Shown here in pieces: positions 1 through 64,000 of a stretch of 64,000 nucleotides of DNA. The position numbers and the translations under genes were made by a program. Source of the stretch: Vicinamibacterales bacterium (lineage in GTDB: Bacteria > Acidobacteriota > Vicinamibacteria > Vicinamibacterales > UBA8438). Each line of letters opens with the position of its first letter. Position 1 is the stretch's first letter. Below the pieces are notes generated by a model. That model ran no database searches and was not told where the DNA came from. It saw only the letters and a program-made list of their open reading frames with translations. The stretch covers positions 3,328,524 to 3,392,523 of the forward strand of contig OY759970.1 in assembly GCA_963662965.1 (NCBI GenBank). The letters run 5' to 3'.

Positions 1-1
1 T

Positions 2-673
2 ACGCGAGGAGAGCGGTCGCCGGTGTCGGTGTTCCGAATTCGGCATGACGGGTATCGCGAACCGTTTGTGACCGGCATCACCAACGCGACCTCCCTTGTC
101 TTTGCCCCCGACGGGCGCCTGCACGTGTCGAGCCGATTCGAAGGCACGGTGTATCGGGTGGCCGATGACGGATCGTTCGAGGTGGTGGCGACCGACCTTG
201 GGGTGGCGTGCGGGATGGCCTTCAGTGCCGATGGCACACTGTACGTCGGCGATCGCTCCGGCACGGTGTTTCGCGTGGCGACGTCAGGTCATGCGAGTGC
301 GTTCGCGACCCTGCCGGCAAGCGTCGCGGCGTTCCATCTGGCCTGGGGCCATGACGACGACGGCCTCTACGTCGCGGGGCCGACGCTCTCGTCATACGAC
401 CGCGTCTACCGAATCGATCGTACCGGGCGGGTTGAGCCCGTCAGCTCGAGTTTTGGCCGGCCGCAGGGACTGGCGTTCGATGCCCATGGCGCCTTGTACG
501 TCGTCGAGGCGCTCGCCGGCATGAGCGGGGTGTACCGGCTCGACCGCGACGGCAATCGCACCTGTGTTCTCGCGGGGCCGAATCTCGTCGGGGTCACCTT
601 CGACCCATCCGGCGGTCTCGTGGTGGCGTCGAGTGAGACCGCGTATCGATTCGATGCCGTCCCGCGGACGTGA
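2..673 (+). CDS. beta-propeller protein, SMP-30/gluconolactonase/NHL-repeat-like (5' end outside window)
   Basis: Frame is open to the window edge. Repeated blade-like units (DGxLYV, PxGLAFDxxGxLYV). TGA at 671-673. Confidence 0.55.
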   Translation, partial: TRGERSPVSVFRIRHDGYREPFVTGITNATSLVFAPDGRLHVSSRFEGTVYRVADDGSFEVVATDLGVACGMAFSADGTLYVGDRSGTVFRVATSGHASAFATLPASVAAFHLAWGHDDDGLYVAGPTLSSYDRVYRIDRTGRVEPVSSSFGRPQGLAFDAHGALYVVEALAGMSGVYRLDRDGNRTCVLAGPNLVGVTFDPSGGLVVASSETAYRFDAVPRT

Positions 674-718
674 TAGCATGGACCGTTTGGGGCCCCGGGC
701 ACGGAGCCTCCAGGGACC

Positions 719-3559
719 ATGCCGCACAATTGGATCGACGTGCGCGGGGCTCGCGTTCACAATCTGAAGAACGTCGACGTCCGGCTTCCGCGCAATCAGC
801 TGGTGGTCGTCACGGGCCTCTCCGGCTCCGGTAAATCGTCTCTCGCATTCGACACCGTCTACGCCGAGGGACAGCGTCGATACGTCGAGTCGCTGTCGGC
901 GTACGCCCGACAGTTTCTCGAGCAGGTTGAGAAACCCGATGTCGATCAGATCGACGGGCTTTCTCCCGCGATTTCGATCGAGCAGCGGACGACTGGCTCG
1001 AATCCACGGTCGACGGTCGGCACCGTGACCGAGATCTACGACTATCTCCGACTCCTCTTCGCCAACGTCGGTGTTCCTCACTGTCCGTCGTGCGGCCGAG
1101 AAATCGCGTCGCAATCGGTGGAACGGATGGTCGAGGCTATCATGACCGAACCGATCGAGGAGCGCGTCAACGTGTTGGCACCAATCGTCCGTGGGCGAAA
1201 GGGCGAATTCAAAAAGGAGCTGGCGGCGCTGCGTGCGCGCGGCCTGACGAAGGTGCGTGTTGATGGCGAGGTGCATGCGCTCGAAGACGACCTTCGGCTC
1301 GACCGGCGGAAGAACCATTGGGTCGACGTTGTCGTCGACCGACTGATTGTTCGGTCTGGCGCGGAGCGACGTTTGGGCGAGTCGATCGAATTCGCCCTGT
1401 CGCTGGCCGACGACGTGGTGGTCATCAACACCCACGGTGGTGGCGACCGGCTGTTCTCGCGTCGCCTCGCGTGTGTGGAGTGCGGGATCAACGTGCCGGA
1501 GATGACGCCGAGAGTCTTTTCCTTCAACTCTCCCCACGGTGCTTGTCGCGAGTGTCAGGGGCTTGGTGAGGTCGAGGACTTCGACCCGGCGCGGATCGTG
1601 CCGGACGAGGCCATTTCACTTACCGATGGCGCGATTCGACCGTGGGCCACCGGTGATCGAATGCTGGTCAAGGATGCGCTCGGCAAGCTCTCGAAGACGT
1701 TTGGGATTGACCTGGAGACACCGTTCCGCAAGTTGCCTCGCCGTCAGCGCGATCTGCTGATATTCGGCCCGAATGCCGGCAGCCGACGCACGAGCCGGAC
1801 CAGTGTGGCGGGACGTCGTGGCCGGGCCGGGCGGCGCGATCCGTTCGGGAAGGATTTCGAGGGGATCGTGCCGAATCTGCGGCGCCGCTACGCCGAGGGC
1901 ACGTGGGCACAGCAAGAAGCGCTGGATCCCTACCGGGCATTGCGGCCGTGCGGCGCATGTCACGGCGAACGGCTACGGCCCGAGAGCCGAGCGGTGCGTG
2001 TGAATGGCCGGAGCATGGCCGATTACGTCGGGTTGCCGATCTCGGAGGCGCTGACTGCCTTCGATGATCTCGAACTGAGCGAGCGCGAGGCGCTCGTGGC
2101 CGATCGCGTCCTCCGTGAGATTCGTGACCGGCTGCGCTTTCTTCAGGACGTCGGCGTCGGTTACCTCGCGCTGGCCCGCGGCGCCACGACGCTTTCTGGC
2201 GGTGAGGCGCAGCGGATTCGCCTCGCCACCCAGATTGGCTCCAACCTGACCGGCGTACTGTACGTGCTCGACGAGCCATCGATTGGGCTCCATCAGAGCG
2301 ACAACCGACTGCTGCTCTCGACGCTGGCCCGTCTTCGGGATCTCGGGAACACGGTCGTCGTCGTCGAACACGATGAGGAGACGATTCGCGCGGCCGACTA
2401 CGTGGTTGACCTCGGCCCGGGAGCGGGTGAGCACGGTGGGCAGGTAATTTTCCAAGGCTCGCCAGACGCGCTTTGTTCGCACGGCGACGGATCGCTCACC
2501 GCGATGTATCTGCGGGGCGACCGGAAGATCCCGCTGCCCGAGAAGCGTCGAGCGGCGCGGAAAGGGCGGTTGATGATTCGGGGCGCGCGAGCCAACAACC
2601 TGAAGAACATCGACGTCAGTGTGCCGCTCGGGTTGTTCACCGCGGTGACAGGGGTCAGTGGTTCGGGAAAGTCGACGCTGGTGAACGACATTCTGTACCG
2701 CGCGCTGGCGCGTGTTCTCTATCGCGCTAATGATGACCCAGGGGCCCATGGGTCCATTGAGGGCATGGACTCTGTCGACAAGGTGATCCAGATCGACCAG
2801 TCGCCGATTGGGCGGACGCCCCGGTCGAACCCGGCGACGTACACGGGGCTCTTCACGTTTGTTCGCGACCTCTATTCGATGCTGCCGGAGTCTCGGGCGC
2901 GCGGGTACCGACCCGGACGGTTTTCGTTCAATGTCAAAGGTGGGCGGTGCGAAGCGTGTCAGGGTGACGGTCTGATCGCGATTGAGATGCACTTCCTACC
3001 GGACGTCTACGTTACCTGTGAGCAGTGCAAGGGACGTCGATACAATCGCGAGACCCTTGAAATCAAGTACCGCGGCGTGTCCATTGCGGACATGCTCGAG
3101 ATGACGGTCGACCAAGCGATGCCGCTGCTCGAGAACTTCCCATCGATTGCGACACGATTACGGACGTTGCAGGATGTGGGGCTCGGCTATGTGACGCTCG
3201 GGCAGTCCGCGACGACGCTGAGCGGCGGCGAGGCCCAGCGCGTGAAGCTTGCGAAGGAGTTGTCGCGACGGAGCACGGGTCGGACGTTGTACATCCTGGA
3301 CGAGCCGACGACCGGTCTCCATCTGGAGGACACCCGGCGCCTGCTGGACGTTCTCAATCTGCTGGTTGACCAGGGCAACACCGTCGTCGTCATCGAGCAC
3401 CATCTCGACGTCATCAAAACCGCCGACTACGTCATCGACCTCGGACCGGGCGGCGGCGATGCGGGCGGCGAAGTGATCGTGCAGGGGACACCGGAACAGA
3501 TTGCGGAGCACGCGCAGTCGCAAACCGGTACGTTTTTGCGCAGTCTCCTGCTACACTAA
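719..3559 (+). CDS. uvrA: excinuclease ABC subunit A
   Basis: 946 aa. Two ABC modules ([23 protein letters not shown]), two LSGGE signatures and CxxC zinc-finger pairs, all typical of UvrA. Confidence 0.97.
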
Positions 3560-3560
3560 C

Positions 3561-3591
3561 GCGGCGGTGGCGCCGCTCCTTCGGGGAAGCG
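3561..3591 (+). terminator. GC-rich hairpins after uvrA (no U-tract)
   Basis: GCGGCG-GTGG-CGCCGC overlaps CCGCTCC-TTCG-GGGAAGCGG, which has a UUCG loop. Confidence 0.3.
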
Positions 3592-3816
3592 GCCCCGCAC
3601 GAACGCTAAGGTGTGGTATGAGAGCCACATTCTTGCGGCTCTTCACCGTTGTTAAAAAGCCACAGTAGAAGTTATGGTTCGACCACGTGCTCTACGTGAT
3701 GAACCATAAGTAGTTGCAACAAATAGCTTTGCTTGGCTGACTATGAAACGTACGTTTGAGGAACGTTTTTTGCTTTAACAAATCAAGCGTCATTGGGATT
3801 ACGTAAACTGTCTGGA

Positions 3817-4725
3817 ATGACGACACAGCGAACACTTAGACGTTCCGTCTCCTGCTCGGGTATCGGCCTACACTCGGGGCAGAAAGTCACCCTTCGACTC
3901 AAGCCTGCTCCGATCGATCACGGGATTCGCTTCAAACGACTCGATCTCGACGGTCTTGAGGTTTCCGCGACAGCTGAGCGGGTCGCGAGGATGAACTACG
4001 CGACCGAGTTGGCGCAGGATGCGGCTTCGGTTGGCACGGTCGAGCATCTGCTCGCGGCGCTGGTGGGACTCGGCGTCGATAACGTGAGCATCGAGTTGAA
4101 TCAGGCCGAAGTGCCGATCATGGACGGGAGCGCCGCGTCGTTCGTCTACTTAGTCCATGAAGCCGGTATCCACACGCTCAAGTCGCCTCGACGTTTTCTC
4201 AAGGTGGTGCGACCCATCACGCTGTCGCGCGGTGACAAGCGGATCGCGGTGTATCCGTCGGATTACTTCAAGGTCACCTACAGCATCAGCTTCGACCATC
4301 CGTTGCTGCGGCACCAATCCCGAACCCAACGTGTGACGGAGGATTCCTTCATCGAGGAGATCGCGCCGGCGCGCACGTTTGGTTTCCTCAAAGAGGTCGA
4401 ACAGCTTCGGCAAAAGGGGCTCGCCCTGGGTGGCTCGCTGGACAACGCGATCGTCCTGGGTGAGACAGGTGTCCTCAACGACTCGTTACGATTCGAGGAT
4501 GAGTTCGTGCGACACAAGATCCTCGACGTGATCGGCGACCTCGCGTTGGTCGGTCACCCGATCATCGGTCACGTTGTCGCGCACCGCGGCGGACATGCGC
4601 TCCACGCGAGATTTGCCCAGAAGATTCTTGATGATGTCGACGCCTGGCGGCTCGTCGAGTCGTCGGTTGACCCGGCGGACGACGCCCCCGCTTCGATCAA
4701 GGTCACCGTGCCCGCCAGCTCCTAG
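3817..4725 (+). CDS. lpxC: UDP-3-O-acyl-N-acetylglucosamine deacetylase
   Basis: MTTQRTL... N-terminus, GxGLHSG, PIMDGSA and HRGGHAL motifs. I prefer ATG 3817 over the TTG at 3793 in the ORF track. Confidence 0.92.
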   Translation: MTTQRTLRRSVSCSGIGLHSGQKVTLRLKPAPIDHGIRFKRLDLDGLEVSATAERVARMNYATELAQDAASVGTVEHLLAALVGLGVDNVSIELNQAEVPIMDGSAASFVYLVHEAGIHTLKSPRRFLKVVRPITLSRGDKRIAVYPSDYFKVTYSISFDHPLLRHQSRTQRVTEDSFIEEIAPARTFGFLKEVEQLRQKGLALGGSLDNAIVLGETGVLNDSLRFEDEFVRHKILDVIGDLALVGHPIIGHVVAHRGGHALHARFAQKILDDVDAWRLVESSVDPADDAPASIKVTVPASS

Positions 4726-4889
4726 TGGCCTGTAACAGCTGAATCAGTAACACTCCGCGGGCGTGGGGCATCCCGCCTGCCTGCGTTACTCCTCGGTCAC
4801 AAATGCCAGACTTTCTCCCTCGTCGCGCCTTGCCAGCTGGGTGCCGCGCGCCGCGGAGTGGTACTGATTCAGCTGTTACAGGCCACTAG
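4722..4889 (-). repeat. family A palindromic interspersed element, copy A1
   Basis: Arms 4722-4760 and 4851-4889 are complementary at 38 of 39 positions. Interior blocks are shared with A2-A6. Confidence 0.9.
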
Positions 4890-4893
4890 TGTC

Positions 4894-5317
4894 CTAGCCT
4901 CGAGCCACCGCTAACGGCGCCGTCGTCAGGTCGACACCAAGGTCGGACGCCAGGCGCTGGGCGAGGTCCATTTCGTCATCCGAGTCGTTCCAGCGAAACA
5001 GGATGTAGCGCCAGTTGATGAAACGGCACGTCGCGTCCAGACCGCTGTTTCTCGTCGGCCATGGCCCGCAGATTCACGAATGCGGCCTCGAGGTCGCCCC
5101 GCTGGCGGTACTTCCCGTAGTGCTTCGGTATCGCACCGTCGAGCGAGAACGTGACTTCGTCGATGCCGGTGTGCACCAACTGCCGTGCGCGCTCCTCACC
5201 GAAGGCGAGGCCGTTCGTGCTGGTGTAGAGATAGATGTGCGGGAAGCGAGACTTGATGTACTCGCACATCGACGAATTTGTATGAGACGTTGAATACGCG
5301 GCGCCGGTCCGCTGCAC
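4894..5317 (-). pseudogene. radical SAM enzyme fragment (no CxxxCxxC core, one frameshift, truncated C-terminus)
   Basis: The ORF reads ...YLYTSTNGLAFGEERARQLVHTGIDEVTFSLDGA...YRQRGDLEAAFVNL.... The continuation FINWRYILFRWNDSDDEMDLAQRLASDLGVD lies in another frame after the T-run near 5021-5023. No N-terminal cluster-binding region is present. Confidence 0.55.
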
Positions 5318-5446
5318 GATCGCATCCCACGCCTGCTGGTCGCCGCACAGGCATGCTTCGATGAGCGCGTCGGTCGAGTCAGGGGAGGGGACGAGCGGAT
5401 CTACGGCCTCGAAGGATTGTACAATGCCGCTTCCGCGACATTATCC

Positions 5447-6688
5447 ATGGCAGGCTTCGCGTTTTCCGATATCGGTATGGCGTGCGACGGCGTCGATCTG
5501 GCGCCCGTCGTCGCGGCTGAGAGGTCTCCGCTCTACGTCTACAGCGCGGCGCTCATCGAGGAGCGCTACCGCGCGCTGGATGCCGCGTTCGGCCACTATC
5601 CGCACCGCGTGCACTATGCGCTCAAAGCCAACTCGACGCTCGCGATCGTCCGTCTGATCGGCGGCATCGGCGGGGCGGTCGACGCGAATTCCGGCGGCGA
5701 GATCGCGGTGGCCCTCCGGGCGGGGATCGACCCGCAGGACGTCGTGTTTACCGGCGTCGGAAAAACCGACGCGGAGCTCGAGCAGGCGGTCGCCCTCGGT
5801 GTCCACGCGATCAATGCCGAGTCGGCGGGGGAGTTGGCCCGCATCGATGGGATTGCGACCGCTCGGGGGCAACGCGCCCGCGTCGCGCTTCGGGTCAATC
5901 CGGACATCGACGCGATGAGTCATCCCGGGATCTCGACCGGGGGGCGCGCGCACAAGTTCGGGGTGCCGCTCGAGGAGGCCGGTGCCGTCTTCCGTGAGGC
6001 AACGAGTCGCCGCGGCCTGAATCTGGTCGGCGTCCATGCGCACGTCGGATCGCAGATCACGACGCTCGACCCCGTGCGGCGGATGGCGGCGGCCATCGCG
6101 ACGTTCGCGCAAGCGCTCGTCGCCGACGGCATTCCGCTTGACTATCTCGATCTTGGTGGCGGGCTCGGCATTTCGTATGACGGGGGACCGTCGCTACCGG
6201 TCGGGGACTACGCACGGACGATCGTCGACGCCGTCGCGCCGACCGGATTGAAGTTACTGGTCGAGCCGGGGCGTTGGATCGTGGGGCCGGCGGGCGCGCT
6301 GCTCGCGACCGTGGTGGATGTCAAGCCGCAGTTGTCGGGCCGCTATTTTGTAGTGCTCGACGCCGGGATGACGGAGTTGATGCGGCCTGCGTTGTACGAC
6401 GCCGTTCACCGAATCGACCCGCTGGTCCCGCGGCACGGTGCGGACGTCACCTGCGACATCGTCGGACCGATCTGCGAGACCACGGACGTGATTCGACTCG
6501 GCCATGCGCTGCCGCTTCCCGAGGTGGGCGACGTCCTCATCGTGCGCGACACCGGCGCGTACGGGTCGGCGATGGCGTCGAACTACAACCGGCATCCGCT
6601 TCCGGCCGAGGTGCTGATCGAGAACGGCCAGTCACGGCTCATTCGCCGGCGGCAGAACGTCGACGATCTGCTGGCGTGCGAGGAGTGA
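5447..6688 (+). CDS. lysA: diaminopimelate decarboxylase
   Basis: Motifs SPLYVYS, ALKANS, HVGSQI, GGGLGI, EPGR, CE..D. The start is uncertain; I prefer ATG 5447 to 5417. Confidence 0.92.
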   Translation: MAGFAFSDIGMACDGVDLAPVVAAERSPLYVYSAALIEERYRALDAAFGHYPHRVHYALKANSTLAIVRLIGGIGGAVDANSGGEIAVALRAGIDPQDVVFTGVGKTDAELEQAVALGVHAINAESAGELARIDGIATARGQRARVALRVNPDIDAMSHPGISTGGRAHKFGVPLEEAGAVFREATSRRGLNLVGVHAHVGSQITTLDPVRRMAAAIATFAQALVADGIPLDYLDLGGGLGISYDGGPSLPVGDYARTIVDAVAPTGLKLLVEPGRWIVGPAGALLATVVDVKPQLSGRYFVVLDAGMTELMRPALYDAVHRIDPLVPRHGADVTCDIVGPICETTDVIRLGHALPLPEVGDVLIVRDTGAYGSAMASNYNRHPLPAEVLIENGQSRLIRRRQNVDDLLACEE

Positions 6689-6700
6689 TCGAGGACAGAC

Positions 6701-7297
6701 ATGTTGGTGGCCATCGAAGGATTGGACCAGAGCGGGAAGGAAACCCAGGCGCAGCGGTTGCGCGACCACGTCAGAGCGGAAGGACACAAGTCCCGCGTCG
6801 TTTCGTTCCCCGACTACGGAACCTCAATCGGCGAAGAGATCGCCCGTGCGCTCCAGGGCGAGCGAGAGTATGGACCGGAGGCGATGCAGCTCCTCTACGT
6901 CGCGAACCGGTTCGAGCGCAAGGCTGACATCGACCGGTGGCACGACGCCGGCCTCGTGGTGCTGTTCGACCGCTACGTCGCGTCGAGCATCGCCTACGGC
7001 GAGGCGCAAGGGCTCGACCCGGCGTGGCTGACGACGCTTCAGGTGTATCTACCCCAACCGGACCTCACGCTCCTGCTCGACATCGCGCCCGAGACCGCCG
7101 TGAGCCGCAAGACGACCGGGCGCGACCGGTATGAGCAAGATCTGACGATGCTCCAGCGTGTCCGAGCAAGCTACCTCCGCCAAGCCGAACATCCCCAATG
7201 GATGCGCGTCGACGGAGAGCAGCCGAAGGATTCGGTCGCGGCCGCGCTCGCGACAGCCATCGCGCCGCACCTAGCGGCGGGCAGGAGCCCGCGGTGA
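6701..7297 (+). CDS. tmk: thymidylate (dTMP) kinase
   Basis: IEGLDQSGKETQ P-loop, DRY motif, about 198 aa. The last 4 codons plus the stop lie in repeat A3. Confidence 0.88.
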   Translation: MLVAIEGLDQSGKETQAQRLRDHVRAEGHKSRVVSFPDYGTSIGEEIARALQGEREYGPEAMQLLYVANRFERKADIDRWHDAGLVVLFDRYVASSIAYGEAQGLDPAWLTTLQVYLPQPDLTLLLDIAPETAVSRKTTGRDRYEQDLTMLQRVRASYLRQAEHPQWMRVDGEQPKDSVAAALATAIAPHLAAGRSPR

Positions 7298-7457
7298 AAG
7301 TCGCGCTGCATTCGACCGACGATGCATCCGGCAAGGGCCCTTGTTGGTCTTCCATGTAGCGGGGTCGCATACTGTCGGTATTCTCCCTCGTCCCGCCTTG
7401 CCAGGCCGGGCGCCTCGCCGGTCTCGGTGCCACGCGCGACTTTCACCGCGGGCTCCT
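7283..7457 (-). repeat. family A element, copy A3
   Basis: Perfect 24-nt arms (7283-7306 / 7434-7457). Core CGGTATTCTCCCTCGTCCCGCCTTGCC. Confidence 0.9.
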
Positions 7458-8201
7458 AAGATGAGCTGACGGGCCGGTGGCCGGCGCCACGCTGAGGGCC
7501 CGCACGCTTCTCGCCCCCGCGTCGACCAGCACGGACGCACACGCCTCGACGGTCGCTCCGGTCGTCACGACGTCGTCTACCAAGAGGATGCGACGTCCGC
7601 GAATGGCCGCGGCGGTGCGGCGTCCGCCGCGCCATTCCCTGAGCCTGAACGCGCCGCCGACGGCGCGCAGACGGTCGCCGCGCGCCAGTACTGCCTGTGG
7701 GCGCGTGTGTCGCGTGCGGCGGAGCGCGTTGACGACCGGCGAGTCGAGACCGGCCGCCAAGTCGGCCGCTTGATTGAACCCGCGTCGCCAGCGCCGCAGC
7801 GGATGCAGCGGCACCGGCACGATGAGGTCGGTGTCCGAGAGCCAAACCTGGCCCGCGGTGCGCATCAGCTGCGTGAGTGGGACCGCGAGCGTTCGCCGGC
7901 CACCGTACTTGAGCGCATGCACGATCGCGCGCAAGGTTTCGTCATGTAGACTGACCGTTCGGCGCGGGGTTGTGAGTCCGGCGGAGCGGGTGCAGGACAC
8001 GCAGTATGCGGGCGGGGCTGCCGCGGCCCACAACGGGATGGCGATGCCGTAGAGATCGCAGACCGGTGGTTCGATTCGTGCGACCCGCTGCCAACAGTCG
8101 ACGCACATCCTACCGCGAGAGGGCGCAACCAGTAGTTCCTCGCAGACCGCGCACCGTGGTGCCCACGCCACCGCCAGCAGGGCGTCGACGACGTGTCGCA
8201 C
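7443..8201 (-). CDS. comF: ComF family phosphoribosyltransferase-like protein
   Basis: N-terminal CxxC...CxxC, and a C-terminal PRTase motif ILLVDDVVTTGATV. I chose GTG 8201, because upstream of it the long ORF overlaps rsfS. The last codons lie in repeat A3. Confidence 0.8.
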   Translation of the reverse strand: MRHVVDALLAVAWAPRCAVCEELLVAPSRGRMCVDCWQRVARIEPPVCDLYGIAIPLWAAAAPPAYCVSCTRSAGLTTPRRTVSLHDETLRAIVHALKYGGRRTLAVPLTQLMRTAGQVWLSDTDLIVPVPLHPLRRWRRGFNQAADLAAGLDSPVVNALRRTRHTRPQAVLARGDRLRAVGGAFRLREWRGGRRTAAAIRGRRILLVDDVVTTGATVEACASVLVDAGARSVRALSVAPATGPSAHLRSPR

Positions 8202-8232
8202 GATACTCGTGGTTGCCGACGCGTTGGGTGGA

Positions 8233-8640
8233 TCAGGATGGCTGCAAACCGGGTGGATCGCTCGGGCGGAGAGGAGAGATTTCGAGACGGGTCGCGCTTC
8301 CCCAGAGGCGCTCGAGGTCGTACTGGCGTCTCGCCTCCCGGGTGAAGACATGCACGATGACATCGAAGCAGTCCATGAGCACCCACTCCGCGTGGTCGTA
8401 CCCTTCGACGTGCGTGGGGCGCGTACCGTCCGCTTTGAGACGGGCGTCGATCGCATCGGTGATCGCCTTGACCTGTCGCGTGCTCTGACCCGAGGCGACG
8501 ACAAAGAAGTCGGTGAATGCGCCGGAGCCGCGTAGATCGAGGACCATGACGTTAAACGCCTTCTTGTCCTCCATCGCGCCGATCACGGTGCGCACCGCCG
8601 TCGGCACGTCGAGCGCCGCGGTCTCGGCAGGCTTACTCAT
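8233..8640 (-). CDS. rsfS: ribosome silencing factor RsfS (iojap)
   Basis: 135 aa. DFFVVASGQSTRQVKAI and WVLMDCFDVIVHVF motifs. ATGA overlap with the nadD stop. Confidence 0.9.
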   Translation of the reverse strand: MSKPAETAALDVPTAVRTVIGAMEDKKAFNVMVLDLRGSGAFTDFFVVASGQSTRQVKAITDAIDARLKADGTRPTHVEGYDHAEWVLMDCFDVIVHVFTREARRQYDLERLWGSATRLEISPLRPSDPPGLQPS

Positions 8641-9335
8641 GCAAACGGCTCACCACCAGACCTGCAGGCATAGAATCGATGGCTGGCGATATACGCTACG
8701 ACCGCTGGGGGGAGCAGGCCATCGATCGAGTCACCCCGCGCCACGCGCTCCCGAATGTCAGACGATGAGACATCGCGGGTGTCCGCGTCCACGAGCCAAA
8801 TAGCTGTCCGGTCTGCGGTTCCGAAGGTTACTGGACCGCGGCCACCGCCGGTCGTTGCCGTCCGCATGCGATCCGCCAGCGTCGGGAGCCGCTGGGGGAG
8901 TTGTGTGGCGGCGAGCCCTGGGCGAGAGACGACGACAAAGTGGCTCCGGTCAAGCAGCCTCGGGTAGTCGTGCCACTGCGCGATTTCTGCGAAGGCGTCG
9001 CCGCCGATGATGAAAAACAACTGCGCGGGGTTGTAGCCGGTCAGGGCGAGCTTCTGTAGCGTCAACGAGGTGTACGACGGCTCCGACGATGACGAGCGGA
9101 GCTCGATATCGCTCACACTGAGGCTCGCGTGGTCGGCCGTCGCGAGCTCCAGCATCGCGAACCGGTGATACCCCGACACCGGTTGCGCCGGTGCCTTGTG
9201 CGGCGGGACTCGGGACGGCACGAAGAGCACCTCGGGCAGCGAGACGGCGCGCTGCGCCGCTAGTGCGGCATCGAGATGGCCGAGATGGACTGGATCGAAG
9301 GTGCCGCCGAGGATGCCGATTCGTGACGCCACCAT
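8637..9335 (-). CDS. nadD: nicotinate-nucleotide adenylyltransferase
   Basis: GILGGTFDPVHLGHL (HxGH) motif and an SSSDIR C-terminal motif. ATG 9335 overlaps the obg stop by 1 nt. Confidence 0.9.
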   Translation of the reverse strand: MVASRIGILGGTFDPVHLGHLDAALAAQRAVSLPEVLFVPSRVPPHKAPAQPVSGYHRFAMLELATADHASLSVSDIELRSSSSEPSYTSLTLQKLALTGYNPAQLFFIIGGDAFAEIAQWHDYPRLLDRSHFVVVSRPGLAATQLPQRLPTLADRMRTATTGGGRGPVTFGTADRTAIWLVDADTRDVSSSDIRERVARGDSIDGLLPPAVVAYIASHRFYACRSGGEPFA

Positions 9336-10453
9336 CACGCGGGTTCCGTCTGGTCGCCGGACGCATCGCCCTCGTTCGTCGGGGGCGGAGCCCCGTCGCT
9401 GAGCGCGGACCACATCGCTTCGCGTAGTGCCGACAATCCTTCTCCGCTCACCGCCGAGACGCCGTAGCAAGGGATGGCCAGGTCGTCGAGGTAGGCGCGG
9501 AGCTGCTCGAGCCGATCCGGGTCGTCGAGCGCGTCTATCTTGTTCGCCGCCACCAGTTGCGGTTTCCCAGACAGCTGCAGCGCGGCGTCGCCGTCCGTGG
9601 CCAGGTCGCCCTCGCCACCCTGAAACTTCGACAACTCGGCTTGAATCGTCTTGAAGTCCTCGACCGGATCGCGACCGGTGAGCGAGGAGATGTCGATGAG
9701 GTGAACGAGCACTTTGGTGCGCTCCAGGTGGCTCAGAAAGCGGTGGCCGAGTCCGTGGCCGGCGTGGGCTCCCTCGATCAGCCCAGGCACGTCCGCCAGC
9801 ACGAAGCTCCGTTCCTCGTCCATCCGGACGACGCCAAGCTGCGGCGTCAGAGTGGTGAACGGGTAGTCGGCGATCTTCGGACGCGCGGCCGACAGCCGCG
9901 CGATCAACGTCGACTTCCCGACATTCGGGTAGCCGACGAGACCGATGTCGGCGAGAAGCTTGAGCTGTAGACGCAGCGTGCACGTCTCACCGCGGTGACC
10001 CGGTTCGACCCGTCTCGGTGCACGATTCGTGGGCGTGGCGAATCGTTGGTTGCCCCGCCCACCGTGCCCGCCCGCCGCAGCCTGCCAGACTTGCCCCACC
10101 GTGGCGAGGTCGACCAGTCGAGTGGGCGCGTCTCTCGGTTCGGACGGGTCACTGTCGGGCTTCGCATACACGACGGTGCCGGCCGGGACGTCGAGATAGA
10201 GGTCGGGCCCCGCGCGCCCGGTTCGGTTGGAGCCCTCGCCGTGCGCGCCGCGCGGGGCGCGGTGGATCGGGTGGTACTTGAAGTTGACGAGGGTGTTCAA
10301 GTGGGCACTCGCCCTCAAGTAGACGGAGCCGCCGCGGCCACCATCGCCCCCGTCCGGTCCGCCGCGGGGTACGGATCTTTCTCGGCGAAAGCTGAGGCAG
10401 CCGTTTCCCCCATCGCCGGCCGCAACTTGGATGTCGACATCGTCGACGAACAT
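9335..10453 (-). CDS. obg: GTPase Obg/CgtA
   Basis: MFVDDVDIQVAAGDGGNGCLSFRRE Obg fold, then G1 GYPNVGKST and G3 DVPGLIEGA. Confidence 0.95.
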   Translation of the reverse strand: MFVDDVDIQVAAGDGGNGCLSFRRERSVPRGGPDGGDGGRGGSVYLRASAHLNTLVNFKYHPIHRAPRGAHGEGSNRTGRAGPDLYLDVPAGTVVYAKPDSDPSEPRDAPTRLVDLATVGQVWQAAAGGHGGRGNQRFATPTNRAPRRVEPGHRGETCTLRLQLKLLADIGLVGYPNVGKSTLIARLSAARPKIADYPFTTLTPQLGVVRMDEERSFVLADVPGLIEGAHAGHGLGHRFLSHLERTKVLVHLIDISSLTGRDPVEDFKTIQAELSKFQGGEGDLATDGDAALQLSGKPQLVAANKIDALDDPDRLEQLRAYLDDLAIPCYGVSAVSGEGLSALREAMWSALSDGAPPPTNEGDASGDQTEPA

Positions 10454-10485
10454 GCCGGATGAACGTGGCGGGTACGGAGCCTTCG

Positions 10486-10749
10486 TCAGTGGCCTTCGAC
10501 GGGCACGACGCTGATCACGCGGCCCCTCGAGCCATGGTCCTCAAAACGAACGCGACCGGGGGCCGTCGCAAACAGCGTGTCGTCCTTGCCCAACCCGACG
10601 TTCAGCCCCGGGCGAAAGCGGCGACCCCGCTGCCGCACGAGAATGGCCCCGCCCGGCACAACGTTGCCGTCGAACCGCTTCACGCCGAGCCGCTGGGCCT
10701 GAGAGTCGCGACCGTTGCGTGAACTGCCCTGACCCTTCTTATGCGCCAT
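10486..10749 (-). CDS. rpmA: 50S ribosomal protein L27
   Basis: [25 protein letters not shown]-terminus. Confidence 0.97.
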
Positions 10750-10794
10750 GATTGCCTCGTGAACGATGGGGGAGCCCTGCGGCCTGGGCCCGGC

Positions 10795-11109
10795 TCATCC
10801 GACGTGGACGCCGGTGATGCGGACCTTGGTCAGGGCGGTCCGATGACCGATGGTGCGGCGCCACGCCTTGCGTCGCTTCTTGCGAAAGACACGAATCTTT
10901 GTGCCTCGCCCTTGTTCGTCGACTACGCCCGTCACCGTCGCGCTCGCGATGAACGGGGTCCCGGCGACGGGCGTACCGTCATCATCGACGAACAACACGC
11001 GATCAAAGGTTACCTCGTCGCCGACAGGCTGGTCGATGTGATCGATGGTGACCACCGAGCCCTCTTCGACCCGCACTTGGCGGCCGCCGCTTTGAATGAT
11101 TGCGAACAC
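10795..11109 (-). CDS. rplU: 50S ribosomal protein L21
   Basis: (M)FAIIQSGGRQVRVEEG. I chose GTG 11109 rather than the longer ORF start at 11136. Confidence 0.92.
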   Translation of the reverse strand: MFAIIQSGGRQVRVEEGSVVTIDHIDQPVGDEVTFDRVLFVDDDGTPVAGTPFIASATVTGVVDEQGRGTKIRVFRKKRRKAWRRTIGHRTALTKVRITGVHVG

Positions 11110-11253
11110 GCCCGAACCTCTCCGAGAAAACGACACGACGACAAGACTTACGCTATCTCTAAGGTTTGAGTCCGAGGCTCGTCGCCCACGCCAACAGGAA
11201 AGTTTACCAGGTTGCTGCTCGGATGGACAGCCGGTAGAGACGCGTCTTAACGT

Positions 11254-12090
11254 CTATCTGAGCATGGTCCGCGTGCCCCGGATGCTCTGGTCGGCCAGCG
11301 CCCCGAGAAATGAAGGCAGCAGGCGGTCCATTAGCTCAAAATACGACGAGAGCGCCGGCGAGTTGTGGGAGACGTCGTACAGCACCTCTTCCCGGTGGCG
11401 TTCCGTGTGGAGCGTGACCCCGGTTCCGCCATCGATGAAGATGAACTTGGGGCTCAGCACGAATCCCTTCCGGTCGCGATAGGCCCGCATCGGTACCACC
11501 CGTCGCCGTCCGAAGTCATCGTAGATCTCGCGTTCACGCGCCACCATGCCGGAGCGCTGATGAGAAGTGAAGTAGACCGTGCCGGTGACGATCAGCGGAC
11601 TCTGATGTTCCTCGCCGAGCTGCCGCCAGTAGCTCACGTTGGCGAAGATCGACTCGTAGGCCTCGAGTTCTTCCTCACTGAGAGTCTCGTCCTCTTCCCC
11701 CTCGACATCGTCCTGGCCGTTGTCGTCCTGGGCGGAGAGCGGCGCGCCACTCGTCGTGCGGCCGAGCCCATCGCCGCTGGCCGCGTCTTGGTCGGCCAGC
11801 ACGTCGCCTTCCAGCTCGGCGATCGCCAGGAGATCGAGCACTTCGGCATCGATGACGTCGAGGCGTGATTCGTTGCGCAGCTGGCTGCGTAGCAGACGCG
11901 CCGTCTCGAGATTCGTGTCGACTTCGCTGGTCCCGCCGGCCAGAAAGCCGGCGACGAGTATGCGCTGGAATCGCGCGATCTCCAGCTTTGGCTGAAGTGG
12001 GGTCTCGATCGGCACTTCATAGGAGTTCGTGCATGCCGAGACGCCGAGAAGAAAGAGCGCGCTAACGGTCGTTTTCTGAAAGGCGGTCAT
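11254..12090 (-). CDS. hypothetical lipoprotein with an acidic central region
   Basis: MTAFQKTTVSALFLLGVSAC lipobox. The start lies inside the long ORF-track ORF and overlaps the 3' end of the TPR gene by 29 nt. Confidence 0.6.
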   Translation of the reverse strand: MTAFQKTTVSALFLLGVSACTNSYEVPIETPLQPKLEIARFQRILVAGFLAGGTSEVDTNLETARLLRSQLRNESRLDVIDAEVLDLLAIAELEGDVLADQDAASGDGLGRTTSGAPLSAQDDNGQDDVEGEEDETLSEEELEAYESIFANVSYWRQLGEEHQSPLIVTGTVYFTSHQRSGMVAREREIYDDFGRRRVVPMRAYRDRKGFVLSPKFIFIDGGTGVTLHTERHREEVLYDVSHNSPALSSYFELMDRLLPSFLGALADQSIRGTRTMLR

Positions 12091-12466
12091 AGATTTCCCT
12101 GAAGAGGTCGTAGTTCTGTTGAATATTAATGTCGTTCGGGGCGAGGTCGAGCGCCTCTTCGTAGGCCTCGAGCGCCTCGTCGAACATCCCCTTCTGCTCG
12201 TACGCGATGCCGAGGTTGTTCCAGGCCGCAGGATACGACGGATCGATTTCCGTGGCGCGCTTCCAGCGATAGGTCGCCTCATCCCAGAGCTCGCGCTGCG
12301 CCACTTTCATTCCGAATTCGACCTGCGCTCGCGCGTCGTCACGCACATCAGCCGAAAGGGTGGGCGCGGAAGCGCCAACGAGGGTGATGGCAAGAACAGT
12401 CAGAATGGTCGCAGCCCGTAGTGAAAGCCCCACTGCATTCGACCGGCGCTGCATTCCGTCTGCCAT
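12062..12466 (-). CDS. small secreted TPR-repeat protein
   Basis: Signal-peptide-like LRAATILTVLAITLVGASA, then TPR motifs (AWNNLGIAYEQKGMFDEALEAYEEAL). Candidate starts are 12466, 12454 and GTG 12433, all of them inside repeat A4. Confidence 0.65.
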   Translation of the reverse strand: MADGMQRRSNAVGLSLRAATILTVLAITLVGASAPTLSADVRDDARAQVEFGMKVAQRELWDEATYRWKRATEIDPSYPAAWNNLGIAYEQKGMFDEALEAYEEALDLAPNDINIQQNYDLFREIYDRLSENDR

Positions 12467-12583
12467 CGTTGCTCCTCGGTCAAATACTGCCGGTATTCTC
12501 CCTCGTCACGCCTCGTCCTGGCCGGCCGCTACCTTATTCAACTGGGGTCTCGATGCAACGCGGGGTTTCACCACGGGCTGCGA
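12409..12583 (-). repeat. family A element, copy A4
   Basis: Imperfect 34-nt arms homologous to those of A3. Core CGGTATTCTCCCTCGTCACGCC. Confidence 0.85.
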
Positions 12584-12852
12584 ACTCGTACGGGACGTAC
12601 CCCGAGTGAATCACGGTTGATCGAAATATAGCCAGGTCGTGCGGCTTGGGCAAGTGTCTGGGGAGAATCACTCCAACCTCAAACTAAGATAGCAAGAGGC
12701 GTGCCGTCGGTCCGGTGCCGACGGTGTATTTGCCGCGTCCTCGCGCCCGTCTCACATCGAGAAAAGTGCGTACTGACACACTCAGTGTGACGCTTGGGCG
12801 CGCGGTCCGGGTTCGCCGGCCGTGGTCCGCTTCTTGCGATAACCAGTCCGCC

Positions 12853-13989
12853 GTGGCGTGGCAGCAAGGTGTGGTCGAGGCGGTCGCGCTCTCCTTGGTT
12901 CTTGACCGATACCAGGCGCCGCCGCGCGCTGTTGGCGTCAGACGCCGGCGATGAAATCGATCAGCGACGGGAGGTCGATCTTGGTGCGTTGACCGCGCGA
13001 CTGGGCGACCTTCCGTCAACTCTGCGGCCGGAGGGCCGCGCCTGCCGGGCGGAGGCGTTGCAACTGCTCGCGGCGGCGACGGCGGCGGGCATGACCGCTC
13101 TCACCTGGCAGGACAGTCGCTATCCGCCGCGGCTGTCCGTCATCGACGACCCACCGGCGGTCATTTGGGTGCGCGGCCGGGTGGAAATGCTCAGTCGCCT
13201 GTTCGGTGGCGATTGTCGGATCGCGGGCTGCGTCCCACCACGCCCTGACGGCGGCAGGGCAGTTGGGATCCGATCTGGGCTGCCGTGGCGTCACTGTGGT
13301 CAGTGGCATGGCCCGCGGCGTCGACGCCGCCACGCACCGCGGCGCACTTACCGGCCCGGGCCCGACGGTGGCCGTGCTGGGCTCTGGAGTGGACGTCGTG
13401 TACCCTCGAGAGCACGGGGAGCTGATGAACGCCATCGCTCGGCGCGGGGGGTGATGAGCGAATGGGGCCCCGGCGTCCCCCCGCTGGCGTATCACTTCCC
13501 GCTCCGAAACCGGCTGATCAGCGGCCTGGCTGCTGCCGTCGTCGTCGTCGAGGCGACGGCACGCAGCGGGTCGTTGATCACGGCGCGCTATACCGCGGAT
13601 CAGGGACGCGAGGTGATGGCGGTGTCGGGGAACGTGTTGAGCGGCCGGAATCGGGGTGCCCACGCCTTGATCCGTGATGGGGCAAAGATCGTCGAGACTG
13701 CGGACGATATCCTAAAAGAAGAAATAGTCGAGTTGGACGAAAGAGTCGAGTTGGGGGAAAGGGTTGAGCCCGCAGAACCGGTCGAGCGGGCGCGGGGAGG
13801 CCGGAAAACGACCCGGTCCTACGGCACATGGATCCCGGGGAGGTCTACAATGTCGACACGATTTCCGAGCGGAGTGGGCTCGACAGCGGCGCGCTCTTGG
13901 CGAAGTTGACCGACCTGGAGTTCGATGGGCGAGTGCAGCGACTCGGCCCTGGACGATTCGTCCGGGGTTCCCGAGTGGTGGTAACGTAA
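12853..13989 (+). pseudogene. dprA: DNA processing protein DprA/Smf, broken by at least 3 (probably 4) frameshifts
   Basis: DprA motifs are split across frames. YPPRL..DPPAVIWVRG is in phase 2. VAIVGSRAAS...VVSGMARGVDAATHRGAL...VAVLGSGVDVVYP is in phase 0 (13200-13451). SEWGPGVPP..FPLRNRLISGL..VVVEA..SGSLITA is in phase 2. The C-terminal winged-helix part MDPGEVYNVDTISERSGLDSGALLAKLTDLEFDGRV is in phase 1 and ends at TAA 13987-13989. Confidence 0.8.
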
Positions 13990-14029
13990 AAAAGCGAGGC
14001 TTCCCCGTCGACGGCAAAGAAGAGAAGAA

Positions 14030-16441
14030 ATGGCGAAAACGCTGGTCATCGTGGAATCGCCGGCAAAGGCTAAGACGATCAACAAGTACCTGGGCCTGGA
14101 CTTCAAGGTCGTCGCGTCGATGGGCCACATCCGCGACCTCCCCAAGAGCAAGCTCGGGGTTGAGGTGGAAAACGGGTTCGCCCCGGTTTACGAATCGATC
14201 CCCGCCCGGAAGAAGGTCATCAAACAGCTAAAGGACGCCGCGAAGAGTGTGAGCCAGGTCTATGTCGCGACCGACCCCGACCGCGAAGGCGAGGCGATTG
14301 GCTGGCACCTGGCGCGTGAGCTCGGCACGAAGAAGCGCAAGGTCGGGCGCTTGATGTTCAACGAGATCACGAAGTCGGCCGTCTTGGCGGCGCTCGACAA
14401 GGTGGGTGAGATCGACCAGAAGATGGTCGACGCGCAGCAGGCCCGCCGCGTGCTCGACCGATTGGTCGGCTACAAGCTGAGCCCGCTCCTGTGGGACAAG
14501 GTGCGTCGCGGGCTGAGCGCCGGCCGTGTCCAATCGGTGGCGCTCAAGCTGGTGTGTGAGCGCGAGGCGGATATCGAGGCGTTCAAAGCGGAGGAATACT
14601 GGCACATCGTCGCCCGTCTGGCCGGCGGCTCTCCACCGGAGTTCGAGGCGAAGCTCGCCAAGAAGGGCACGAGCGCCATCAAGATCGGCAACGAGGCCGA
14701 AGCGAACGCAGCCCTCGCCGATCTCGACCAGGCCGCCTTCGTGGTCAAGTCGGTCGCCACCAAGGAGCGGAAGAAATCGGCCGCACCCCCGTTCATCACC
14801 AGCAAGCTACAGCAGGCGTCGCGGTTCCCGGTGAAGCGGACCATGATCGTCGCCCAGCAGCTGTACGAGGGGATCGAGCTTCCGGGCGAGGGGTCGGTCG
14901 GCCTGATCACCTACATGCGAACCGATTCGACCCGGGTCTCCGAACAGGCGATCGGCGACATGCGGGACTTCATCGGCGCGACGTATGGTCCTGACTTCGT
15001 ACCGACGAAGCCGAATCGCTACCGGGCTAAGAAGGGTGCGCAGGACGCGCACGAGGCGATCCGGCCGACGTCGACCGCCTACGATCCGGAGACGGTGCGG
15101 CCGCATCTGACGAAGGAGCAGTACTACCTCTACCGGCTGATCTGGAGCCGCTTCGTGGCCTCGCAGATGCCGCCCGCGACGTTCGACGACACCACCGTCG
15201 ATGTCGGCGCGGGAGACTACACGCTGCGGGCCAAGGGGTCGGTGCCGAAGTTCAGCGGCTGGATGAAAGTCTACGAGAAGGACACGGCCGAAGACGCGGC
15301 GAACACCGAGACCACGACCGATGCCGAGGCGGACCTGGACGCAGTCACCGGCCAGCTGCCGATGGTCGCGGAGGGCGACGCGCTCGCGCTCAAGAAGCTG
15401 ACGCCGGAGCAGAAGTTCACCCAGCCGCCGCCCCGGTTCAGCGAAGCGACGTTGGTCAAGGAGCTCGAAGAGAACGGGATCGGACGCCCGAGCACCTACG
15501 CGTCGATCATCGGGACGCTGCAGGCCCGCGAATACGTCGAGAAGCTCGAGGGGCGGTTCAAGCCGACCCGGCTGGGACGGCTCGTGACCGACCTCCTGGT
15601 CAAGAGCTTCGACGACATCATTCAGGTCGACTACACGCGTGAGATGGAGGACAACCTCGACAAAATCGAGGAGGGGGCCGCCGACTACGTCGGGACGCTG
15701 TCGAACTTCTACAAGAAGTTCAGCTCCGAGCTCGACAAGGCATCCAAGAAGATGCCGAACATCAAGGTGAACGGCCTGCCGAGCGACGAGACCTGCGACA
15801 AATGCGGGTCGAAGATGATCATCAAGGTCGGCAAGTTCGGGATGTTCCTCGCCTGCAGCGCATACCCGGACTGTCAGAACACCCGCGAGCTCGAGAAGAC
15901 CGAAGAGTCGGCCGACGAGCAGGAGGAGACCTGCGAGAACTGCGGAAAGCCGATGGTGGTCAAGCGTGGTCGATTCGGACAGTTCCTCGCCTGTACCGGG
16001 TACCCGGACTGCAAGACGACCCGCAAACTCATTTCGACGTCATCGGGCCTGGCCGCAGCGAAGCCAGACCAGCCGCTCGATGAGAAGTGTCCGAAGTGCG
16101 ACTCCCACTTGGTGATCAAACATGGACGTTTCGGGGAATTCACCGCGTGCAGCGACTACCCGAAGTGTCGGCATGTCAAGCTCAAGAGCATGGGCGTCGC
16201 GTGTCCGCGAGACGGCGGAGACATCGTGGAGCGCAAGTCGAGACGCGGTCGGGTGTTCTATGGCTGCAGCAACTATCCTGATTGCGATTTCACCGTCTGG
16301 AACAAGCCGCTCGATGAGGTGTGCCCGCAATGCAAGGCGCCGTTCCTCGTCGAGAAGGTGACCAAGCGCTGGGGCCGCCAGGTGTTGTGTCACAAGGACG
16401 ATTGCGACTACGCCCGCAACGAAGAGCTGGCGGCGGTCTAA
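14030..16441 (+). CDS. topA: DNA topoisomerase I
   Basis: 803 aa. TOPRIM N-terminus (LVIVESPAKAKTI), active-site region ITYMRTDS, and four C-terminal CxxC...CxxC zinc ribbons. Confidence 0.97.
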   Translation: MAKTLVIVESPAKAKTINKYLGLDFKVVASMGHIRDLPKSKLGVEVENGFAPVYESIPARKKVIKQLKDAAKSVSQVYVATDPDREGEAIGWHLARELGTKKRKVGRLMFNEITKSAVLAALDKVGEIDQKMVDAQQARRVLDRLVGYKLSPLLWDKVRRGLSAGRVQSVALKLVCEREADIEAFKAEEYWHIVARLAGGSPPEFEAKLAKKGTSAIKIGNEAEANAALADLDQAAFVVKSVATKERKKSAAPPFITSKLQQASRFPVKRTMIVAQQLYEGIELPGEGSVGLITYMRTDSTRVSEQAIGDMRDFIGATYGPDFVPTKPNRYRAKKGAQDAHEAIRPTSTAYDPETVRPHLTKEQYYLYRLIWSRFVASQMPPATFDDTTVDVGAGDYTLRAKGSVPKFSGWMKVYEKDTAEDAANTETTTDAEADLDAVTGQLPMVAEGDALALKKLTPEQKFTQPPPRFSEATLVKELEENGIGRPSTYASIIGTLQAREYVEKLEGRFKPTRLGRLVTDLLVKSFDDIIQVDYTREMEDNLDKIEEGAADYVGTLSNFYKKFSSELDKASKKMPNIKVNGLPSDETCDKCGSKMIIKVGKFGMFLACSAYPDCQNTRELEKTEESADEQEETCENCGKPMVVKRGRFGQFLACTGYPDCKTTRKLISTSSGLAAAKPDQPLDEKCPKCDSHLVIKHGRFGEFTACSDYPKCRHVKLKSMGVACPRDGGDIVERKSRRGRVFYGCSNYPDCDFTVWNKPLDEVCPQCKAPFLVEKVTKRWGRQVLCHKDDCDYARNEELAAV

Positions 16442-16444
16442 ACG

Positions 16445-16716
16445 TCAGACGGGGCGTGCGGCGACCAAGCTTAGACTGGGGGAATATCGCGCTCGGCCGA
16501 ACGGTCGAGCCTCGCGCGCTTTCCCCAGACCCCCTCGCTCGCTCACTCGTGGGGACCCCGAATGCCCCACTCCGTTCGCTAGCGTATGGTGTGGGACAGC
16601 CGAGTCATTCGAAGTACGATCAGGGCGCGCACGGCGCGCCCCCGCCGGCACGGAGTGGGGCGAAAGGGTCCCCGCGAGTGCTGGCCGGTGGGGTCGGGGC
16701 CGTAGGCCCCGTCTAG
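16445..16716 (+). repeat. family B element B1 (X hairpin + full Y module)
   Basis: X hairpin 16476-16528. Internal arms 16544-16575 / 16650-16680. GGGCGCGC-ACG-GCGCGCCC at 16623-16641. Terminal GGGGCC-GTA-GGCCCC at 16696-16710. Confidence 0.9.
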
Positions 16717-16719
16717 ATT

Positions 16720-18129
16720 ATGGTCACAATCATCGGCGGTGGATTGGCCGGCAGCGAGGCGGCATGGCAGGCCGCTTCGCGCGGCGTCCGGGTTTCCCTT
16801 CACGAAATGCGACCGGTGCGCATGACGGCGGTGCATCGTACCGACCGATTGGCGGAGCTCGTCTGTAGCAACTCGTTCCGCGGGGACAAGCTCGAGCATG
16901 CCGTGGGGCTTCTCAAAGAAGAGATGCGGCAGCTCGACTCCCTGGTCATGCGTGTGGCCGACGCGACCCGAGTGCCGGCGGGAGGGGCGTTGGCGGTCGA
17001 CCGCGATCGATTCGCCGAGGGGGTGAGCTCGGCACTCCACGCCGAGCAGCGGATCGAGATCCATCGGGAGGAGGTCGACCACCTTCCAGAGCCGGCTGGT
17101 ACGACCAAACCGGTCATCGTCGCCACCGGACCGCTGACGTCGCCGCGACTGTCGGCCGACGTCACCGCGCTCATCGGTCGTGAGCAGCTGTACTTCTTCG
17201 ACGCGATCAGTCCGATCGTGCACGCAGAGTCGATCGACCACGGGAGAGTGTTTCGGGCGTCGCGCGCCGGACGCGGGAAGCCTGTCGAGGACGCCGCGCC
17301 TGGACGCGCATGCGGGGACGACACAGGAGACGGTGATTACCTGAACTGTCCGATGACCGCCGACGAGTACGGTCGCTTCTATGACGCGCTGACCACGGCC
17401 GAGCTCGCCGAGGTGCACGATTTCGATCGAACGCCGTTCTTCGAGGGGTGTCTCCCGATCGAAGTGATGGCCCATCGTGGTGTCGACACGCTTCGGTTTG
17501 GACCGATGAAGCCGGTTGGCCTGGTCGATCCGAGCACCGGCCGGCGGCCGTACGCGGTGGTCCAGCTCCGCCAAGACAACCTGGCGGCCGATCATTTCAG
17601 CCTGGTCGGGTTTCAGACGCAGCTCAAGTGGCCAGAGCAACGGCGGGTGCTCCGTCTCATCCCGGGACTCGAGCACGCCGAGTTCGTACGACTCGGCATG
17701 ATTCACCGCAATACCTACATCAACGCGCCGACCGTACTCACACCGACGTGGCAAATGCGGAGCCGGCCAGACGTGTTCTTTGCCGGCCAGCTCTCCGGCG
17801 TCGAGGGATACGTCGAGTCTGCCGCGTCGGGTCTTGTCGCCGGCATCAATGCCGCCGCCCTCGCGCGCGGCGAGGTGAGCCGCGCGCTTCCCCGCACGAC
17901 AGCGATTGGCGCGCTGGGGTACTACGTGTCGCACGCGGCCGCCGAGAACTATCAGCCGACAAACATCGCGTACGGTCTGATCCCGTCGCTCGACAACCCG
18001 CCGCGCGGCCGTCAGGCGAGGCGCGGGGCGCTTGCGGCCCGCGCCCTGGCCGACCTGGCCGCGTGGCGGTCGCGCGGGTGGGGGGCGGACCATGATCAGA
18101 CCAGGGGAATATCACCCTCGGTCGCATGA
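16720..18129 (+). CDS. trmFO: methylenetetrahydrofolate-tRNA-(uracil54-C5)-methyltransferase
   Basis: VTIIGGGLAGSEAAWQ FAD motif and Gid/TrmFO-like length. The last 12 codons are encoded by repeat B2. Confidence 0.92.
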   Translation: MVTIIGGGLAGSEAAWQAASRGVRVSLHEMRPVRMTAVHRTDRLAELVCSNSFRGDKLEHAVGLLKEEMRQLDSLVMRVADATRVPAGGALAVDRDRFAEGVSSALHAEQRIEIHREEVDHLPEPAGTTKPVIVATGPLTSPRLSADVTALIGREQLYFFDAISPIVHAESIDHGRVFRASRAGRGKPVEDAAPGRACGDDTGDGDYLNCPMTADEYGRFYDALTTAELAEVHDFDRTPFFEGCLPIEVMAHRGVDTLRFGPMKPVGLVDPSTGRRPYAVVQLRQDNLAADHFSLVGFQTQLKWPEQRRVLRLIPGLEHAEFVRLGMIHRNTYINAPTVLTPTWQMRSRPDVFFAGQLSGVEGYVESAASGLVAGINAAALARGEVSRALPRTTAIGALGYYVSHAAAENYQPTNIAYGLIPSLDNPPRGRQARRGALAARALADLAAWRSRGWGADHDQTRGISPSVA

Positions 18130-18306
18130 CGGAGTCGCGGGCGCTTCCCCCGGACCCCCCTCGCTCGCTTGCGTATGTTGGGCGTAGCCGGCTTGTTCGA
18201 AGTACGAGCGGGGCGCGCAGGGCGCGCCCCAGCCGGCACGGAGTGGGGCAAATGGGGTCCCCACGAGTGCCGGCGGCGGGGTTCGGGGCCGCAGGCCCCG
18301 TCTAAG
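18094..18306 (+). repeat. family B element B2 (X + Y, with a 37-nt internal deletion relative to B1)
   Basis: Collinear with B1 except for loss of the left internal arm. The terminal hairpin is present. Confidence 0.9.
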
Positions 18307-18318
18307 TAAGACGGACTC

Positions 18319-19235
18319 ATGCAGCAGCACGTGCCGGCGTTTCTCGAGTTCCTGCGGCTGAATCGCAATGTGTCGCGCCACACCGTGCGCGCCTACGGCA
18401 GCGACCTGAAGCAGTTCTTCGCGTTTGCCAACGAACGGCTCCGTCACCCGCTCGAGGCGGCTGATTTTGACCACCGTCTCGTCCGCGCGTTTCTCGGCAT
18501 GCTCTACGAAGAGGGCAAATCGCGCGCGTCGTCGGCACGGAAGCTCGCGACCATTCGGTCGTTCGCGCGATATCTACGGCGCGAAGGGCACCTCGAGCGC
18601 GATCTCAGCGCCCTGGTGTCGACGCCGAAGCTCGAGAGGAGGATGCCAGCGTACCTCGATCCAGATGAGGTCGCCGTACTCCTCGAGTCGCCTGACGCCG
18701 CAACCCCGCTCGGTCGCCGAGACCGCGCGATTCTCGAGCTGTTCTACGCGTCCGGCTTGCGGTTGAGCGAGCTTGTCGGCCTCGATCTCGATGATGTGAA
18801 CCTGAGCGGGCGACTCGTCCGTGTGCTCGGCAAGGGCGGGAAAGAGCGGATCGTGCCGTTCAACCGAACCACCGCGGCCGCCATACGCGTCTATCTCGGT
18901 GATCGACGCGCCCTCGTCAAAGGACGCGCCGCGAAGGCGGAGCCGTCACGCCGTCGCCGACGCGTCGCGCCGCGCGAGCCGCTGTTCGTGAATTATCGTG
19001 GGGGACGGCTTTCGAGCCGCAGCGTCGACCGGCTGGTGCGGAGATACGTCATCCGGTCGAGTGCGCGGCTCGCCATCAGCCCGCACGCGCTCCGCCATTC
19101 ATTCGCGACGCACTTGCTCGAACGGGGTGCCGACCTGCGGGCGATTCAGGAGCTGCTTGGACACGCGCGGGTCAGCACGACGCAGCGCTATACGCATGTG
19201 CGCAACTCACAAATCACCGAGCTCTACCGGCGCAC

Positions 19236-19251
<16 letters not shown>
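18319..19251 (+). CDS. xerC: tyrosine recombinase XerC/XerD family
   Basis: 310 aa. R...HxLRHSFATHLL...GH....TTQ.YTH catalytic motifs, in the conserved topA-trmFO-xerC context. Confidence 0.85.
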
Positions 19252-19640
<389 letters not shown>

Positions 19641-19641
19641 A

Positions 19642-20810
19642 CTACTTAACCGCCGCCCGGTCGGCGCCGCCTCTCAGTGTCTCGATCTCGCAGGCCACCG
19701 GCAGCGTGATCCGGAATCGTGTGCCGCCCTCAGGCCGCGGCGAGACGTCGACCCGACCATCGTGCGCATCGACGATCTTGCGGACGATGGCGAGTCCGAG
19801 TCCCGAGCCGCGCGGCTTGGTGGTGAAGAACGGGCTGAAGATCTTTTCCGTCACGTCGGCCGGGATGCCGGGACCGTCGTCGGTCAAGTCAATCATCACG
19901 GACCCCGCGCCGTCAGCGAGGTCGAGGGTCCAGACGACATCATCGCTCGGGACGTGTGTCGCGGCAACCGCGACGCGGCCCGTGCCGCCCAGCGCTTCGA
20001 ACGCGTTGATCAAGAGGTTGGTGAAGAGCTGCCGTAGCTGCGTGTGGTCCCCTTGGATGTCCGGGAGTCTGTCGTCGACCGCCGTGGTGATCTCGACCTG
20101 ACCCCGGGCCTCGTGGCCAATCGTGCGCGCGATCGCGTCGCGCAGCACGTCGGGCACGGACGTCCGCTCGACCTCCAGGCTGATCGGTCTGACGAACTCC
20201 AGGACATCGACAACGATCGTGTTTGCGGTCGTCGCTTCGCTGATGATGTCCGACAGGAGCGCCTGCGCGTCATCGGAGTCTGGAACCTGGCGGTTGAGCA
20301 ATCCCGCGGTGATCTGAATGCCGGCGAGCGGATTCTTGACTTCGTGCGCGATCGCGGCCGCCATCTCGCCGAGCGCGGCAAGGCGATCACGTAGCCGGTC
20401 ACGTTCCGCCAGTTGCTCGACACGGGTCAGGTCCTTGAAGAAGAGCGCCGCGCCGCTGACCATCGCCGTCGATGATGCGAGACAGGGTGTAACCGATGAC
20501 GCGCCCCGATCGCCGGAGTCTCAGCTCCGCGCGGTTGGGCAGGTGGTTGAGGTCGAACGCATCAGCCAACACTTGGGTGATTTCGGGGATGTCCCCGAGG
20601 ACTTCCGCATACGGGCGTCCGAGATCCGACGCCTTGGGCCTGAGTCCGAGCACGCGATACGCCACATTGTTGATGAGGGCGTATCGTCTCGTTCCGACGA
20701 ATCGCCAACAGGCCGTTGCGCATGCCCCAGACGAGGTCGCGATAGAACGTCCCCCCGCGTGCTTCGTCGAGCCTCGCCGGTGGTGGGGTGGCGCCGTCCC
20801 AAGTCGGCAC
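19642..20810 (-). pseudogene. PAS-sensor histidine kinase with two frameshifts
   Basis: An intact HisKA (AHEVKNPL) plus HATPase_c (DDGPGIP, GSGLGLAI) occupies 19642-20463. The PAS segments upstream are in two other frames, with junctions near 20465 and 20681. Confidence 0.7.
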
Positions 20811-21017
20811 GCGTCCGCCTCGAGCCTAGTTTGGTCCGCTCATTTCTTCACAATAACGTAACAAAATCGTTCAATTACGGTGGCAAACCTTGTGCCTGTA
20901 ATTTAGACCTTGTTGTACAACGCCTGGCTAGACAGGAGAGGCCGATACGGAGCGTAAAATGATTACAAATATGTCATTCAATTACGAATTTGTATTAATC
21001 GTCGCGAGGATCGGCCG

Positions 21018-22976
21018 CTAGGAAGGCGAGCCCTCCTCAGCTTCCTTCTGGAGGGCTTCCCACTGATTCATGAGATCACCGACCTCCCACATCAACGCCT
21101 GATGGCGCTTGATTGCGTCGTCCGCCGCGGCCTGAGCTGCGTAGAAGTCGGGGGCCGACATCTTCGCCTCGAGCGCGCGGACTGTCTCCTCGCGGGTGGC
21201 GATGCGCCGCTCGAGGTCGGCAATTCGCTTCTGTAACGCGTCGAGACGTCGCTGCTGGCGGCGCGTTTCCACCTGCTGACGTTTGTGCACGGCGGCGTGC
21301 TTGCCGACAGACGGTCGGGTGGGGGTGGGCGCGCGCGGCGTCGCCTTTCGTGGGGGTTTCGGTCCGGGCTGCGATTGAGCCTTGTTCCACCGGAACTCTT
21401 CGTAGGTGCCCGGATACATGACGGCGTCACCGCGTCCGATCTCGAGAATCTTCGTGGCGAGGTGGTCGACGAAGTACCGATCGTGCGACACGAACATCAG
21501 CGTCCCGCCGTAGTCGGTGAGCGCATCGAGCAGGACGTTCGTCGAATCGATGTCGAGGTGATTCGTCGGCTCGTCGAGGAGCAGCGTATTGGATGGGCGG
21601 AGCAGCATCCGTGCCACCGCGAGCCTAGTCCGCTCGCCGCCGGACAGCACGCGGACACGCTTGTAGACGTCGTCTTCGGTGAAGAGGAAGCCGCCGAGGA
21701 TATTGCGGATGGCCGGCACCATGTTGACGGGAGAGCTGGTCGCGAGCGTTTCGTATACGGTGAGCGTGGGGTCGAGACGGGCCGCCTCGTCCTGCGCGAA
21801 GTACTGCGTGACGACGTGGTGTCCTTCGTGTCGAGCGCCGGCGTCGGGCGCTTCGACACCAGCGAGCATGCGCATCAGCGTCGATTTGCCGGTGCCGTTC
21901 GGACCGACGAGCCCCACGCGATCGCCGCGCGCGATGTGAACGTTGGCTCGCGCAAACACCCGAATGTCGCCATAGGCCTTGGCCACGTCGTGGAGCTCGA
22001 CCACCGTCCGACCGCTCTTCGCACTTATGGGAAACGTGAAGTGGACGCGTTTGCGCTCCGGCGGCACCTCGATCGGGGTCACCTTCTCGAGCATCTTAAT
22101 CCGGCTCTGGACCTGCTTGGCCTTCGTCGCCTGATAGCGGAATCGACCGATGAACATGCGCATCCGCGCGATGTCCTCGTCTTGTCGTCGCTTCGCCGCG
22201 CGGAGGCGGGCGACGCGCTCCTCACGTTCGACCATGTAGCCGCTATACGTGCCGGGGTACGTCGTGAGCGTTCGCATGCCGATCTCGGCGATGGCGGTGA
22301 CGACGCTGTCGAGAAAAAAGCGATCGTGGGAGACTAGGACCACCGCATGCGGGTATCCGACCAGAAACTCTTCCAGCCAGTTGCGCGCTTCGAGGTCGAG
22401 ATGGTTGGTCGGTTCGTCGAGGAGCAGCAGCCCCGGGCGTTGGAGGAGGAGCTTGGCGAGCGCGATCCGCATTTGCCATCCACCGGAGAAGTGCTCGGTC
22501 GGTCGCGCGAGGTCGTCGGTCGAGAAGCCGAGGCCGCGGAGGACCATGCCGACTTTCGCTTCGATCCCGTACCCATCTTGATCGTGGAACGTATACTGGA
22601 CCTCGCTGTAGCGTGCGAGCACAGCGTCATGTTCGGCTGCGGAGAGGCCAGTGTCGCCCAGTTGGTGCTCGAGCGCGCGCATCTCCTGTTGGAGGGCCAG
22701 CAACGCGTCGAACGCGTGGCTCGCCTCGTCGTGCAGCGTTCTCCCCTCGTGGGTCAGTCCGTCTTGCGGGAGATAGCCGACCGTGAGGTCGCCCGCGCGA
22801 GCGATTTCGCCGGCGTCTGCCTCGACGTCGCCGGCCATGATCCTGAGCAGGGTTGTCTTCCCTACGCCATTCGGCCCGCACAGACCGACGCGCTGGCCGG
22901 CCTGGATATGCCAGGTGACCTGGTCGAACAGGATGCGGTCGCCGAACGCTTTGTGTAGGCCGGAGAGCTGGATCAC
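21018..22976 (-). CDS. ABC-F family ATPase (Uup/YheS-like)
   Basis: 652 aa. Two NBDs (GPNGVGKTTLL, GPNGTGKSTLM; LSGGWQMR, LSGGERTR), no TM domain, C-terminal coiled coil. Confidence 0.9.
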   Translation of the reverse strand: MIQLSGLHKAFGDRILFDQVTWHIQAGQRVGLCGPNGVGKTTLLRIMAGDVEADAGEIARAGDLTVGYLPQDGLTHEGRTLHDEASHAFDALLALQQEMRALEHQLGDTGLSAAEHDAVLARYSEVQYTFHDQDGYGIEAKVGMVLRGLGFSTDDLARPTEHFSGGWQMRIALAKLLLQRPGLLLLDEPTNHLDLEARNWLEEFLVGYPHAVVLVSHDRFFLDSVVTAIAEIGMRTLTTYPGTYSGYMVEREERVARLRAAKRRQDEDIARMRMFIGRFRYQATKAKQVQSRIKMLEKVTPIEVPPERKRVHFTFPISAKSGRTVVELHDVAKAYGDIRVFARANVHIARGDRVGLVGPNGTGKSTLMRMLAGVEAPDAGARHEGHHVVTQYFAQDEAARLDPTLTVYETLATSSPVNMVPAIRNILGGFLFTEDDVYKRVRVLSGGERTRLAVARMLLRPSNTLLLDEPTNHLDIDSTNVLLDALTDYGGTLMFVSHDRYFVDHLATKILEIGRGDAVMYPGTYEEFRWNKAQSQPGPKPPRKATPRAPTPTRPSVGKHAAVHKRQQVETRRQQRRLDALQKRIADLERRIATREETVRALEAKMSAPDFYAAQAAADDAIKRHQALMWEVGDLMNQWEALQKEAEEGSPS

Positions 22977-23566
22977 TAGCCGAGCGCTTTGGCCGCGACC
23001 GCCAGTACCTTGGGCACCTTGAACGGCTTGGTGAGGTAGCCGGCGACTCCGAGATTTGCCGCTTCGATGGCGCTCGCTTCGGTGGAGAATCCGGTGATGA
23101 TGATGACCGGGATATCGGTCCTCAGCCGTCGCGCCTCGTGGATGACGGTCAAGCCGTCCATGCCAGGCATCTTCAGATCGGCGATCAGCAGGTCATAGCC
23201 GAAGAGCCGCATTCGCTCGAGCGCCGCCCGTCCATCCTGCGCGACATCGACATCGTATTCCGCCAGCGCGAGTGTCTTTGACAGGAGATCGCGAATGCTC
23301 GCTTCATCGTCGACGACGAGCACGCGTGGCCGCGACTCCGACGCGGGCTCTGATGTGGCCGTTGCGGCGGCCGAGACGGCAGGCTGGACACTGCGGGTGC
23401 ACTGGCTCTCGAGCCAGGCATCGATGTCGGCCTTACGAAATCGCCACTGGCGACCGACACGCACCGCCGGGATCTTTCCCGCCTTGATAAGGCGGTAGAC
23501 CGTGCGCAAGTTCACCTGGAGGTACTCGAGAACCTCTTCAGTGGTTAGGAACGCTTCGTCAATCAT
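22976..23566 (-). CDS. response regulator with N-terminal excisionase/MerR-type HTH
   Basis: HTH LTTEEVLEYLQVNLRTVYRLIKAGKIPAVRVGRQWRF, then a REC domain (VLVVDDE..., DLKMPGMDG, KPF). Confidence 0.85.
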   Translation of the reverse strand: MIDEAFLTTEEVLEYLQVNLRTVYRLIKAGKIPAVRVGRQWRFRKADIDAWLESQCTRSVQPAVSAAATATSEPASESRPRVLVVDDEASIRDLLSKTLALAEYDVDVAQDGRAALERMRLFGYDLLIADLKMPGMDGLTVIHEARRLRTDIPVIIITGFSTEASAIEAANLGVAGYLTKPFKVPKVLAVAAKALG

Positions 23567-23582
23567 CCGCGGGAGACCGGCC

Positions 23583-24899
23583 TCACTTTAGCGAATTCTT
23601 TCTACTCTTGCCACTCGGTAGGCCCGGGATCGGGAGCGTGATGGTGAAGACCGCCCCGCCCCGCCGGTCGTTCGACGCGGTGATCGCACCGCCGAGACCG
23701 CTGATGAGACCGTATGCGATGGCGAGCCCCAGACCCGTACCTTCGCCGACCGACCGTGTCGTGTAGAACGGCTCGAACACGTGGGGCAACGCGTCTGGCG
23801 CAATGCCGGGTCCGGTGTCGCGGATGCGAAGCGTCGCGCGGCGCTGTCGCGGTCTGTAGCGCGTGGCGATCTCGATTCGGCGGCGGCGGCGGTCGCGGAC
23901 CGCGAGCTCCGCATTGCTGAGCACGCTGAGGACCGCTTGGCGGAGCAGCATCGGTTCGGCCGCCACGCGGGGCATCGCCGCGTCGAGGGTCGTCACCACC
24001 TCGATGCCGGCCGGCCGACGTCCACCCTGTCCGACCGCCAGCGCCCGTTTCACCCCGGCGTGGAGGCTCACGGGCCGGCTGGTCAACGGGCGTGCTCCAC
24101 TGAACGTCAGCAAGTTCCGGATGATCTGCGCCGCGCGTTCCGCCTCTCTGGCGATGGTCTTGGCGTCGCGCGTCGCGCTCTTCGACAACGGCTCGGTTGC
24201 CCGAAGGAGGTCAATATGGCCAACGATGGCCTGCAGCGGGTTGTTGATTTCATCAGCGATTCCGCCGACGAACTGCCCGAGCGCGGCCAGTTTCTCCGAC
24301 TGCGCGAGGCGTTCGCGGAGTGCCGTGCGCTCGGCCTCGAGGCGGGTGCGTTCGGTGACATCGTGCGCAACCAGCACGACGCCGGCGGGGCTGACCGTCT
24401 GACGGCTGACGCGACTGAGCGTGACCGAGAAGGTGCCACCGAGCCGCTCGTCGTCGGTCTCGCGGGCCGGCACGACCTCGGACCCGCCAGCCTCATGCAG
24501 CGAGGTGACCCACTGGCAAATCTGAGGTCCGAGCAGGTCATGCAGCGACTGGCTGCGGACGGTGTCGAGCGTGCCGCCGGTGCGCATGACGAACGCCCGG
24601 TTGGCGAGCATGATTCGCAGCTTCGAGTCGCACACGGCCACCAAGTCCACGGTCGAGTCGAAGATGTTTTCCAGCTCCTGGCGTGCCTCGATCACGCCAT
24701 GGAGCAGGTGAACGTTCTCGATGGCGAGTGAGATCTCGGCGCCAAGCTCGACGGCGTACGACAGGAGAGCCGCGTCGCTCCATGCCGCGTGTCGGACGCG
24801 ATCGATGACGACCGACCCGAGCGCGCGCCGTCGCCCGCGGAGCGGGATAAGCACCGCGCGCCCGCCGGTCCGCGCCGGCCCCGGCGTGGCGAGACGCAC
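23583..24899 (-). CDS. GAF(partial)-PAS-histidine kinase; the 5' end is probably frameshifted
   Basis: HisKA (ADEINNPL), HATPase_c (DTGPGI, GTGLGLAI). The ORF starts in the middle of a GAF domain, and the upstream GAF-like text is in another frame. Confidence 0.8.
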   Translation of the reverse strand: MRLATPGPARTGGRAVLIPLRGRRRALGSVVIDRVRHAAWSDAALLSYAVELGAEISLAIENVHLLHGVIEARQELENIFDSTVDLVAVCDSKLRIMLANRAFVMRTGGTLDTVRSQSLHDLLGPQICQWVTSLHEAGGSEVVPARETDDERLGGTFSVTLSRVSRQTVSPAGVVLVAHDVTERTRLEAERTALRERLAQSEKLAALGQFVGGIADEINNPLQAIVGHIDLLRATEPLSKSATRDAKTIAREAERAAQIIRNLLTFSGARPLTSRPVSLHAGVKRALAVGQGGRRPAGIEVVTTLDAAMPRVAAEPMLLRQAVLSVLSNAELAVRDRRRRRIEIATRYRPRQRRATLRIRDTGPGIAPDALPHVFEPFYTTRSVGEGTGLGLAIAYGLISGLGGAITASNDRRGGAVFTITLPIPGLPSGKSRKNSLK

Positions 24900-25216
24900 C
24901 TTGGCGCGTGAAACCCGTGCACGGCGAGGAGGCGTTCATCGGCGGTGTCGACCCGCGTGCGTTTGGGAGGAGTGGTCGCAGACGTGGCGGTCAGCACAAG
25001 CTGTGGAGCTCGGTCGGGATGGCTGCCATGGTGAGCCTGGCCTTGGGCCGGGGCAGAGTATGTCGCCTACGGGTCCGTAACTCATTTGAAAACAACGTGT
25101 TGTCATCATGGCCGCCGCCGCCGACCATGCAGGTCGATCGCTCGTCTAATCTAGTGGTGTGTCCCCGTTGAGGTCGCGGGGGGAGACGATCACTGGGGAG
25201 TGAGCTGACACACGAC

Positions 25217-25858
25217 GTGGGCGCGGCGACAGAGGCGACGGACGAGGAGCTGGCCGCACTGGCTGCCGGCGGCGACACCGAGGTGTTCAACCAGCTCGTC
25301 GTCCGTTGGGAGCGCCAGATTTTCGCGCTCGCGTACCGAACGCTCGGGCGCGAGGAAGACGCCCGCGACGTCTGTCAGGACGCGTTCCTCCGTGCATTCC
25401 GTGCGATCAAGGGCGTTAAGGGAGAGGCGAAGTTCTCGTCCTGGCTCTATCGCATCGCCCTGAACCTCTGTCGAGACTCGGTGCGGAAGCAGCGCCGAAC
25501 GCCCGTGGCGCAGCTGTCTGACGAAGCCGAGCTCGAGCAGCGAATCGATCAGGCGGTCTCGCTCCCACGTGAGACGGTCGAGGAGCTCATTGTTCGTCGC
25601 GATCTCGGGCGGGCGGTCGAGCAATTGATGGCGACACTGCCCCCCGAGCAGCGCACCGTGATTGTGCTGAAGGAGTACCACGGTCTGACATTTCAAGAGA
25701 TCGCGGACCTGCAGGAGTGTCCGCTCAGTACGGTGAAGACGCGGCTCTACCAAGGGTTGAGTGTGCTCCGGCGTCAGCTGGAGGAGCACGGTCTCGGCAT
25801 GACCGCCGCTATTCCGGGGCAGCGAGTCCCGTATCCGCGCATCGCGCGCGAGCAGTGA
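25217..25858 (+). CDS. ECF (sigma-70 family, group 4) sigma factor
   Basis: Region 2 (DVCQDAFLRAF, FSSWLYRIALN) and region 4 (LPPEQRTVIVLKEYHGLTFQEIADLQECPLSTVKTRL). Confidence 0.9.
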   Translation: MGAATEATDEELAALAAGGDTEVFNQLVVRWERQIFALAYRTLGREEDARDVCQDAFLRAFRAIKGVKGEAKFSSWLYRIALNLCRDSVRKQRRTPVAQLSDEAELEQRIDQAVSLPRETVEELIVRRDLGRAVEQLMATLPPEQRTVIVLKEYHGLTFQEIADLQECPLSTVKTRLYQGLSVLRRQLEEHGLGMTAAIPGQRVPYPRIAREQ

Positions 25859-25867
25859 GGACGTCCA

Positions 25868-26593
25868 GTGTCTGATTCTGATTCTAATTATGACCGGCCC
25901 TGTCTAGACCAAGAGACGCTCGTGGCATACGCGTACGGGGAGTGCGAGCCCTGGGAGCGCGAGCGAGTTGATGCGCATCTCGACACCTGCGCATCGTGCG
26001 CCGAGACGCTACAGTCATTCTGGGCAGTGCGTGGGGCACTCGGCGAGTGGACGGTGCCCGACACCAGACTGGGGTTCCGCATCGTCGCGGACACGTCGGC
26101 GCCGCTGACGGATGACCCGAGTCGGTCATGGTGGCCCGAGGCGTTCGCGCCAGCGTGGAGTCTTGCGCTTGCGGCGACGCTGGTCATCGTCGTGGCGGCG
26201 GCGGTGGCGAGCGTCGAGCTTCGCTATGACGAATCCGGCTTCGTCTTCCGGATGGGATGGGCGGCGGAGGCGGCTGCCGACCGGACGGCGCCCGCGGAAG
26301 CCCCCGGGCGCGCGGACCTGAACGCCCTGGAGCAAACGCTTCGCGCGGAGCTCGTATCGTCGTCGTCCGCACCGCCGGACCTGGTCGGCTCGGATGGGCT
26401 CCGTCGAGAGATGCTGGCACTCATTCAGCAAAGCGAACGACGCCAGCAGCAGGAATTCGCATCGAGGTTGATTACGCTCGCACAGGAGTTCGAACCTCCA
26501 GCGGCGCGAAGACCAATTGCGTGTACGGCAGGACGTGGACAGTCTGACGGACTACGTCGTGCGTGTCGTGGGCCGCTAGGCCCGGTAGGGTGA
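25868..26593 (+). CDS. anti-sigma factor (zf-HC2 type, single TM)
   Basis: HLDTCASCAE zinc motif and one hydrophobic span. It directly follows the ECF sigma gene. The 3' end may be frameshifted near 26495. Confidence 0.7.
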   Translation: MSDSDSNYDRPCLDQETLVAYAYGECEPWERERVDAHLDTCASCAETLQSFWAVRGALGEWTVPDTRLGFRIVADTSAPLTDDPSRSWWPEAFAPAWSLALAATLVIVVAAAVASVELRYDESGFVFRMGWAAEAAADRTAPAEAPGRADLNALEQTLRAELVSSSSAPPDLVGSDGLRREMLALIQQSERRQQQEFASRLITLAQEFEPPAARRPIACTAGRGQSDGLRRACRGPLGPVG

Positions 26594-26596
26594 AAA

Positions 26597-27409
26597 ATGA
26601 CCAAGGGAATCGTGACGGCGGCCATCATGGGCGCGGTGCTGACGGTCGGCGTGCCGGCGGCGGCGCAGACCACTGGAACCGTCAGTGGGCGCGACCGAGC
26701 GGCCTACGACGCATTGATCACCGAGCTCGCGACGATGGAGGAGGTGCTGGTTCGCACGGTGAATCGCAGCGCCCGCGACGTCGAGCAACGGCTCCCGTCG
26801 TCCATGTCGGGGGTCGTGCTGTTCGCCGGACCGACACAGGTGCGCGGCTTCCGGCTGGTGGACTACGGCGTGTTCTTCGACGTGGAGTATCCGGTGCTGC
26901 GTCGCACGATTCTTTGGTCGATGCAGATGCTGGAGTCGAACCTTGAGGCCGATTTCCGCATGCTGCAGCGTCGGATGGAGCAGTTCGCCGACCTCCCGTC
27001 GCTTGAGCGTCTGTTGCGCGACGGCGAGCCGAACCGACGACCACCGGTGTCGCCGGTCGGGCTTGGCGCCGCCCCCGATCGACGCCGTGATCTGGATGTG
27101 GACGCGGGTGCCGAGCCAACCCCGGACCCGCCCCGGGCGGAGCCGCCGCGTGTGCCAGCGGCGGATGTGGACGACCTCTACCGGACCGCGCTCAACACCG
27201 CTCTCGTTGACGCGGTGCTGCAGTATGGCGGTGGTCTGGCCGCGTTGCTCGAGCAGGACGAATGGCTGACGGTGACCGCGCGCGATGTCCGCGCGCGGCG
27301 CGGACGCGACAGCACGCTTCGCGTCAAAGCCCGGGACGTCATCGCGCTGCGGGACGGGGATCTGACGATTGACGCAGCGCGGGCTCGGGTCGACGCCTCG
27401 CCCTTCTGA
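26597..27409 (+). CDS. secreted hypothetical protein
   Basis: Signal peptide MTKGIVTAAIMGAVLTVGVPAAAQ. Lies in the ECF operon. I recognise no family. Confidence 0.55.
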   Translation: MTKGIVTAAIMGAVLTVGVPAAAQTTGTVSGRDRAAYDALITELATMEEVLVRTVNRSARDVEQRLPSSMSGVVLFAGPTQVRGFRLVDYGVFFDVEYPVLRRTILWSMQMLESNLEADFRMLQRRMEQFADLPSLERLLRDGEPNRRPPVSPVGLGAAPDRRRDLDVDAGAEPTPDPPRAEPPRVPAADVDDLYRTALNTALVDAVLQYGGGLAALLEQDEWLTVTARDVRARRGRDSTLRVKARDVIALRDGDLTIDAARARVDASPF

Positions 27410-27423
27410 GCTACAATCGCCCC

Positions 27424-28014
27424 ATGGCAGACTGTCGTCGTCGGTGGCCGCCCGGGGTGCTCGCGCCGCTCGTGTCGCTCGCGTTCATCGCCGGAATGGC
27501 GAGCGGGTGCAGCGGGCCGCTCGATGTCCGCACCGCCCTGTCTGTGACCGACATCACGACCGGCTGGCTCGATGTCGGGCTCGATGATCTTGGTCGCACC
27601 AAGCTCGTTCCGACGATCTCATTCCGAATCGAGAACGCGTCCGAGGCCCGGGTACGCACGCTTCAGGTCAACGGCGTGTTCCGGCGATGCGAAGTCATCT
27701 ACGAGGGCCAGGCCCCGCCCGAGGAGCCAGTGTCGCCCGCCGATCCCGACGCCGGGACATGCGTGGGCGAAGATCGCGAGTGGGGCAGTTCGCTGGTCCG
27801 CGCCGTCGGTCGCCAAGGGTTCGAGCCAGGCGAGGGCGTGGGACCGTTCACCATGGAAAACAAGCTTGGCTACACCGGCGAGCAGTCGCGTCCCGAGATG
27901 CTGCAGCACCGCGACTTCGTCGATGTGAAGATCGAGCTGTTTGTGAAGCACCGCGCCGAGCGGTGGGCCAAGCTGGGTGAGTTCTCGATCGAACGGCAGC
28001 TACTCACCCAGTGA
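27424..28014 (+). CDS. hypothetical lipoprotein
   Basis: Lipobox IAGMASGC. 196 aa. I recognise no family. Confidence 0.55.
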   Translation: MADCRRRWPPGVLAPLVSLAFIAGMASGCSGPLDVRTALSVTDITTGWLDVGLDDLGRTKLVPTISFRIENASEARVRTLQVNGVFRRCEVIYEGQAPPEEPVSPADPDAGTCVGEDREWGSSLVRAVGRQGFEPGEGVGPFTMENKLGYTGEQSRPEMLQHRDFVDVKIELFVKHRAERWAKLGEFSIERQLLTQ

Positions 28015-29420
28015 ACTCCTCCCGCACCGCCGACTCCGCACCGCCGGCCGACTCCCTGTCACTCACACGCCGTCTCGGACCGTTCGACGGCGCATCCATC
28101 ATCGTGTCGAATGTGATCGGGAGCGGTATCTTCCTGGTGCCGGCTTTGATTGCGGCATGGGTGCCGAACGCCTGGGCCATGCTTGGCGTCTGGCTCGTCG
28201 GCGGGGCGCTCGTCTTCGCCGGGGCGATGGCGTATGCGGAGTTGGCGGCACTGAGGCCACGCGCGGGGGGTGAGTATGTCTACCTCCGCGAGGCCTTTGG
28301 TCCGGCGGCCGGCTTTCTCACCGGGTGGACCTCGTTCGTCGCCGGATTCTCGGGCGCCATCGCGGTCAGTGCCGTCGGATTCGCGAGCTTTCTCGGCCGC
28401 GTGGTGCCCGCGGCGGCCGACCCTACGCCATTCGTCCACCTCCCGCTCGGCGTCGTCGCGGTGACCGTGTCGCCGCAAACGCTGGTCGCCCTCTCGGTGA
28501 TCGCCGTATTGACCGTGATTCACGTGGTGGGTCTCGGGCCGGGACGCGTGGCGCAGAATCTTCTCGCCGGCGCGAAGGTGGCTATCCTGGTCGCGTTCGT
28601 TCTTTTCGGGTTTGCCGTCGGCGACGGGTCGGTCGCGCATTTCAACGAGGCGAGCGGGCCGGTCGAGCCACAGCTCTGGCTTCTCGCCCTGATTCCGATC
28701 ATGTTCAGCTTTTCCGGGTGGAATGCCGCGGCCTATGTGGCCGAGGAGATCCGAGACCCGGGGCGAAACGTCCCGTTGGCGATGGGGCTCGGCACCGTGG
28801 CGGTGGTCGTGATCTTCCTGCTGCTGAACGTGCTGTACCTCTACGCCATGCCGATCGGCGACATCGCCAGTGTCGACGACAGGGTCATCGACGTGGCCGC
28901 CGGCCGTCTGTTTGGCCCCCAAGTGGCGGTGCCTCTTGCCGCCGCGTCGGCGGTGATGATCGCGGCAAGCATCAGCGCAATGGTGATGGCCGGGCCGCGT
29001 GTCTACTACGCGATGGCGCGCGACGGGCAGTTCTTCGGCATCGCCGCGCGCATCCATCCGCGGTTCCGAACGCCGGCGGTGGCCATCGCCGGCCAGAGTG
29101 CCTGGAGCGGCGTCCTGGTGTTGGCGGGCACGTTCGAGCAGTTGCTGCTCTATACCGGATTCGCCGTCGCGCTCTTCGCGGGTGTGGCGGTGGCGTCGTT
29201 GTTCGTCTTTCGGCGACGAGAGCCCGACGCCCCGCGTCCGTTTCGCGCGTGGGGATACCCCGTGGCGCCCGCCGTGTTCGTGGTGGCCAGCGCGGCGATG
29301 ACCATCAATGCGATCTGGCGCCAGCCGCTTGAGTCGGGTGCGGGCCTGCTGCTCATTGCGGCCGGGATTCCACTGTATTGGGTATTCAAGCGGCGCGCGG
29401 CGGCAGAGGAAGGGGCGTAG
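28011..29420 (+). CDS. APC-superfamily amino acid permease
   Basis: 469 aa. About 12 hydrophobic spans. N-terminal IVSNVIGSGIFLVP motif. Confidence 0.85.
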   Translation: MNSSRTADSAPPADSLSLTRRLGPFDGASIIVSNVIGSGIFLVPALIAAWVPNAWAMLGVWLVGGALVFAGAMAYAELAALRPRAGGEYVYLREAFGPAAGFLTGWTSFVAGFSGAIAVSAVGFASFLGRVVPAAADPTPFVHLPLGVVAVTVSPQTLVALSVIAVLTVIHVVGLGPGRVAQNLLAGAKVAILVAFVLFGFAVGDGSVAHFNEASGPVEPQLWLLALIPIMFSFSGWNAAAYVAEEIRDPGRNVPLAMGLGTVAVVVIFLLLNVLYLYAMPIGDIASVDDRVIDVAAGRLFGPQVAVPLAAASAVMIAASISAMVMAGPRVYYAMARDGQFFGIAARIHPRFRTPAVAIAGQSAWSGVLVLAGTFEQLLLYTGFAVALFAGVAVASLFVFRRREPDAPRPFRAWGYPVAPAVFVVASAAMTINAIWRQPLESGAGLLLIAAGIPLYWVFKRRAAAEEGA

Positions 29421-29426
29421 TGCTCT

Positions 29427-29975
29427 ATGAAAACACCGACAGCATCGACGTTCCACAGCACGACCGTCCTGGCGGTGCGGCGTCAGGGGAAAGCGGTGAT
29501 GGCGAGTGACGGCCAGGTCACGCTTGGCAACACCGTCGTCAAGCAGACCGCGCGCAAGATCCGACGACTGTACAACGACAACATCCTGGCCGGCTTCGCC
29601 GGCTCGGCGGCCGATTCGTTCGCCTTGTTCTCTCGGTTCGAAGCGAAGCTCGAGCAGTATCGCGGCAACCTCGAACGCTCGGTCGTGGAGCTGGCCAAGG
29701 ATTGGCGCACCGACCGCGTGCTGCGCCGCCTCGATGCCATGCTTTTGGTCGCCGATCAGAGTGCGACGTTTCTGTTGTCAGGCACCGGGGATCTCATCGA
29801 ACCGGACGACGGGATCGTCGCTGTCGGCTCCGGTGGGGTTTTTGCGATGGCGGCCGCCAAGGCGCTGGCCCACCGGACGGAGCTCGATGCGCGGACGATT
29901 GCCGAGGAAGCGATGACGATCGCCGCGGATATTTGCATTTACACGAACGCCAGTGTCACGATCGAAGAGCTGTAG
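29427..29975 (+). CDS. hslV: ATP-dependent protease subunit HslV
   Basis: [10 protein letters not shown]..., GSAADS and GSGG motifs. 182 aa. Confidence 0.95.
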
Positions 29976-31372
29976 TGCCGATCTACCTTCCCGAGTCGAC
30001 CGCCACGATCGCTGAAGCGCTCACGCCGCGGCAGATCGTGGCCGAGCTCGACAAGTACGTCGTTCGCCAGCACAAGGCCAAGCGCGCCGTGGCGATCGCC
30101 CTTCGCAACCGGATGCGGCGACAGAAACTGCCTCCCGAGCTGGCGGAAGAGGTCGCGCCCAAGAACATCTTGATGATTGGGCCGACCGGTGTCGGCAAGA
30201 CGGAGGTGGCCAGACGCCTCGCGCGGCTGGCGCAGTCGCCGTTCATTAAAGTCGAGGCCTCGAAATTCACCGAAGTGGGCTATGTCGGCCGCGACGTGGA
30301 ATCAATGGTGCGCGACTTGGTCGAGCTGTCGGTGGGCATGGTTCGTGAGGAACGGCTCGTCGAGGTGCGGGACAAAGCGCGTTCCAACGCGGAAGAGCGC
30401 CTCCTCGATTTATTGCTTCCTCCGCTGCCGCTGCCGCTGCCGCCGCCGGCGACCGGGGCCCCGGCCGATCCACCGGCCGCGCGCGACGCGGCGGGCCGCA
30501 CGCGCGAGAAGTTCCGTGAGCAGCTCCGCGATGGTCGGCTCGACAACCGGGTGGTCGAGATCGACGCGCGCGAGTCGTCGATGCCGTCGTTCGAGATCAT
30601 TGCGGGGACGTCGGTCGAGGAGATCGACGTCAAGATGAAGGACATGCTGCCGGGGTTGTTCCAGGGTCGCAGCCGCAAGCGACGCCTGCCGGTGCCTGAA
30701 GCGTTCGAGCATCTGACCCGCGAGGAGGAGCACAAGCTCGTCGATATGGACAGCGTCAGCCGCGCCGCCATCGAGCGTGTGGAACAGGCCGGCATCATCT
30801 TCGTCGATGAGATCGACAAGATCGCCGCGCGGGAGGGCGCGCAGGGGCCCGACGTCAGCCGCGAAGGCGTGCAGCGTGACATCCTGCCGATCGTGGAGGG
30901 AACGACGGTCAACACGAAACATGGGATGGTGCGCACCGACCACATCTTGTTTATCGCGGCCGGCGCGTTTCACGTCTGCAAACCGTCCGATCTCATTCCG
31001 GAGCTCCAAGGCAGGTTCCCGATTCGCGTCGAGCTCGAGGCGCTCGAGACCGAGGACTTCGTGCGGATATTGACCGAGCCGAAAGGGGCGCTCGTGACGC
31101 AGTATCGCGCCCTGATGGCGACCGAAGGCCTCGACATCGTCTTCGAAGACGACGCGATTCGGCGGATTGCCGAGTTCGCCAACTTGGTCAATGAGCGGAG
31201 TGAAAACATCGGCGCGCGTCGGTTGCACACCGTCATGGAGAAACTGCTCGATGACGTCTCGTTCGAAGCGCCGGACATGAGCGAGTCGCGCGTGGTCATC
31301 GATGCCGCGTACGTCGACCGCATGCTCTCCGAGATCGTGAAGAACGAGGATCTCTCCCGTTACATTCTGTGA
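29975..31372 (+). CDS. hslU: ATP-dependent protease ATPase subunit HslU
   Basis: [31 protein letters not shown], Walker [22 protein letters not shown] 29975 overlaps the hslV TAG. The ORF-track start at 29702 is an out-of-gene extension. Confidence 0.95.
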
Positions 31373-31382
31373 CCCGCACTCG

Positions 31383-31572
31383 CTAGTGGCCTGTCCAAGC
31401 CAAAGCGACAGCGCTCCGCGGGCGGGGCATCCCGCAAGGGCTGGCGTTATGACCTCGCCTGGTGGGGTCACAAATGCCCAATTTGCTCCCTCGTCGCACC
31501 TTGCGGGGGCCGGGCGCGTCTGTCGATCAGCGACCACGGACTGCTGTCGATTTGGTTCGGACAGGCCACTGG
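31383..31572 (-). repeat. family A element, copy A2
   Basis: Same termini and interior blocks as A1. Over the 31-nt arms there are 26 Watson-Crick pairs plus 3 G-T pairs. Confidence 0.9.
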
Positions 31573-31583
31573 TTCGGTTCGCC

Positions 31584-32906
31584 GTGCTGATGCTGCTCGT
31601 GGCCGCAACGGCGGCATGTGGCGTGAAGGGACCGCCACGCCCCCCGGTGCGGATCGTCCCCGCGCGGATCCTGGCTCCCGAGTTCGTGCGCATGGGCGAC
31701 CGTGTCTATCTGGAGTTCGCAGTTCCCGCCGCGGATACGGATGGGTCGAGCCCCGCCGACATCGAGCGGGTCGAAGTGTATGCCGTCACGACGCAGCCGA
31801 CCGAGCGACGTCCGACGGAGGCGTTTTCCGAAGATTGGTTGGAGGCGGCGACGCTGGTCGCGACGCTGCCCGTGCGGCCGCCAGGGATGGAGGTGCCGCG
31901 CCGTCCGTCCGACGAGGACGAGACTGACGCTGATGCCGATTCTGAGCGCGACGAAGGAGACGACGCGATCGACGACGGATTCGTGGGCCAGGGGGACCTG
32001 GTCACGGTTGTCGAGCGACTGACTCCCGAGACCCTGGTGCCGGTCAAGGTCGGTGACGAGGACGAGGAAGACGAGGAGGAGGAGGATCGGGACGACGACG
32101 AGCCCGACCGAGTCATCCCGATGCCCTACCTCCCGCCGCCGTTGCCGATGCCGTCGGTCCGCTCCTACGTGGCGTTCGGGGTGTCGTCGCGTGGGCGAGA
32201 CGGTGATCCATCCGTGATGGTCGCCGTGCCCCTCGTGACGCCGCCGGATCCACCCGCGCCGGCCACCGCGTCGTATGACGGTGAGCTGGTGGAAATCGCG
32301 TGGGAGGAGCCGGTTGGTGGCATACGTCAGCCGGTGCAGGACGATGAGCCGTCGGAAGACGGGCTCGCGTCGAGTCCGATTCTCGAAGGGCTCGAAGCGT
32401 CGGCATACGTGTTGTTCGATGTGGCGGCCGCTGATGACCCCGATCGGGACCGGCCACCGACCGTCACGAATCCGCGGGATGAGACGTCGTACACCGACAC
32501 CGACGTTGAGTTCGGCGACACCAAGTGCTACGCGGTACGCGTGCTCGACTTCGTGGGCGCGGCTGAGATTATGGGTGATGCCTCGCCGGCGACGTGCCTG
32601 GTCCTGACTGACACCTTTGTCCCGGCTGCGCCACGTGGGCTCCTGGCCGTGTCCGATGACGAGTCGATCAATCTGGTGTGGGACGACAATAGCGAGGACG
32701 ACATCGCCGGCTACGTGGTCTTGCGCGGATTGGCATCAGATGCGACACTCCAACCGCTCACGCTCGAGCCGGTTGTAGACCCGACGTATCGAGACAGCGA
32801 TGTCGTCGCCGGGGAGCGGTATAGCTATCAGGTCATGGCGGTCGACGACGCGGTGCCGCCCAACGAGAGCCCGCCGTCGGCCGCGATTACGGAGACCGCA
32901 CGGTAG
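31584..32906 (+). CDS. lipoprotein with acidic tracts and a C-terminal fibronectin type III-like domain
   Basis: LLVAATAACGVKGPPRPP lipobox, D/E-rich runs, and a C-terminal FN3-like pattern (LVWDDNSEDDIAGYVVLRG...YSYQVMAVD). The start is uncertain (GTG 31584 or ATG 31590). Upstream of it the ORF runs through repeat A2. Confidence 0.6.
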   Translation: MLMLLVAATAACGVKGPPRPPVRIVPARILAPEFVRMGDRVYLEFAVPAADTDGSSPADIERVEVYAVTTQPTERRPTEAFSEDWLEAATLVATLPVRPPGMEVPRRPSDEDETDADADSERDEGDDAIDDGFVGQGDLVTVVERLTPETLVPVKVGDEDEEDEEEEDRDDDEPDRVIPMPYLPPPLPMPSVRSYVAFGVSSRGRDGDPSVMVAVPLVTPPDPPAPATASYDGELVEIAWEEPVGGIRQPVQDDEPSEDGLASSPILEGLEASAYVLFDVAAADDPDRDRPPTVTNPRDETSYTDTDVEFGDTKCYAVRVLDFVGAAEIMGDASPATCLVLTDTFVPAAPRGLLAVSDDESINLVWDDNSEDDIAGYVVLRGLASDATLQPLTLEPVVDPTYRDSDVVAGERYSYQVMAVDDAVPPNESPPSAAITETAR

Positions 32907-32938
32907 GGGCGCCTCGGCGCGAGGAGTACGGAATCACG

Positions 32939-33703
32939 ATGGACCGGTTGTACCGCGTGGAGATCGACGGTCGGCCGTGTCATGCGATCGAGCGCGACAC
33001 TGCGTGGTACGAGCTCGCGGGCGACCTGTTCGGCGCCTACGAGGCGGGACCCACGCTCGACCGCGCGGCAGCCCGGGTACTGGCGCCGGTCATGCCGTCG
33101 AAGATTGTCGCCGTCGGCTTGAACTATCGGGACCACGCGAAGGAAATGGGGAAAGCGCTTCCGAGCGAGCCACTGATCTTCCTCAAGCCGTCGACCGCGG
33201 TCGTCGGTCCTGACGAGCCGATCGTGATCCCGGCCGGCGCCGGCCGCGTCGACCATGAAGCGGAGCTCGGCATCGTCATCGGACGGACCGCCCGGCACGT
33301 GCCGGCGGCCCACGCGCGCGACTACGTGCTCGGACTGACATGTGTGAACGATGTCACCGACCGCGATCTGCAAGCCCGCGATGTGCAGTACACGCGAGGG
33401 AAGGGCTTCGATACGTTTGCGCCGGTCGGGCCGGCGATTGCCGTCGGCCTTGACGGCTCGGCGCTCGACGTGGAGTCGTCGGTCAACGGCGAGCGGCGGC
33501 AACGTTCCAATACGCGGGAGCTGATCTTTTCCCTCGATCGGCTGGTCGAATTCGTGACCGGCGTGATGACGTTGTTGCCGGGCGACATCATCGCCACGGG
33601 GACGCCGTCAGGTGTGGGACCACTGGTCGCGGGCGACCGAGTGGTCGTAAAGATCGAAGGTATCGGCGAGCTGGCCAACGATGTCGTCGCCGATGAAAGA
33701 TGA
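32939..33703 (+). CDS. fumarylacetoacetate hydrolase (FAH) family protein
   Basis: GLNYRDHAKE, HEAELGIVIG, GTPSGVG motifs. Confidence 0.85.
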   Translation: MDRLYRVEIDGRPCHAIERDTAWYELAGDLFGAYEAGPTLDRAAARVLAPVMPSKIVAVGLNYRDHAKEMGKALPSEPLIFLKPSTAVVGPDEPIVIPAGAGRVDHEAELGIVIGRTARHVPAAHARDYVLGLTCVNDVTDRDLQARDVQYTRGKGFDTFAPVGPAIAVGLDGSALDVESSVNGERRQRSNTRELIFSLDRLVEFVTGVMTLLPGDIIATGTPSGVGPLVAGDRVVVKIEGIGELANDVVADER

Positions 33704-33715
33704 AGGGAAAGTACC

Positions 33716-34369
33716 GTGAAGCTATTCGTGGACTGCGCCAACGTCGAGACGATCGAAGGCCTCGTCCCGCTCCGGATCGTCGATGGGATCACGACGAATC
33801 CGTCGTTGCTGGCGAAGGAGGCTGGCGATCCGGCGGACACCTTGCGGCGCATCTGCGACGCGGTGAACGGGCCGGTGAGCGCCGAAGTGGTGGCGACCGT
33901 CGCCAATGCCATGATCGGCGAGGGGCGGCAACTGGCCGCCCTCCACGAGCACATCGTCGTCAAGGTGCCGTTCGGGAAGGAAGGCGTCAAAGCCTGCGCG
34001 GCGCTCGCGGGCGAGGGGATACGCGTCAATGTGACGTTGGTGTTCTCGGCGTCGCAGGCGCTGCTGGCGGCCAAGGTTGGCGCGACGTTCGTCAGTCCGT
34101 TTGTCGGTCGACTCGATGACATCGCGACCGAGGGGATGGGGTTGATCGGCCAAATCGTGGAGATCTACGAAAACTACGAGTTCGCGACCGAAGTGCTCGT
34201 CGCCAGCGTGCGCGGGCCAGGGCATGTCGTCGAGGCGGCTCGCATGGGCGCCGATATCTGCACCTGCCCGCCCAAGGTCATCGACATGTTGTTCAATCAT
34301 CCGCTGACCGACATCGGCCTCCAGAAGTTTCTCGCCGATTGGGAGAAGGCACAGGTGCTCAAGGCGTAG
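33716..34369 (+). CDS. transaldolase / fructose-6-phosphate aldolase (short type 3B)
   Basis: MKLFVD..., [21 protein letters not shown]. 217 aa. Confidence 0.9.
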
Positions 34370-34388
34370 CTGCCGCGGGCGCCACGAC

Positions 34389-35930
34389 ATGGATAAGCAG
34401 TCGATTCTGTCGGACTACGAACGGCGTGCGGAGCTCGGCGGCGGGGAGGTGAGACGCCAGCGCCAGCATGACGCCGGCAAGCTGACGGCGCGTGAACGGG
34501 TCGACCTCTTTTTCGATCCCGCGACGTTTCTGGAGATCGACAAGCTGGTGACACATCGCTGCCGGGACTTCGGCATGGAATCCCAGCAGGTCCCGGGCGA
34601 CGGTGTCGTCGCGGGGCACGGGCAGGTCGACGGACGCTTGGTCTACGTTTTCGCGCAGGACTTCACGGTCTTTGGTGGCTCGTTGTCGGAAACGAACGCC
34701 GCCAAGATCGTCAAGATCATGGATCTGGCGATGAAGAACGGCGCGCCGATCGTGGGGCTCAACGACTCTGGTGGCGCACGCATTCAGGAAGGTGTGGCGT
34801 CGCTGGCGGGCTACGCCGACATCTTCCTCCGCAATACGCTGGCGTCTGGTGTCGTGCCGCAGATCTCGGCCATCATGGGACCGTGCGCCGGCGGCGCCGT
34901 CTATTCGCCCGCCATCACCGACTTCACGCTGATGGTCGAGCGCACGAGCTACATGTTCGTGACCGGTCCCGACGTCATCAAGACGGTCACCCACGAGGAG
35001 GTGACGAAAGACGAGCTTGGTGGTGCGATGACCCACAACGCCAAGAGCGGGGTCGCACACTTCTCGGTGCCGTCAGACAAGGATTGCCTCGCGCTGCTCC
35101 GGCAACTGCTGGGGTACTTGCCGAGCAACAACCTCGATGACGCGCCGCGTGTGGAGACGGGCGACCCGGTCGACCGCGAGGATGTGGCGCTCGACGATCT
35201 CGTGCCGTCCGCAGCCAATCAGCCGTACGACATCCTCGACCTGATTCACGCAGTGGGGGACGAAGGCGAGTTTCTTGAGGTCCATCGGCATTTCGCACGG
35301 AACCTGGTGGTGGGCTTCGCGCGGTTTGGTGGGCAGTCGGTCGGTGTCGTCGCGAATCAACCTGCGCACCTGGCCGGGGTGCTCGACATCGACGCCGCGG
35401 TCAAGGGGGCGCGGTTCGTCCGATTCTGCGACGCGTTCAATATCCCGCTGCTGACGTTTGAGGACGTTCCCGGCTTCCTGCCGGGCACGCAGCAGGAGTA
35501 CGGCGGCATCATCCGCCACGGCGCGAAGCTGCTGTATGCGTTCGCCGAAGCGACGGTGCCAAAGATCACCGTCGTGACGCGCAAAGCCTACGGCGGGGCG
35601 TACTGCGTCATGTCGAGCAAGCACATTCGCACCGACATCAACTACGCCTGGCCGTCGGCCGAGATCGCCGTGATGGGGCCGGAAGGCGCCGTCAATATCC
35701 TGTACAAGCGGGAGCTCAACGCGGCCGAGGACCCGGACGCGCTGCGGGCTACCCGCGTCGCGGAGTTTCGCGACAAGCTGGCGAATCCGTTTGTCGCCGC
35801 GGCTCGGGGATTTCTCGACGAGGTCATCGCGCCGCGGACCACCCGATCGCGAATCATCACCGCATTGCGCAGTCTCGACGGGAAGCGAGACAAGAACCCG
35901 CCCAAGAAGCACGGGAATATTCCGCTCTAG
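34389..35930 (+). CDS. acyl-CoA carboxylase carboxyltransferase subunit (PccB / methylmalonyl-CoA carboxyltransferase-like)
   Basis: 513 aa. Motifs [36 protein letters not shown]...E..GII.HGAK. Confidence 0.92.
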
Positions 35931-35964
35931 ATCACGTTAAGTGCTACACTCGTAGGTAGATAGC

Positions 35965-37494
35965 GTGAAAGTTCTTATCGCCAATCGAGGCGAGATCGCC
36001 GTCCGGATCATGCGTGCGTGTCACGAGCACGGGCTCGCCACGGTGGCGGTGTACGCCGACTGTGACCGACAGGCCCCCCATGTCCGCTATGCGGACCAGG
36101 CGGTGGCCCTTGAGGCCAACGAGCCGGCGAGCAGCTATCTCGCCGTCGAGAAGATCATCGCGGCGGCGCGGCAGACCGATGCCGACGCCGTCCATCCGGG
36201 TTACGGATTCTTGGCCGAGAACGGGACGTTCGCGCGTGCCGTGACCGACGCGGGGCTCACGTTCATCGGGCCGCCGGCCGACGTCATCGACCTTATGGGG
36301 AGGAAGACCGCGGCGCGTGCGGCCGCCGCGCAAGCCGAGTTCCCGACCATTCCCGGCACCGACGAGGCCCTGCCGGATGAGGCGAGCGACGCCGAGCTCC
36401 ACCGAGCGGGCGACGAGGTCGGATATCCGCTCTTCGTGAAGGCGGTGGCCGGCGGCGGTGGAAAGGGGATGCGGTTGGTTCGCGATCCTGACGTGTTGCG
36501 ACGCGCCATCGAGGGAGCTCGCTCAGAGGCGGCGTCGGCGTTCGGCAACGGCGCGGTGTATCTCGAGCGGTGCATCGAGCGTGGGCGCCACATCGAGGTG
36601 CAGCTGCTGGCGGACACCTACGGCACCGTCGTGCCGTTCGTCGAGCGCGAGTGCTCGGTGCAGCGACGTCATCAAAAGGTCATCGAGGAGACCCCGTCCC
36701 CGGTGATCAACGACCAGACGCGCCGGGCGCTCGCGGAGGCGGCGGCGCGGTTGGCCAAGGCGGTCGGGTACACGAACGCCGGGACGATCGAATGTCTGTA
36801 TGACGACACGTCCGAGGAGTTCTACTTCCTTGAGATGAATACCCGACTGCAGGTCGAGCATCCGGTCACCGAAATGGTGACCGGTATCGATCTCGTGCGC
36901 TGGCAGCTCCGCATCGCGCAGGGGGAGCGTCTCGACGTCGACCCTGCGCGAGCTCTCACCCCGGACGGGCATGCGATCGAGTGCCGCATCTACGCAGAGG
37001 ATCCGAACGCCGGGTTCATGCCGTGCCCTGGGCTTCTCGAGACGCATCGCACGCCAGCGGGACCCGGGATCAGAGTCGACGCCGGGGTAGCGGCCGGGTT
37101 CGAAGTGCCGGTGTTCTACGACTCGATGGTATCGAAAGTGATCGCGCACGCCGCCGACCGCCGGCAGGCGATCGAGCGGATGGCGCGTGCGCTCGCCGAA
37201 TACGACATCCACGGTGTTCAGACGACGATTCCGCTGTTCCGGTGGCTCTTGACCGACGCCGACTTCGTCGCCGGGAGGTTCGATACGACATATCTCGACC
37301 GCGCGCTGGCGGCCCGCGACGGCGCGCCGTTCGTGCAGCTGTCCGAAGAAGATGACGTCGTCGTCGAGGAGCTCGCGGTGCTCGCGGCCGCCGTGTCGGT
37401 GGCGCTCGACGGCGCCGGGTCCGCCGGGCGACGGTCGGCCGATGCTGACGCGAGCCGCTGGCGCCGGGCGGCGCGGATGGAGGGATTGCGGTAG
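35965..37494 (+). CDS. biotin carboxylase subunit of acetyl/propionyl-CoA carboxylase
   Basis: MKVLIANRGEIAVRI, ATP-grasp GGGGKGM, EMNTRLQVEHPVTE. No BCCP domain in this ORF. Confidence 0.93.
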   Translation: MKVLIANRGEIAVRIMRACHEHGLATVAVYADCDRQAPHVRYADQAVALEANEPASSYLAVEKIIAAARQTDADAVHPGYGFLAENGTFARAVTDAGLTFIGPPADVIDLMGRKTAARAAAAQAEFPTIPGTDEALPDEASDAELHRAGDEVGYPLFVKAVAGGGGKGMRLVRDPDVLRRAIEGARSEAASAFGNGAVYLERCIERGRHIEVQLLADTYGTVVPFVERECSVQRRHQKVIEETPSPVINDQTRRALAEAAARLAKAVGYTNAGTIECLYDDTSEEFYFLEMNTRLQVEHPVTEMVTGIDLVRWQLRIAQGERLDVDPARALTPDGHAIECRIYAEDPNAGFMPCPGLLETHRTPAGPGIRVDAGVAAGFEVPVFYDSMVSKVIAHAADRRQAIERMARALAEYDIHGVQTTIPLFRWLLTDADFVAGRFDTTYLDRALAARDGAPFVQLSEEDDVVVEELAVLAAAVSVALDGAGSAGRRSADADASRWRRAARMEGLR

Positions 37495-37556
37495 GGCGCG
37501 CACGGCGGCGCCCCCGCGAGTGCCGGCGACGAGGTTCGGGGCGGTAAGCCCCGTCT
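37494..37556 (+). repeat. family B truncated Y module (B4)
   Basis: GGGCGCGCACGGCGGCGCCC...CGCGAGTGCCGGCG...GGGGCGGTAAGCCCCGTCT. Confidence 0.75.
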
Positions 37557-37561
37557 GGGTA

Positions 37562-38095
37562 ATGATGCGGATCGAGATCGAGGTCGACGGGACGATGCAC
37601 GACGTCACAATCGATGCGATGACCAGCGCGCCGGGGCGCTTCCTCGTCTCCTGGGGCGGGACGACGCATGAAGTCGATGCACGCGTGGTCGAGCGCGATC
37701 GGCACGGGATGCTGCTGTCGCTCGTTCGGATGGGCGGCGATGCTACGAGTCGACAAGTCCGTTGCAGCGCGGTCGAGCGCGGGACGATGACGGTGAGGGC
37801 CGCCGGGGTCGATCACCGCGTCGTGATCAACGGGAGTCGTAGGCGGGTCGACCTCCCAGAGGCCGGCGATGGGGGCGGAGGTGTGTCCCGGTTGAAGGCG
37901 CCGATGCCAGGCAAGGTGGTCCGTGTCCTGGTCGCGCCGGGGGACGATGTCGACGCACGACAGCTGCTGGTCGTGGTCGAAGCGATGAAGATGGAGAACG
38001 AGCTGACCGCGGCACGTGCCGGTACCGTGACCGAGGTGCCGGTCAGCGAGGGGGACTCGGTCGAGTCGGGCCGGCTCCTCGTGGTGATCGAGTAG
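37562..38095 (+). CDS. biotin carboxyl carrier (biotinyl/lipoyl domain) protein
   Basis: C-terminal APMPGKVV...EAMKMENE biotinylation motif. ATG 37562 is the first ATG after repeat B4. Confidence 0.8.
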   Translation: MMRIEIEVDGTMHDVTIDAMTSAPGRFLVSWGGTTHEVDARVVERDRHGMLLSLVRMGGDATSRQVRCSAVERGTMTVRAAGVDHRVVINGSRRRVDLPEAGDGGGGVSRLKAPMPGKVVRVLVAPGDDVDARQLLVVVEAMKMENELTAARAGTVTEVPVSEGDSVESGRLLVVIE

Positions 38096-38100
38096 CACCG

Positions 38101-41100
38101 ATGGCAGACGAGCGACTACCGGACGATCGCGAGCCGGAGACGCCGCCGGCGCCGATGGAGAGTGATGCCGCCGCGGAGGCGACCGGAGCCGTCACGGCGC
38201 CCCGGCCGTGGTGGCGCCGCCCGTGGGTGCGGCTGCGCCGGTACAGTCGGCGCACCGTCATCGTCTTGATTGCGCTCGCCGCCGCGGGGTTGGTGTCGGT
38301 CGTGTCCATCGACCTCGGGCCGTCCCTCCGCGCGCAAGCAGAGCAGCAGCTATCGAATCAGATCGATCGGCCGGTCAGCATCGGGCGTTTCGGTACCTAC
38401 CTCCTGCCCGGTCGGTTCCTGATCGAGGACCTCGTCATCGGCGGACCCAATCCCGGCGACCGTCCATTCTTCGTCGGTGACCGCATCGTGATATCGACGG
38501 CGTGGTTGCCGCTGCTACTCAACCGCGAGTTCTTGGTCGATTCCGTTGACCTCGACGGGTGGCGGATGCTCGTCGAGAGCTTCGAGGGGGGCGAGCATAC
38601 GTTCCCCCCGTTTGTCGGCCGGCGTGACGACGATGGTTCCACGACCGAGTCCACTGTCAAGTTGGGAGGCGGCGACGAGCCGGACCCCGAGAATGATGCC
38701 GCGGCCACTGATGCTGCAGAAGACGAAGAAGAGGGACGACGTCTTTTCGTCACCACGGTGCAGTACCTCCGCGCGCACAACGGTGAGTTCGTCTATGACG
38801 ACTATGGGGTCCCGTGGAGCATCGTCGCTCGTAACATCGACCTCACGATGACCAAGTCGACCGGGTACGGCGGGCAGGCGTCGTTTCACGGCGGAACGGT
38901 GCAGATCGGCGACTTCGAGCCGATGACAACCGACTGGGAGGCGACCTACGAGGTCGATGGCGGCCTCGTCGAGTTCACACGGATGGATCTCGAGATGGAC
39001 GGTCTCGAGGCGGTTCTCGACGGCACGGTCGACATGCTGAACTGGCCGTCGGCAGATATTCAGATCACCGAATCGTCGATCGACGCGCCGACGATGAAGG
39101 AGGTCTTTTTCGCCAAGGATAACTTCACGACGACCGGCGACGCGACCTACACGGGTGAGTTTCATCTGTTCGACGGCGGCCGCGAGCTGACGGGCACCTT
39201 TGTCAGCGAAAACTTTACGTTTGGGGATCTCGACTTCCAGCCGATCGACGGCGACCTGGTCTGGACCCGCGACCGATTCGAAATCACACGCGCGCGGTCA
39301 GGCTTCTACGGCGGCGACCTCCAGTTCAGCTACGCGATGAAGCCGCTCGGCGACGAGGAGCCGACGATCGCCACCCTCGCGACCGAGGTCGACGGCATGG
39401 CGGTGGCGCCGCTATTCGATGCACTCGGCCTCACCGGGGCCCGTCCGCTCGGTGCGCTCGGCGGGGAGGTGTTTCTCGAGTGGCCGCTCAGCAGCTTCGC
39501 GGATCGTCGTGGGCACGCCTCGCTGAATGTAACGCCCGAGGATGGCGTGCCGCTCCAGTCTCGCGGCGTTCGCCCGCCGTCGATTCGCGTCGGATGGGGC
39601 TACGCCGGGCAACCGTTCGAGTCGGACGGCGAGCCGTGGCGATTCCCGCTCGGAAGCGAGATCGACCTGACCTTTGGGCCCGACGGCATCGAGCTGGAGC
39701 CGAGCTGGATGGCGACCCCGTTGACCGCGGTCGAGTTCGTTGGGCAGACGGCGTGGGGAGACGAGTCGCGCATCCCGTTCGAGGTCGTCAGCGCCGACTG
39801 GCAAGAGAGCTACCGATTGATGGCCTCGATCATGACCGCATTTGGCCGTCCAACCGGCGAAATCGCGGTCGCCGGATACGGGTCGATGTCTGGCGTCATG
39901 CACGGCGCCTTTCTCGCGCCGCGTATCGAAACGACCTTCGACGGGGACGACGTGCGGGCGTGGAACGTCGATTGGGGCCATGGAGCGGGCGAGATGGTCG
40001 TCGAGGGTGGCTTTCTTGATGTGACGGATGGGCTCTTCCGCGACGCCACCTCGGCGCTACGTGTCGACGGGCGATTTGCGTTCGGTTCGCCGCCCACAGG
40101 GGAGGACGACATCAACGCCAGCTTTGAGCTCGACGGTGTCCCGGCCCAGAACCTGCGTGACGCGTTCGGCATCGAGGGATACTTGATCGATGGGCCGTTG
40201 TACGGCGATTTCCGTCTGTATGGCGAATATGAGCGGCCGTTTGGCTTTGGCCGCCTCCGAATCGGGGCCGGCACGGCCTACGGCGAATCATTCGACCAGA
40301 CGGATGCCGGTCTGCGGTTCGACGGCGAGGGTGTCTGGCTCGATGGCTTGACGGTACGCAAGGGCGCCGGCGAGATCACCGGCGCCATGTACGTCAGATG
40401 GAACGGCACGTACTCCGTCAACGCCGATGCGCGCGGTCTCGACCTCGCTACCTCGAGTCTGTTCGATCGACCCGGGCCGGGGGTGTCCGGGCTGCTCGAC
40501 TTCTCGATTTCTGGGGTCGGTGCCTTCGAGGAGCCGCGGTATCAAATCCGGGGCACGATGACCGACCTGGCGATTGCGGGGGCTGATGTTGGCCAGGTGA
40601 CGGGGCGTCTCGACGTGCAAGACGACGTCATGGCGCTCGAGCTCGAAGCGGCATCGCCGACGCTCGCGGTCTCCGGCTCGGGTCGTATCGAGCTTACGGA
40701 CGCCGCCCGGTCAGAGCTGCGGTTCCGCGTGACGAATACCACGCTCGATCCGTTTGTGCGGACTCTCCAGCCGGACATGCCCGAGGCGACGACCATGGTC
40801 GCGAGCGGGACGATCCTGGTCCAGGGGCCCCTCGCCGATGTTGACCAGCTCGGTGTCGATGCGACGGTCGAGCAACTCGACTTGACGCTGTTCGACTACG
40901 CCGTCACGAACGACGGCCCGATCCGACTGCTGTTTGACCGCAACGTGCTTCAGGTCGCTGAGATGCATCTACAGGGCGAGGGGACGGCGCTCGACCTGTC
41001 GGGGGAGGTCTCGCTGGCCGACGACCGGTTTACGCTGAACGCCAACGGCGATGCCAGCCTCGGCATCCTGCAGGGCTTCTTTCCCGACGTTCGCGGGCGG

Positions 41101-42357
41101 GGGACCATGCGGCTGATGGCGCAGATTGGCGGTTCGTTCCAGGAACCGGTTCTGACCGGTGAGGTGCGGATCGCGAACGGCCGGCTTCGCCATTTCTCGC
41201 TGCCGCATTCGCTCGACGCGCTCGACGGACGCGTCGTCTTCGAGCCTGGGGGCGTGCGGCTTGATGAACTGACGGCACAGTTTGGTGGGGGGGCGGTCCG
41301 CTTCGGGGGTCGGATCGGCCTACAGGGATATCGGATTGGCAACCTCGGCGTGACCGCCAGCCTCGAGGACACGACTTTGCGCCTCGAGGATATCCGGTCT
41401 CGCGTCGACGCGGAGCTGACGCTGCGCGGCCCGATCGAGGCTCCGACGCTCGGCGGCGTCGTCAACGTCCAAGATGCCATCTGGCTCCGGCTCTTCCAAT
41501 CGCCCACCAGGCTGATTGACCTCTCTGGGGGGGACTCGACGCCGGCCACCGATGCGGAGACGAGCATCCCGCTGCAGTACGACCTGCGCATCTCCGCGCC
41601 CTCGAGTCTGCGGATCTCGGACAATCGCGCACAGATCGTCGCCAGCGCCGAGCTTGCCCTGCGGGGAACCTACGCCCGACCGACGCTGGTGGGAAACATC
41701 GAGATCGAGCGGGGGCAGGTCTACTTCGAGGGCAATCGATACCGGGTGACGCGGGGCAATGTCGGCTTCGCGAACCCGACCGAGATCGAGCGGTTCTTCG
41801 ACGTTGAGGCGGAAACCGACATCCGCGTGCCTGGTCAAACGTATCGCGTCACTATCGGGTTGAGCGGGACGGTCGACCGTCTGGCGCCACCGACGCTTGA
41901 GTCCGACCCGCCGCTCCAGCAGTTCGAGATTATCGGATTGCTGCTCGGCGATGTCCGTGACCCGCAGCAGGCGGAGATCCGGACGCTGCGGGCCCGTGAA
42001 GCCTCACAGCAGGAGCTCCTGCAGGCGGTGGGCGCTCGGCTACTTACGAATCCGATTTCGTCCGGAGTCGGCGGCGTCATGCAGCGCTCGTTTGGCGTCG
42101 ACACCTTCGAAATCGTCCCCTCGCTCGACGATTCGGCTGCGCACCAGTCGACGCAGTTGATCCCGACGGCGCGGGTGCTGATCGGCCGACGTATTTCCGA
42201 CCGCGCGCACGTCACATTTTCTCGCGCGGTCAGCGGAAACAATCAGGACCTCATTGTGATCCTTGAGTACGACGCGAGCGACCGCCTCTCGTGGGTGCTG
42301 TCGCAAAACGAGGACCGGACCTACGCGCTCGACTTCCGGGTCAGGCACGCCTTCTGA
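38101..42357 (+). CDS. tamB: translocation and assembly module protein TamB-like (AsmA/DUF490 family)
   Basis: 1418 aa. N-terminal TM anchor, long beta-rich repetitive body. Placed immediately upstream of, and overlapping, an Omp85 gene. Confidence 0.8.
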   Translation: MADERLPDDREPETPPAPMESDAAAEATGAVTAPRPWWRRPWVRLRRYSRRTVIVLIALAAAGLVSVVSIDLGPSLRAQAEQQLSNQIDRPVSIGRFGTYLLPGRFLIEDLVIGGPNPGDRPFFVGDRIVISTAWLPLLLNREFLVDSVDLDGWRMLVESFEGGEHTFPPFVGRRDDDGSTTESTVKLGGGDEPDPENDAAATDAAEDEEEGRRLFVTTVQYLRAHNGEFVYDDYGVPWSIVARNIDLTMTKSTGYGGQASFHGGTVQIGDFEPMTTDWEATYEVDGGLVEFTRMDLEMDGLEAVLDGTVDMLNWPSADIQITESSIDAPTMKEVFFAKDNFTTTGDATYTGEFHLFDGGRELTGTFVSENFTFGDLDFQPIDGDLVWTRDRFEITRARSGFYGGDLQFSYAMKPLGDEEPTIATLATEVDGMAVAPLFDALGLTGARPLGALGGEVFLEWPLSSFADRRGHASLNVTPEDGVPLQSRGVRPPSIRVGWGYAGQPFESDGEPWRFPLGSEIDLTFGPDGIELEPSWMATPLTAVEFVGQTAWGDESRIPFEVVSADWQESYRLMASIMTAFGRPTGEIAVAGYGSMSGVMHGAFLAPRIETTFDGDDVRAWNVDWGHGAGEMVVEGGFLDVTDGLFRDATSALRVDGRFAFGSPPTGEDDINASFELDGVPAQNLRDAFGIEGYLIDGPLYGDFRLYGEYERPFGFGRLRIGAGTAYGESFDQTDAGLRFDGEGVWLDGLTVRKGAGEITGAMYVRWNGTYSVNADARGLDLATSSLFDRPGPGVSGLLDFSISGVGAFEEPRYQIRGTMTDLAIAGADVGQVTGRLDVQDDVMALELEAASPTLAVSGSGRIELTDAARSELRFRVTNTTLDPFVRTLQPDMPEATTMVASGTILVQGPLADVDQLGVDATVEQLDLTLFDYAVTNDGPIRLLFDRNVLQVAEMHLQGEGTALDLSGEVSLADDRFTLNANGDASLGILQGFFPDVRGRGTMRLMAQIGGSFQEPVLTGEVRIANGRLRHFSLPHSLDALDGRVVFEPGGVRLDELTAQFGGGAVRFGGRIGLQGYRIGNLGVTASLEDTTLRLEDIRSRVDAELTLRGPIEAPTLGGVVNVQDAIWLRLFQSPTRLIDLSGGDSTPATDAETSIPLQYDLRISAPSSLRISDNRAQIVASAELALRGTYARPTLVGNIEIERGQVYFEGNRYRVTRGNVGFANPTEIERFFDVEAETDIRVPGQTYRVTIGLSGTVDRLAPPTLESDPPLQQFEIIGLLLGDVRDPQQAEIRTLRAREASQQELLQAVGARLLTNPISSGVGGVMQRSFGVDTFEIVPSLDDSAAHQSTQLIPTARVLIGRRISDRAHVTFSRAVSGNNQDLIVILEYDASDRLSWVLSQNEDRTYALDFRVRHAF

Positions 42358-45320
42358 TGTTGCTCCCTCGTCACGCCGTGCACGGGCCCGGCGCGATCTG
42401 TGCCTGTCTCGTCCTCTGGGCGGGCCCGGCGGCGGCCGGGGCGGAGGTCGACGAATTCATCGGCCAGCGTGTGGTCGAGGTCGAGTTCGCCACAGATGGG
42501 ATCCCGATTAACGACCCCGCCGTTCGCGAGCTGGTGGAAACGACCGCCGGCGAGCCGCTCGCGATGCGCGAGGTCCGTGAGAGCTTGGCGCATCTCTTCA
42601 GCCTCGGTCGCTACGGCCACGTTGCGGTCGACGCCTACCCACGCGCCGGCGGTGTGGCGCTGCTGTATGAGCTGAGGCCGTTCGAGCTCGTCGAGCGCAT
42701 CGAGCTCTCCGGTAATCGGGTGCTCGCCGCCGACGACGTGCGGCGCGTCGTCGTCCAGCGCCACGGCGAGGTCTTCCCCGCCAGCGCGGCCGCCGCGGTG
42801 GCCGATACCGTGCGCGCGTACTACGCGGAGCGCGGTTTTCTGTCACCGCGGGTCGACGCGGAGCTGCGCGGGTCGGCGACCGAGCGCACCCTTCGCTTGA
42901 CGATAGTTGCTGGCGCGCGCGCCCGCGTCAATCGGTGGTTCATCACCGGCGTCGCCTCGGCGTTGCTCAACACGCGGCTGCGAGCTCGTCTGGGCCTCGT
43001 CGACGGCGACGTCTACGACGGCGCGAGGCTCGATCAGCGGTTGAGCGAGTACGAGGGCGAGCTCCGCGCGCTGCAGTACTACGAAGCGCGTCTCTCGCAC
43101 ACGGTGGAGCGACGCACAGACGCGGACATCGACGTCCGTTTGAACATCCTGCGCGGACCGCGCATCACGGTGACGCTGAGCGGCGACGAGGTGCCGGACG
43201 CGCGGCTCGGCGATCTGGTGCCGGTCGGACGCGAGGCGAGCGTCGACGAGGACTTGCTTGAGGATGCCGACCGACGGATCGCGGCGCACTTGCGGTCGCT
43301 CGGCTACCGCGACGCGGACGTGACGCACACGGCCGACGGGACCGCGGACGAGCTGTCGATCGTCTTCGCGGTGACCCGCGGCCCGTTCTATCAGGTGGTT
43401 GCCGTGCGGATTCGAGGCAACGCGAGCGTGCCGACCGAGGTGCTCCTGCCGGTGGTCAACATCACGTCTGGCGATCCGCTCATTGTCTCCGACGTGGACG
43501 CCGGGTTGGCCGCCATCGAGGAGCGCTACCAGCAGCTCGGCTATGCGACCGTGCGCGCGACCAGAACCTTCGCCGACATCGCGACCGGTGGCGCTGCGGG
43601 TACCGTGATGCAGACCGTCGATATCGACATCGTCGAAGGGCCGCGGATGACCATTGCCGCCTTGGTGTTCGACGGGGTCGAGGCGTGGCCGTTTGACAGA
43701 CTCGAGGAGACGGTCGCCGCACGTATCGGCGAGCCTTTCTACGGACCGCAGGTGAGCGACGACCGCGATGCGCTGCTGTCGCTCTATCTCAACGACGGGT
43801 ACGAGCAGGCCGTGGTGGTCGTCGAGCCGCAGTTTGCGGACGACCTGCGCACCGTCGACCTGGTCTTCCGCGTCGACGAAGGGCGTCAGGTACTCGTCGA
43901 TCACGTGTTGATCGTCGGTAACCGTCGGGTCGACTCCGAGACGATTCGTGGCGAGCTCGCCCTCGCGCCCGGCGACCCGCTTGGTCTCGACGACGTCGCG
44001 GAGACCCGTCGCCGGCTCAACGCGCTGGGGATGTTTCGTGGACTCGATATCCGGGAGTTTAGCCATGGTTCTGTCGACCGACGCGATGTCATCATCGAAG
44101 TGGAGGAGGCGCCGGCGACGACGCTGGCGTACGGCGGCGGGCTCGAAGTGTCGCAGCGGATTCGGCGTGACTCGGGCGACGAGGGAAGCGCCGCGGTGGA
44201 GCGGATCGAGTTTGCGCCGCGCGGATCGTTCCAGATCGGGCGCCGCAACCTGTGGGGCAAGAACCGGTCGATCAACTTGTTTACCCGTGTGAGTGTCCGG
44301 CGTAAGAACGATCCATCCGAGCCGGGTTCGGCTGACGCGGCCCGAACGCTTGGGTTTAACGAGTACCGGGTGTTGGGGACCTATCGCGAGCCGCGGTCGT
44401 TCCGGCTGCGCTGGGATGTGCTGATGTCGGGTTACGTGGAGCAGGCGATTCGACCCGGGTTCGATCTGTTCACCCGCGGTGTCACGGCACAGGTGGTGGC
44501 GGGATCCGGTGATAGGACGAGCACGACGCTCGGCTACCGCCTGGGGAGCAACGACACGTCGAATCGACAGCTGGACCCCGAGGACAGCAATATCGTCGAC
44601 CGACTGTTTCCGGAGGTGCGACTGTCGTCATTCCGGCTGAGCCGGCTTCGGGACACCCGCAACGATCCGTTCGATCCGACACGCGGCACGGTCCTCACCG
44701 CCGAAACCGAGCTCGCCGCTCGCTCGATCGGGTCCGCGGTCGGGTTTACCAAGACATTTCTGTCCGGTTCGTTCTTCCGCGAGCTGCGCGACGCGTCTCG
44801 TCTCGTGTTTGCCGCCAGTGCACGTGTCGGTCTGGCGTGGGGTTTTCCGCAGACGTATCATCTCGAGGGCCCCGGCGGACCGATGGAGGTGTCGCAGACG
44901 CTCGACCTGCCGATCAGCGAGCGCTTTTTTGCCGGAGGGGATAACACCGTGCGTGGATTCGCCCTCGACCGCCTGGGCGATCCGCGTGAGGAACCGGGCG
45001 GCACCATCGATCAGGACGGCTTTCCGCAGGGCGGTAACGCCATGCTCATCTTTAATACCGAGCTACGTGTGCGGCTGACGCGCGCCGTCGGACTCGTGAC
45101 GTTTCTCGACGCCGGGAACGTTTATGATGATGTGCAGCACGTGAGCCTGCGTCGTATCCGCGGCGGCGCTGGCTTCGGGGTACGGTACAGTTCGCCAGTC
45201 GGACCGATTCGCGTCGACCTCGGCTTCAAGCTCGGTGAGCGGCACTTCTTTGGTGACGAGACGAGTCGGACGCAAGAACCGCTCACCGCGCTTCACATCA
45301 GCATCGGCCAAGCGTTTTAG
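42357..45320 (+). CDS. Omp85-family outer membrane protein assembly factor (BamA/TamA-like)
   Basis: Signal peptide, several POTRA-like units, C-terminal barrel with RGF/GGD-type motifs (FFAGGDNTVRGF) and a terminal ...ISIGQAF. ATG 42357 overlaps the tamB TGA. Confidence 0.85.
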   Translation: MLLPRHAVHGPGAICACLVLWAGPAAAGAEVDEFIGQRVVEVEFATDGIPINDPAVRELVETTAGEPLAMREVRESLAHLFSLGRYGHVAVDAYPRAGGVALLYELRPFELVERIELSGNRVLAADDVRRVVVQRHGEVFPASAAAAVADTVRAYYAERGFLSPRVDAELRGSATERTLRLTIVAGARARVNRWFITGVASALLNTRLRARLGLVDGDVYDGARLDQRLSEYEGELRALQYYEARLSHTVERRTDADIDVRLNILRGPRITVTLSGDEVPDARLGDLVPVGREASVDEDLLEDADRRIAAHLRSLGYRDADVTHTADGTADELSIVFAVTRGPFYQVVAVRIRGNASVPTEVLLPVVNITSGDPLIVSDVDAGLAAIEERYQQLGYATVRATRTFADIATGGAAGTVMQTVDIDIVEGPRMTIAALVFDGVEAWPFDRLEETVAARIGEPFYGPQVSDDRDALLSLYLNDGYEQAVVVVEPQFADDLRTVDLVFRVDEGRQVLVDHVLIVGNRRVDSETIRGELALAPGDPLGLDDVAETRRRLNALGMFRGLDIREFSHGSVDRRDVIIEVEEAPATTLAYGGGLEVSQRIRRDSGDEGSAAVERIEFAPRGSFQIGRRNLWGKNRSINLFTRVSVRRKNDPSEPGSADAARTLGFNEYRVLGTYREPRSFRLRWDVLMSGYVEQAIRPGFDLFTRGVTAQVVAGSGDRTSTTLGYRLGSNDTSNRQLDPEDSNIVDRLFPEVRLSSFRLSRLRDTRNDPFDPTRGTVLTAETELAARSIGSAVGFTKTFLSGSFFRELRDASRLVFAASARVGLAWGFPQTYHLEGPGGPMEVSQTLDLPISERFFAGGDNTVRGFALDRLGDPREEPGGTIDQDGFPQGGNAMLIFNTELRVRLTRAVGLVTFLDAGNVYDDVQHVSLRRIRGGAGFGVRYSSPVGPIRVDLGFKLGERHFFGDETSRTQEPLTALHISIGQAF
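42358..42405 (-). repeat. family A core fragment (A6) embedded at the tamB/Omp85 junction
   Basis: TTGCTCCCTCGTCACGCCGTGCACGGGCCCGGCGCG matches the A2 core TTGCTCCCTCGTCGCACCTTGCGGGGGCCGGGCGCG at 29 of 36 positions. Confidence 0.6.
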
Positions 45321-45960
45321 TGCGCTGCTGTCGGCCCTCCTGTGGGCGGCACCGCTCGGAGCCGTTGCCCAGAGCCTCGACCGCATCGTGGCCGTCGTCG
45401 CCGGCCACGTCATCTTGGCCTCCGACGTGAGGGCCTTCCTCGAGTTCGGCCTCATCGAGGTCGAGGCTTCTGGCTCTGTCTCTGACTCTGAAGAAGACGA
45501 GCGCACGCGCGCCGGATGCGCCCTGACGCGGCTGATCGAGCGACGTCTCGCGCTCGACGAGGTCGACCGATATCGGGTGGCCGCGCCGCGGCCAGAACAG
45601 ATCGATCGCGAGCTCGCTGCCCTCCGCGGTCGCTTCAGCGATGAGGAGGCGTTTGCGGATCTCCTGGCGGCGGTGGGGCTCGGACTGCCGGACCTCAGGC
45701 AGATTCTGCGGGACAATGTCCGGCTGGAGGCGTATCTCGCTGGACGCTTTGGTTCGGCGGATCGGCTGAGTGAGTCGGAGCTGCGCGCCTACTACGCCGC
45801 CAACCGTGACGACTTCACCGACGCGGGGCGCGGCGTCGCGTTCGACACGGTTCGTGCGCAGGTCCAAGCCCGGCTGTGGGCGGAGCGGCGCGCGGCCCTC
45901 GTCGAGAACTGGACTGCCGGTCTCGCTCTCCGCGGGGACGTGACCCGGTTTGAGCCATGA
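45235..45960 (+). CDS. periplasmic SurA N-terminal-domain-like chaperone
   Basis: Signal-like LSALLWAAPLGAVAQS, then DRIVAVVAGHVILASDV and helical repeats. The start is uncertain (GTG 45235, TTG 45250 or GTG 45253) and all candidates overlap the Omp85 3' end. The stop lies at the edge of repeat B3. Confidence 0.55.
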   Translation: MSGTSLVTRRVGRKNRSPRFTSASAKRFSALLSALLWAAPLGAVAQSLDRIVAVVAGHVILASDVRAFLEFGLIEVEASGSVSDSEEDERTRAGCALTRLIERRLALDEVDRYRVAAPRPEQIDRELAALRGRFSDEEAFADLLAAVGLGLPDLRQILRDNVRLEAYLAGRFGSADRLSESELRAYYAANRDDFTDAGRGVAFDTVRAQVQARLWAERRAALVENWTAGLALRGDVTRFEP

Positions 45961-46113
45961 TCAGACCGGGGGAATATCGCGCTCGATCGAGCAACGGAGT
46001 CTCGCGCGCTTCCTGGTCAGACGGGGCCTGCGGCTCCGAACCCCGCCGCCGACACTCGCGGGGGGCCCCTTTGCCACGCTCCGTGCCGGCGGGGGCGCGC
46101 CGTGCCCGCCCTG
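45959..46113 (+). repeat. family B element B3 (X module followed by an inverted Y module)
   Basis: The X module is collinear with B1/B2. 46017-46110 is the reverse complement of the B1/B2 Y module. Confidence 0.88.
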
Positions 46114-46261
46114 ATCTCAGACTCCCCCATCCGGGCTCAGCGAGAGCGATTGTTTCCCGGCCTGCGTGGGTGCCGGTCGGACATATCCCGAAAGAAACCG
46201 TCTGCCTTTAGCGAGACGAAGCACCCCTGTATCTGAGGGCGGCTGGATGTTTCCCGAGGCG

Positions 46262-46278
46262 AGTCGGCCCCGTCTAGG
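46262..46278 (-). repeat. family B terminal motif fragment (B6)
   Basis: The minus strand reads CCTAGACGGGGCCGACT, the same CTAGACGGGGCC terminus as the Y ends. Confidence 0.5.
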
Positions 46279-47065
46279 TAATCACCTCCGCGGCGGTGAC
46301 CGCCAGGATGATCTCGACCAGATTGAAGCCCGCGTGGCTCACCATCGATGCGACGATGCTCCGTCGCACGAGGTAGAGCGCCCCCCACGCAGCCCCAAGC
46401 GCGCCGGTCATGACGGCGGCGTCCCACCCCTGGACGTGGTGCCCGAGGCCGAACGCGACGCTGAAGATCACGAGGCCAAGCCAGCCCCCGCCAAGATGTT
46501 GCTCGAAGCGACGCAGGATAAACGCGCGCTGCAGTTCCTCCCGTACCCCACCGGCGATCACGACCACCAGGCCGAACAGCAGTGCCCGCGCCGGGGTGTC
46601 GAGCATCGACTCCAGCGGATTGTCTGGGACATTCTGAAGCGACGGCGCAATGGTGCGAATCAACAGCAGTCCGCCGATCGCGATGAACACGAGTAAGGGA
46701 ATCAGCAGGACGCCCAGCGCCGCTTCTCGGCCCGGAGTCCAAGCGCCGGCGACGAGGTCCCGCAGCGACTCGCCGTGTGCGCGCAGGAAATAGACAACGA
46801 GTGCCACAATGAAGGCGGCGTCGACGAGCGAGAGGGTGACGATGTAGGCGAACGACAGCTGACCGTCGCTGGCGACCGCCTGCATCCCGATGCTGTTCAG
46901 TATCAGCGCCAAGGCGAGCTGCGTCGGGAACCCGGAGCAGATGAGCACCTCGGTCAAGGCTGTGGTCGCTCCACCGGGGCCGGCGTCGGTCGTGGGGACG
47001 GTGATGGCGTCTGGGGCGGAACCGAGCGACTCGCCGGGCGGGGAGGTCGAGTCCGGCTCCGTCAT
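46274..47065 (-). CDS. CPBP family intramembrane glutamic endopeptidase (CAAX/Abi)
   Basis: Motifs GVREELQRAF, FSVAFGLGH, HAGFN. Multiple TM spans. Confidence 0.8.
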   Translation of the reverse strand: MTEPDSTSPPGESLGSAPDAITVPTTDAGPGGATTALTEVLICSGFPTQLALALILNSIGMQAVASDGQLSFAYIVTLSLVDAAFIVALVVYFLRAHGESLRDLVAGAWTPGREAALGVLLIPLLVFIAIGGLLLIRTIAPSLQNVPDNPLESMLDTPARALLFGLVVVIAGGVREELQRAFILRRFEQHLGGGWLGLVIFSVAFGLGHHVQGWDAAVMTGALGAAWGALYLVRRSIVASMVSHAGFNLVEIILAVTAAEVIT

Positions 47066-47111
47066 GCGGGCACTCTACCATACGACGTTTCGCTAAATGA
47101 TCGCCTTCAAT

Positions 47112-47127
47112 TGTCAATATATTGCGC
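47112..47127. promoter_or_regulatory. candidate NrdR box 1
   Basis: TGTCAATATATTGCGC. The core CAATATATTG is a perfect palindrome matching the NrdR-box consensus acaCwAtATaTwGtgt. Confidence 0.5.
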
Positions 47128-47143
47128 TTGACCTGAAATCACT

Positions 47144-47159
47144 ACCCCATATCTGGTGC
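47144..47159. promoter_or_regulatory. candidate NrdR box 2 (weaker)
   Basis: ACCCCATATCTGGTGC matches about 11 of 16 consensus positions. Its centre is 32 bp from box 1, which is the usual tandem spacing. Confidence 0.35.
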
Positions 47160-47165
47160 TTTCTC

Positions 47166-47194
47166 TTGACACCTAATCTCTCTGGTCGCATAGT
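47166..47194 (+). promoter_or_regulatory. candidate sigma-70 promoter for nrdJ
   Basis: TTGACA (47166-47171), 17-nt spacer, CATAGT (47189-47194). This leaves a leader of about 165 nt. Confidence 0.4.
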
Positions 47195-47358
47195 AGGCCT
47201 TTTAGTGCGTCACCGGTGGCCTTAAGGTTTTCAGCTTCTATCGCCGGAGGGTTCGGAAAGTCGACTGGCCTTGGTCTCCGCGGCGCCGTGTTTTTCAGTC
47301 AGGGTGTGTGGATGGCTGCCTCTAGGTGGGAGTTGGCGCCACTCGTTCGGAGGTGAAG

Positions 47359-50160
47359 ATGCCAAGAGCCGCTGCTCACGAATCTGAGTCACATCCGCCG
47401 CAGTCATCGACGGCGACGGAGCCAGCCGCCTCGCACGAGTCTGGAATCGAATTCCCACGCGTGTTCAGTCGCGAGGGGGTGGATCCGTTCGACGAGCTTG
47501 AATGGGAGACACGGTCTGCCGTCATCGGCAACGAGCGTGGCGATGTGGTGTTCGAGCAGCGGGATGTCGATTTTCCGAAGGCGTGGTCCCAGACGGCGAC
47601 CAACATCGTCGTCTCCAAGTACTTCCGCGGTCAGCTCGGCGCCCCAGAGCGTGAGCGGAGCGTGCGCCAGCTGATCGGACGTGTGGTCGAGACGGTCACG
47701 ACATGGGCCGAGTCGCAGGACTATTTCGCTAGCGCCGAGGATCTCAGTGCCTTTAGCGACGATCTGAAGCATCTGCTCGTCCAGCAGAAGGCCGCGTTCA
47801 ACAGCCCCGTGTGGTTCAACTGCGGGTTCGAGCCGTCGCCCCAGTGCTCGGCCTGCTTCATCAATTCCGTCGATGACACGATGGATTCGATCCTGACGCT
47901 GGCGAAAACCGAAGGCATGTTGTTCAAGTTCGGCTCGGGAACCGGCACCAATCTGTCCGCGATCCGATCGTCCCGCGAAGCGCTGGCCGGCGGCGGGACC
48001 GCGTCCGGTCCGGTCTCCTTCATGAAGGGGTACGACGCGTTTGCCGGCGTGATCAAGTCTGGCGGTAAGACCCGCCGGGCAGCCAAGATGGTGATTCTCA
48101 ACGCCGAGCACCCGGACATCGTCGACTTCATCAATTGCAAGGTCGACGAAGAACGGAAGGCGTGGGCGCTGATCGACGCCGGGTACGACGGCTCGTTTAC
48201 GGGGCCGGCGTATGCGTCCGTCTTCTTTCAGAACTCCAACAACAGTGTCCGGGTGACCGATGACTTCATGCGGGCGGCGCTTGACGGCGGCGAGTGGCGG
48301 ACACATGCGATCACCGACGGCCGCGTCATGGATTCGTACAAGGCCCATGACCTGCTCCACATGATTGCCGAAGGGACGTATGTGTGCGGCGACCCGGGCA
48401 TGCAGTTCGACACCACCATCAACGATTGGCACACGTGTCCGAACACCGCGCGTATCAATGCGTCGAATCCGTGCTCCGAGTACATGTTTCTCGACGACTC
48501 GGCCTGCAACCTCGCCTCGCTCAACCTCATGCAGTTCGTCAAGGAGGACGAGCCGGGTGAGTTCGACGTCGAGGCCTTCCGCGCCGCGGTGCGCACGCTG
48601 ATTACGGCGCAGGAGATTATCGTCGGGAACGCGAGCTACCCGACCTCGTCGATTGGGCGCAATAGCCACGACTATCGACCGCTCGGCCTCGGGTACGCCA
48701 ATTTGGGTGCGCTCCTCATGTCGCGGGGTGTGCCCTACGACAGCGACGAAGGACGCGACTACGCGGCGGCCATCACGGCGCTGATGACCGGCGAGGCGTA
48801 TGCGCAATCCGCCCGGGTCGCCCGCGATTGCGGTGGACCGTTCGACGGCTATGCGACGAACGAAGAGCCTTTCCTTCGCGTGATGCGCAAGCATCGCGCC
48901 GCCATGAAGGATGTCGAGGCCTCGCACGTGCCGTCGGACTTGTACCGCGCGGCCGATGAGGCGTGGAGAGACGCCGTCGAGCTCGGTGAAGCGCACGGAT
49001 TCAGGAACGCGCAGGCCACCGTGCTGGCGCCGACCGGCACTATCGGTTTCATGATGGATTGTGATACCACCGGGGTGGAGCCAGACATTGCGCTCGTGAA
49101 GTACAAGAAGCTGGTCGGCGGCGGGCTTATGAAGATCGTCAACCAAACCGTGCCGATAGCGTTGTCGCGCTTGGGGTATGCCGACGATCAGGTCAACGAC
49201 ATCGTCCAGTACATCGACGACCAAGAGACGATCGAAGGGGCGCCGCACATCGAAACCAAGCATTTGGCCGTCTTCGATTGCGCGTTCAAGGCGGCGAACG
49301 GATCACGGTCCATCCATTACATGGGACACGTGAAGATGATTGGCGCCACCCAGCCGTTCATTTCTGGCGCCATCTCGAAGACGATCAACGTGCCGACCGA
49401 TGCGACGGTCGAGGACATCGAGCAGGCGTATGTCGATGCGTGGCGGCTTGGGACGAAGGCGGTCTCGATCTACCGTGACGGCAGCAAACGCACGCAGCCG
49501 CTCAACACGGCGCGAGACGCGGCCCAGGAGGTAGTGGCGTCCGTATCGTCCCAGCCGGTGCGCCGGAGGCTGCCGGACGAGCGGCAAGCCATCACCCACA
49601 AGTTCGACATTGCCGGGCACGAGGGATACATCACCGTCGGCCTGTTCGAGGACCGTTCACCGGGTGAGATTTTTCTCGTCATGGCAAAAGAGGGGTCGAC
49701 GATCTCCGGGTTCGCCGATGCCTTCGCCCAGGCGGTGTCGTATGCGCTGCAGTACGGCGTGCCGCTCCAGGTGTTGGTCGACAAGTTCATCCACGTTCGG
49801 TTTGAGCCGGCCGGCATCACGAAAAACCCAGACGTGCGCGTGGCGAAATCGATCGTCGACTACATCTTCCGATGGATGGCGACGAAGTTCTTGTCGAACG
49901 AAGCTCAGTTTCTCGCCGGGGTCAACGTTCGCGACGACGTTGCCGCAGAAAGTAAAGGTCAACAACTCACGCTCAACGGAGCTGCGGCCGACACCGAGAC
50001 ACCCCCGAAGCCGGACCCGGCCGGGCCGACGGCCGCCACCCCGTTCGCCATTCAGAACGATCAGGATGCCCCGCCGTGCTCAACGTGCGGTGCGATCATG
50101 ATCCGCAACGGCGCCTGCTACAAGTGCATGAATTGCGGCGCGACGAGCGGCTGCGCGTAG
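47359..50160 (+). CDS. nrdJ: adenosylcobalamin-dependent ribonucleoside-diphosphate reductase (class II)
   Basis: About 933 aa from ATG 47359 (GGAGG 6 nt upstream). Motifs NPCSEY, SCNL, GLGYANLG, TNVP. C-terminal CxxC...CxxC zinc ribbon. Confidence 0.92.
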   Translation: MPRAAAHESESHPPQSSTATEPAASHESGIEFPRVFSREGVDPFDELEWETRSAVIGNERGDVVFEQRDVDFPKAWSQTATNIVVSKYFRGQLGAPERERSVRQLIGRVVETVTTWAESQDYFASAEDLSAFSDDLKHLLVQQKAAFNSPVWFNCGFEPSPQCSACFINSVDDTMDSILTLAKTEGMLFKFGSGTGTNLSAIRSSREALAGGGTASGPVSFMKGYDAFAGVIKSGGKTRRAAKMVILNAEHPDIVDFINCKVDEERKAWALIDAGYDGSFTGPAYASVFFQNSNNSVRVTDDFMRAALDGGEWRTHAITDGRVMDSYKAHDLLHMIAEGTYVCGDPGMQFDTTINDWHTCPNTARINASNPCSEYMFLDDSACNLASLNLMQFVKEDEPGEFDVEAFRAAVRTLITAQEIIVGNASYPTSSIGRNSHDYRPLGLGYANLGALLMSRGVPYDSDEGRDYAAAITALMTGEAYAQSARVARDCGGPFDGYATNEEPFLRVMRKHRAAMKDVEASHVPSDLYRAADEAWRDAVELGEAHGFRNAQATVLAPTGTIGFMMDCDTTGVEPDIALVKYKKLVGGGLMKIVNQTVPIALSRLGYADDQVNDIVQYIDDQETIEGAPHIETKHLAVFDCAFKAANGSRSIHYMGHVKMIGATQPFISGAISKTINVPTDATVEDIEQAYVDAWRLGTKAVSIYRDGSKRTQPLNTARDAAQEVVASVSSQPVRRRLPDERQAITHKFDIAGHEGYITVGLFEDRSPGEIFLVMAKEGSTISGFADAFAQAVSYALQYGVPLQVLVDKFIHVRFEPAGITKNPDVRVAKSIVDYIFRWMATKFLSNEAQFLAGVNVRDDVAAESKGQQLTLNGAAADTETPPKPDPAGPTAATPFAIQNDQDAPPCSTCGAIMIRNGACYKCMNCGATSGCA

Positions 50161-50171
50161 TCCTTATTCTC

Positions 50172-50192
50172 GACGGGGCTGGCGGCCCCGTC
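50172..50192. repeat. family B terminal-hairpin-like unit (B5)
   Basis: GACGGGGC-TGGCG-GCCCCGTC immediately after the nrdJ stop, followed by TGAG as at other Y ends. Confidence 0.55.
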
Positions 50193-50209
50193 TGAGATTG
50201 GACCGGCGT

Positions 50210-50230
50210 GGGGCGTTCGGGGCCCCTTTT
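50210..50230 (+). terminator. intrinsic terminator candidate after nrdJ
   Basis: GGGGC-GTTCGGG-GCCCC followed by TTTT. Confidence 0.55.
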
Positions 50231-50306
50231 GCAGTACGCTGGCAGTCTCAGTGTTCCTCGTCGTGAATGGACGGCGCCGGAACCCGAGCGATGAGGGGGC
50301 CGTACG

Positions 50307-52109
50307 ATGTCCACGCATTCTCGCGCTTCACGATATGTGCTGGTGATCGCGATTGCCGTCACCACGTTCACATCAGCGCAGGTAACCATTTCCGCGCAGT
50401 CCTCCGGCGCGTTTGTTCCCGTCACCGACGCGATGCTCCAGGAGCCGGCCCCCGGTGACTGGTTGATGTGGCGCCGCACGCTGGACAGCTGGGGCTACAG
50501 TCCACTGGACGAGATCGACCGAGACAACGTCGGTGCCTTGCGCATGGTCTGGTCGCGCGCGCTCACGGACGGGTTCCAGTCGGGCACACCGCTGGCCTAC
50601 GGCGGCGTGATGTACATGCCGAACCCGAACGATGTCATTCAGGCGATCGATGCGGCGACCGGCGATCTCATCTGGGAGCACCGCCGTCAGGTTCCCGACG
50701 ACGTCAACGAGTACTTGGGCGGTGAACTCTCGACGAACAATCGAAATATCGCGATCTACGACGACCTCATTATCGACACGAGCGTCGACGACCATGTCTT
50801 TGCCCTCTCGGCCGAGACGGGTCAGATGGAGTGGGAGACGCAAGTCCTAGACTACAAAGTCAATCCGGCCACCCAGGGCTCCGGTCCGATCATCGCCGAC
50901 GGCAAGGTGATCACGGGACGCAGTTGCTCGGCCAAGGGAGGACCGGAAGCGTGCGTCGTGACCGCGCATGACGCGACGACCGGGGCCGAGTTATGGCGGC
51001 GGCGTCTGATTCCAGGACCAGGTGAGCCGGGCGACGAAAGCTGGGGCGACGTCCCGTTCGAGGAACGAGTTCACGTCGGCGCGTGGATGGTGCCGAGCTA
51101 TGACCCGGTCCTCAATCTCGTCTACGTCGGAACCTCCGTCACCGCCCCGGCCCCGAAGTTCATGCTCGGAGGTGTGAACAACAAGCATCTCTATCACAAC
51201 TCCACGCTCGCGCTCGACGCCAACACCGGGGACATCGTGTGGTACTACCAGCATCTCAATGATCATTGGGACCTCGATCATCCGTTCGAGCGATTGCTGG
51301 TCGATACCGTGGTGGCGCCCGATCCGTCGGCGGTGAGCTGGATCAATCCGCGGTTGCGGACCGGGGAGACGCGGCGGGTCGTCACCGGTATTCCGGGAAA
51401 AACCGGGGTGGTGTATACCCTCGACCGTGCGACGGGGGAGTTCTTGTGGGCAACGCCGACCGTCACCCAGAACGTCATCAGCGACATCGACGGGGCAACC
51501 GGAGCAGTGTCGGAAAACTCGGAAGTGGTCTTCAGCGCATTGGGGCAGGAGGTCTTTGCCTGCCCGACCTGGAACGGCGGGAAGGACTGGGAGGCGGGCG
51601 CCTACAGCCCCCTGACCAATACGATGTACATGCCACTGCGGAACACCTGCGCTCGGATGATGGCCGCCACGGAGTTCGAAGACCGACCGAACGAGCCCAA
51701 CGAGAGTCGCGCGGCGACCTACGCGATTGCCTACCGCCACCAGCTGGCTCCTGGCACCGACAATGCCGGCACCGTGCGGGCGATTTCGGTAGAAACCGGC
51801 GAGACGGCCTGGCTCTATGAGCAGCGAACCGCGACCATGTCACTCGTGGCGACCGGGGGTGGACTTATCTTTGGTGGTGACGTCAATGGGCGATTTCGGG
51901 CGCTGGACCACGAGACGGGAGAGATACTGTGGGAAATCAACCTCGGGTCGTCGGTCACTGGGTTCCCCATCACGTACGCGGTCGATGGTCGGCAGTATGT
52001 GGCGGTAAGTACTGGCTCTGGGGGGACGTCGGCGCACTTTATCGGTTTGACGCCTGAGATTCGCCCTAGCTCGGGGAACAACCTCTTCGTGTTCGCCTTG
52101 CCAGATTAG
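50307..52109 (+). CDS. PQQ-dependent dehydrogenase (quinoprotein, 8-bladed propeller)
   Basis: Signal peptide. Repeated A(L/I)DxxTG(E/D)xxW blades: AIDAATGDLIWEH, ALSAETGQMEWET, AHDATTGAELWRR, ALDANTGDIVWYY, ALDHETGEILWEI. Confidence 0.85.
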   Translation: MSTHSRASRYVLVIAIAVTTFTSAQVTISAQSSGAFVPVTDAMLQEPAPGDWLMWRRTLDSWGYSPLDEIDRDNVGALRMVWSRALTDGFQSGTPLAYGGVMYMPNPNDVIQAIDAATGDLIWEHRRQVPDDVNEYLGGELSTNNRNIAIYDDLIIDTSVDDHVFALSAETGQMEWETQVLDYKVNPATQGSGPIIADGKVITGRSCSAKGGPEACVVTAHDATTGAELWRRRLIPGPGEPGDESWGDVPFEERVHVGAWMVPSYDPVLNLVYVGTSVTAPAPKFMLGGVNNKHLYHNSTLALDANTGDIVWYYQHLNDHWDLDHPFERLLVDTVVAPDPSAVSWINPRLRTGETRRVVTGIPGKTGVVYTLDRATGEFLWATPTVTQNVISDIDGATGAVSENSEVVFSALGQEVFACPTWNGGKDWEAGAYSPLTNTMYMPLRNTCARMMAATEFEDRPNEPNESRAATYAIAYRHQLAPGTDNAGTVRAISVETGETAWLYEQRTATMSLVATGGGLIFGGDVNGRFRALDHETGEILWEINLGSSVTGFPITYAVDGRQYVAVSTGSGGTSAHFIGLTPEIRPSSGNNLFVFALPD

Positions 52110-52124
52110 CAGCCATCTCATAAA

Positions 52125-52250
52125 GGCGCCGGCATTCGGCCGCCGATGCATCCCGCCAGGGGCGGCGTTGGGCGTTGCATGAGCGCGGTCGAATACTACC
52201 GGTATTCTCCCTCAGTCTTTGGCCGGGAGCGATATTCCCCTGGTCTGATC
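52125..52250 (-). repeat. family A element A5, fused to a family B X-module end
   Basis: Core CGGTATTCTCCCTCAGTCT, followed by the reverse complement of GATCAGACCAGGGGAATATCG at 52230-52250. Confidence 0.8.
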
Positions 52251-52580
52251 TTGGCCCCATCCGAAGTAGGCGAGGGCGACTAGCAGCGCGCTAAATCCGG
52301 CGCGCGCCAGTTGGGGCGCGAGCAAGAGCTCACCGTAGACGTGCGGATCATTGTGGAGGCTGATCGACTGAAGCCCGAGGAGGCCGCTGACGGCCAGCGC
52401 CAGTCCGCCGGGGAGCGAGACCCGCACCAACGCCGCGGCCAGCGCGAGGACGCCGCCCGAGAGCATCCGCCACAGGTTGGCCCACCACTCGAGCGTGCCC
52501 GAGCCGATGAGGTCGGCGACACCGACGACAACGTCGTACACGCCGTAGACCAACATCCCGAGCGCCGCGGCTCTCAGCAT
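52212..52580 (-). CDS. small integral membrane protein (about 4 TM)
   Basis: 122 aa, hydrophobic. The last 14 codons (QDQTRGISLPAKD) lie in repeat A5. Confidence 0.5.
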   Translation of the reverse strand: MLRAAALGMLVYGVYDVVVGVADLIGSGTLEWWANLWRMLSGGVLALAAALVRVSLPGGLALAVSGLLGLQSISLHNDPHVYGELLLAPQLARAGFSALLVALAYFGWGQDQTRGISLPAKD

Positions 52581-52638
52581 GCCCCCTCTTGTATCATGCC
52601 GCTTCGGTCAACGACGAGTGATGAATGACGAGTGACGA

Positions 52639-53529
52639 ATGCTGAATGCTAGCCTGCCGTCCGCGCGTCTGAACATGTCGACGGCAGCGGCGACCCTGCT
52701 CTCGGCCGTGATAGTCGCCGGGCTCGTCACATCCGCCGTCTCCACCCCCGCGTCGGCGACCGTCGCGACCCAGTCGGGCACCGACGAGTCGTTCGACCGG
52801 GTCCTGAATCTGTACGTGCGCGACGGATTGGTGTACTACGCCGCGCTCCGGGTCACGGACCGGACGCGCATCGACCAGTATGTCGATGCGCGTCGCGCCG
52901 CGCCGCCCGGCTTCGAGGGATGGTCGCCGTCGCGCCAGCTGGCCTTCTGGATCAACAGCTACAACGCGATCGTGCTGAAGACGGTGCTCGACCACTACCC
53001 GATCCGCGGGTCGTCACCGCTGTATCCGACGAACAGCATCCGTCAGATTGGCGGCGCCTTCGACCGGACGTCACACCAGATTGCCGGCCGACGGCTCACC
53101 CTCGACGAGATCGAGCAGTCGGTGTTGGCCTCGTTCGAAGATCCACGGGTCTTCCTGGCGCTGGGACGCGGCGCCGTCGGGAGCGGCCGGCTGCGGAGCG
53201 AGACGTACAGCGGAGCGACGCTCGACCTTCAGCTCGCGGCGGTCGTCGAGGAGTTCGCGACCGAACCGTGGGGCGTCGTCCTCGACCGACTGGGAGCCGT
53301 CGTGCAGGTGAACCCGATCTTCGGGTGGCGCGAGTCCGAGTTCGTCGCGGCGTATGCCGACCATGGCTGGACGGATTCTGGACGGACGCCGCTCGAGCGA
53401 GCGATTCTGAATCTGATCGAGCCGGTGCTGTTTCCCAGCGAGCGGGTGTTCCTCGCAAAGAACATGTTCAGCCTTGGATATCAGGAGTTCGATTGGCGTC
53501 TCAATGATCTGACCGGCGGGAGACCATAA
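52639..53529 (+). CDS. DUF547 domain protein, secreted
   Basis: Signal-like N-terminus. LAFWINSYNAIVLKTVL motif typical of DUF547. Confidence 0.7.
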   Translation: MLNASLPSARLNMSTAAATLLSAVIVAGLVTSAVSTPASATVATQSGTDESFDRVLNLYVRDGLVYYAALRVTDRTRIDQYVDARRAAPPGFEGWSPSRQLAFWINSYNAIVLKTVLDHYPIRGSSPLYPTNSIRQIGGAFDRTSHQIAGRRLTLDEIEQSVLASFEDPRVFLALGRGAVGSGRLRSETYSGATLDLQLAAVVEEFATEPWGVVLDRLGAVVQVNPIFGWRESEFVAAYADHGWTDSGRTPLERAILNLIEPVLFPSERVFLAKNMFSLGYQEFDWRLNDLTGGRP

Positions 53530-53533
53530 CACT

Positions 53534-54310
53534 TTGGATTTACGACTGACGGACAAGGTGGCCATCGTCACCGGCTCGAGCCGCGGACTTGGATTCGCGT
53601 CAGCGCGCGCGTTACTCGACGAGGGTTGCCGAGTGGTGATCTGCGCCAGAGGCCAAGAGCGCTTGGAGGCGGCGGCCGGCGCGCTCCGGCACGCGTCATC
53701 GGCGGAGCGCGTGCTTGCCGTGCGTGCGGACCTGGCCGTGGCCGACGATGTCGCCGTGGTCGTCGAGCGTGCCACCGAGACGTTTGGAGGGCTCGACATC
53801 CTGGTCAACAACGTCGGACGCGCCGGCGGCGGCGGGGTGGTCGAGGCGACCGACGAGGAGTGGAGCGCGGCGCTCGACGAAACGCTCTTTCCCGCGATCC
53901 GCGCCTCGCGCCTCGCGGTGCCCCATCTTCGACGCCGCGGCGGCGGCGTGGTCATCATGATTGCGTCGATTTGGGGTCGCGAGTCGGGCGGCCGCATGAC
54001 CTACAACGCCGTCAAGGCGGCGGAGATCAGCCTGGCGAAGTCGATGGCCCAACAGCTGGCCGGCGACAACATCCGGGTCAACAGTGTGGCACCAGGCTCG
54101 ATTTCGTTCCCCGGCGGGTCGTGGTACCGGCGTCAGCAAGAGGACCCCGACGGTATGGCGACGTTTGTCCGGGAGAATCTGCCGTTCGGTCGGTTCGGTC
54201 GGGTCGAAGAGGTCGGTGCCGTCGTCGCCTTCCTCGCCTCCTCGCGCGCCAGCTGGATCAGCGGCGCCTGCGTCACCGTCGACGGCTGCCAGTCACGCTC
54301 GCTGTTCTAG
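53534..54310 (+). CDS. SDR family oxidoreductase (FabG-like)
   Basis: TGSSRGLG, NNVG, Y..VKAA, PG.I motifs. TTG start. Confidence 0.88.
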   Translation: MDLRLTDKVAIVTGSSRGLGFASARALLDEGCRVVICARGQERLEAAAGALRHASSAERVLAVRADLAVADDVAVVVERATETFGGLDILVNNVGRAGGGGVVEATDEEWSAALDETLFPAIRASRLAVPHLRRRGGGVVIMIASIWGRESGGRMTYNAVKAAEISLAKSMAQQLAGDNIRVNSVAPGSISFPGGSWYRRQQEDPDGMATFVRENLPFGRFGRVEEVGAVVAFLASSRASWISGACVTVDGCQSRSLF

Positions 54311-54592
54311 AGCGTTTTGCACGTTCGTGTCGCCGCTCGGTCGCCAGACGAGCAGGTTCGAACGGAATGGCCCAGCGAGCGGCCCAGTATTGGTCTCTCT
54401 CGAAATCCGCGTCGTCACGGCGGCGGCGGTGCTGCTCTCAGCGGCAAGGTGGCGGTTCCTCCGACTGATTTCTCCGAGAGACCAACTGCTGCGCCGCCCC
54501 GAACCTGCAGTCACTGCCGGTACGAAGCCGTCACACACTCGCGAGACACGGGTCGCGTTCGCGGTGCACCATGAGCATCGTGGCGATGATCC

Positions 54593-54629
54593 GGTGACGG
54601 CGCGACGCCTCGCGCGTCGCGCCGTCACC
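54593..54629. other. perfect 16-bp GC-rich hairpin in a non-coding gap
   Basis: GGTGACGGCGCGACGC-CTCGC-GCGTCGCGCCGTCACC. Confidence 0.6.
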
Positions 54630-54757
54630 ATGGATGCGCGGCCAGGCTACAAACGCGCGGTCGAGCATCGATTGGCTCGATTGGAGTGCAAGATTGCGAG
54701 TGGTAGTGCCGGTTTGTTGCGCCCTGCGCCCTGCGCCCTGCGCTGTTCCGGAGAATG

Positions 54758-54997
54758 TCAGCGCTTCACGCGCTGCTGCTTCTTGCGGCTCTCGAGGGTC
54801 ACCGTGCCGTATTTCTTGGTGAAGCGCTCGACGCGACCCTCCGTGTCGATCAGCTTCTGGCGCCCGGTAAAGAACGGGTGGCAGTTGGAGCAGATTTCGA
54901 GGTGCAGCTCCGGCTTGGTCGAGCGGGTCTTCCAAGTGGCGCCGCACGCGCACCGAACGTCGACCTCATGGTATTCCGGATGAATGCCTGCTCTCAC
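54758..54997 (-). CDS. rpmE: 50S ribosomal protein L31
   Basis: [12 protein letters not shown]...[10 protein letters not shown]. Confidence 0.93.
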
Positions 54998-55030
54998 GGT
55001 CTGCTCCTTCGAGTGTGCCCGAACATCCCA

Positions 55031-55669
55031 TTATAGCAAGGCCCGAACCGCCGTCCAGACGGCCTGGAGACCGGCCCCCGTTTTGCTCGACGTCGCCAGG
55101 ACCGCGTCACCCAGGGCACGTTCGTGCTCGCGTGTCGATTTGGCCTGGGCGTTGCGGCTCATCCGATCGTTCTTCGTCGTGACGATGACGGTGGGGAAGT
55201 CATGGTGGCGGACCCACGCGTGCGTGGCCAAGTCGCTGTCGAGGCCCGGATGTCGGCCGTCGATGACCAGCATGACGCCCGCGAGCCTCCGGCGGTCGGG
55301 CGGTGCCGGGATCCTCCCGTCATCCGCCGTCTGGGCCATCTGGGCGAAAAAGCCGTCGGTCATGGCGTCGAACTCACGACGGGCGTCCACTCCGCCTCGG
55401 GCGAAGCCATAGCCTGGAAGGTCGGCCAGCGTGAGCCGGAGCGGTTTCATACGCGCCGAGGTCGCGGCCCGTACCGCGTAGAGATTCACCAGGCGAGTCG
55501 TGCCCGGCTTCGCCCCCGCCCGCGCGATACGACGGCGAGCGAGGGCATTAATGAGGCGTGACTTTCCGACGTTGGAACGGCCGACCATGGCGACCGTTGG
55601 CCCGAGGTCGGGCGGCAGGCGCCCGCCCGCGGCCACGCTGGTCAGAAAGTCGGCGTCGAGGATCTTCAC
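55031..55669 (-). CDS. engB: ribosome biogenesis GTPase YihA/EngB
   Basis: VAMVGRSNVGKSRLINAL G1 motif, DLPGYG G3 motif, TKNDR G4 motif. Confidence 0.9.
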   Translation of the reverse strand: MKILDADFLTSVAAGGRLPPDLGPTVAMVGRSNVGKSRLINALARRRIARAGAKPGTTRLVNLYAVRAATSARMKPLRLTLADLPGYGFARGGVDARREFDAMTDGFFAQMAQTADDGRIPAPPDRRRLAGVMLVIDGRHPGLDSDLATHAWVRHHDFPTVIVTTKNDRMSRNAQAKSTREHERALGDAVLATSSKTGAGLQAVWTAVRALL

Positions 55670-55729
55670 CGGCCTGTCCCGAGCGAGTTCGTTCGACGAC
55701 TCGACGAACGAGTCGATGTCTGGCTGGGG

Positions 55730-58099
55730 CTAGTGGGTAAGCTGGTCGTCCGCCACCGCGTCGACGTCCGGCAGCCGTGGACCGAACGGCTCGGTGAGCG
55801 CGATCTTGAGGACCTCATCCATCGTATCAACCATATAGAGGTCGAGGGCGTCGAGGACCGCCTTCGGAATGTCGGCGAGGTCCTTCTCGTTGTCCCTCGG
55901 CAGGATGATGGTCGTGAGATTGGCGCGGTGGGCCGCCAGGATCTTCTCCTTGACGCCGCCGATCGGTAGGACCTTGCCGCGCAGCGTGATTTCACCGGTC
56001 ATCGCGACCTTGCGTCGCGTGGGAATACGCGTGAGCATCGACACCAGTGCCGTGGTGATCGTGATCCCGGCCGACGGGCCGTCCTTGGGAATCGCCCCCT
56101 CGGGGACGTGGACGTGGACGTCGGTCTTCTTGTTGAACTCCTTCGGGATGCCGAACTCCTCGGCCTTGGAGCGCACGTAGCTCATCGCGGCTTGCGCCGA
56201 TTCCTGCATCACCTCGCCGAGCTTACCGGTCAACGTGAGCTTCCCCCTGCCCGGCATGAGCGTCGACTCGGTGAGGAGGAGCTCGCCGCCGGCCTCCGTC
56301 CACGCGAGTCCGGTCGCAACCCCGATCTCATCCTTTTCTTCGGCGGCCGTCGGTCGATATCGTGGCACGCCGAGGTATTCGGTGACCTTCTCGCCGGTGA
56401 CGGCTGACTCGTAGCTCTTGCCCTCGTCGACCACCTTGCGTGCGATCTTGCGGCAGATCGAGGCGATCTCGCGTTCGAGACTGCGAACGCCCGCCTCGCG
56501 CGTATAACGGCGGATGATCGTCTCGTAGGCGTCGTCGCTGAAAGTCACGTTCTTCTCGGTCAGGCCGGTGGCCTTCACTGTCTTCGGCGTCAGGAACCGT
56601 TTGCCGATCTCGATCTTTTCGAGCTCCGTGTAGCCGGAAAGCGGCAAGACTTCCATGCGGTCGCGTAACGCTTGCGGGACCGTATGCAGGACGTTCGCCG
56701 TGCAGATGAACATCACGTGCGACAAGTCGTACTCGACGTCGAGATAGTGGTCGAGAAACGTGTTGTTCTGCTCCGGGTCGAGCACCTCGAGGAGCGCCGA
56801 CGACGGATCCCCACGGAAGTCCATCGACATCTTGTCGACTTCGTCGAGGAGAAACACTGGGTTGATAGTGCCGGCCTTTTTCATCATCTGGATGATTTGG
56901 CCCGGAAACGCGCCGATGTACGTTCGGCGGTGCCCCCGGACCTCGGCCTCGTCCCGCACCCCGCCGAGTGAGAGCCGCACGAACTTGCGGTTGGTCGCCC
57001 GCGCGATCGATTTCGCGAGTGACGTCTTGCCAACTCCCGGCGGGCCGGTCAGCGTCAGGATGGTGCCTTTCGGTTTTCGCACCAGCGACCGGACGGCCAA
57101 GAATTCCAGAATCCGGTCTTTGATCTTATCGAGCCCGTAGTGGTCTTCGTTCAGGATCGTCTCCGCGCGGCCGAGGTTACGGCCTTCCCGACTCCGCTTA
57201 GACCACGGCACCGCGATCAGCCAATCGAGGTAGTTGCGGGAAACAGTTGACTCAGCGGACATCGGCGGCATCGCCTCGAGCCGCTTGAGCTCCTGGATCG
57301 CCTTTTCCTCGGTGTCGCGCGGCATCTTGCTGTCTTCGATCTTCTTGCGAAGCTCGTCGACCTCGTTGCCGCGGTCCTCCTTGCGACCCAGCTCCTTCTG
57401 AATCGCCTTCATCTTCTCGTTAAGGTAGTACTCCTTCTGCGCCTTTTCCATCTGCTTCTTGACGCGCGATTGGACCCGGCGATCCACCTGGAGCTTGTCG
57501 ACCTCGGTTTCGAGGATGGTGGCGATGCGTACGAGGCGCTCGACCGGCGAGATGATTTCGAGCAGGTTCTGTTTCTCGTCGACCCCGACCACGAGATGCG
57601 CGGCGATCGTGTCGGCCAGCTTACTCGGGGCATCGACGCGCACGGCGGCGATCATGGCGTCGTACTGGAGGTTGTTCGAAAGCTTGACGTACTGCTCGAA
57701 CAACGACACCACCTTGCTCATGGTGCTCTCGACATCCTCGCTCGACTCGGTCGGCTTGACAAGGATCTTCGCCACCACGCGGTAGAACCCCTTGTCTTCC
57801 TTCCATTCGATCGTGCGGGCACGATCCACGCCTTCGACCAACACTTTGACGTTGCCGTCCGGGAGCTTGAGGCTCTGGACGATGTTGGCCACGCACCCCA
57901 TCGTGTAGATGTCGTTGGGACTCGGGTCGTCGTTGGCCGCGTCCTTCTGGGCGGCCAAAAAGATGCGCTTGTCCTGAGACAGGGCATGCTCGAGGGCCCG
58001 TGTCGATGACGGCCGTCCGATGACGAACGGCATCATCATGTGCGGGAAGACCACGACATCGCGCAGCGGGACGATCGGAAGAGTTTCGTAGGATTCCAT
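55730..58099 (-). CDS. lon: ATP-dependent Lon protease
   Basis: 789 aa. LON N-domain, Walker [10 protein letters not shown], protease motif PKDGPSAG. Confidence 0.97.
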
Positions 58100-58120
58100 G
58101 CAGTCGGTGATTCGCGCCGG

Positions 58121-59371
58121 TTACCCAGTCTTTTCGATAAGAGTAATGGGTTTGTCCTTCGTCAGGACAGCTTCGCGTGTGATCACGCACTCGGACACCT
58201 TCTTATTGCCCGGCAGCGTGTACATGATGTCGAGCATCAGATCTTCGATGATCATCCGGAGCCCGCGCGCTCCAATCTTGCGTTCGAGTGCCGCCTCGGC
58301 GATCGCCTCGAGCGCGTCATCCGTAAATCGAAGCTTCACGTTCTCGTACTCGAACAGTCTCTGATACTGGCGCGTGATGGCGTTGCGAGGCGTGGTCAGG
58401 ATCTTGACCAACGCCTCGCGATCGAGCTCGTGCAGGGTGCCTTGGACCGGCAGTCGGCCGACGAACTCCGGGATGAGACCGTATTGGATGAGATCCTCGG
58501 GCTCGACGTTCTGGAGCAGCGAGCCGACGTTCGTCTGGCGTGACGACTGGATGTCCGCCCGAAAACCAAGCGTTTTGCGCCCGAGGCGTCGCTGGATCAT
58601 TTTGTCGAGGCCCACAAAGGCGCCACCACAAATGAACAGCACGTTGGTCGTGTCGATCTGGAAGAACTCCTGGTGCGGATGCTTCCGGCCACCCTGTGGT
58701 GGGACATTGGCGACGGTGCCTTCGAGGATCTTGAGCAGGGCCTGTTGAACACCCTCGCCGGAGACGTCACGCGTGATCGACGGGTTTTCGTCTTTCCGGC
58801 AGATCTTGTCGATCTCGTCGATGTAGATGATGCCCTGCTGGCACTTCTCGATGTCGCCACCCGCCGCCTGCAGCAGCTTGAGAATGATGTTCTCGACGTC
58901 TTCACCGACGTAGCCGGCCTCGGTGAGCGTCGTCGCGTCGACGATCGTGAAAGGCACCGACAGCAAACGCGCCAGCGTTTGCGCCAGCAGCGTCTTCCCG
59001 GTGCCGGTTGGCCCGACCAGGAGGATGTTCGACTTCGCGAGCTCGGTGTCGTGCCGGCTCTTTGACTGCTTCTGAATCTCGACGCGTTTGTAGTGGTTGT
59101 AGACGGCAACCGCAATCTTCTTCTTGGTCGCTTCCTGGCCGATGACGTATTGGTCGAGGAACTTCTTGATTTCAGCCGGGATCGGGAGACTCGACCGGAG
59201 CTCGCCCTTGTTCTCGAACCGATTGTCATCCGCGATAATGTCGTTGCAGACCTCGACGCATTCATCGCAGATGAAGACGGTTGGACCGGCGATGAGCTTG
59301 AGGACATCGTTCTGATCTTTGTTGCAGAACGAACAACGGAGGATCTCACCGTCGGTGCTCTTTTTCGCCAT
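58121..59371 (-). CDS. clpX: ATP-dependent Clp protease ATP-binding subunit ClpX
   Basis: N-terminal zinc finger CSFC...[25 protein letters not shown]. Confidence 0.97.
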
Positions 59372-59391
59372 GTCTGTCGGGTCCGCTCGCG

Positions 59392-60003
59392 CTACGCGCG
59401 CTCGCGGATCACATCATCAATAATACCGTATTCGCGGCTCTGCTCGGCGCTCATGATGTAGTCGCGTTCCGTGTCCTCGCCGATCCGCTCGAGCGACTGT
59501 CCCGTATGGTGGGACAGGATCTCGTTGAGTCGCTCACGTGTGCGCAGAATTTCCTTCGCGTGGATGTCGATATCGGTAGCCTGCCCGCCCAGCCCGGTCA
59601 TCAGCGGCTGATGAATCACCATGCGCGAGTTGGGCAGAGAGAACCGTTTACCCTTCGCGCCGGCGGCCAGCAGCACCGCCGCCATCGACGCCGCCTGGCC
59701 GATACAGGTCGTCTGCACGTCCGGCTTAATGAACTGCATCGTGTCGTAAATGGCAAGCCCGGCTGAGATGACGCCGCCCGGGCTGTTGATATACAGCATG
59801 ATGTCGCGGTCTGGATCCTCGGCCTCCAGAAACAGCATCTGCGCGATCACGAGATTGGCGAGCCCGTCGTCAATGCCCGATCCAACAAAGATGATGCTGT
59901 CTTTGAGCAGCCGCGAGTAGATGTCGTACGCACGCTCGCCGCGGTTGGTCTGCTCGACCACCATCGGAATCAGTTGTGATGTCGGTTCGGGCTTGCTGCT
60001 CAC
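59392..60003 (-). CDS. clpP: ATP-dependent Clp protease proteolytic subunit
   Basis: [18 protein letters not shown] motifs. Confidence 0.97.
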
Positions 60004-60076
60004 TCATCACCTCGGTCGTGCTGGGGCGTGATGTGGATGGGGAGCGCGCCGGACGTGGTACCGTGAGAGCCGAAAC

Positions 60077-61390
60077 TCACGCGACGACGATGGTAGCACG
60101 CGACAATAGGAAGTCAATCGCCTTCTCCCGTCGTAAGCTGGTCGTGAGTCGGTCGACGCCCCCCTCCTTTTCGACGAGCGCGCGGACGGCCGACGCCGTT
60201 CGTCCGCTGGCCTCTGCTTGTCGCTCGATTTCCTGACTGACGTCGTCGTCGGTCACGTCGATGGCTTCACGTGACGCGATCGCGTCGAGGACCAACGTGC
60301 TGCGCACGGTGTCGGTGGCCGCCGCGCGCTGTTGTTCGCGAAACGCATCCCAATCGATGTTGGCCTCACGCGGGTCGATGCGTTGACCCAACATGTGACG
60401 CGCGAGCTGCTCGACGCGCCGCTCAACTTCATGGTCAATCAGTCCGTCCGGCACCTCCACCCTCACCCGGCCGGCGAGTTGGCGGAGCAGGTCGTTCCGC
60501 ACGTCGTTCTTGGTTTTGTGTTCAGCATGGGTAGTGAGGTCGTCCTCGACCCGCGCCCGTAGCGCGGCGAGGTCGTCGAAGTCGCCGGCCTGCTTCGCAA
60601 ACTCGTCGTCCAGCGCCGGGACCACCCGCCGGTGCAGGCCCTTGACCTCGATGTCGTAGGCGGCTTCCGCGCCAGCCAACGACGAGACCTCGTACGAGTC
60701 CGGGAATGTCACAGTGAACGACTGCGTTGCACCGACCTCGAGGCCGAGAAGCTCATCGTCGAAGCCAGGAGGATTGACCTTGTTGCCCATCTCTACCGAG
60801 ACGTCCTGGTGCTGCTCGGGTTTGCTCGACGGCGCGTCGTCGCCCACGCCCGTAGCGGCCGGTTGGCTCACGAGTCGGCGTTCGAGGTCGAGGGTCACGG
60901 TGTCGCCCTGCTCGACGCCCCGCCCATCCACTGGTTCCAGTCGGGCGGCTCGCTGTCGCAGTTGCTCCATCGCTTTATCGACCGCCTCCTCGTCGATCGC
61001 CACCGGTGTTTGTCTCAGCGTGAAGCCGTCGTAGCTCCCGGGGTCGACGTCCGGAAGCGTTTCGAACGTGGCGGTGAATGTCAGCGGTTTCCCTTCATCG
61101 ACGTCGACGTCTCGAATCTCGGGGGTGGCCACCGGCGTCACGCCCTCGGACGACAGCGCGTCGTCGACCGCCTTCGCCACCAGGTCCTGCGCCACATCGT
61201 GAAGGATCTGATCCAGAAACCGCGTCCGAATCACATGGGCAGGGACTTTCCCCGGCCGAAACCCGTGGATTTTCGCCGAACGCCCGTAGCGCTTCGACAG
61301 CCGGCCAATGGCTTCGTCCACCGTCGCTGTCGGAATCTCGACCGTCAACTCCTGACGGCAATCGCTGATGTTCGTGAATTCGGTCTTCAT
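60077..61390 (-). CDS. tig: trigger factor
   Basis: 437 aa. GFRPGKVP ribosome-binding motif. Placed upstream of clpP-clpX. Confidence 0.95.
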   Translation of the reverse strand: MKTEFTNISDCRQELTVEIPTATVDEAIGRLSKRYGRSAKIHGFRPGKVPAHVIRTRFLDQILHDVAQDLVAKAVDDALSSEGVTPVATPEIRDVDVDEGKPLTFTATFETLPDVDPGSYDGFTLRQTPVAIDEEAVDKAMEQLRQRAARLEPVDGRGVEQGDTVTLDLERRLVSQPAATGVGDDAPSSKPEQHQDVSVEMGNKVNPPGFDDELLGLEVGATQSFTVTFPDSYEVSSLAGAEAAYDIEVKGLHRRVVPALDDEFAKQAGDFDDLAALRARVEDDLTTHAEHKTKNDVRNDLLRQLAGRVRVEVPDGLIDHEVERRVEQLARHMLGQRIDPREANIDWDAFREQQRAAATDTVRSTLVLDAIASREAIDVTDDDVSQEIERQAEASGRTASAVRALVEKEGGVDRLTTSLRREKAIDFLLSRATIVVA

Positions 61391-61413
61391 GCGAAAGCGT
61401 GCTGTGTGTGGGA

Positions 61414-61500
61414 TGGTGCGAAAGGGGGGAGTTGAACCCCCATAGCCTTGCGGCTACCGGATCCTAAATCCGGCGCGTCTGCCAATTCCGCCACTTTCGC
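61414..61500 (-). tRNA. tRNA-Leu (anticodon UAG), class II with long variable arm, CCA encoded
   Basis: Folded by hand. Acceptor GCGAAAG/CTTTCGC. Anticodon stem CCGGA/TCCGG with loop TTTAGGA. Variable arm AGCC-GCAA-GGCT. T arm GGGGG-TTCAACT-CCCCC. Discriminator A plus CCA. Confidence 0.95.
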
Positions 61501-61653
61501 ATCAACGCGGGCGCCGCACGACTCACTCCGTTCACGTTCCGCACGCACATCAGGCTAGTATACCGGTCGACCGAACGCGCCGTGTTTGACTGGCTGGACC
61601 GTCCTTCTGGTACTATCGAGGGCAGCGCGCGTCGATCTGAAAGGATGTTCGTG

Positions 61654-63015
61654 ATGTCTGCAGCTCCGCCGGACACCGACTCTGTCGTCGACCGACAGCA
61701 AGCCATCCAGGCGTATCGAGACAACCGAGCACGCACGCTGGCGCTCTTCGAGATGTTGGCTCCGGACGCGTACTATGACACACCGATCCCGCTTCGCCAT
61801 CCGGTCGTGTTCTATGAAGGCCATATTCCGGCGTTCGCGGTTAATTCGTTTCTCAAGAAGGGACTCGGGCATCCCGGCCTGGACTCCGATCTCGAGCGGC
61901 TGTTCGCCCGCGGGATCGACCCCGCCGACCAGACGGCGGCCGGCACGTCGGCTATCGAACAGGCCGCCTGGCCGACCCGTGACGAGGTCCGTCGTTATAC
62001 CGCGCGCGCCGATGACATCATCCTGAACGCGCTCAAGTCCGACACGATCGAGAGCGACCGCAACGCCGTGTTGCGTCGGGGGCAAGGTGTGTTCACGATG
62101 CTCGAGCACGAGGTGATGCATCAGGAGACGTTGCTCTATATGTGGCATCGGTTCGAGCTCGAAAGGAAACAACGGCCCGCTGGATACGAGCTCGTCGGGG
62201 TCAATACGTCTGTTCCGTCCACGCGGAAGATGGTGGCCATTCCTGCCGGTCGGGCCACCCTGGGGACCGCGGTCACCGACGTGGTCTTTGGCTGGGACAA
62301 TGAGTTTCCGACGCATCGTGTTGACGTGCCCCGGTTCGCGATCGACGAACACGATGTGACCAACGCCGACTTTCTCGCGTTCGTCGAGGCGGGCGGCTAC
62401 GACGATGCGGGCCTCTGGACGCAGCCGGCCTGGACTCGTCTGGCGGAGACGGGCCGCCGGCATCCACTGTTCTGGGAGTCGATCGATGGCGATTGGCACT
62501 GGCGCGGGATGTTCGATCGTGTTCCGCTCCCGCTCGCCTGGCCGGTCTACGTGACCCACGACGAGGCCTCCGCGTTCGCGCGGTGGAAGCGGCTGCGTTT
62601 GCCGACGGAAGCCGAGTTCCATCGTGCCGCGTATGGCACCTCTGAGGGGACCGAGCGGGCGTACCCGTGGGGTGATCAGGCGCCCGATCCGACGCGCGGC
62701 AACTTCGACTTTCACCGCTGGGACCCGGTGCCGGTCGGGTCGCACCCAGACGGCGCCAGCGCCTGGGGCGTGCACGATCTCGTCGGGAACGGCTGGGAGT
62801 GGACATCGACGGCGTTTGAAGGCTTCCCGGGATTCGAGATCATGGCGTCGTATCCCGAGTACTCGGCGGATTTCTTCGATGGGGATCACTTCGTGGTCAA
62901 GGGGGCGTCGCCGGCGACAGGCCGGGACCTGATACGACGTAGCTTTCGCAACTGGTTCCGGCCGAGCTATCCGTATATGTACGCGACGTTCCGCTGCGCG
63001 CGGGATGTCACGTAA
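61654..63015 (+). CDS. egtB: ergothioneine biosynthesis sulfoxide synthase EgtB-like (DinB_2 + FGE-sulfatase domains)
   Basis: HPVVFYEGHIPAF and LEHEVMHQETLLYMWH (DinB-like), then GNGWEWTS...FRNWFRPSYPYMYATFRCARD. The start is uncertain (ATG 61654 has AAGGA upstream; alternative 61645). Confidence 0.82.
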   Translation: MSAAPPDTDSVVDRQQAIQAYRDNRARTLALFEMLAPDAYYDTPIPLRHPVVFYEGHIPAFAVNSFLKKGLGHPGLDSDLERLFARGIDPADQTAAGTSAIEQAAWPTRDEVRRYTARADDIILNALKSDTIESDRNAVLRRGQGVFTMLEHEVMHQETLLYMWHRFELERKQRPAGYELVGVNTSVPSTRKMVAIPAGRATLGTAVTDVVFGWDNEFPTHRVDVPRFAIDEHDVTNADFLAFVEAGGYDDAGLWTQPAWTRLAETGRRHPLFWESIDGDWHWRGMFDRVPLPLAWPVYVTHDEASAFARWKRLRLPTEAEFHRAAYGTSEGTERAYPWGDQAPDPTRGNFDFHRWDPVPVGSHPDGASAWGVHDLVGNGWEWTSTAFEGFPGFEIMASYPEYSADFFDGDHFVVKGASPATGRDLIRRSFRNWFRPSYPYMYATFRCARDVT

Positions 63016-63018
63016 GTA

Positions 63019-63996
63019 ATGGCTGTCTCGCGGAGTGAAACCAGGCCGCTGGAGGTCGACGACGCTCTCGTGCGAGACGTCGTCGCGGGGCTGACCAGCG
63101 AACCGAAGCGGCTGCCGTCGAAGTACCACTACGACGCCTTGGGATCGCAGCTCTTCGAAGCGATCTGTGAGCTCCCGTGGTATACCATTACCCGGAGCGA
63201 GCGTGCCCTTCTGGCCCGCGAGCGCGGCGACATCATCGGTCGGCTCGGGACACCGGCGACGATGATCGAGCTTGGCGGTGGCAGCGGCGAGAAGATCGCG
63301 CTCCTCGCCGACGGCCTCGCGGCCGAGCAGCGTCCGACGGCGATTCACCTCATCGATATCTCCAAGACCGCGCTCGAGCTGGCGACGCGAACGCTCGGCG
63401 GCTATGGCTCGGTATCCGTTGTCCAACACGAAGCGACGTACACGGAGGGGTTACGCGCGGCGGTGCACGCGCTCGGTCACGGCCAGCCCGCGATGGTGCT
63501 GTTCCTCGGGTCCAATATCGGGAACCTCAGCGCCGACGCGACGAACCTGTTTCTGGCGAACATCCGGGAACGGCTGCGGCCCGGAGACAGTTTTCTGGTC
63601 GGTGCCGACTTGGTGAAGGCGGAGGCTGATCTCGTGGCCGCCTACGACGACCCGCTCGGCGTGACCGCATCGTTCAATCGCAATCTCCTGGTGCGGATCA
63701 ACCGCGAGCTCGACGCCGACTTTGACGTGGCGCAGTTCGTCCATCGGGTCGTCTGGAACGCGCACGATTCGAGCGTCGAGTCGTATCTGGTGAGCCAGCG
63801 AGAACAGACGGTGTGCATCACCGGCGCGGGATGCTGCATCCGTCTCTCCGAGGGCGAGGCGATTTGGACCGAGAGCTCTCGCAAGTACGAGCCGGAACAG
63901 ATCGTGTCGATGGGAGAGGCGGCCGGTTTTCGGCGGTGCGCCCAGTGGATTGAGTCGAGTGCCGCGTTCGCCCTCACGTTGTTCGAGGTGTCATGA
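63019..63996 (+). CDS. egtD: L-histidine N-alpha-methyltransferase EgtD
   Basis: YHYDALGSQLFEAICELPWYTITRSE, IELGGGSGEK, ESSRKY motifs. Directly downstream of egtB. Confidence 0.88.
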   Translation: MAVSRSETRPLEVDDALVRDVVAGLTSEPKRLPSKYHYDALGSQLFEAICELPWYTITRSERALLARERGDIIGRLGTPATMIELGGGSGEKIALLADGLAAEQRPTAIHLIDISKTALELATRTLGGYGSVSVVQHEATYTEGLRAAVHALGHGQPAMVLFLGSNIGNLSADATNLFLANIRERLRPGDSFLVGADLVKAEADLVAAYDDPLGVTASFNRNLLVRINRELDADFDVAQFVHRVVWNAHDSSVESYLVSQREQTVCITGAGCCIRLSEGEAIWTESSRKYEPEQIVSMGEAAGFRRCAQWIESSAAFALTLFEVS

Positions 63997-64000
63997 CCGC

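Follow-up and report, generated by a model that had tools for sequence, protein, structure and literature searches.

The inverted-repeat elements A1 and A2 are, with a probability of roughly 0.8, IS5/IS1182-type MITEs (non-autonomous DNA transposons) in the genome of an uncultured, Vicinamibacterales-like acidobacterium. They belong to a very large family of elements of 106-190 bp without coding capacity of their own; the open reading frames that cross them are those of neighboring genes or GC-rich read-through. The original prediction presented A1 and A2 as a pair, which is real but makes up only two of the five copies in the window (the whole 64,000-nt stretch analyzed). All five were found on the + strand with a profile of the conserved centre:

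A1, 4722..4889, + strand: complete element, 160 bp plus CTAG on each side (4722-4725 and 4886-4889)
A2, 31383..31572, + strand: flanked by CTAG (31383-31386) and CTGG (31569-31572)
B1, 7281..7459, + strand: B-type arms GAGCCCGCGGTGAAAGTCGCGC and GCGCGACTTTCACCGCGGGCTC, paired at 24 of 24 positions
B2, 12408..12584, + strand: B-type arms, terminal repeats spanning 12412-12580
B3, 52106..52213, + strand: truncated copy, left repeat decayed, left flank TTAG

Copies in the window

The arms of A1 (4722-4760 and 4851-4889) are 39 nt long and complementary at 38 of 39 positions (97%), exactly as predicted, and enclose a core at about 4765-4848. Its RNA fold has an energy of -109.2 kcal/mol (z = -11.5), which none of 200 shuffled sequences equaled. 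In A2, the 40-nt arms (31385-31424 and 31531-31570) are complementary at 33 of 40 positions (83%), the core occupies about 31423-31519, and the fold z-score is -7.5 for the RNA of the + strand, -7.0 for the - strand, and -7.3 for DNA. The outer 12 nt and the inner blocks common to the two copies are present as originally described, and the exact 12-mer CTAGTGGCCTGT is confined to the ends of A1 and A2 (three exact matches and one with a single mismatch). The variable block inside it reads AACAGCTGAATCAGTAACA in A1 (4734-4752, paired with 4859-4877) and CCAAGCCAAAGCGACAGCG in A2 (31395-31413, paired with 31542-31560). A recount by hand agreed with the predicted difference at 11 of 19 positions, of which A2 forms Watson-Crick pairs at eight and a G-T pair at one, the remaining two being mismatched; its whole 19-nt block contains 15 Watson-Crick and two G-T pairs.

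In a repeat search, the inner block of A1 and A2 recurred at 7363, 12478, and about 52190, each time between inverted arms of its own. A possible sixth copy at 42343-42381 (64%) coincides with the beginning of a coding sequence for a secreted protein, was missed by the core HMM, and was set aside as a chance match.

The flanks of B1 are degenerate (GCAG and CTAA). Two genes, tmk (stop TGA, 7295-7297) and a convergent phosphoribosyltransferase-like gene (stop 7443-7445, - strand), end within its two arms (GTGAAAG/CTTTCAC). This location of the stops, together with the decay of the CTAG flanks, suggests that both genes may have short C-terminal extensions read from the element. B2, whose flanks have likewise degenerated (GTCG and CGAA), overlaps with the ATG at 12466 that starts the longest ORF of a TPR gene on the - strand (12062-12466); translated as part of that gene, the arm would supply the charged beginning of an N-terminus resembling a signal peptide. 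The candidate interpretation of the element as a small ORF or a - strand signal-peptide start was rejected, as the frame is stopped in B1, the tip hairpin covaries, and the codons are not conserved. The left flank of B3 (TTAG) holds the TAG stop of the upstream gene, which ends at 52109, and its core can be followed as far as ...TTCTCCCTC at 52213, the point at which a second repeat family takes over.

Family size and hosts

One genome per species was scanned with the core pattern GGTC, 14 free bases, TKCTCCCTCGTCNCRCC, which yielded at least 117 loci (designated below by L numbers) in addition to the window. These loci adjoin unrelated genes and, according to the core HMM, contain at least 146 copies, not counting the five in the window. 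The hosts are mostly Vicinamibacterales, together with other soil and marine Acidobacteria, including Bryobacterales. Copies with the same centre are also found in a few MAGs labeled Nitrospirales, Nitrospinota, Myxococcales, or Candidatus Palauibacter (L003, L006, L038, L039, L045, L083, L088, L101, L034, and L081), which is due either to horizontal transfer between phyla or to errors in binning. Two further matches, to MAGs of Actinomycetota and Gaiellaceae, look fortuitous. No match was obtained in plasmids searched with A1 and one B-type copy, or in viral contigs searched with the core pattern, and in the literature we found nothing specific on an Acidobacteria MITE of this kind.

Insertion sites and target duplication

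Nearly all long copies are bounded on both sides by CTAG or a one-base variant of it; among 44 distinct B-type copies, CTAG stands on the left in 23 and on the right in 22. Where the flanks of B-type copies are not palindromic, they form direct repeats, namely TGAA/TGAA, ATAG/ATAG, and CTGG/CTGG, and thus represent a 4-bp target-site duplication. CTAG is itself palindromic, so that at A1 and A2 a duplication looks the same as a part of the repeat, and the flanks of these copies (CTAG/CTAG and CTAG/CTGG, respectively) are consistent with a duplication of 4 bp. Adjoining elements may have one CTAG in common, as in L106, L098, and L202.

The gene contexts of the copies, obtained with a home-made codon-usage gene caller, comprise 28 cases of convergent, 38 of co-directional, and 12 of divergent genes. 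The elements are located at gene ends, at a distance of about zero from the facing stop codon, which usually falls within the flanking CTAG. In particular, the TAG stop of lpxC (3991-4725) lies in the left CTAG of A1. The window contains 29 CTAG sites in its 64 kb, compared with about 200 expected from base composition. Since CTAG reads TAG on either strand and is infrequent at the 65% GC of this genome, surviving insertions would be expected at or beside stop codons, with the gene keeping its stop.

A2 is placed between the hslU stop (31372) and the start of a lipoprotein gene (approximately 31584-31590), a spacer of 211 nt of which A2 takes up 190. Two assemblies (L118 and L119) encode an HslU identical to that of the window, and both have A2; in five syntenic relatives, which are distant ones (HslU 72-79% identical), the spacer measures about 30-80 nt and has no core. 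As judged from these sequences, A2 is an insertion that is absent at the orthologous site in the syntenic relatives. An open frame on the + strand (31386-32906) crosses all of A2 into the lipoprotein gene, and the signal peptide of this gene is shorter than the version in relatives.

A partner insertion sequence

The commonest arm type, B, begins with CAGCCCGTGGTGAAAG. The listing of B-type ends that lack the centre brought up an insertion sequence of 1468 bp (L106:1565-3032), located between two CTAGs, whose ends CAGCCCGTGGTGAAA and TTTCACCACGGGCTG are exactly those of the B type. Its product of 468 aa matches the Pfam families DUF772 (64 bits) and DDE_Tnp_1 (24.8 bits), and the number of its relatives at E<=1e-20 is 8000 or more. 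Among NCBIfam models, IS1182 scored best (155.8 bits) and IS5 next (80.5 bits), both below the curated cut-offs, and the family-level placement of this IS is therefore loose. A transposase of the DUF772 DDE type and a 4-bp CTAG/YTAR duplication, the features of IS5/IS1182, are both present, and IS5 itself has been reported to duplicate CTAG (PMC10379815). Four more copies with the same ends and CTAG flanks (L200-L203) encode transposases 81-83% identical, so that the full-length 1.47-kb IS with B-type ends occurs in five places in all. A homologue in L098, 65% identical, ends with ...CACCACGGGCTG followed by CTAG and abuts another element. The transposase frame reads on through the repeat at its end (...F T T G C) to the TAG of the adjoining CTAG, so that the target site provides the stop codon (L106:1561-1564 and 3033-3036; L200-L203, about 1998-2004).

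The terminal repeat of the IS is only about 12-19 bp long, and the interior of the IS is unrelated to the centre found in the small elements. In agreement with this length, the outer 12 nt common to A1 and A2 are plausibly a transposase site, and the outer 12-16 bp of arm symmetry are plausibly explained by the presence of such a site at both ends. The complementarity over 30-40 bp therefore requires another cause; in particular, the transposase offers no obvious reason for the match between the arms in the 19-nt block that differs between A1 and A2 and lies inside these outer 12 nt. Among the collected loci, no IS with A-type ends (CTAG followed by TGGCCTGT) was found, and the mobilization of A1 and A2 themselves is thus proposed by analogy: A-type copies would use a related transposase.

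Conserved centre and covarying arms

The arms of 75 full-length, well-paired copies were clustered and formed 21 clusters without mutual similarity, of which the B type contains 50 copies and the remainder are mostly singletons. The identity between a 5' arm and the reverse-complemented 3' arm averages 80% within a copy versus 49% against the arms of other clusters, which means that the pairing pattern is not due to chance. The same core thus stands between at least 21 unrelated, self-complementary arm pairs. It consists of GGTC, a 5-bp covarying tip hairpin, and then TKCTCCCTCGTCNCRCCTTG; the copies were gathered by the centre pattern, so that the invariance of this stretch is partly by construction. 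A constant centre with variable ends is the opposite of the usual MITE family, and a plain transposase-site model fails to explain it.

The 5' half of the centre has two forms, GCGTTGCTCCTCGGTC and CAAGGG...GGGGTC (A2, B1, and B3). Both occur with A-type and with B-type arms, which points to exchange between elements. In L010 (about 2600-2760, - strand), a chimeric copy combines a 5' arm of the L106 type with a 3' arm of the L001/L012 type, a combination that recombination of two elements through the common centre would produce.

Comparison of 61 aligned centres demonstrated covariation of the tip hairpin and of the stem beneath it, one tip pair being CG in 30 copies, UA in 25, and GC in four. 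For the arms, we imposed the full hairpin on an alignment of 33 B-type copies from about 30 species (mean column identity 88%), in which 92.8% of the cells pair. Twenty stem pairs have changed on both sides, compared with 9.3 in shuffles (0 of 500), and the covariation score is 0.140, compared with 0.074 in shuffles and at most 0.047 for slid partners. The claim that the stem is kept while its sequence changes thus holds for the family as well as for A1 and A2, given the diversity of self-complementary arms and the excess of double changes. The original prediction named clonal subfamilies without compensated intermediates as a finding that would count against it; since one-sided intermediates are common beside the double changes, clonal subfamilies alone do not describe the data.

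The degenerate flanks of B1, B2, and B3, the truncation of B3, and the chimera in L010 indicate that individual copies are unprotected. Accordingly, we attribute the constraint to the element's active lineage and not to each copy as a host gene, and we infer that interior arm complementarity is kept in a lineage of active master copies. For the arm interiors, a requirement for a hairpin (of DNA or of a transcript), arm-to-arm templated copying, or both could be responsible.

The short form

A short form of 106 nt, TAG followed by GTTTCCTG...CAGGAAACC, contains little beyond the centre. It is found in L005, L009, L012, L017, L023, L036, L051, L087 (two copies), L090, L100, and L115, and in approximately 10-12 of 12-13 cases it lies in sense orientation after the in-frame TAG stop of unrelated genes. 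Its right side has neither TAG nor a duplication. These properties (one-sided TAG, no duplication, sense position after the stop) do not fit a cut-and-paste DDE model, which makes the short form the best lead toward something new. Several A-type copies resemble a short unit nested inside outer arms.

A broader reading of the family extends from these observations. The centre (45-90 nt) would be a portable module, either a structured RNA or a DNA site recognized by shape, that has repeatedly been coupled to unrelated transposon ends; the arms would owe their complementarity to active arm-to-arm copying and not to base-by-base selection; and the short form would be a mobile unit in its own right, inserting immediately behind TAG stops in sense orientation. 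We regard this combination as possible but rather unlikely.

Relation to known repeat families

The size of the elements, their terminal inverted repeats, the 4-bp duplication, the dispersed copies, and the presence/absence of copies are all those of bacterial MITEs. They resemble MITEs derived from IS5/IS1182, whose eukaryotic cousins are the Tourist/mPing elements of PIF-Harbinger, in being small and non-coding, in having (in the B type) ends identical to those of an IS, and in the number of copies at gene ends. They differ from these in the scores of the partner, which fall under the NCBIfam cut-offs, and in an interior unrelated to the IS, and from usual MITEs in the combination of one centre with many unrelated end pairs.

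Stem-loop-forming repeats are known as ERIC (IRU) of enterobacteria, YPAL, and SMAG. ERIC and like repeats are imperfect palindromes of 100-190 bp that fold over their full length, lie in intergenic regions beside stop codons, and are conserved between species; in ERIC, compensated stem changes have been noted as well. However, for ERIC neither a transposase partner nor a clear duplication is known, whereas the main type described here has both, and the hosts of ERIC belong to another phylum. We know of no sequence similarity between ERIC and the present family. The Correia element of Neisseria is likewise a MITE of similar size with inverted ends and a short TA-containing target near genes, and its hairpin transcripts can be processed; it differs in duplicating TA and in having one fixed 26-bp repeat, in contrast to the 4-bp CTAG and the diverse arms observed here.

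REP/REPIN sequences, which are mobilized by RAYT, are also palindromic extragenic repeats at gene ends in which shape matters, but they consist of units of 20-40 bp, carry GTAG/CGTC tags (PMC3733652), and make no duplication, whereas the present elements of 106-190 bp have CTAG duplications and the ends of a DDE IS. The ends found here are CTAG followed by CAGCCC, TGGCC, GGGCC, and similar sequences. They are also without the R''/R' motifs of integron attC sites (RYYYAAC ... GTTRRRY), which enclose a variable centre; here it is the centre, not the ends, that is conserved. Palindromic derivatives of IS200/IS605 are characterized by the absence of inverted ends and of a duplication and by a fixed word and orientation; the long types lack these traits, and the short 106-nt type shows some of them (one-sided TAG, no duplication, fixed orientation). 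This IS5/IS1182-type MITE family appears to be undescribed; ERIC and Correia differ from it in host phylum and target. The novelty originally claimed stands insofar as no described family was matched. The element is, however, not unrecognizable, since the CTAG duplication, the IS-identical ends, and the absence from relatives are the anatomy of a MITE.

Alternative explanations

The original prediction allowed for a selected RNA stem. According to this explanation, the elements would be a structured non-coding RNA, either a host RNA or a cis-regulatory one (3'-UTR stabilizer, processing site, or small RNA), with stems under RNA selection and copies as gene-like paralogues. The strong covariation of the tip hairpin and inner stems, the conserved unpaired C/U-rich strands in the centre, and the sense position of the short form after TAG stops would fit it. 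However, the long types have no fixed orientation, with 14 sense and 24 antisense copies in co-directional contexts, and the two strands of A2 fold about equally well. The asymmetry of G-U against A-C mismatches gives no consistent strand either: when each arm cluster is represented by a single copy, mismatches that would read G-U on the - strand are in slight excess (42 vs 19), whereas the cells of the B-type alignment show the other direction (97 vs 75), with opposite signs in the outer and inner stems, and this asymmetry was consequently dropped as evidence for a transcribed strand.

Searches for known RNA signals likewise gave a negative result. No Rfam family had been recognized originally, and at the gathering score the whole window contained nothing except a tRNA gene (61417-61500, - strand, 58.6 bits); at E<=1 there was no match in three loci, and at E<=10 only noise over A2, so that no curated covariance model matches the element. 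Scans for sigma-70 promoters and intrinsic terminators over A1 and A2 found none. Target duplications, an IS with identical ends, the absence from syntenic relatives, and the toleration of truncated and chimeric copies also argue against a host RNA, which is thus unsupported as a selected structure, and we give this explanation only a slim chance.

Even less probable is mobility as single-stranded DNA with the hairpin shape as the substrate, in the manner of IS200/IS605 derivatives, REP/REPIN with RAYT, or integron attC sites. It would account for arms that vary freely and yet remain complementary, and for the joining of the short type to TAG on one side without duplication, which resembles insertion 3' of a fixed word. 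The five copies of the window, moreover, have a common orientation, on a strand whose GC skew is positive along its whole length; over 126 copies, however, orientation shows no bias relative to local GC skew (57 vs 68). Direct 4-bp duplications at non-palindromic targets, true terminal inverted repeats in common with a DDE-transposase IS, and sequences without GTAG/CGTC tags or attC-type ends are at variance with this mechanism, and in an unsystematic look no HUH transposase was noticed beside the copies. Finally, chance or an assembly artefact without biological basis would agree with the origin of all sources from metagenome-assembled genomes, but it is refuted by the census of at least 146 copies in independent assemblies, long-read chromosomes included, by the same A2 in two independent assemblies, and by fold z-scores of -7 to -11, and its probability is negligible.

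Proposed mechanism and significance

For the preferred reading as an IS5/IS1182-type MITE, we propose that a DDE transposase encoded elsewhere would bind the terminal 12-16 bp or so, inverted at both ends, excise the element, and insert it at CTAG with duplication of the 4 bp. The element would then have three layers: the transposase site at the tips; a further stretch of the arms with no fixed sequence, in which only the complementarity of the two sides counts; and the conserved centre. A1 and A2 have the first and third layers in common and differ in the second. For this second layer we favor a model in which a hairpin or cruciform (or a transcript) would be needed for propagation, and intra-strand template switching would copy one arm onto the other, individual copies decaying afterwards. 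Template switching has been documented as a source of perfect stems and as a means of their maintenance (PMC8794818). The third layer may, at a guess, be a structure-dependent module for protein binding or RNA processing, by which the presence of the element at a gene end becomes tolerable.

A MITE as such is ordinary, and its recognition helps in annotating the genomes of Vicinamibacterales and related bacteria, where copies that overlap stop or start codons can mislead gene callers. What is unusual is a short centre conserved across orders and even phyla, with arms that are replaced or drift and are still complementary. Should the centre be functional, or should templated copying regenerate the arms, then this family would offer a natural system for the creation and maintenance of hairpins in DNA, and likewise for cargo modules that move between transposon families. 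The targeting of CTAG and stop codons illustrates how a transposon can enter operons without damage to proteins.

Other repeats near the elements

Several further repeats were observed around the elements. A mini-palindrome of 31 nt in L043 (about 4462-4495) consists of two B-type ends alone (CAGGAGTCCGCGGCGTTTCCACGGACTCCTG), without an interior, and another palindromic repeat (GTGGCGCACGGCTTYAGCCGTGCGATCGCAGGCCTGAAGGCCTGCGCCAC) recurs to the right of short-type copies in L051, L090, and L096. The second repeat family of the window is GC-rich, about 250 nt long (...GGGGTCCCCGCGAGTG...GGGGCCGYAGGCCCCGTCT...), unrelated to the hairpin elements, and present in both orientations:

16465-16720: second-family repeat
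18090-18309: second-family repeat
37507-37562: second-family repeat
45955-46116: second-family repeat
52218-52263: second-family repeat

One copy of it cuts off B3, and similar sequence adjoins the elements in L005, L053, L087, and L099. Finally, a second IS type with the end CAGGCTGCTGAAAAAC and the domains DUF772/DDE_Tnp_1_6 shares one CTAG with the first IS (L202, about 2004-2100), and its end also abuts small elements in the flanks of L010 and L078; several IS types thus pile up at the same CTAG sites.

Follow-up and report, generated by a model that had tools for sequence, protein, structure and literature searches.

The element B3, found in a 64-kb stretch of DNA from a Vicinamibacterales bacterium (the whole of which is called the window here), is probably a copy of a new, lineage-specific family of non-autonomous structured repeats of the Vicinamibacterales (Acidobacteriota) that resembles the REP, BIME and REPIN elements. 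This reading is based on the anatomy of the elements, on their distribution and on the polymorphism of the sites that they occupy. It adds a REP/BIME-like family to an order of soil Acidobacteria that is abundant yet has hardly been cultured; a literature search yielded no description of such repeats in Vicinamibacteria or Vicinamibacterales. The Y unit of the family is unusually large and elaborate, having three hairpins with covarying stems, invariant unpaired motifs and a GTCT end. If its mobilising enzyme is found, it could be a useful case for the reading of structure by hairpin-recognising transposases or RNA-binding factors.

B3 and the common plan of the B elements

The window has a G+C content of 65% and carries housekeeping genes. 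The repeats that the initial annotation reported in it are present in the sequence, far above chance. The 9-mer GCCCCGTCT, with which the Y unit ends, occurs seven times against 1.09 expected, a number reached in none of 100 shuffles, and all seven copies lie within the elements listed in Table 1. The number of Y/T-bearing loci in the window is five. A 94-mer in B3 had been described as the reverse complement of the Y module of B1 and B2. It occurs once in the window, at 46018-46111, one base away from the position first assigned to it. The relation itself is confirmed by opposite-strand matches (E 1e-22 to 1e-25) when the window is compared with itself by BLAST: 46019-46116 matches 18303-18206 (86.7% over 98 nt, E 3.5e-25) and 16714-16618 (84.7%, E 1.3e-22). 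Likewise, the X module of B3 does have the orientation of those in B1 and B2, with same-strand matches of 45955-46013 to 18090-18148 (83%, E 5e-11) and of 45955-46011 to 16465-16521 (79%, E 2e-8).

Table 1. Element copies and modules in the window, numbered from its first nucleotide
Feature	Position	Strand	Details
B1	16444-16722	+	H3 remnant 16445-16461; X 16463-16536; Y-prime without H3 16519-16609 (-); spacer; full Y 16618-16722; between topA and trmFO
B2	18087-18311	+	X 18087-18165; Y-prime relic; B1-type spacer; full Y 18206-18311; between trmFO and xerC
Short Y	37489-37564	+	H2 deleted; covariance model 33.8 bits; BLAST 37500-37557; between biotin carboxylase and biotin-carrier genes
X module of B3	45952-46014	+	begins CCATGATCAGACC; BLAST; X profile E 7e-19; identical in L019
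Y unit (Y-prime on +), left arm of the B3 inverted pair	46017-46116	-	complete; BLAST; covariance model 72.1 bits, E 1.3e-11
B3 spacer	46117-46194		opens with a third TCAGAC motif
Degenerate right-arm Y of B3	46195-46283	+	ends GGCCCCGTCTAGGTAAT; covariance model 10 bits, E 0.017 (weak; 421-nt search)
Solo terminal hairpin TCGACGGGGCTGGCGGCCCCGTCTGA	50168-50200	+	8 nt past the ribonucleotide reductase stop; fold z -4.4
A5 core	52129-52226	+	A profile E 6e-21
Half X, 5' arm only	52215-52257	-	abuts the A5 core; X profile E 2.4e-10; conserved in L019

B3 takes up the interval between a SurA-like gene on the plus strand, which ends at 45960, and a CAAX-protease gene on the minus strand, which ends at 46274. 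The first bases of its X module are the last codon and TGA stop of the SurA-like gene (45235-45960), and the CAAX-protease gene (46274-47065, minus strand) takes its two final codons and its TAG stop from the right terminus of B3, which has an exact GCCCCGTCT at 46267-46275, as judged by comparing the C-terminus with that in L020. Relative to the gene on the plus strand, X has the sense orientation, and Y has it relative to the one on the minus strand; convergent sites such as this one are not informative on orientation. An ORF at 45957-46211 is spurious and generated by the repeats. On the minus strand, the Y of B3 has the hairpins H1, H2 and H3, followed by GCCCCGTCTGA. Five differences from the Y-prime of the conspecific locus L019 weaken the stems of H1, H2 and H3 in the window copy, and the L019 version is nearer to the family consensus, as expected if the window copy is decaying.

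Besides the orientation of its modules, the initial annotation had proposed that in B3 the Y is inverted relative to X. This part does not hold. The alignment of the left parts of B1, B2, B3 and the L019 copy (A3) is colinear, with X followed by Y-prime in each of them. In B1 and B2 the left arm lacks 21 nt, TGGTCAGACGGGGCCTGCGGC, which correspond to H3, and in B2 most of the remaining Y-prime is lost as well. Beyond the left arm, both share a common spacer and then a well-preserved plus-strand Y. B1 scores 90.6 bits with the covariance model on the plus strand and 27.9 bits (E 5.5e-6) on the minus strand, at 16519-16609, and this degenerate minus-strand copy implies that an inverted Y is already present within B1. 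The distance between the inverted GCCCCGTCT termini is 268 nt in B1 and 257 nt in B3. The apparent common plan of the B elements is therefore X, Y-prime, spacer and Y, with X lying beyond the tail of the left arm, and the copies have undergone differential decay, the left arm being kept in B3 and the right arm in B1 and B2. Y only seems inverted in B3 because the arms decayed differently from copy to copy: X had been set against the distal Y of B1 and B2, in the right arm, an arm that is degenerate in B3. As the order of X and Y-prime is the same in the three elements, no inversion is needed to account for B3. The relation of X to the nearest Y is constant and inherited rather than shuffled, and B3 alone is no proof of free recombination between X and Y.

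Read on the minus strand, the left arms appear as modules arranged head-to-tail, each closing with a G/C run and GTCTRR. In B3, this gives Y...GCCCCGTCTGA and then X-prime...CCCCGGTCTGA; in B1, it gives Y without H3...GGGGGTCTGG, X-prime...CCCAGTCTAA and the H3 remnant...GCCCCGTCTGA. B1 as a whole (16444-16718) forms one long imperfect hairpin (fold z -7.9), with the termini CAGACGGGGCGTGCGGC and GCCGTAGGCCCCGTCTAG as inverted repeats. The hairpin of X itself is significant only in B1 (z 0.8, not significant, in the B3 copy), which is why X is described here as a sequence module and not as a proven structure. The window contains 3.5 copies of X, and the same ones recur in L019; a profile search of all 22 loci detected it only in the window and in this conspecific locus. 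The TCAGAC flanking X was considered as a motif resembling a target-site duplication and rejected, as the stretch in common runs 7 nt further to the left (CCAWGMT) in all four X copies; TCAGAC is probably part of X. Apart from the L019 copy, the B3 spacer has no relatives in other genomes or in the rest of the window.

The claim that X, Y and the A core are separable units stands on other ground than B3. Evidence for it comes from other loci and genomes, in which Y occurs without X, and from a half X that is joined to an A core without Y. The latter is the fusion reported for A5, where profile matches to both parts were obtained; an ORF on the minus strand (52212-52607) overlaps this half X with its 3' end, and no Y is found nearby. 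The truncated Y that had been placed at 37494-37556 is a real copy, but its shortness is caused by an internal deletion of the middle hairpin instead of a truncation. The same short form is present in L016 at 6182-6253, and in both genomes the deletion falls between CCCCGCG direct repeats at the base of H2, which would most simply be explained by a recurrent slippage deletion. The solo hairpin at 50168-50200, which is present in L019 and absent in L020 and L022, is a minimal REP-like unit. The copies in the window differ by 13-20% and hence give no sign of very recent transposition.

Structure and distribution of the Y unit

The Y unit is about 95 nt long, is composed of three hairpins and ends with GCCCCGTCT. 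A MAFFT alignment of 18 full copies, taken from the window and from eleven other loci, spans about 100 nt with 75% mean column identity. H1 is GGCGCGC-ACG-GCGCGCC. H2 is a long stem of which the lower part varies while complementarity is kept, e.g., GCCGGCAC/GTGCCGGC versus CGGCGTCAC/GTGACGCCG. Conserved parts of H2 are the upper stem YGGGGC/GCCCCR and the internal loops, GGMG and CGA. H3 is REP-like and consists of CGGGGC-N3-5-GCCCCG, followed by an invariant GTCT and two purines. Its stem, GACGGGGC/GCCCCGTC, is all G/C after the first pairs, with loops of 3-5 nt and a tail that reads TAAG, TAGG or TGA.

The secondary structure of Y is shown to be conserved and strand-specific. RNAalifold predicts 24 pairs on the MAFFT alignment, 6 of which have compensatory changes. 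In the alignment of 26 distinct copies to R1, a covariance model built here, 92.6% of the cells are paired, versus 37-56% when the partners are slid, and double (compensatory) changes occur in 16 of 27 pairs, with none of 500 shuffles reaching the observed values; these R1 counts derive from a model-fitted alignment, for which the MAFFT-based result is an independent check. On the Y strand, G.T outnumbers A.C by 20 to 2, and this strand is more stable than its complement in 17 of the 18 copies, by 5.8 kcal/mol on average. The G-richness of the Y strand contributes to both the G.T excess and the folding difference, and a transcription-linked C-to-T bias is a possible part cause of the former. 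The unpaired nucleotides GGMG, CGA, GGGGTT and GTCTAAG are conserved across species.

The elements matched no known RNA family, promoter or terminator signal. Rfam, at gathering as well as permissive thresholds, returned only a tRNA and chance-level matches (E above 1). A sigma-70 promoter scan found none in the elements, and an intrinsic terminator scan found none within B1, B2 and B3, which have no U tract; Y ends with GTCTAAG and not with a T run.

Outside the window, about 180 kb of related loci were examined. A strict Y pattern with 26 fixed bases had no match in the reference genomes. A looser two-gap pattern matched five loci in reference genomes and nine in metagenomes, and none in viral contigs. 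The matches are confined to MAGs of Acidobacteria/Vicinamibacterales and to soil-type metagenome contigs. Judged by TrmFO and ribonucleotide reductase, the nearest relatives are metagenome contigs and MAGs (7-8 Mb chromosomes). Elsewhere in the Vicinamibacterales, Y is found unaccompanied by X, as single units, head-to-tail or in inverted pairs with the GTCT tails pointing outward. Single units are found in L005, L008 and L010-L018, two units in tandem in L007, and four units head-to-tail with a period of about 94 nt in L009. L006 has two minus-strand units after nuoN, and L016 has an inverted pair in which an H3 remnant faces the short Y. The suggestion that Y is used in either orientation is thus borne out by both orientations, the tandem arrays and the inverted pairs in other genomes. 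Ends or cores of the A family adjoin Y in L005, L007 and L017. The general reading as an intergenic, modular mosaic of the BIME or REPIN kind, already given in the initial annotation, is supported.

With respect to neighbouring genes, Y is found between divergent genes at none of the 15 resolved sites; all of them are co-directional or convergent. At nine of ten independent co-directional sites Y is sense, the remaining one being an antisense Y between two minus-strand genes in L012/L014. A strict rule that Y has the orientation of the gene upstream of it was considered and is broken by this last case, convergent sites being uninformative. Upstream of purM, arrays of unequal length are present at the same place in L007 and L009, and in L008 a Y begins right at the 3' end of the 5S rRNA.

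Filled and empty sites

The sites of B1, B2, the short Y and B3 are all empty in relatives with 80-90% protein identity. At the B1 site, this is the case in L001 (TrmFO 86% identical) and L003/L004 (80%), and an A-type element is present in L002 (81%). The B2 site is empty in L001, L002 and L003. An 11-nt spacer takes the place of the short Y in L020 (ribonucleotide reductase 90% identical) and L022 (89%). At the B3 site, these two have a spacer of about 50 nt between the SurA-like and CAAX genes, with X, Y-prime, the spacer and the right terminus all missing. B3 is kept, in the same architecture, in L019, which is conspecific (ribonucleotide reductase 99% identical). By these sequence comparisons, the elements are shown to be inserted relative to the relatives. 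An ancestral intergenic origin of the B3 spacer was considered and rejected, as local alignment of this spacer to the spacers of about 50 nt in L020 and L022 is no better than that of shuffles.

The ends of the elements replace the ends of genes, with short spacers and terminal codons being exchanged. No consistent target-site duplication is seen at the four pairs of filled and empty sites, and at the short-Y site the 11-nt spacer is replaced, not duplicated. In this way the repeats rewrite gene ends: the C-terminus of TrmFO is derived from X, with the X of B2 encoding its last 12 codons and stop, and the stops of the SurA-like and CAAX-protease genes are derived from element ends. The repeats probably also interrupt the assembly of these genomes from short reads.

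Relation to known repeats and competing explanations

REP elements are typically abundant, often exceeding 100 copies in a genome. The elements described here resemble the REP, BIME and REPIN elements with RAYT of Enterobacteria and Pseudomonas (PMC2817692, PMC3116915, PMC3337134) in being GC-rich extragenic palindromes, with H3, or the solo hairpin at 50168-50200, as the minimal hairpin. The inverted pair that folds into a long hairpin in B1, the matches of the covariance model on both strands of B1 and B3 and the pair in L016 are REPIN-like, and the mosaic clusters with other motifs are BIME-like. The location between co-directional or convergent genes is REP-like, and so is the long vertical persistence in one lineage with presence/absence differences per site. 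REPs have been reported predominantly between unidirectional and convergent ORFs (PMC3733652), and the lack of divergent sites for Y (0 of 15) agrees with this published distribution. On the other hand, Y is a three-hairpin unit of about 95 nt and not a palindrome of 20-40 nt, and it does not carry the unpaired GTAG tag. Head-to-tail arrays are common for Y, unlike in most REP families, in which head-to-tail dimers are described as rare or absent (PMC3733652).

The invariant end GCCCCGTCT contains CGTC, as in the CGTC-tagged REPs, which have no dedicated transposase according to Di Nocera et al. 2013 (PMC3733652). The CGTC REPs described there have a stem of 8-9 bp that starts from A/T pairs, a loop of 4-5 nt, a CCA tail and an unpaired tag. 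Unlike families 1-4 of these REPs, Y has a G/C stem, pairs the CG of CGTC within H3 and has TAAG, TAGG or TGA as a tail. The Acidobacteria Koribacter, Terriglobus, Acidobacterium and Granulicella are reported to have Y1 transposases with long inverted repeats on either side, and some of these repeats constitute families (TIRYT; PMC3733652). The GGGGWSAS motif given for TIRYT repeats in that source is absent from Y, and the Vicinamibacterales fall outside its analysis. Similar to the pneumococcal BOX (boxA-B-C), the Correia/NEMIS elements of Neisseria and the enterobacterial ERIC/RU elements, the family has separable sub-modules (PMC3184786, PMC10969869), inserts beside or into gene ends, where it provides stop codons or C-terminal residues, and has a strong secondary structure when transcribed. 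It differs from them in that single units have no consistent terminal inverted repeats, in that there is no target duplication, and in showing no similarity of sequence to them. Integron attC sites were considered and rejected on inspection, since the GTTRRRY core is missing and no cassettes are present in the arrays. Altogether, this is a separate and previously undescribed family that works like REP and BIME elements.

Under this reading, Y units would spread as DNA via an enzyme that recognises single-stranded hairpins. The most likely candidate would be a RAYT- or TIRYT-type HUH/Y1 transposase; this type of spread is favoured because Y1 transposases are described in Acidobacteria and CGTC REPs are listed without a known transposase (PMC3733652). 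No transposase was found among the flanking genes checked (20 in the window and 10 in related loci), which are all housekeeping genes without a common function. Once inserted, the units would be co-transcribed and fold in the mRNA, where they may act at most as 3'-end or intercistronic stabilisers or as terminator-like structures.

In the main rival reading, Y, and perhaps X, would primarily be a cis-acting RNA element that is selected by the host, its copies being kept by selection and its mobility being secondary or extinct. It might terminate transcription without a U tract, protect the 3' ends of mRNAs, signal processing between cistrons or serve as a module to which proteins bind. The stems covary and the unpaired nucleotides are highly conserved across species, folding is strand-specific, Y is sense at nine of ten co-directional sites and never between divergent genes, one copy directly follows the 5S rRNA where the operon terminator is expected, and the array upstream of purM is orthologous in two species. 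Host selection is nevertheless unlikely, since the flanking genes have no common function and the sites are not conserved among close relatives. Moreover, the window copy of the B3 Y has the five stem-weakening changes compared to L019, a clear antisense copy exists in L012/L014, tandem arrays of two to four near-identical units are hard to account for by function, and there is neither a U tract nor an Rfam match. Rather doubtful, too, is a variant in which Y would be more than selfish DNA, namely a new order-wide class of cis-acting structured RNA, with transposition distributing a regulatory signal. At 3' ends, between cistrons and downstream of the rRNA operon, Y could then, for instance, terminate transcripts without a U tract, direct their processing or dock a protein.

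Two further explanations start from the outline of the B elements. The units of about 260 nt bounded by inverted AGACGGGGC...GCCCCGTCT could be classical MITEs mobilised by a DDE transposase (e.g., IS630- or IS5-like, with TA, CTAG or YTAR as targets), single Y units and arrays then being products of decay or recombination. The imperfect terminal inverted repeats (17 nt in B1, about 13 nt in B3), the ends, which are mostly CTAG, TTAG or CTAA, and the neighbouring A1/A4/L002-type elements, which are flanked on both sides by CTAG and have inverted repeats of about 45 nt, are consistent with such an origin. However, most Y copies elsewhere are single or head-to-tail without an inverted partner or terminal repeats, no consistent target-site duplication is present, several ends are CAGAC or GTCTGG, without TA, and covarying internal hairpins are not needed by a DDE-type MITE. 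Such an origin is improbable, and less likely than host selection of an RNA element. Finally, B3 could have arisen from an X-Y element like B1 or B2 by a single local inversion of Y, for which the TCAGAC on both sides of Y-prime (46017 and 46117) and the inverted GTCTAG at 46271-46276 would in principle be possible mediators. This is effectively excluded: X is followed by Y-prime in B1 and B2 too, the B1/B2 spacer is missing from B3, B3 has its own outward-facing right terminus, and the same arrangement is fixed in L019.

Y units in other genomes

Head-to-tail arrays of Y, the three-hairpin unit of about 95 nt, lie directly upstream of purM in two different Vicinamibacterales MAGs (L007 and L009), at the same position, and both arrays end in GTCTAAATATGG. 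The site is orthologous, with variation in copy number. In L008, a further related locus, a Y unit starts at the 3′ terminus of the 5S rRNA gene, a position at which one would expect the terminator of the rRNA operon. A short Y, from which the second hairpin (H2) has been removed between CCCCGCG direct repeats, is common to the window and L016; its presence in two different genomes suggests recurrent slippage across the hairpin.

A second family of repeats

The A family has a conserved core of approximately 95 nt (...GCATCCCG...GGTATTCTCCCTCGTCGCGCCTTGCCAG) within long inverted repeats that differ from copy to copy. Its backbones are of two types, CTAG-TGGCCTGT...ACAGGCCA-CTAG versus GSAGCCCGYGGTGAAAG...CTTTCACCRCGGGCTSC. 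The fold z-scores of A1 and A2 are -12 and -5.2, respectively, and a comparison of the family with Rfam yielded no match. These elements could be MITEs or an unannotated structured RNA. In the gap between topA and trmFO, L002 carries an A element and the window carries B1. The intergenic repeats are unrelated to three pairs of diverged direct repeats (61–64% identity) within long ORFs of the window, which look like internal domain duplications.

Repeats at gene ends

The TrmFO reading frame extends 40 nt into the X module, and its final 12 residues and stop codon are encoded by the repeat; in relatives, trmFO overlaps the start of xerC instead. An ORF of 131 codons without a Pfam match, the 3′ end of which overlaps the half X (5′ arm) abutting the A5 core, is a further example of a gene end supplied by a repeat. 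Automatic annotation would call an 84-codon ORF running through X and Y-prime (inverted Y) of B3. It starts at an ATG within the X motif CCATGATC and is almost certainly spurious, because the B1 copy of X lacks an ATG at the matching position.

Beyond the ribonucleotide reductase stop codon, at a distance of 8 nt, there is a solo REP-like hairpin (TCGACGGGGCTGGCGGCCCCGTCTGA). Next comes another hairpin (GGGGCGTTCGGGGCCCCTTTT), which carries a T run and resembles a typical intrinsic terminator. The conspecific contig L019 has both hairpins, and the close relatives L020 and L022 have neither.

Coordinates of the repeats and reading frames
Feature	Locus	Position	Remark
A element	window	4722-4889
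A element	window	7203-7531
A element	window	12331-12584
A element	window	31369-31517
A element	window	52122-52226
A element	L002	3800-3978
A element	L003	18796-18889
A element	L014	5039-5131
A element	L019	7392-7489
Y array	L007	7110-7312	2 units
Y array	L009	3057-3441	4 units
Y unit	L008	6289-6519
Short Y	window	37489-37564
Short Y	L016	6182-6253
Direct repeat pair	window	2144-2514, 3170-3540
Direct repeat pair	window	15772-16011, 15909-16167	TopA zinc-ribbon region
Direct repeat pair	window	21403-21709, 22246-22552
Part of X within the TrmFO frame	window	18090-18129
131-codon ORF	window	52212-52607	strand -
84-codon ATG ORF	window	45957-46211
Solo REP-like hairpin and the hairpin after it	window	50168-50240

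Follow-up and report, generated by a model that had tools for sequence, protein, structure and literature searches.

A join of two truncated repeats at the 3′ end of a small membrane-protein gene in a sponge-associated Vicinamibacterales genome

The locus lies in a 64,000-nucleotide stretch of Vicinamibacterales DNA (the window) and comprises a ribonucleotide reductase gene, a gene for a PQQ-dependent quinoprotein dehydrogenase, a repeat copy designated A5, a fragment of a hairpin module designated X and, on the minus strand, the gene of a small membrane protein (Table 1). In relatives with 75-81% protein identity (L010-L015) 1-15 nt lie between the membrane-protein and reductase genes, which converge. 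The window has 2.1 kb at this place, containing a Y2-type hairpin that directly follows the intact reductase stop codon, the dehydrogenase gene, A5 and X. Since the two genes abut in the relatives, the dehydrogenase gene, A5 and X represent an insertion, and the A5/X join is located at its right-hand edge, a lineage-specific rearrangement breakpoint. Conservation of the membrane protein among 176 homologues, which are labelled Acidobacteriota, ends with ...YFGWG at residue 109 (position 52254), and past GWG the homologues carry unrelated hydrophilic tails of 3-30 residues. X begins exactly where this conservation stops. The membrane protein is encoded identically in several metagenome assemblies, including the MAG GCA_047515085.1, and the locus was detected in sequencing runs of sponge, marine and seawater metagenomes, among others.

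Table 1. Features of the A5 locus and other copies of families A and B (positions are those of the window unless a locus is named)
Feature	Position	Strand	Remarks
Lineage-specific insert	50161..52109	+	Y2-type GC hairpin 50172-50192, promoter region, PQQ-dependent dehydrogenase gene 50307-52109
Surviving target-site duplication of A5, TTA	52106..52108	+	TAA/TTA repeats flank family-A copies elsewhere, C-TWA-G
TAG stop of PQQ-dehydrogenase gene	52107-52109	+	overlaps the TTA of A5; the element starts with the G of TAG
Only remaining terminal arm (TIR) of A5, GCAGCCATCTCATAAAGGCGCCGGCA	52109..52134	+	resembles arms of A0, L035, L067 and L078
Family-A core fragment of A5	52135..52219	+	80% to A2; DNA depth; 20-mer
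Unique junction bases between A and X fragments	52220..52229	-	part of CTCCCGGCCAAAGAC; single-copy depth
5′ fragment of X module, GGCCAAGATCAGACCAGGGGAATATCG	52230..52256	-	encodes (Q)DQTRGIS; 20-mer, blastn, profile
Small membrane protein gene	52212..52580	-	residues 1-109 conserved; residues 110-122 (52215-52253) repeat-encoded
A0, decayed family A	L008 8757-8912		left of window
A1, intact family A	4722..4889	+	39-nt arms 97% complementary; fold z-score -11.6
A2, intact family A, between convergent genes	7283..7460	+	arms GGAGCCCGCGGTGAAAG; fold z-score -7.3
A3, partly decayed family A	12413..12584	+	arm overlaps start of TPR protein
A4, intact family A, upstream of lipoprotein gene	31383..31570	+	fold z-score -6.6
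B1: X, partial inverted Y, Y	16463..16716	+	fills topA-trmFO spacer
B2: X 18087-18165, unique spacer, Y 18206-18304	18087..18310	+	
B3: X then inverted Y	45946..46116	+	

Several further observations concern the genes of this locus. In a sister strain (L134 2768-3590) the membrane-protein gene is interrupted by an 822-bp group II intron without ORF (Rfam RF02005, 128 bits), whose insertion point corresponds to window position 52433, and the dehydrogenase gene of this strain, which was called as two ORFs, is probably a pseudogene. Within the dehydrogenase gene of the window, short metatranscriptome unitigs of two runs reach a depth of 500-1300 over 51576-51626, compared to <10 in the rest of the gene. 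The last ~20 dehydrogenase codons (52049-52102) are found at 70-85x single-copy DNA depth in copies of ~86% identity, and this stretch resembles the right part of family A (CGCCTTGCCAG). We rejected the 3′ end of the dehydrogenase gene (CTCTTCGTGTTCGCCTTGCCAG) as part of an A element, due to its independent 70-85x depth and its ordinary ...NNLFVFALPD ending; the depth probably stems from a paralogue family of very large size in the sponge community. Upstream of the membrane-protein gene (~52600-52650) one RNA contig has an extra TGACGAG at 52625 among CACTCGT-like heptamers, which indicates copy-number variation in a short tandem repeat.

The preliminary description of this DNA regarded A5 as a hybrid copy which, read on the minus strand, starts as the 5′ end of X and continues as the core of a second repeat, family A. 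Both assignments were confirmed. Direct reading identified 52256-52230 as the 5′ end of X, with GATCAGACCAGGGGAATATCG being the minus-strand read of 52250-52230. Exact copies of the 20-mer GATCAGACCAGGGGAATATC lie at 18094-18113 (B2) and 52231-52250, and a copy with one mismatch at 45959-45978 (B3); 0.01 matches are expected from shuffled sequences. Eleven bases past X the family-A core begins, with AGACTGAGGGAGAATACCGGTAGTATTCGACC (52218-52187) and CGGGATGCATCGGCGGCCGAATGCC (52155-52131). In sensitive blastn comparisons 52257-52211 is 79-83% identical to the X modules of B1, B2 and B3, and 52213-52122 is 80% identical to A2 (7389-7297) over 94 nt. Based on the exact 20-mer and blastn, A5 is a physical join of a real X fragment and a real family-A fragment. 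The interval 52125-52250 initially assigned to it is too narrow, since the A fragment extends from the TTA at 52106 to ~52219 and X to ~52256.

Family A comprises elements of ~160-190 nt with a conserved core of ~110 nt and inverted arms of 24-27 bp (median 27 bp in 67 full copies from other genomes, which measure ~162-185 nt and in which 1611 of 1783 arm positions form Watson-Crick pairs). Outside the GTG...CAC ends, 22 of these 67 copies have a perfect TAA or TTA on both sides. The C...G context was present in 22 of 28 flanking-repeat matches, essentially the same TAA/TTA copies, and most of the remaining copies differ by one base in the flanks or belong to a C-TA-G subfamily (TA in CTAG). 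A 3-bp TWA target duplication is known from Tourist-like MITEs of the PIF/Harbinger-IS5 lineage (PMC4482050), and the TWA duplication of family A in C-TWA-G is a signature of this lineage. With a length below ~300 bp, no transposase gene, many copies, inverted arms and target duplications, family A is a foldback MITE. It is apparently undescribed; a literature search for a 16-mer of the A core or for MITEs in sponge-associated Acidobacteriota retrieved no paper.

Family A is very abundant. The window together with a 9.3-kb left extension taken from locus L008 (73 kb in total) contains 6 copies. DNA unitigs from four runs, placed on 52040-52300, reach a depth of up to ~11,000 over 52139-52156 compared to 29 in the unique flanks, which corresponds to ~380 copy-equivalents. 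The core 20-mer TTCGGCCGCCGATGCATCCC was found at >116 loci of a genome collection, and nearly all of these loci belong to MAGs of Vicinamibacterales or Acidobacteria sampled from groundwater, soil and marine sites. Copies that are truncated, carry internal deletions or are nested occur frequently. As a separate observation, a second small hairpin (..CACCCCAACGCG..CGCGTTGGGGACCCC..) is nested in the variable A loop in L025, L041, L054, L062, L090, L122 and L131. Genes for an HNH endonuclease and an IS256-family transposase lie beside A0 (L008 6769-8665). A 17-mer near the A core (TTGCTCCCTCGTCACGCC) at 42343-42381 belongs to the signal-peptide codons of an Omp85/BamA-like protein, just past the TamB stop, and could be chance or an old remnant.

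Between copies the arms vary strongly, yet they stay complementary. RNAalifold assigned compensatory changes to 34 of 51 pairs of family A (24 of 24 in helix 1). In the alignment 93.2% of the paired cells are complementary, compared to 36-47% with the partners slid, and the covariation score of 0.438 exceeds the slid controls (≤0.092) and the shuffles (0.127), being reached by 0 of 500 shuffles. Arm mismatches of the G-T (70) and A-C (59) type are about equally common, and one-sided arm changes are very rare compared to 250 double changes. The strand-specific signature of an RNA, in which G-U but not A-C would be tolerated, is thus absent, and due to these two features the constraint on the arms looks like one acting at the DNA level rather than an RNA-specific one. 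Family A was rejected as a known RNA, as Rfam gave no match at gathering or E ≤ 1 thresholds. MHRRSNA-like and MPNLLPRR-like ORFs had raised the idea of a promoter or leader with a start codon, which was also rejected, since copies occur between convergent genes, carry target duplications and differ in position between relatives. In ~0.9 Mb no autonomous element of 350-2500 bp bounded by such arms and no transposase with matching ends was found, the sole element in this size range being a 452-nt family-A copy with a nested insert.

Measured against these copies, A5 is incomplete. What it retains is a single TTA, a single arm and ~80 nt from the start of the core, namely the order-wide 20-mer (52135-52154), a variable loop and GGTCGAATACTACCGGTATTCTCCCTC, and the core ends with ...GGTATTCTCCCTC (~52213; ...CCCTC), at the edge of which the TGA stop of the membrane protein is located (52212-52214, minus strand). 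The other half of the core is lost, and A5 has no strand that pairs with CCCGCC..., no GGGCGCCTCG segment, no further arm and no further TTA duplication. In their place are the initial 27-40 nt of an X module. The remaining arm resembles that of A0 (L008 ~8885-8912, in the left extension of the window) and those of L035, L067 and L078 (CTAGAACCCATCTCATAAACCACGCCGGCA), and no inverted partner for it is present in the window at ≤3 mismatches. An intact family-A MITE has both arms, both duplications, the full core and the family fold, and A5 is not such a copy. Its fold z-score of -0.6 on both strands is no better than that of shuffled sequence, compared to -6.6 to -11.6 for A1, A2 and A4. A5 is therefore probably a dead half-copy of a very abundant foldback MITE that abuts a truncated X.

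X is a hairpin module of ~75 nt that normally heads the X-Y elements of this lineage (family B). Profile searches detected six copies in the 73 kb. Y-type sequence follows X in five of them, and X is followed by A only at A5. The X fragment of A5 lacks the 3′ half, which closes the X hairpin in B1-B3, and its DNA depth is only ~2x single copy. Outside this lineage X was not found: exact-pattern scans with the X 20-mer gave 0 matches in the genome collection and only 2 in a metagenome collection, both low-GC chance matches, and profile searches gave 0 matches in 116 A-bearing loci of other Vicinamibacterales (829 kb). Y occurs in either orientation next to X in B1-B3, its sub-modules differ in copy number, and it ends in a GC hairpin (Y2, GGGGCCGCAGGCCCCGTC) with a CGTC tag that amounts to ~470 copy-equivalents by depth. 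As a short GC-rich stem-loop of high copy number that occurs in inverted pairs, Y2 qualifies as a CGTC-tagged REP. A gene for a RAYT-type tyrosine transposase was not found in the 73 kb read; CGTC REPs lack a dedicated transposase according to PMC3733652.

The topA-trmFO spacer (window 16441-16720) holds a B element here, an intact A-type element in one relative and only an arm-like remnant, CCCGTGGTGAAAGACGG, in another (comparison with L132 2303-2501 and L133 2337-2501); these differing contents indicate rapid repeat turnover at one site. B2 (18085-18330) is flanked on both sides by a near-direct repeat, CGGAC(T)CATG, and the right copy of this repeat restores the start codon of xerC, which overlapped trmFO in relatives.

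The preliminary description further proposed that A5 is evidence of one modular system shared by both families, which should be visible in further X plus A-core junctions. This was not borne out as far as the searches reached. Despite 6 A and 6 X copies there is one junction in the 73 kb, and none was found in related genomes. Over 52220-52228 the depth equals that of the single-copy flanks in all four DNA runs (29, 21.5, 31.2 and 8.66). The uniqueness of the junction is judged from unitig depth (≥85% likeness), 73 kb of direct sequence and related genomes, and applies to junctions similar enough to be seen there, as a strongly diverged second junction would escape these comparisons. According to our own arithmetic, 6 A and 6 X copies would share at least one spacer with a chance of ~45%, assuming ~65 intergenic spacers as estimated from typical gene density.

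These data bear directly on the idea that families A and B form one modular system, in which X, Y and A core are routinely recombined and A5 is one of the products. Mosaicism as such is real, given the two orientations of Y beside X and the different copy numbers of the Y sub-modules; small hairpins are nested within A loops in other genomes, and X and the A core have a loose motif, GACNRGGG(A)GAATA, in common. However, a system of this kind is hard to reconcile with a single X/A junction of single-copy depth, with the pairing of five of the six X copies with Y, with 116 A-bearing loci elsewhere that have no X, and with a chance of almost one half that one spacer is shared anyway. Furthermore, both the A and the X piece are truncated at the join, cut mid-module and not joined at module boundaries. 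We consider the modular system highly improbable. The junction is likely a one-off scar of a rearrangement between neighbouring repeats, and provides no evidence of a modular repeat system.

The similarity of X to parts of family A raises the question whether A5 is a hybrid at all. The X part of A5 could be a diverged native sub-terminal segment of A, with the X modules of B elements derived from such copies. It is found at the same relative position as CACCGAG..GCGCCCGGCC in A2, A0 and A4, CGC(T)CCCGGCC is common to A5, A2 and A4, and two pairs gave borderline scores in shuffle tests (B3 versus A2, z = 3.4, p = 0.01; X of A5 versus A3, z = 2.9, p = 0.02). However, these scores fail correction for multiple tests (24 tests), and the other z values are mostly <2. 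No signal was obtained against an A subfamily with a longer right part (z ≤2.5, mostly <1.5), for which nine copies from other genomes were picked by the GAGCGAGCGCG motif and eight were scored. In stretches of 20-40 nt the X of A5 shares 83-100% identity with the X of B elements, and no A copy comes near this level. The 116 A-bearing loci yield no match to the X profile, and A5 lacks the outer arm anyway. A homology of X and the right half of A is thus suggestive by eye, yet unproven in the shuffle tests, and a native origin of the X part appears very unlikely to us. Given the weak, position-matched resemblance, X and A might be distantly related.

As a third alternative, the X/A5 region could be under selection for a function rather than being a scar: it might act as a terminator, stabilise the mRNAs of the convergent genes by a 3′ structure, or encode a small RNA. 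Of the six X copies, five begin 0-25 nt from a stop codon whose gene is oriented like X, the exceptional copy being located in the left extension and facing away from the neighbouring gene; at B3 the TGA stop of gene 45388-45960 even lies inside the start of X, CCATGATC. In addition, the A core has a higher depth than the flanks in metatranscriptome unitigs, and the A5 region is identical in five assemblies. However, the X of A5 no longer has the 3′ arm of its hairpin, the region folds like shuffled sequence on both strands, and no Rfam match was obtained. An RNA depth of this kind is expected if hundreds of copies are read through and their sequences merge into common unitigs, and the contigs are strandless. 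In the sister strain (98% identity) this junction is present too and differs by 3 substitutions in ~150 nt, a divergence equal to the genome average of ~2%. Selection for such a function therefore seems extremely improbable, and we expect the hybrid to have no function of its own.

The preliminary description also stated that two unrelated proteins share a repeat-encoded C-terminus, DQTRGIS. The heptapeptide is indeed shared and encoded by X, but it is not the extreme C-terminus, as LPAKD and a stop codon follow in the membrane protein and PSVA and a stop codon in TrmFO. The minus-strand ORF 52212-52580 ends with ...GWGQDQTRGISLPAKD and the TrmFO ORF 16720-18129 with ...GWGADHDQTRGISPSVA. DQTRGIS or DQNRGIS was found among 360 fetched sequences only in these two proteins and their close orthologues. 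The homology of TrmFO to the Thermus enzyme (PDB 3g5q) ends at residue 451, and TrmFO relatives have ...AWR..GAD in common followed by varied tails. In two relatives trmFO and xerC overlap by 29 nt without any element there. In the window the two genes are separated by B2, and translation of trmFO runs 12 codons into X, of which 18094-18114 encode DQTRGIS. At both genes X adjoins an unconstrained C-terminus truncated at a repeat-associated break, and the identical heptapeptide is a by-product of this arrangement. It is shared since X is read in the same one of its three frames, which has a prior probability of one third.

Other repeats contribute to coding sequences as well. Tmk (thymidylate kinase; 6701-7297, plus strand) and a ComF-like protein (7443-8201, minus strand) both end with RSPR and a stop codon, due to both A2 arms supplying the last codons and the TGA stops. 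A TPR protein with a signal peptide (12062-12466, minus strand) begins within A3, whose arm and inner part cover its start codon and approximately its first 17 codons (MADGMQRRSNAVGLSL...). The overlap of A5 with a stop codon recurs at A1, whose terminal CTAG includes the TAG stop (4723-4725) of an LpxC-like gene, so that the TAG stops of the LpxC-like and the PQQ-dehydrogenase gene are both supplied by repeats. Repeats in this genome routinely provide stop codons, start codons and terminal residues. The DQTRGIS common to two proteins is an annotation-level by-product and not a shared domain, and gene callers and comparative proteomics in this clade will therefore see spurious "conserved" termini.

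We propose the following origin of A5. First, a MITE would have entered the TTAG that includes the dehydrogenase stop codon. Two neighbouring repeats may then have lost their inner halves through a deletion or illegitimate recombination between them, an event that would also have cost the membrane-protein gene its native tail. Translation continuing into X and the junction bases, up to the TGA at the edge of the A core, would have created the new 13-residue tail QDQTRGISLPAKD, in which QDQTRGIS is derived from X and LPAKD from the junction (codons formed by 52220-52229 and 52215-52219). This tail would have been tolerated because the C-terminal region is unconstrained in the membrane-protein family. 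In a separate event, insertion of B2 into the 29-nt trmFO/xerC overlap would have given TrmFO its HDQTRGISPSVA. We infer the order of insertion and subsequent deletion, of which no intermediate state was found.

No modular repeat system should consequently be deduced from the A5 hybrid, which is ordinary in itself; family A is the more interesting object. In this sponge-associated Vicinamibacterales genome whole intergenic spacers are built from two repeat systems, which also mark the edges of gene insertions. Family A could be used as a marker, and as a subject for examining how complementarity of the arms is preserved in foldback elements. The order-wide rod shape, the conserved core of ~110 nt, the hypervariable but always complementary stem and the hundreds of copies per genome also invite the view that family A is more than a selfish MITE, having a function as ssDNA or RNA or representing a new class of hairpin-propagated mobile elements, with A5 as a dead copy. 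We regard this as rather unlikely; family A might in that case act as a recombination, replication or regulatory signal.

Family A resembles Tourist-like MITEs in being short, non-coding, high-copy and foldback-forming, with terminal inverted repeats, flanking TAA/TTA repeats and a CTWAG-type target, and truncated or nested copies are common in it as well. It differs from them in that no autonomous element with the same ends was found in ~0.9 Mb, and in that the core is conserved order-wide (exact 20-mers) while the arms are hypervariable yet complementary, the reverse of the usual MITE, in which the ends are conserved and the interior varies. With one arm and one duplication, A5 itself falls outside the MITE definition. 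Y2 has its counterpart in REPs, among them CGTC-tagged REPs (PMC3733652), and in mosaic elements such as the BIMEs of E. coli and the NIMEs of Neisseria, being a short GC-rich palindrome that ends with CGTC and occurs singly, in inverted pairs, or as a composite with X and Y1 in intergenic elements. X is not a tagged REP, and the X/A5 join is a truncation and no regular mosaic.

Fusions of repeats to coding sequences, and the extension of gene 3′ ends by repeats, have been reviewed (PMC3184786, section 15). We compared the repeats of this genome with Rickettsia palindromic elements, pneumococcal BOX and RUP, Bordetella BRE and Neisseria Correia elements. In both groups, codons of a repeat join annotated proteins, extend or replace their 3′ (and 5′) ends, and add the same peptide to unrelated proteins. 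Unlike in those systems, the repeats here contribute only short tails of 4-13 residues in unconstrained regions, and in the two cases examined the native tail was replaced after a rearrangement, rather than a repeat being inserted in frame inside a domain.
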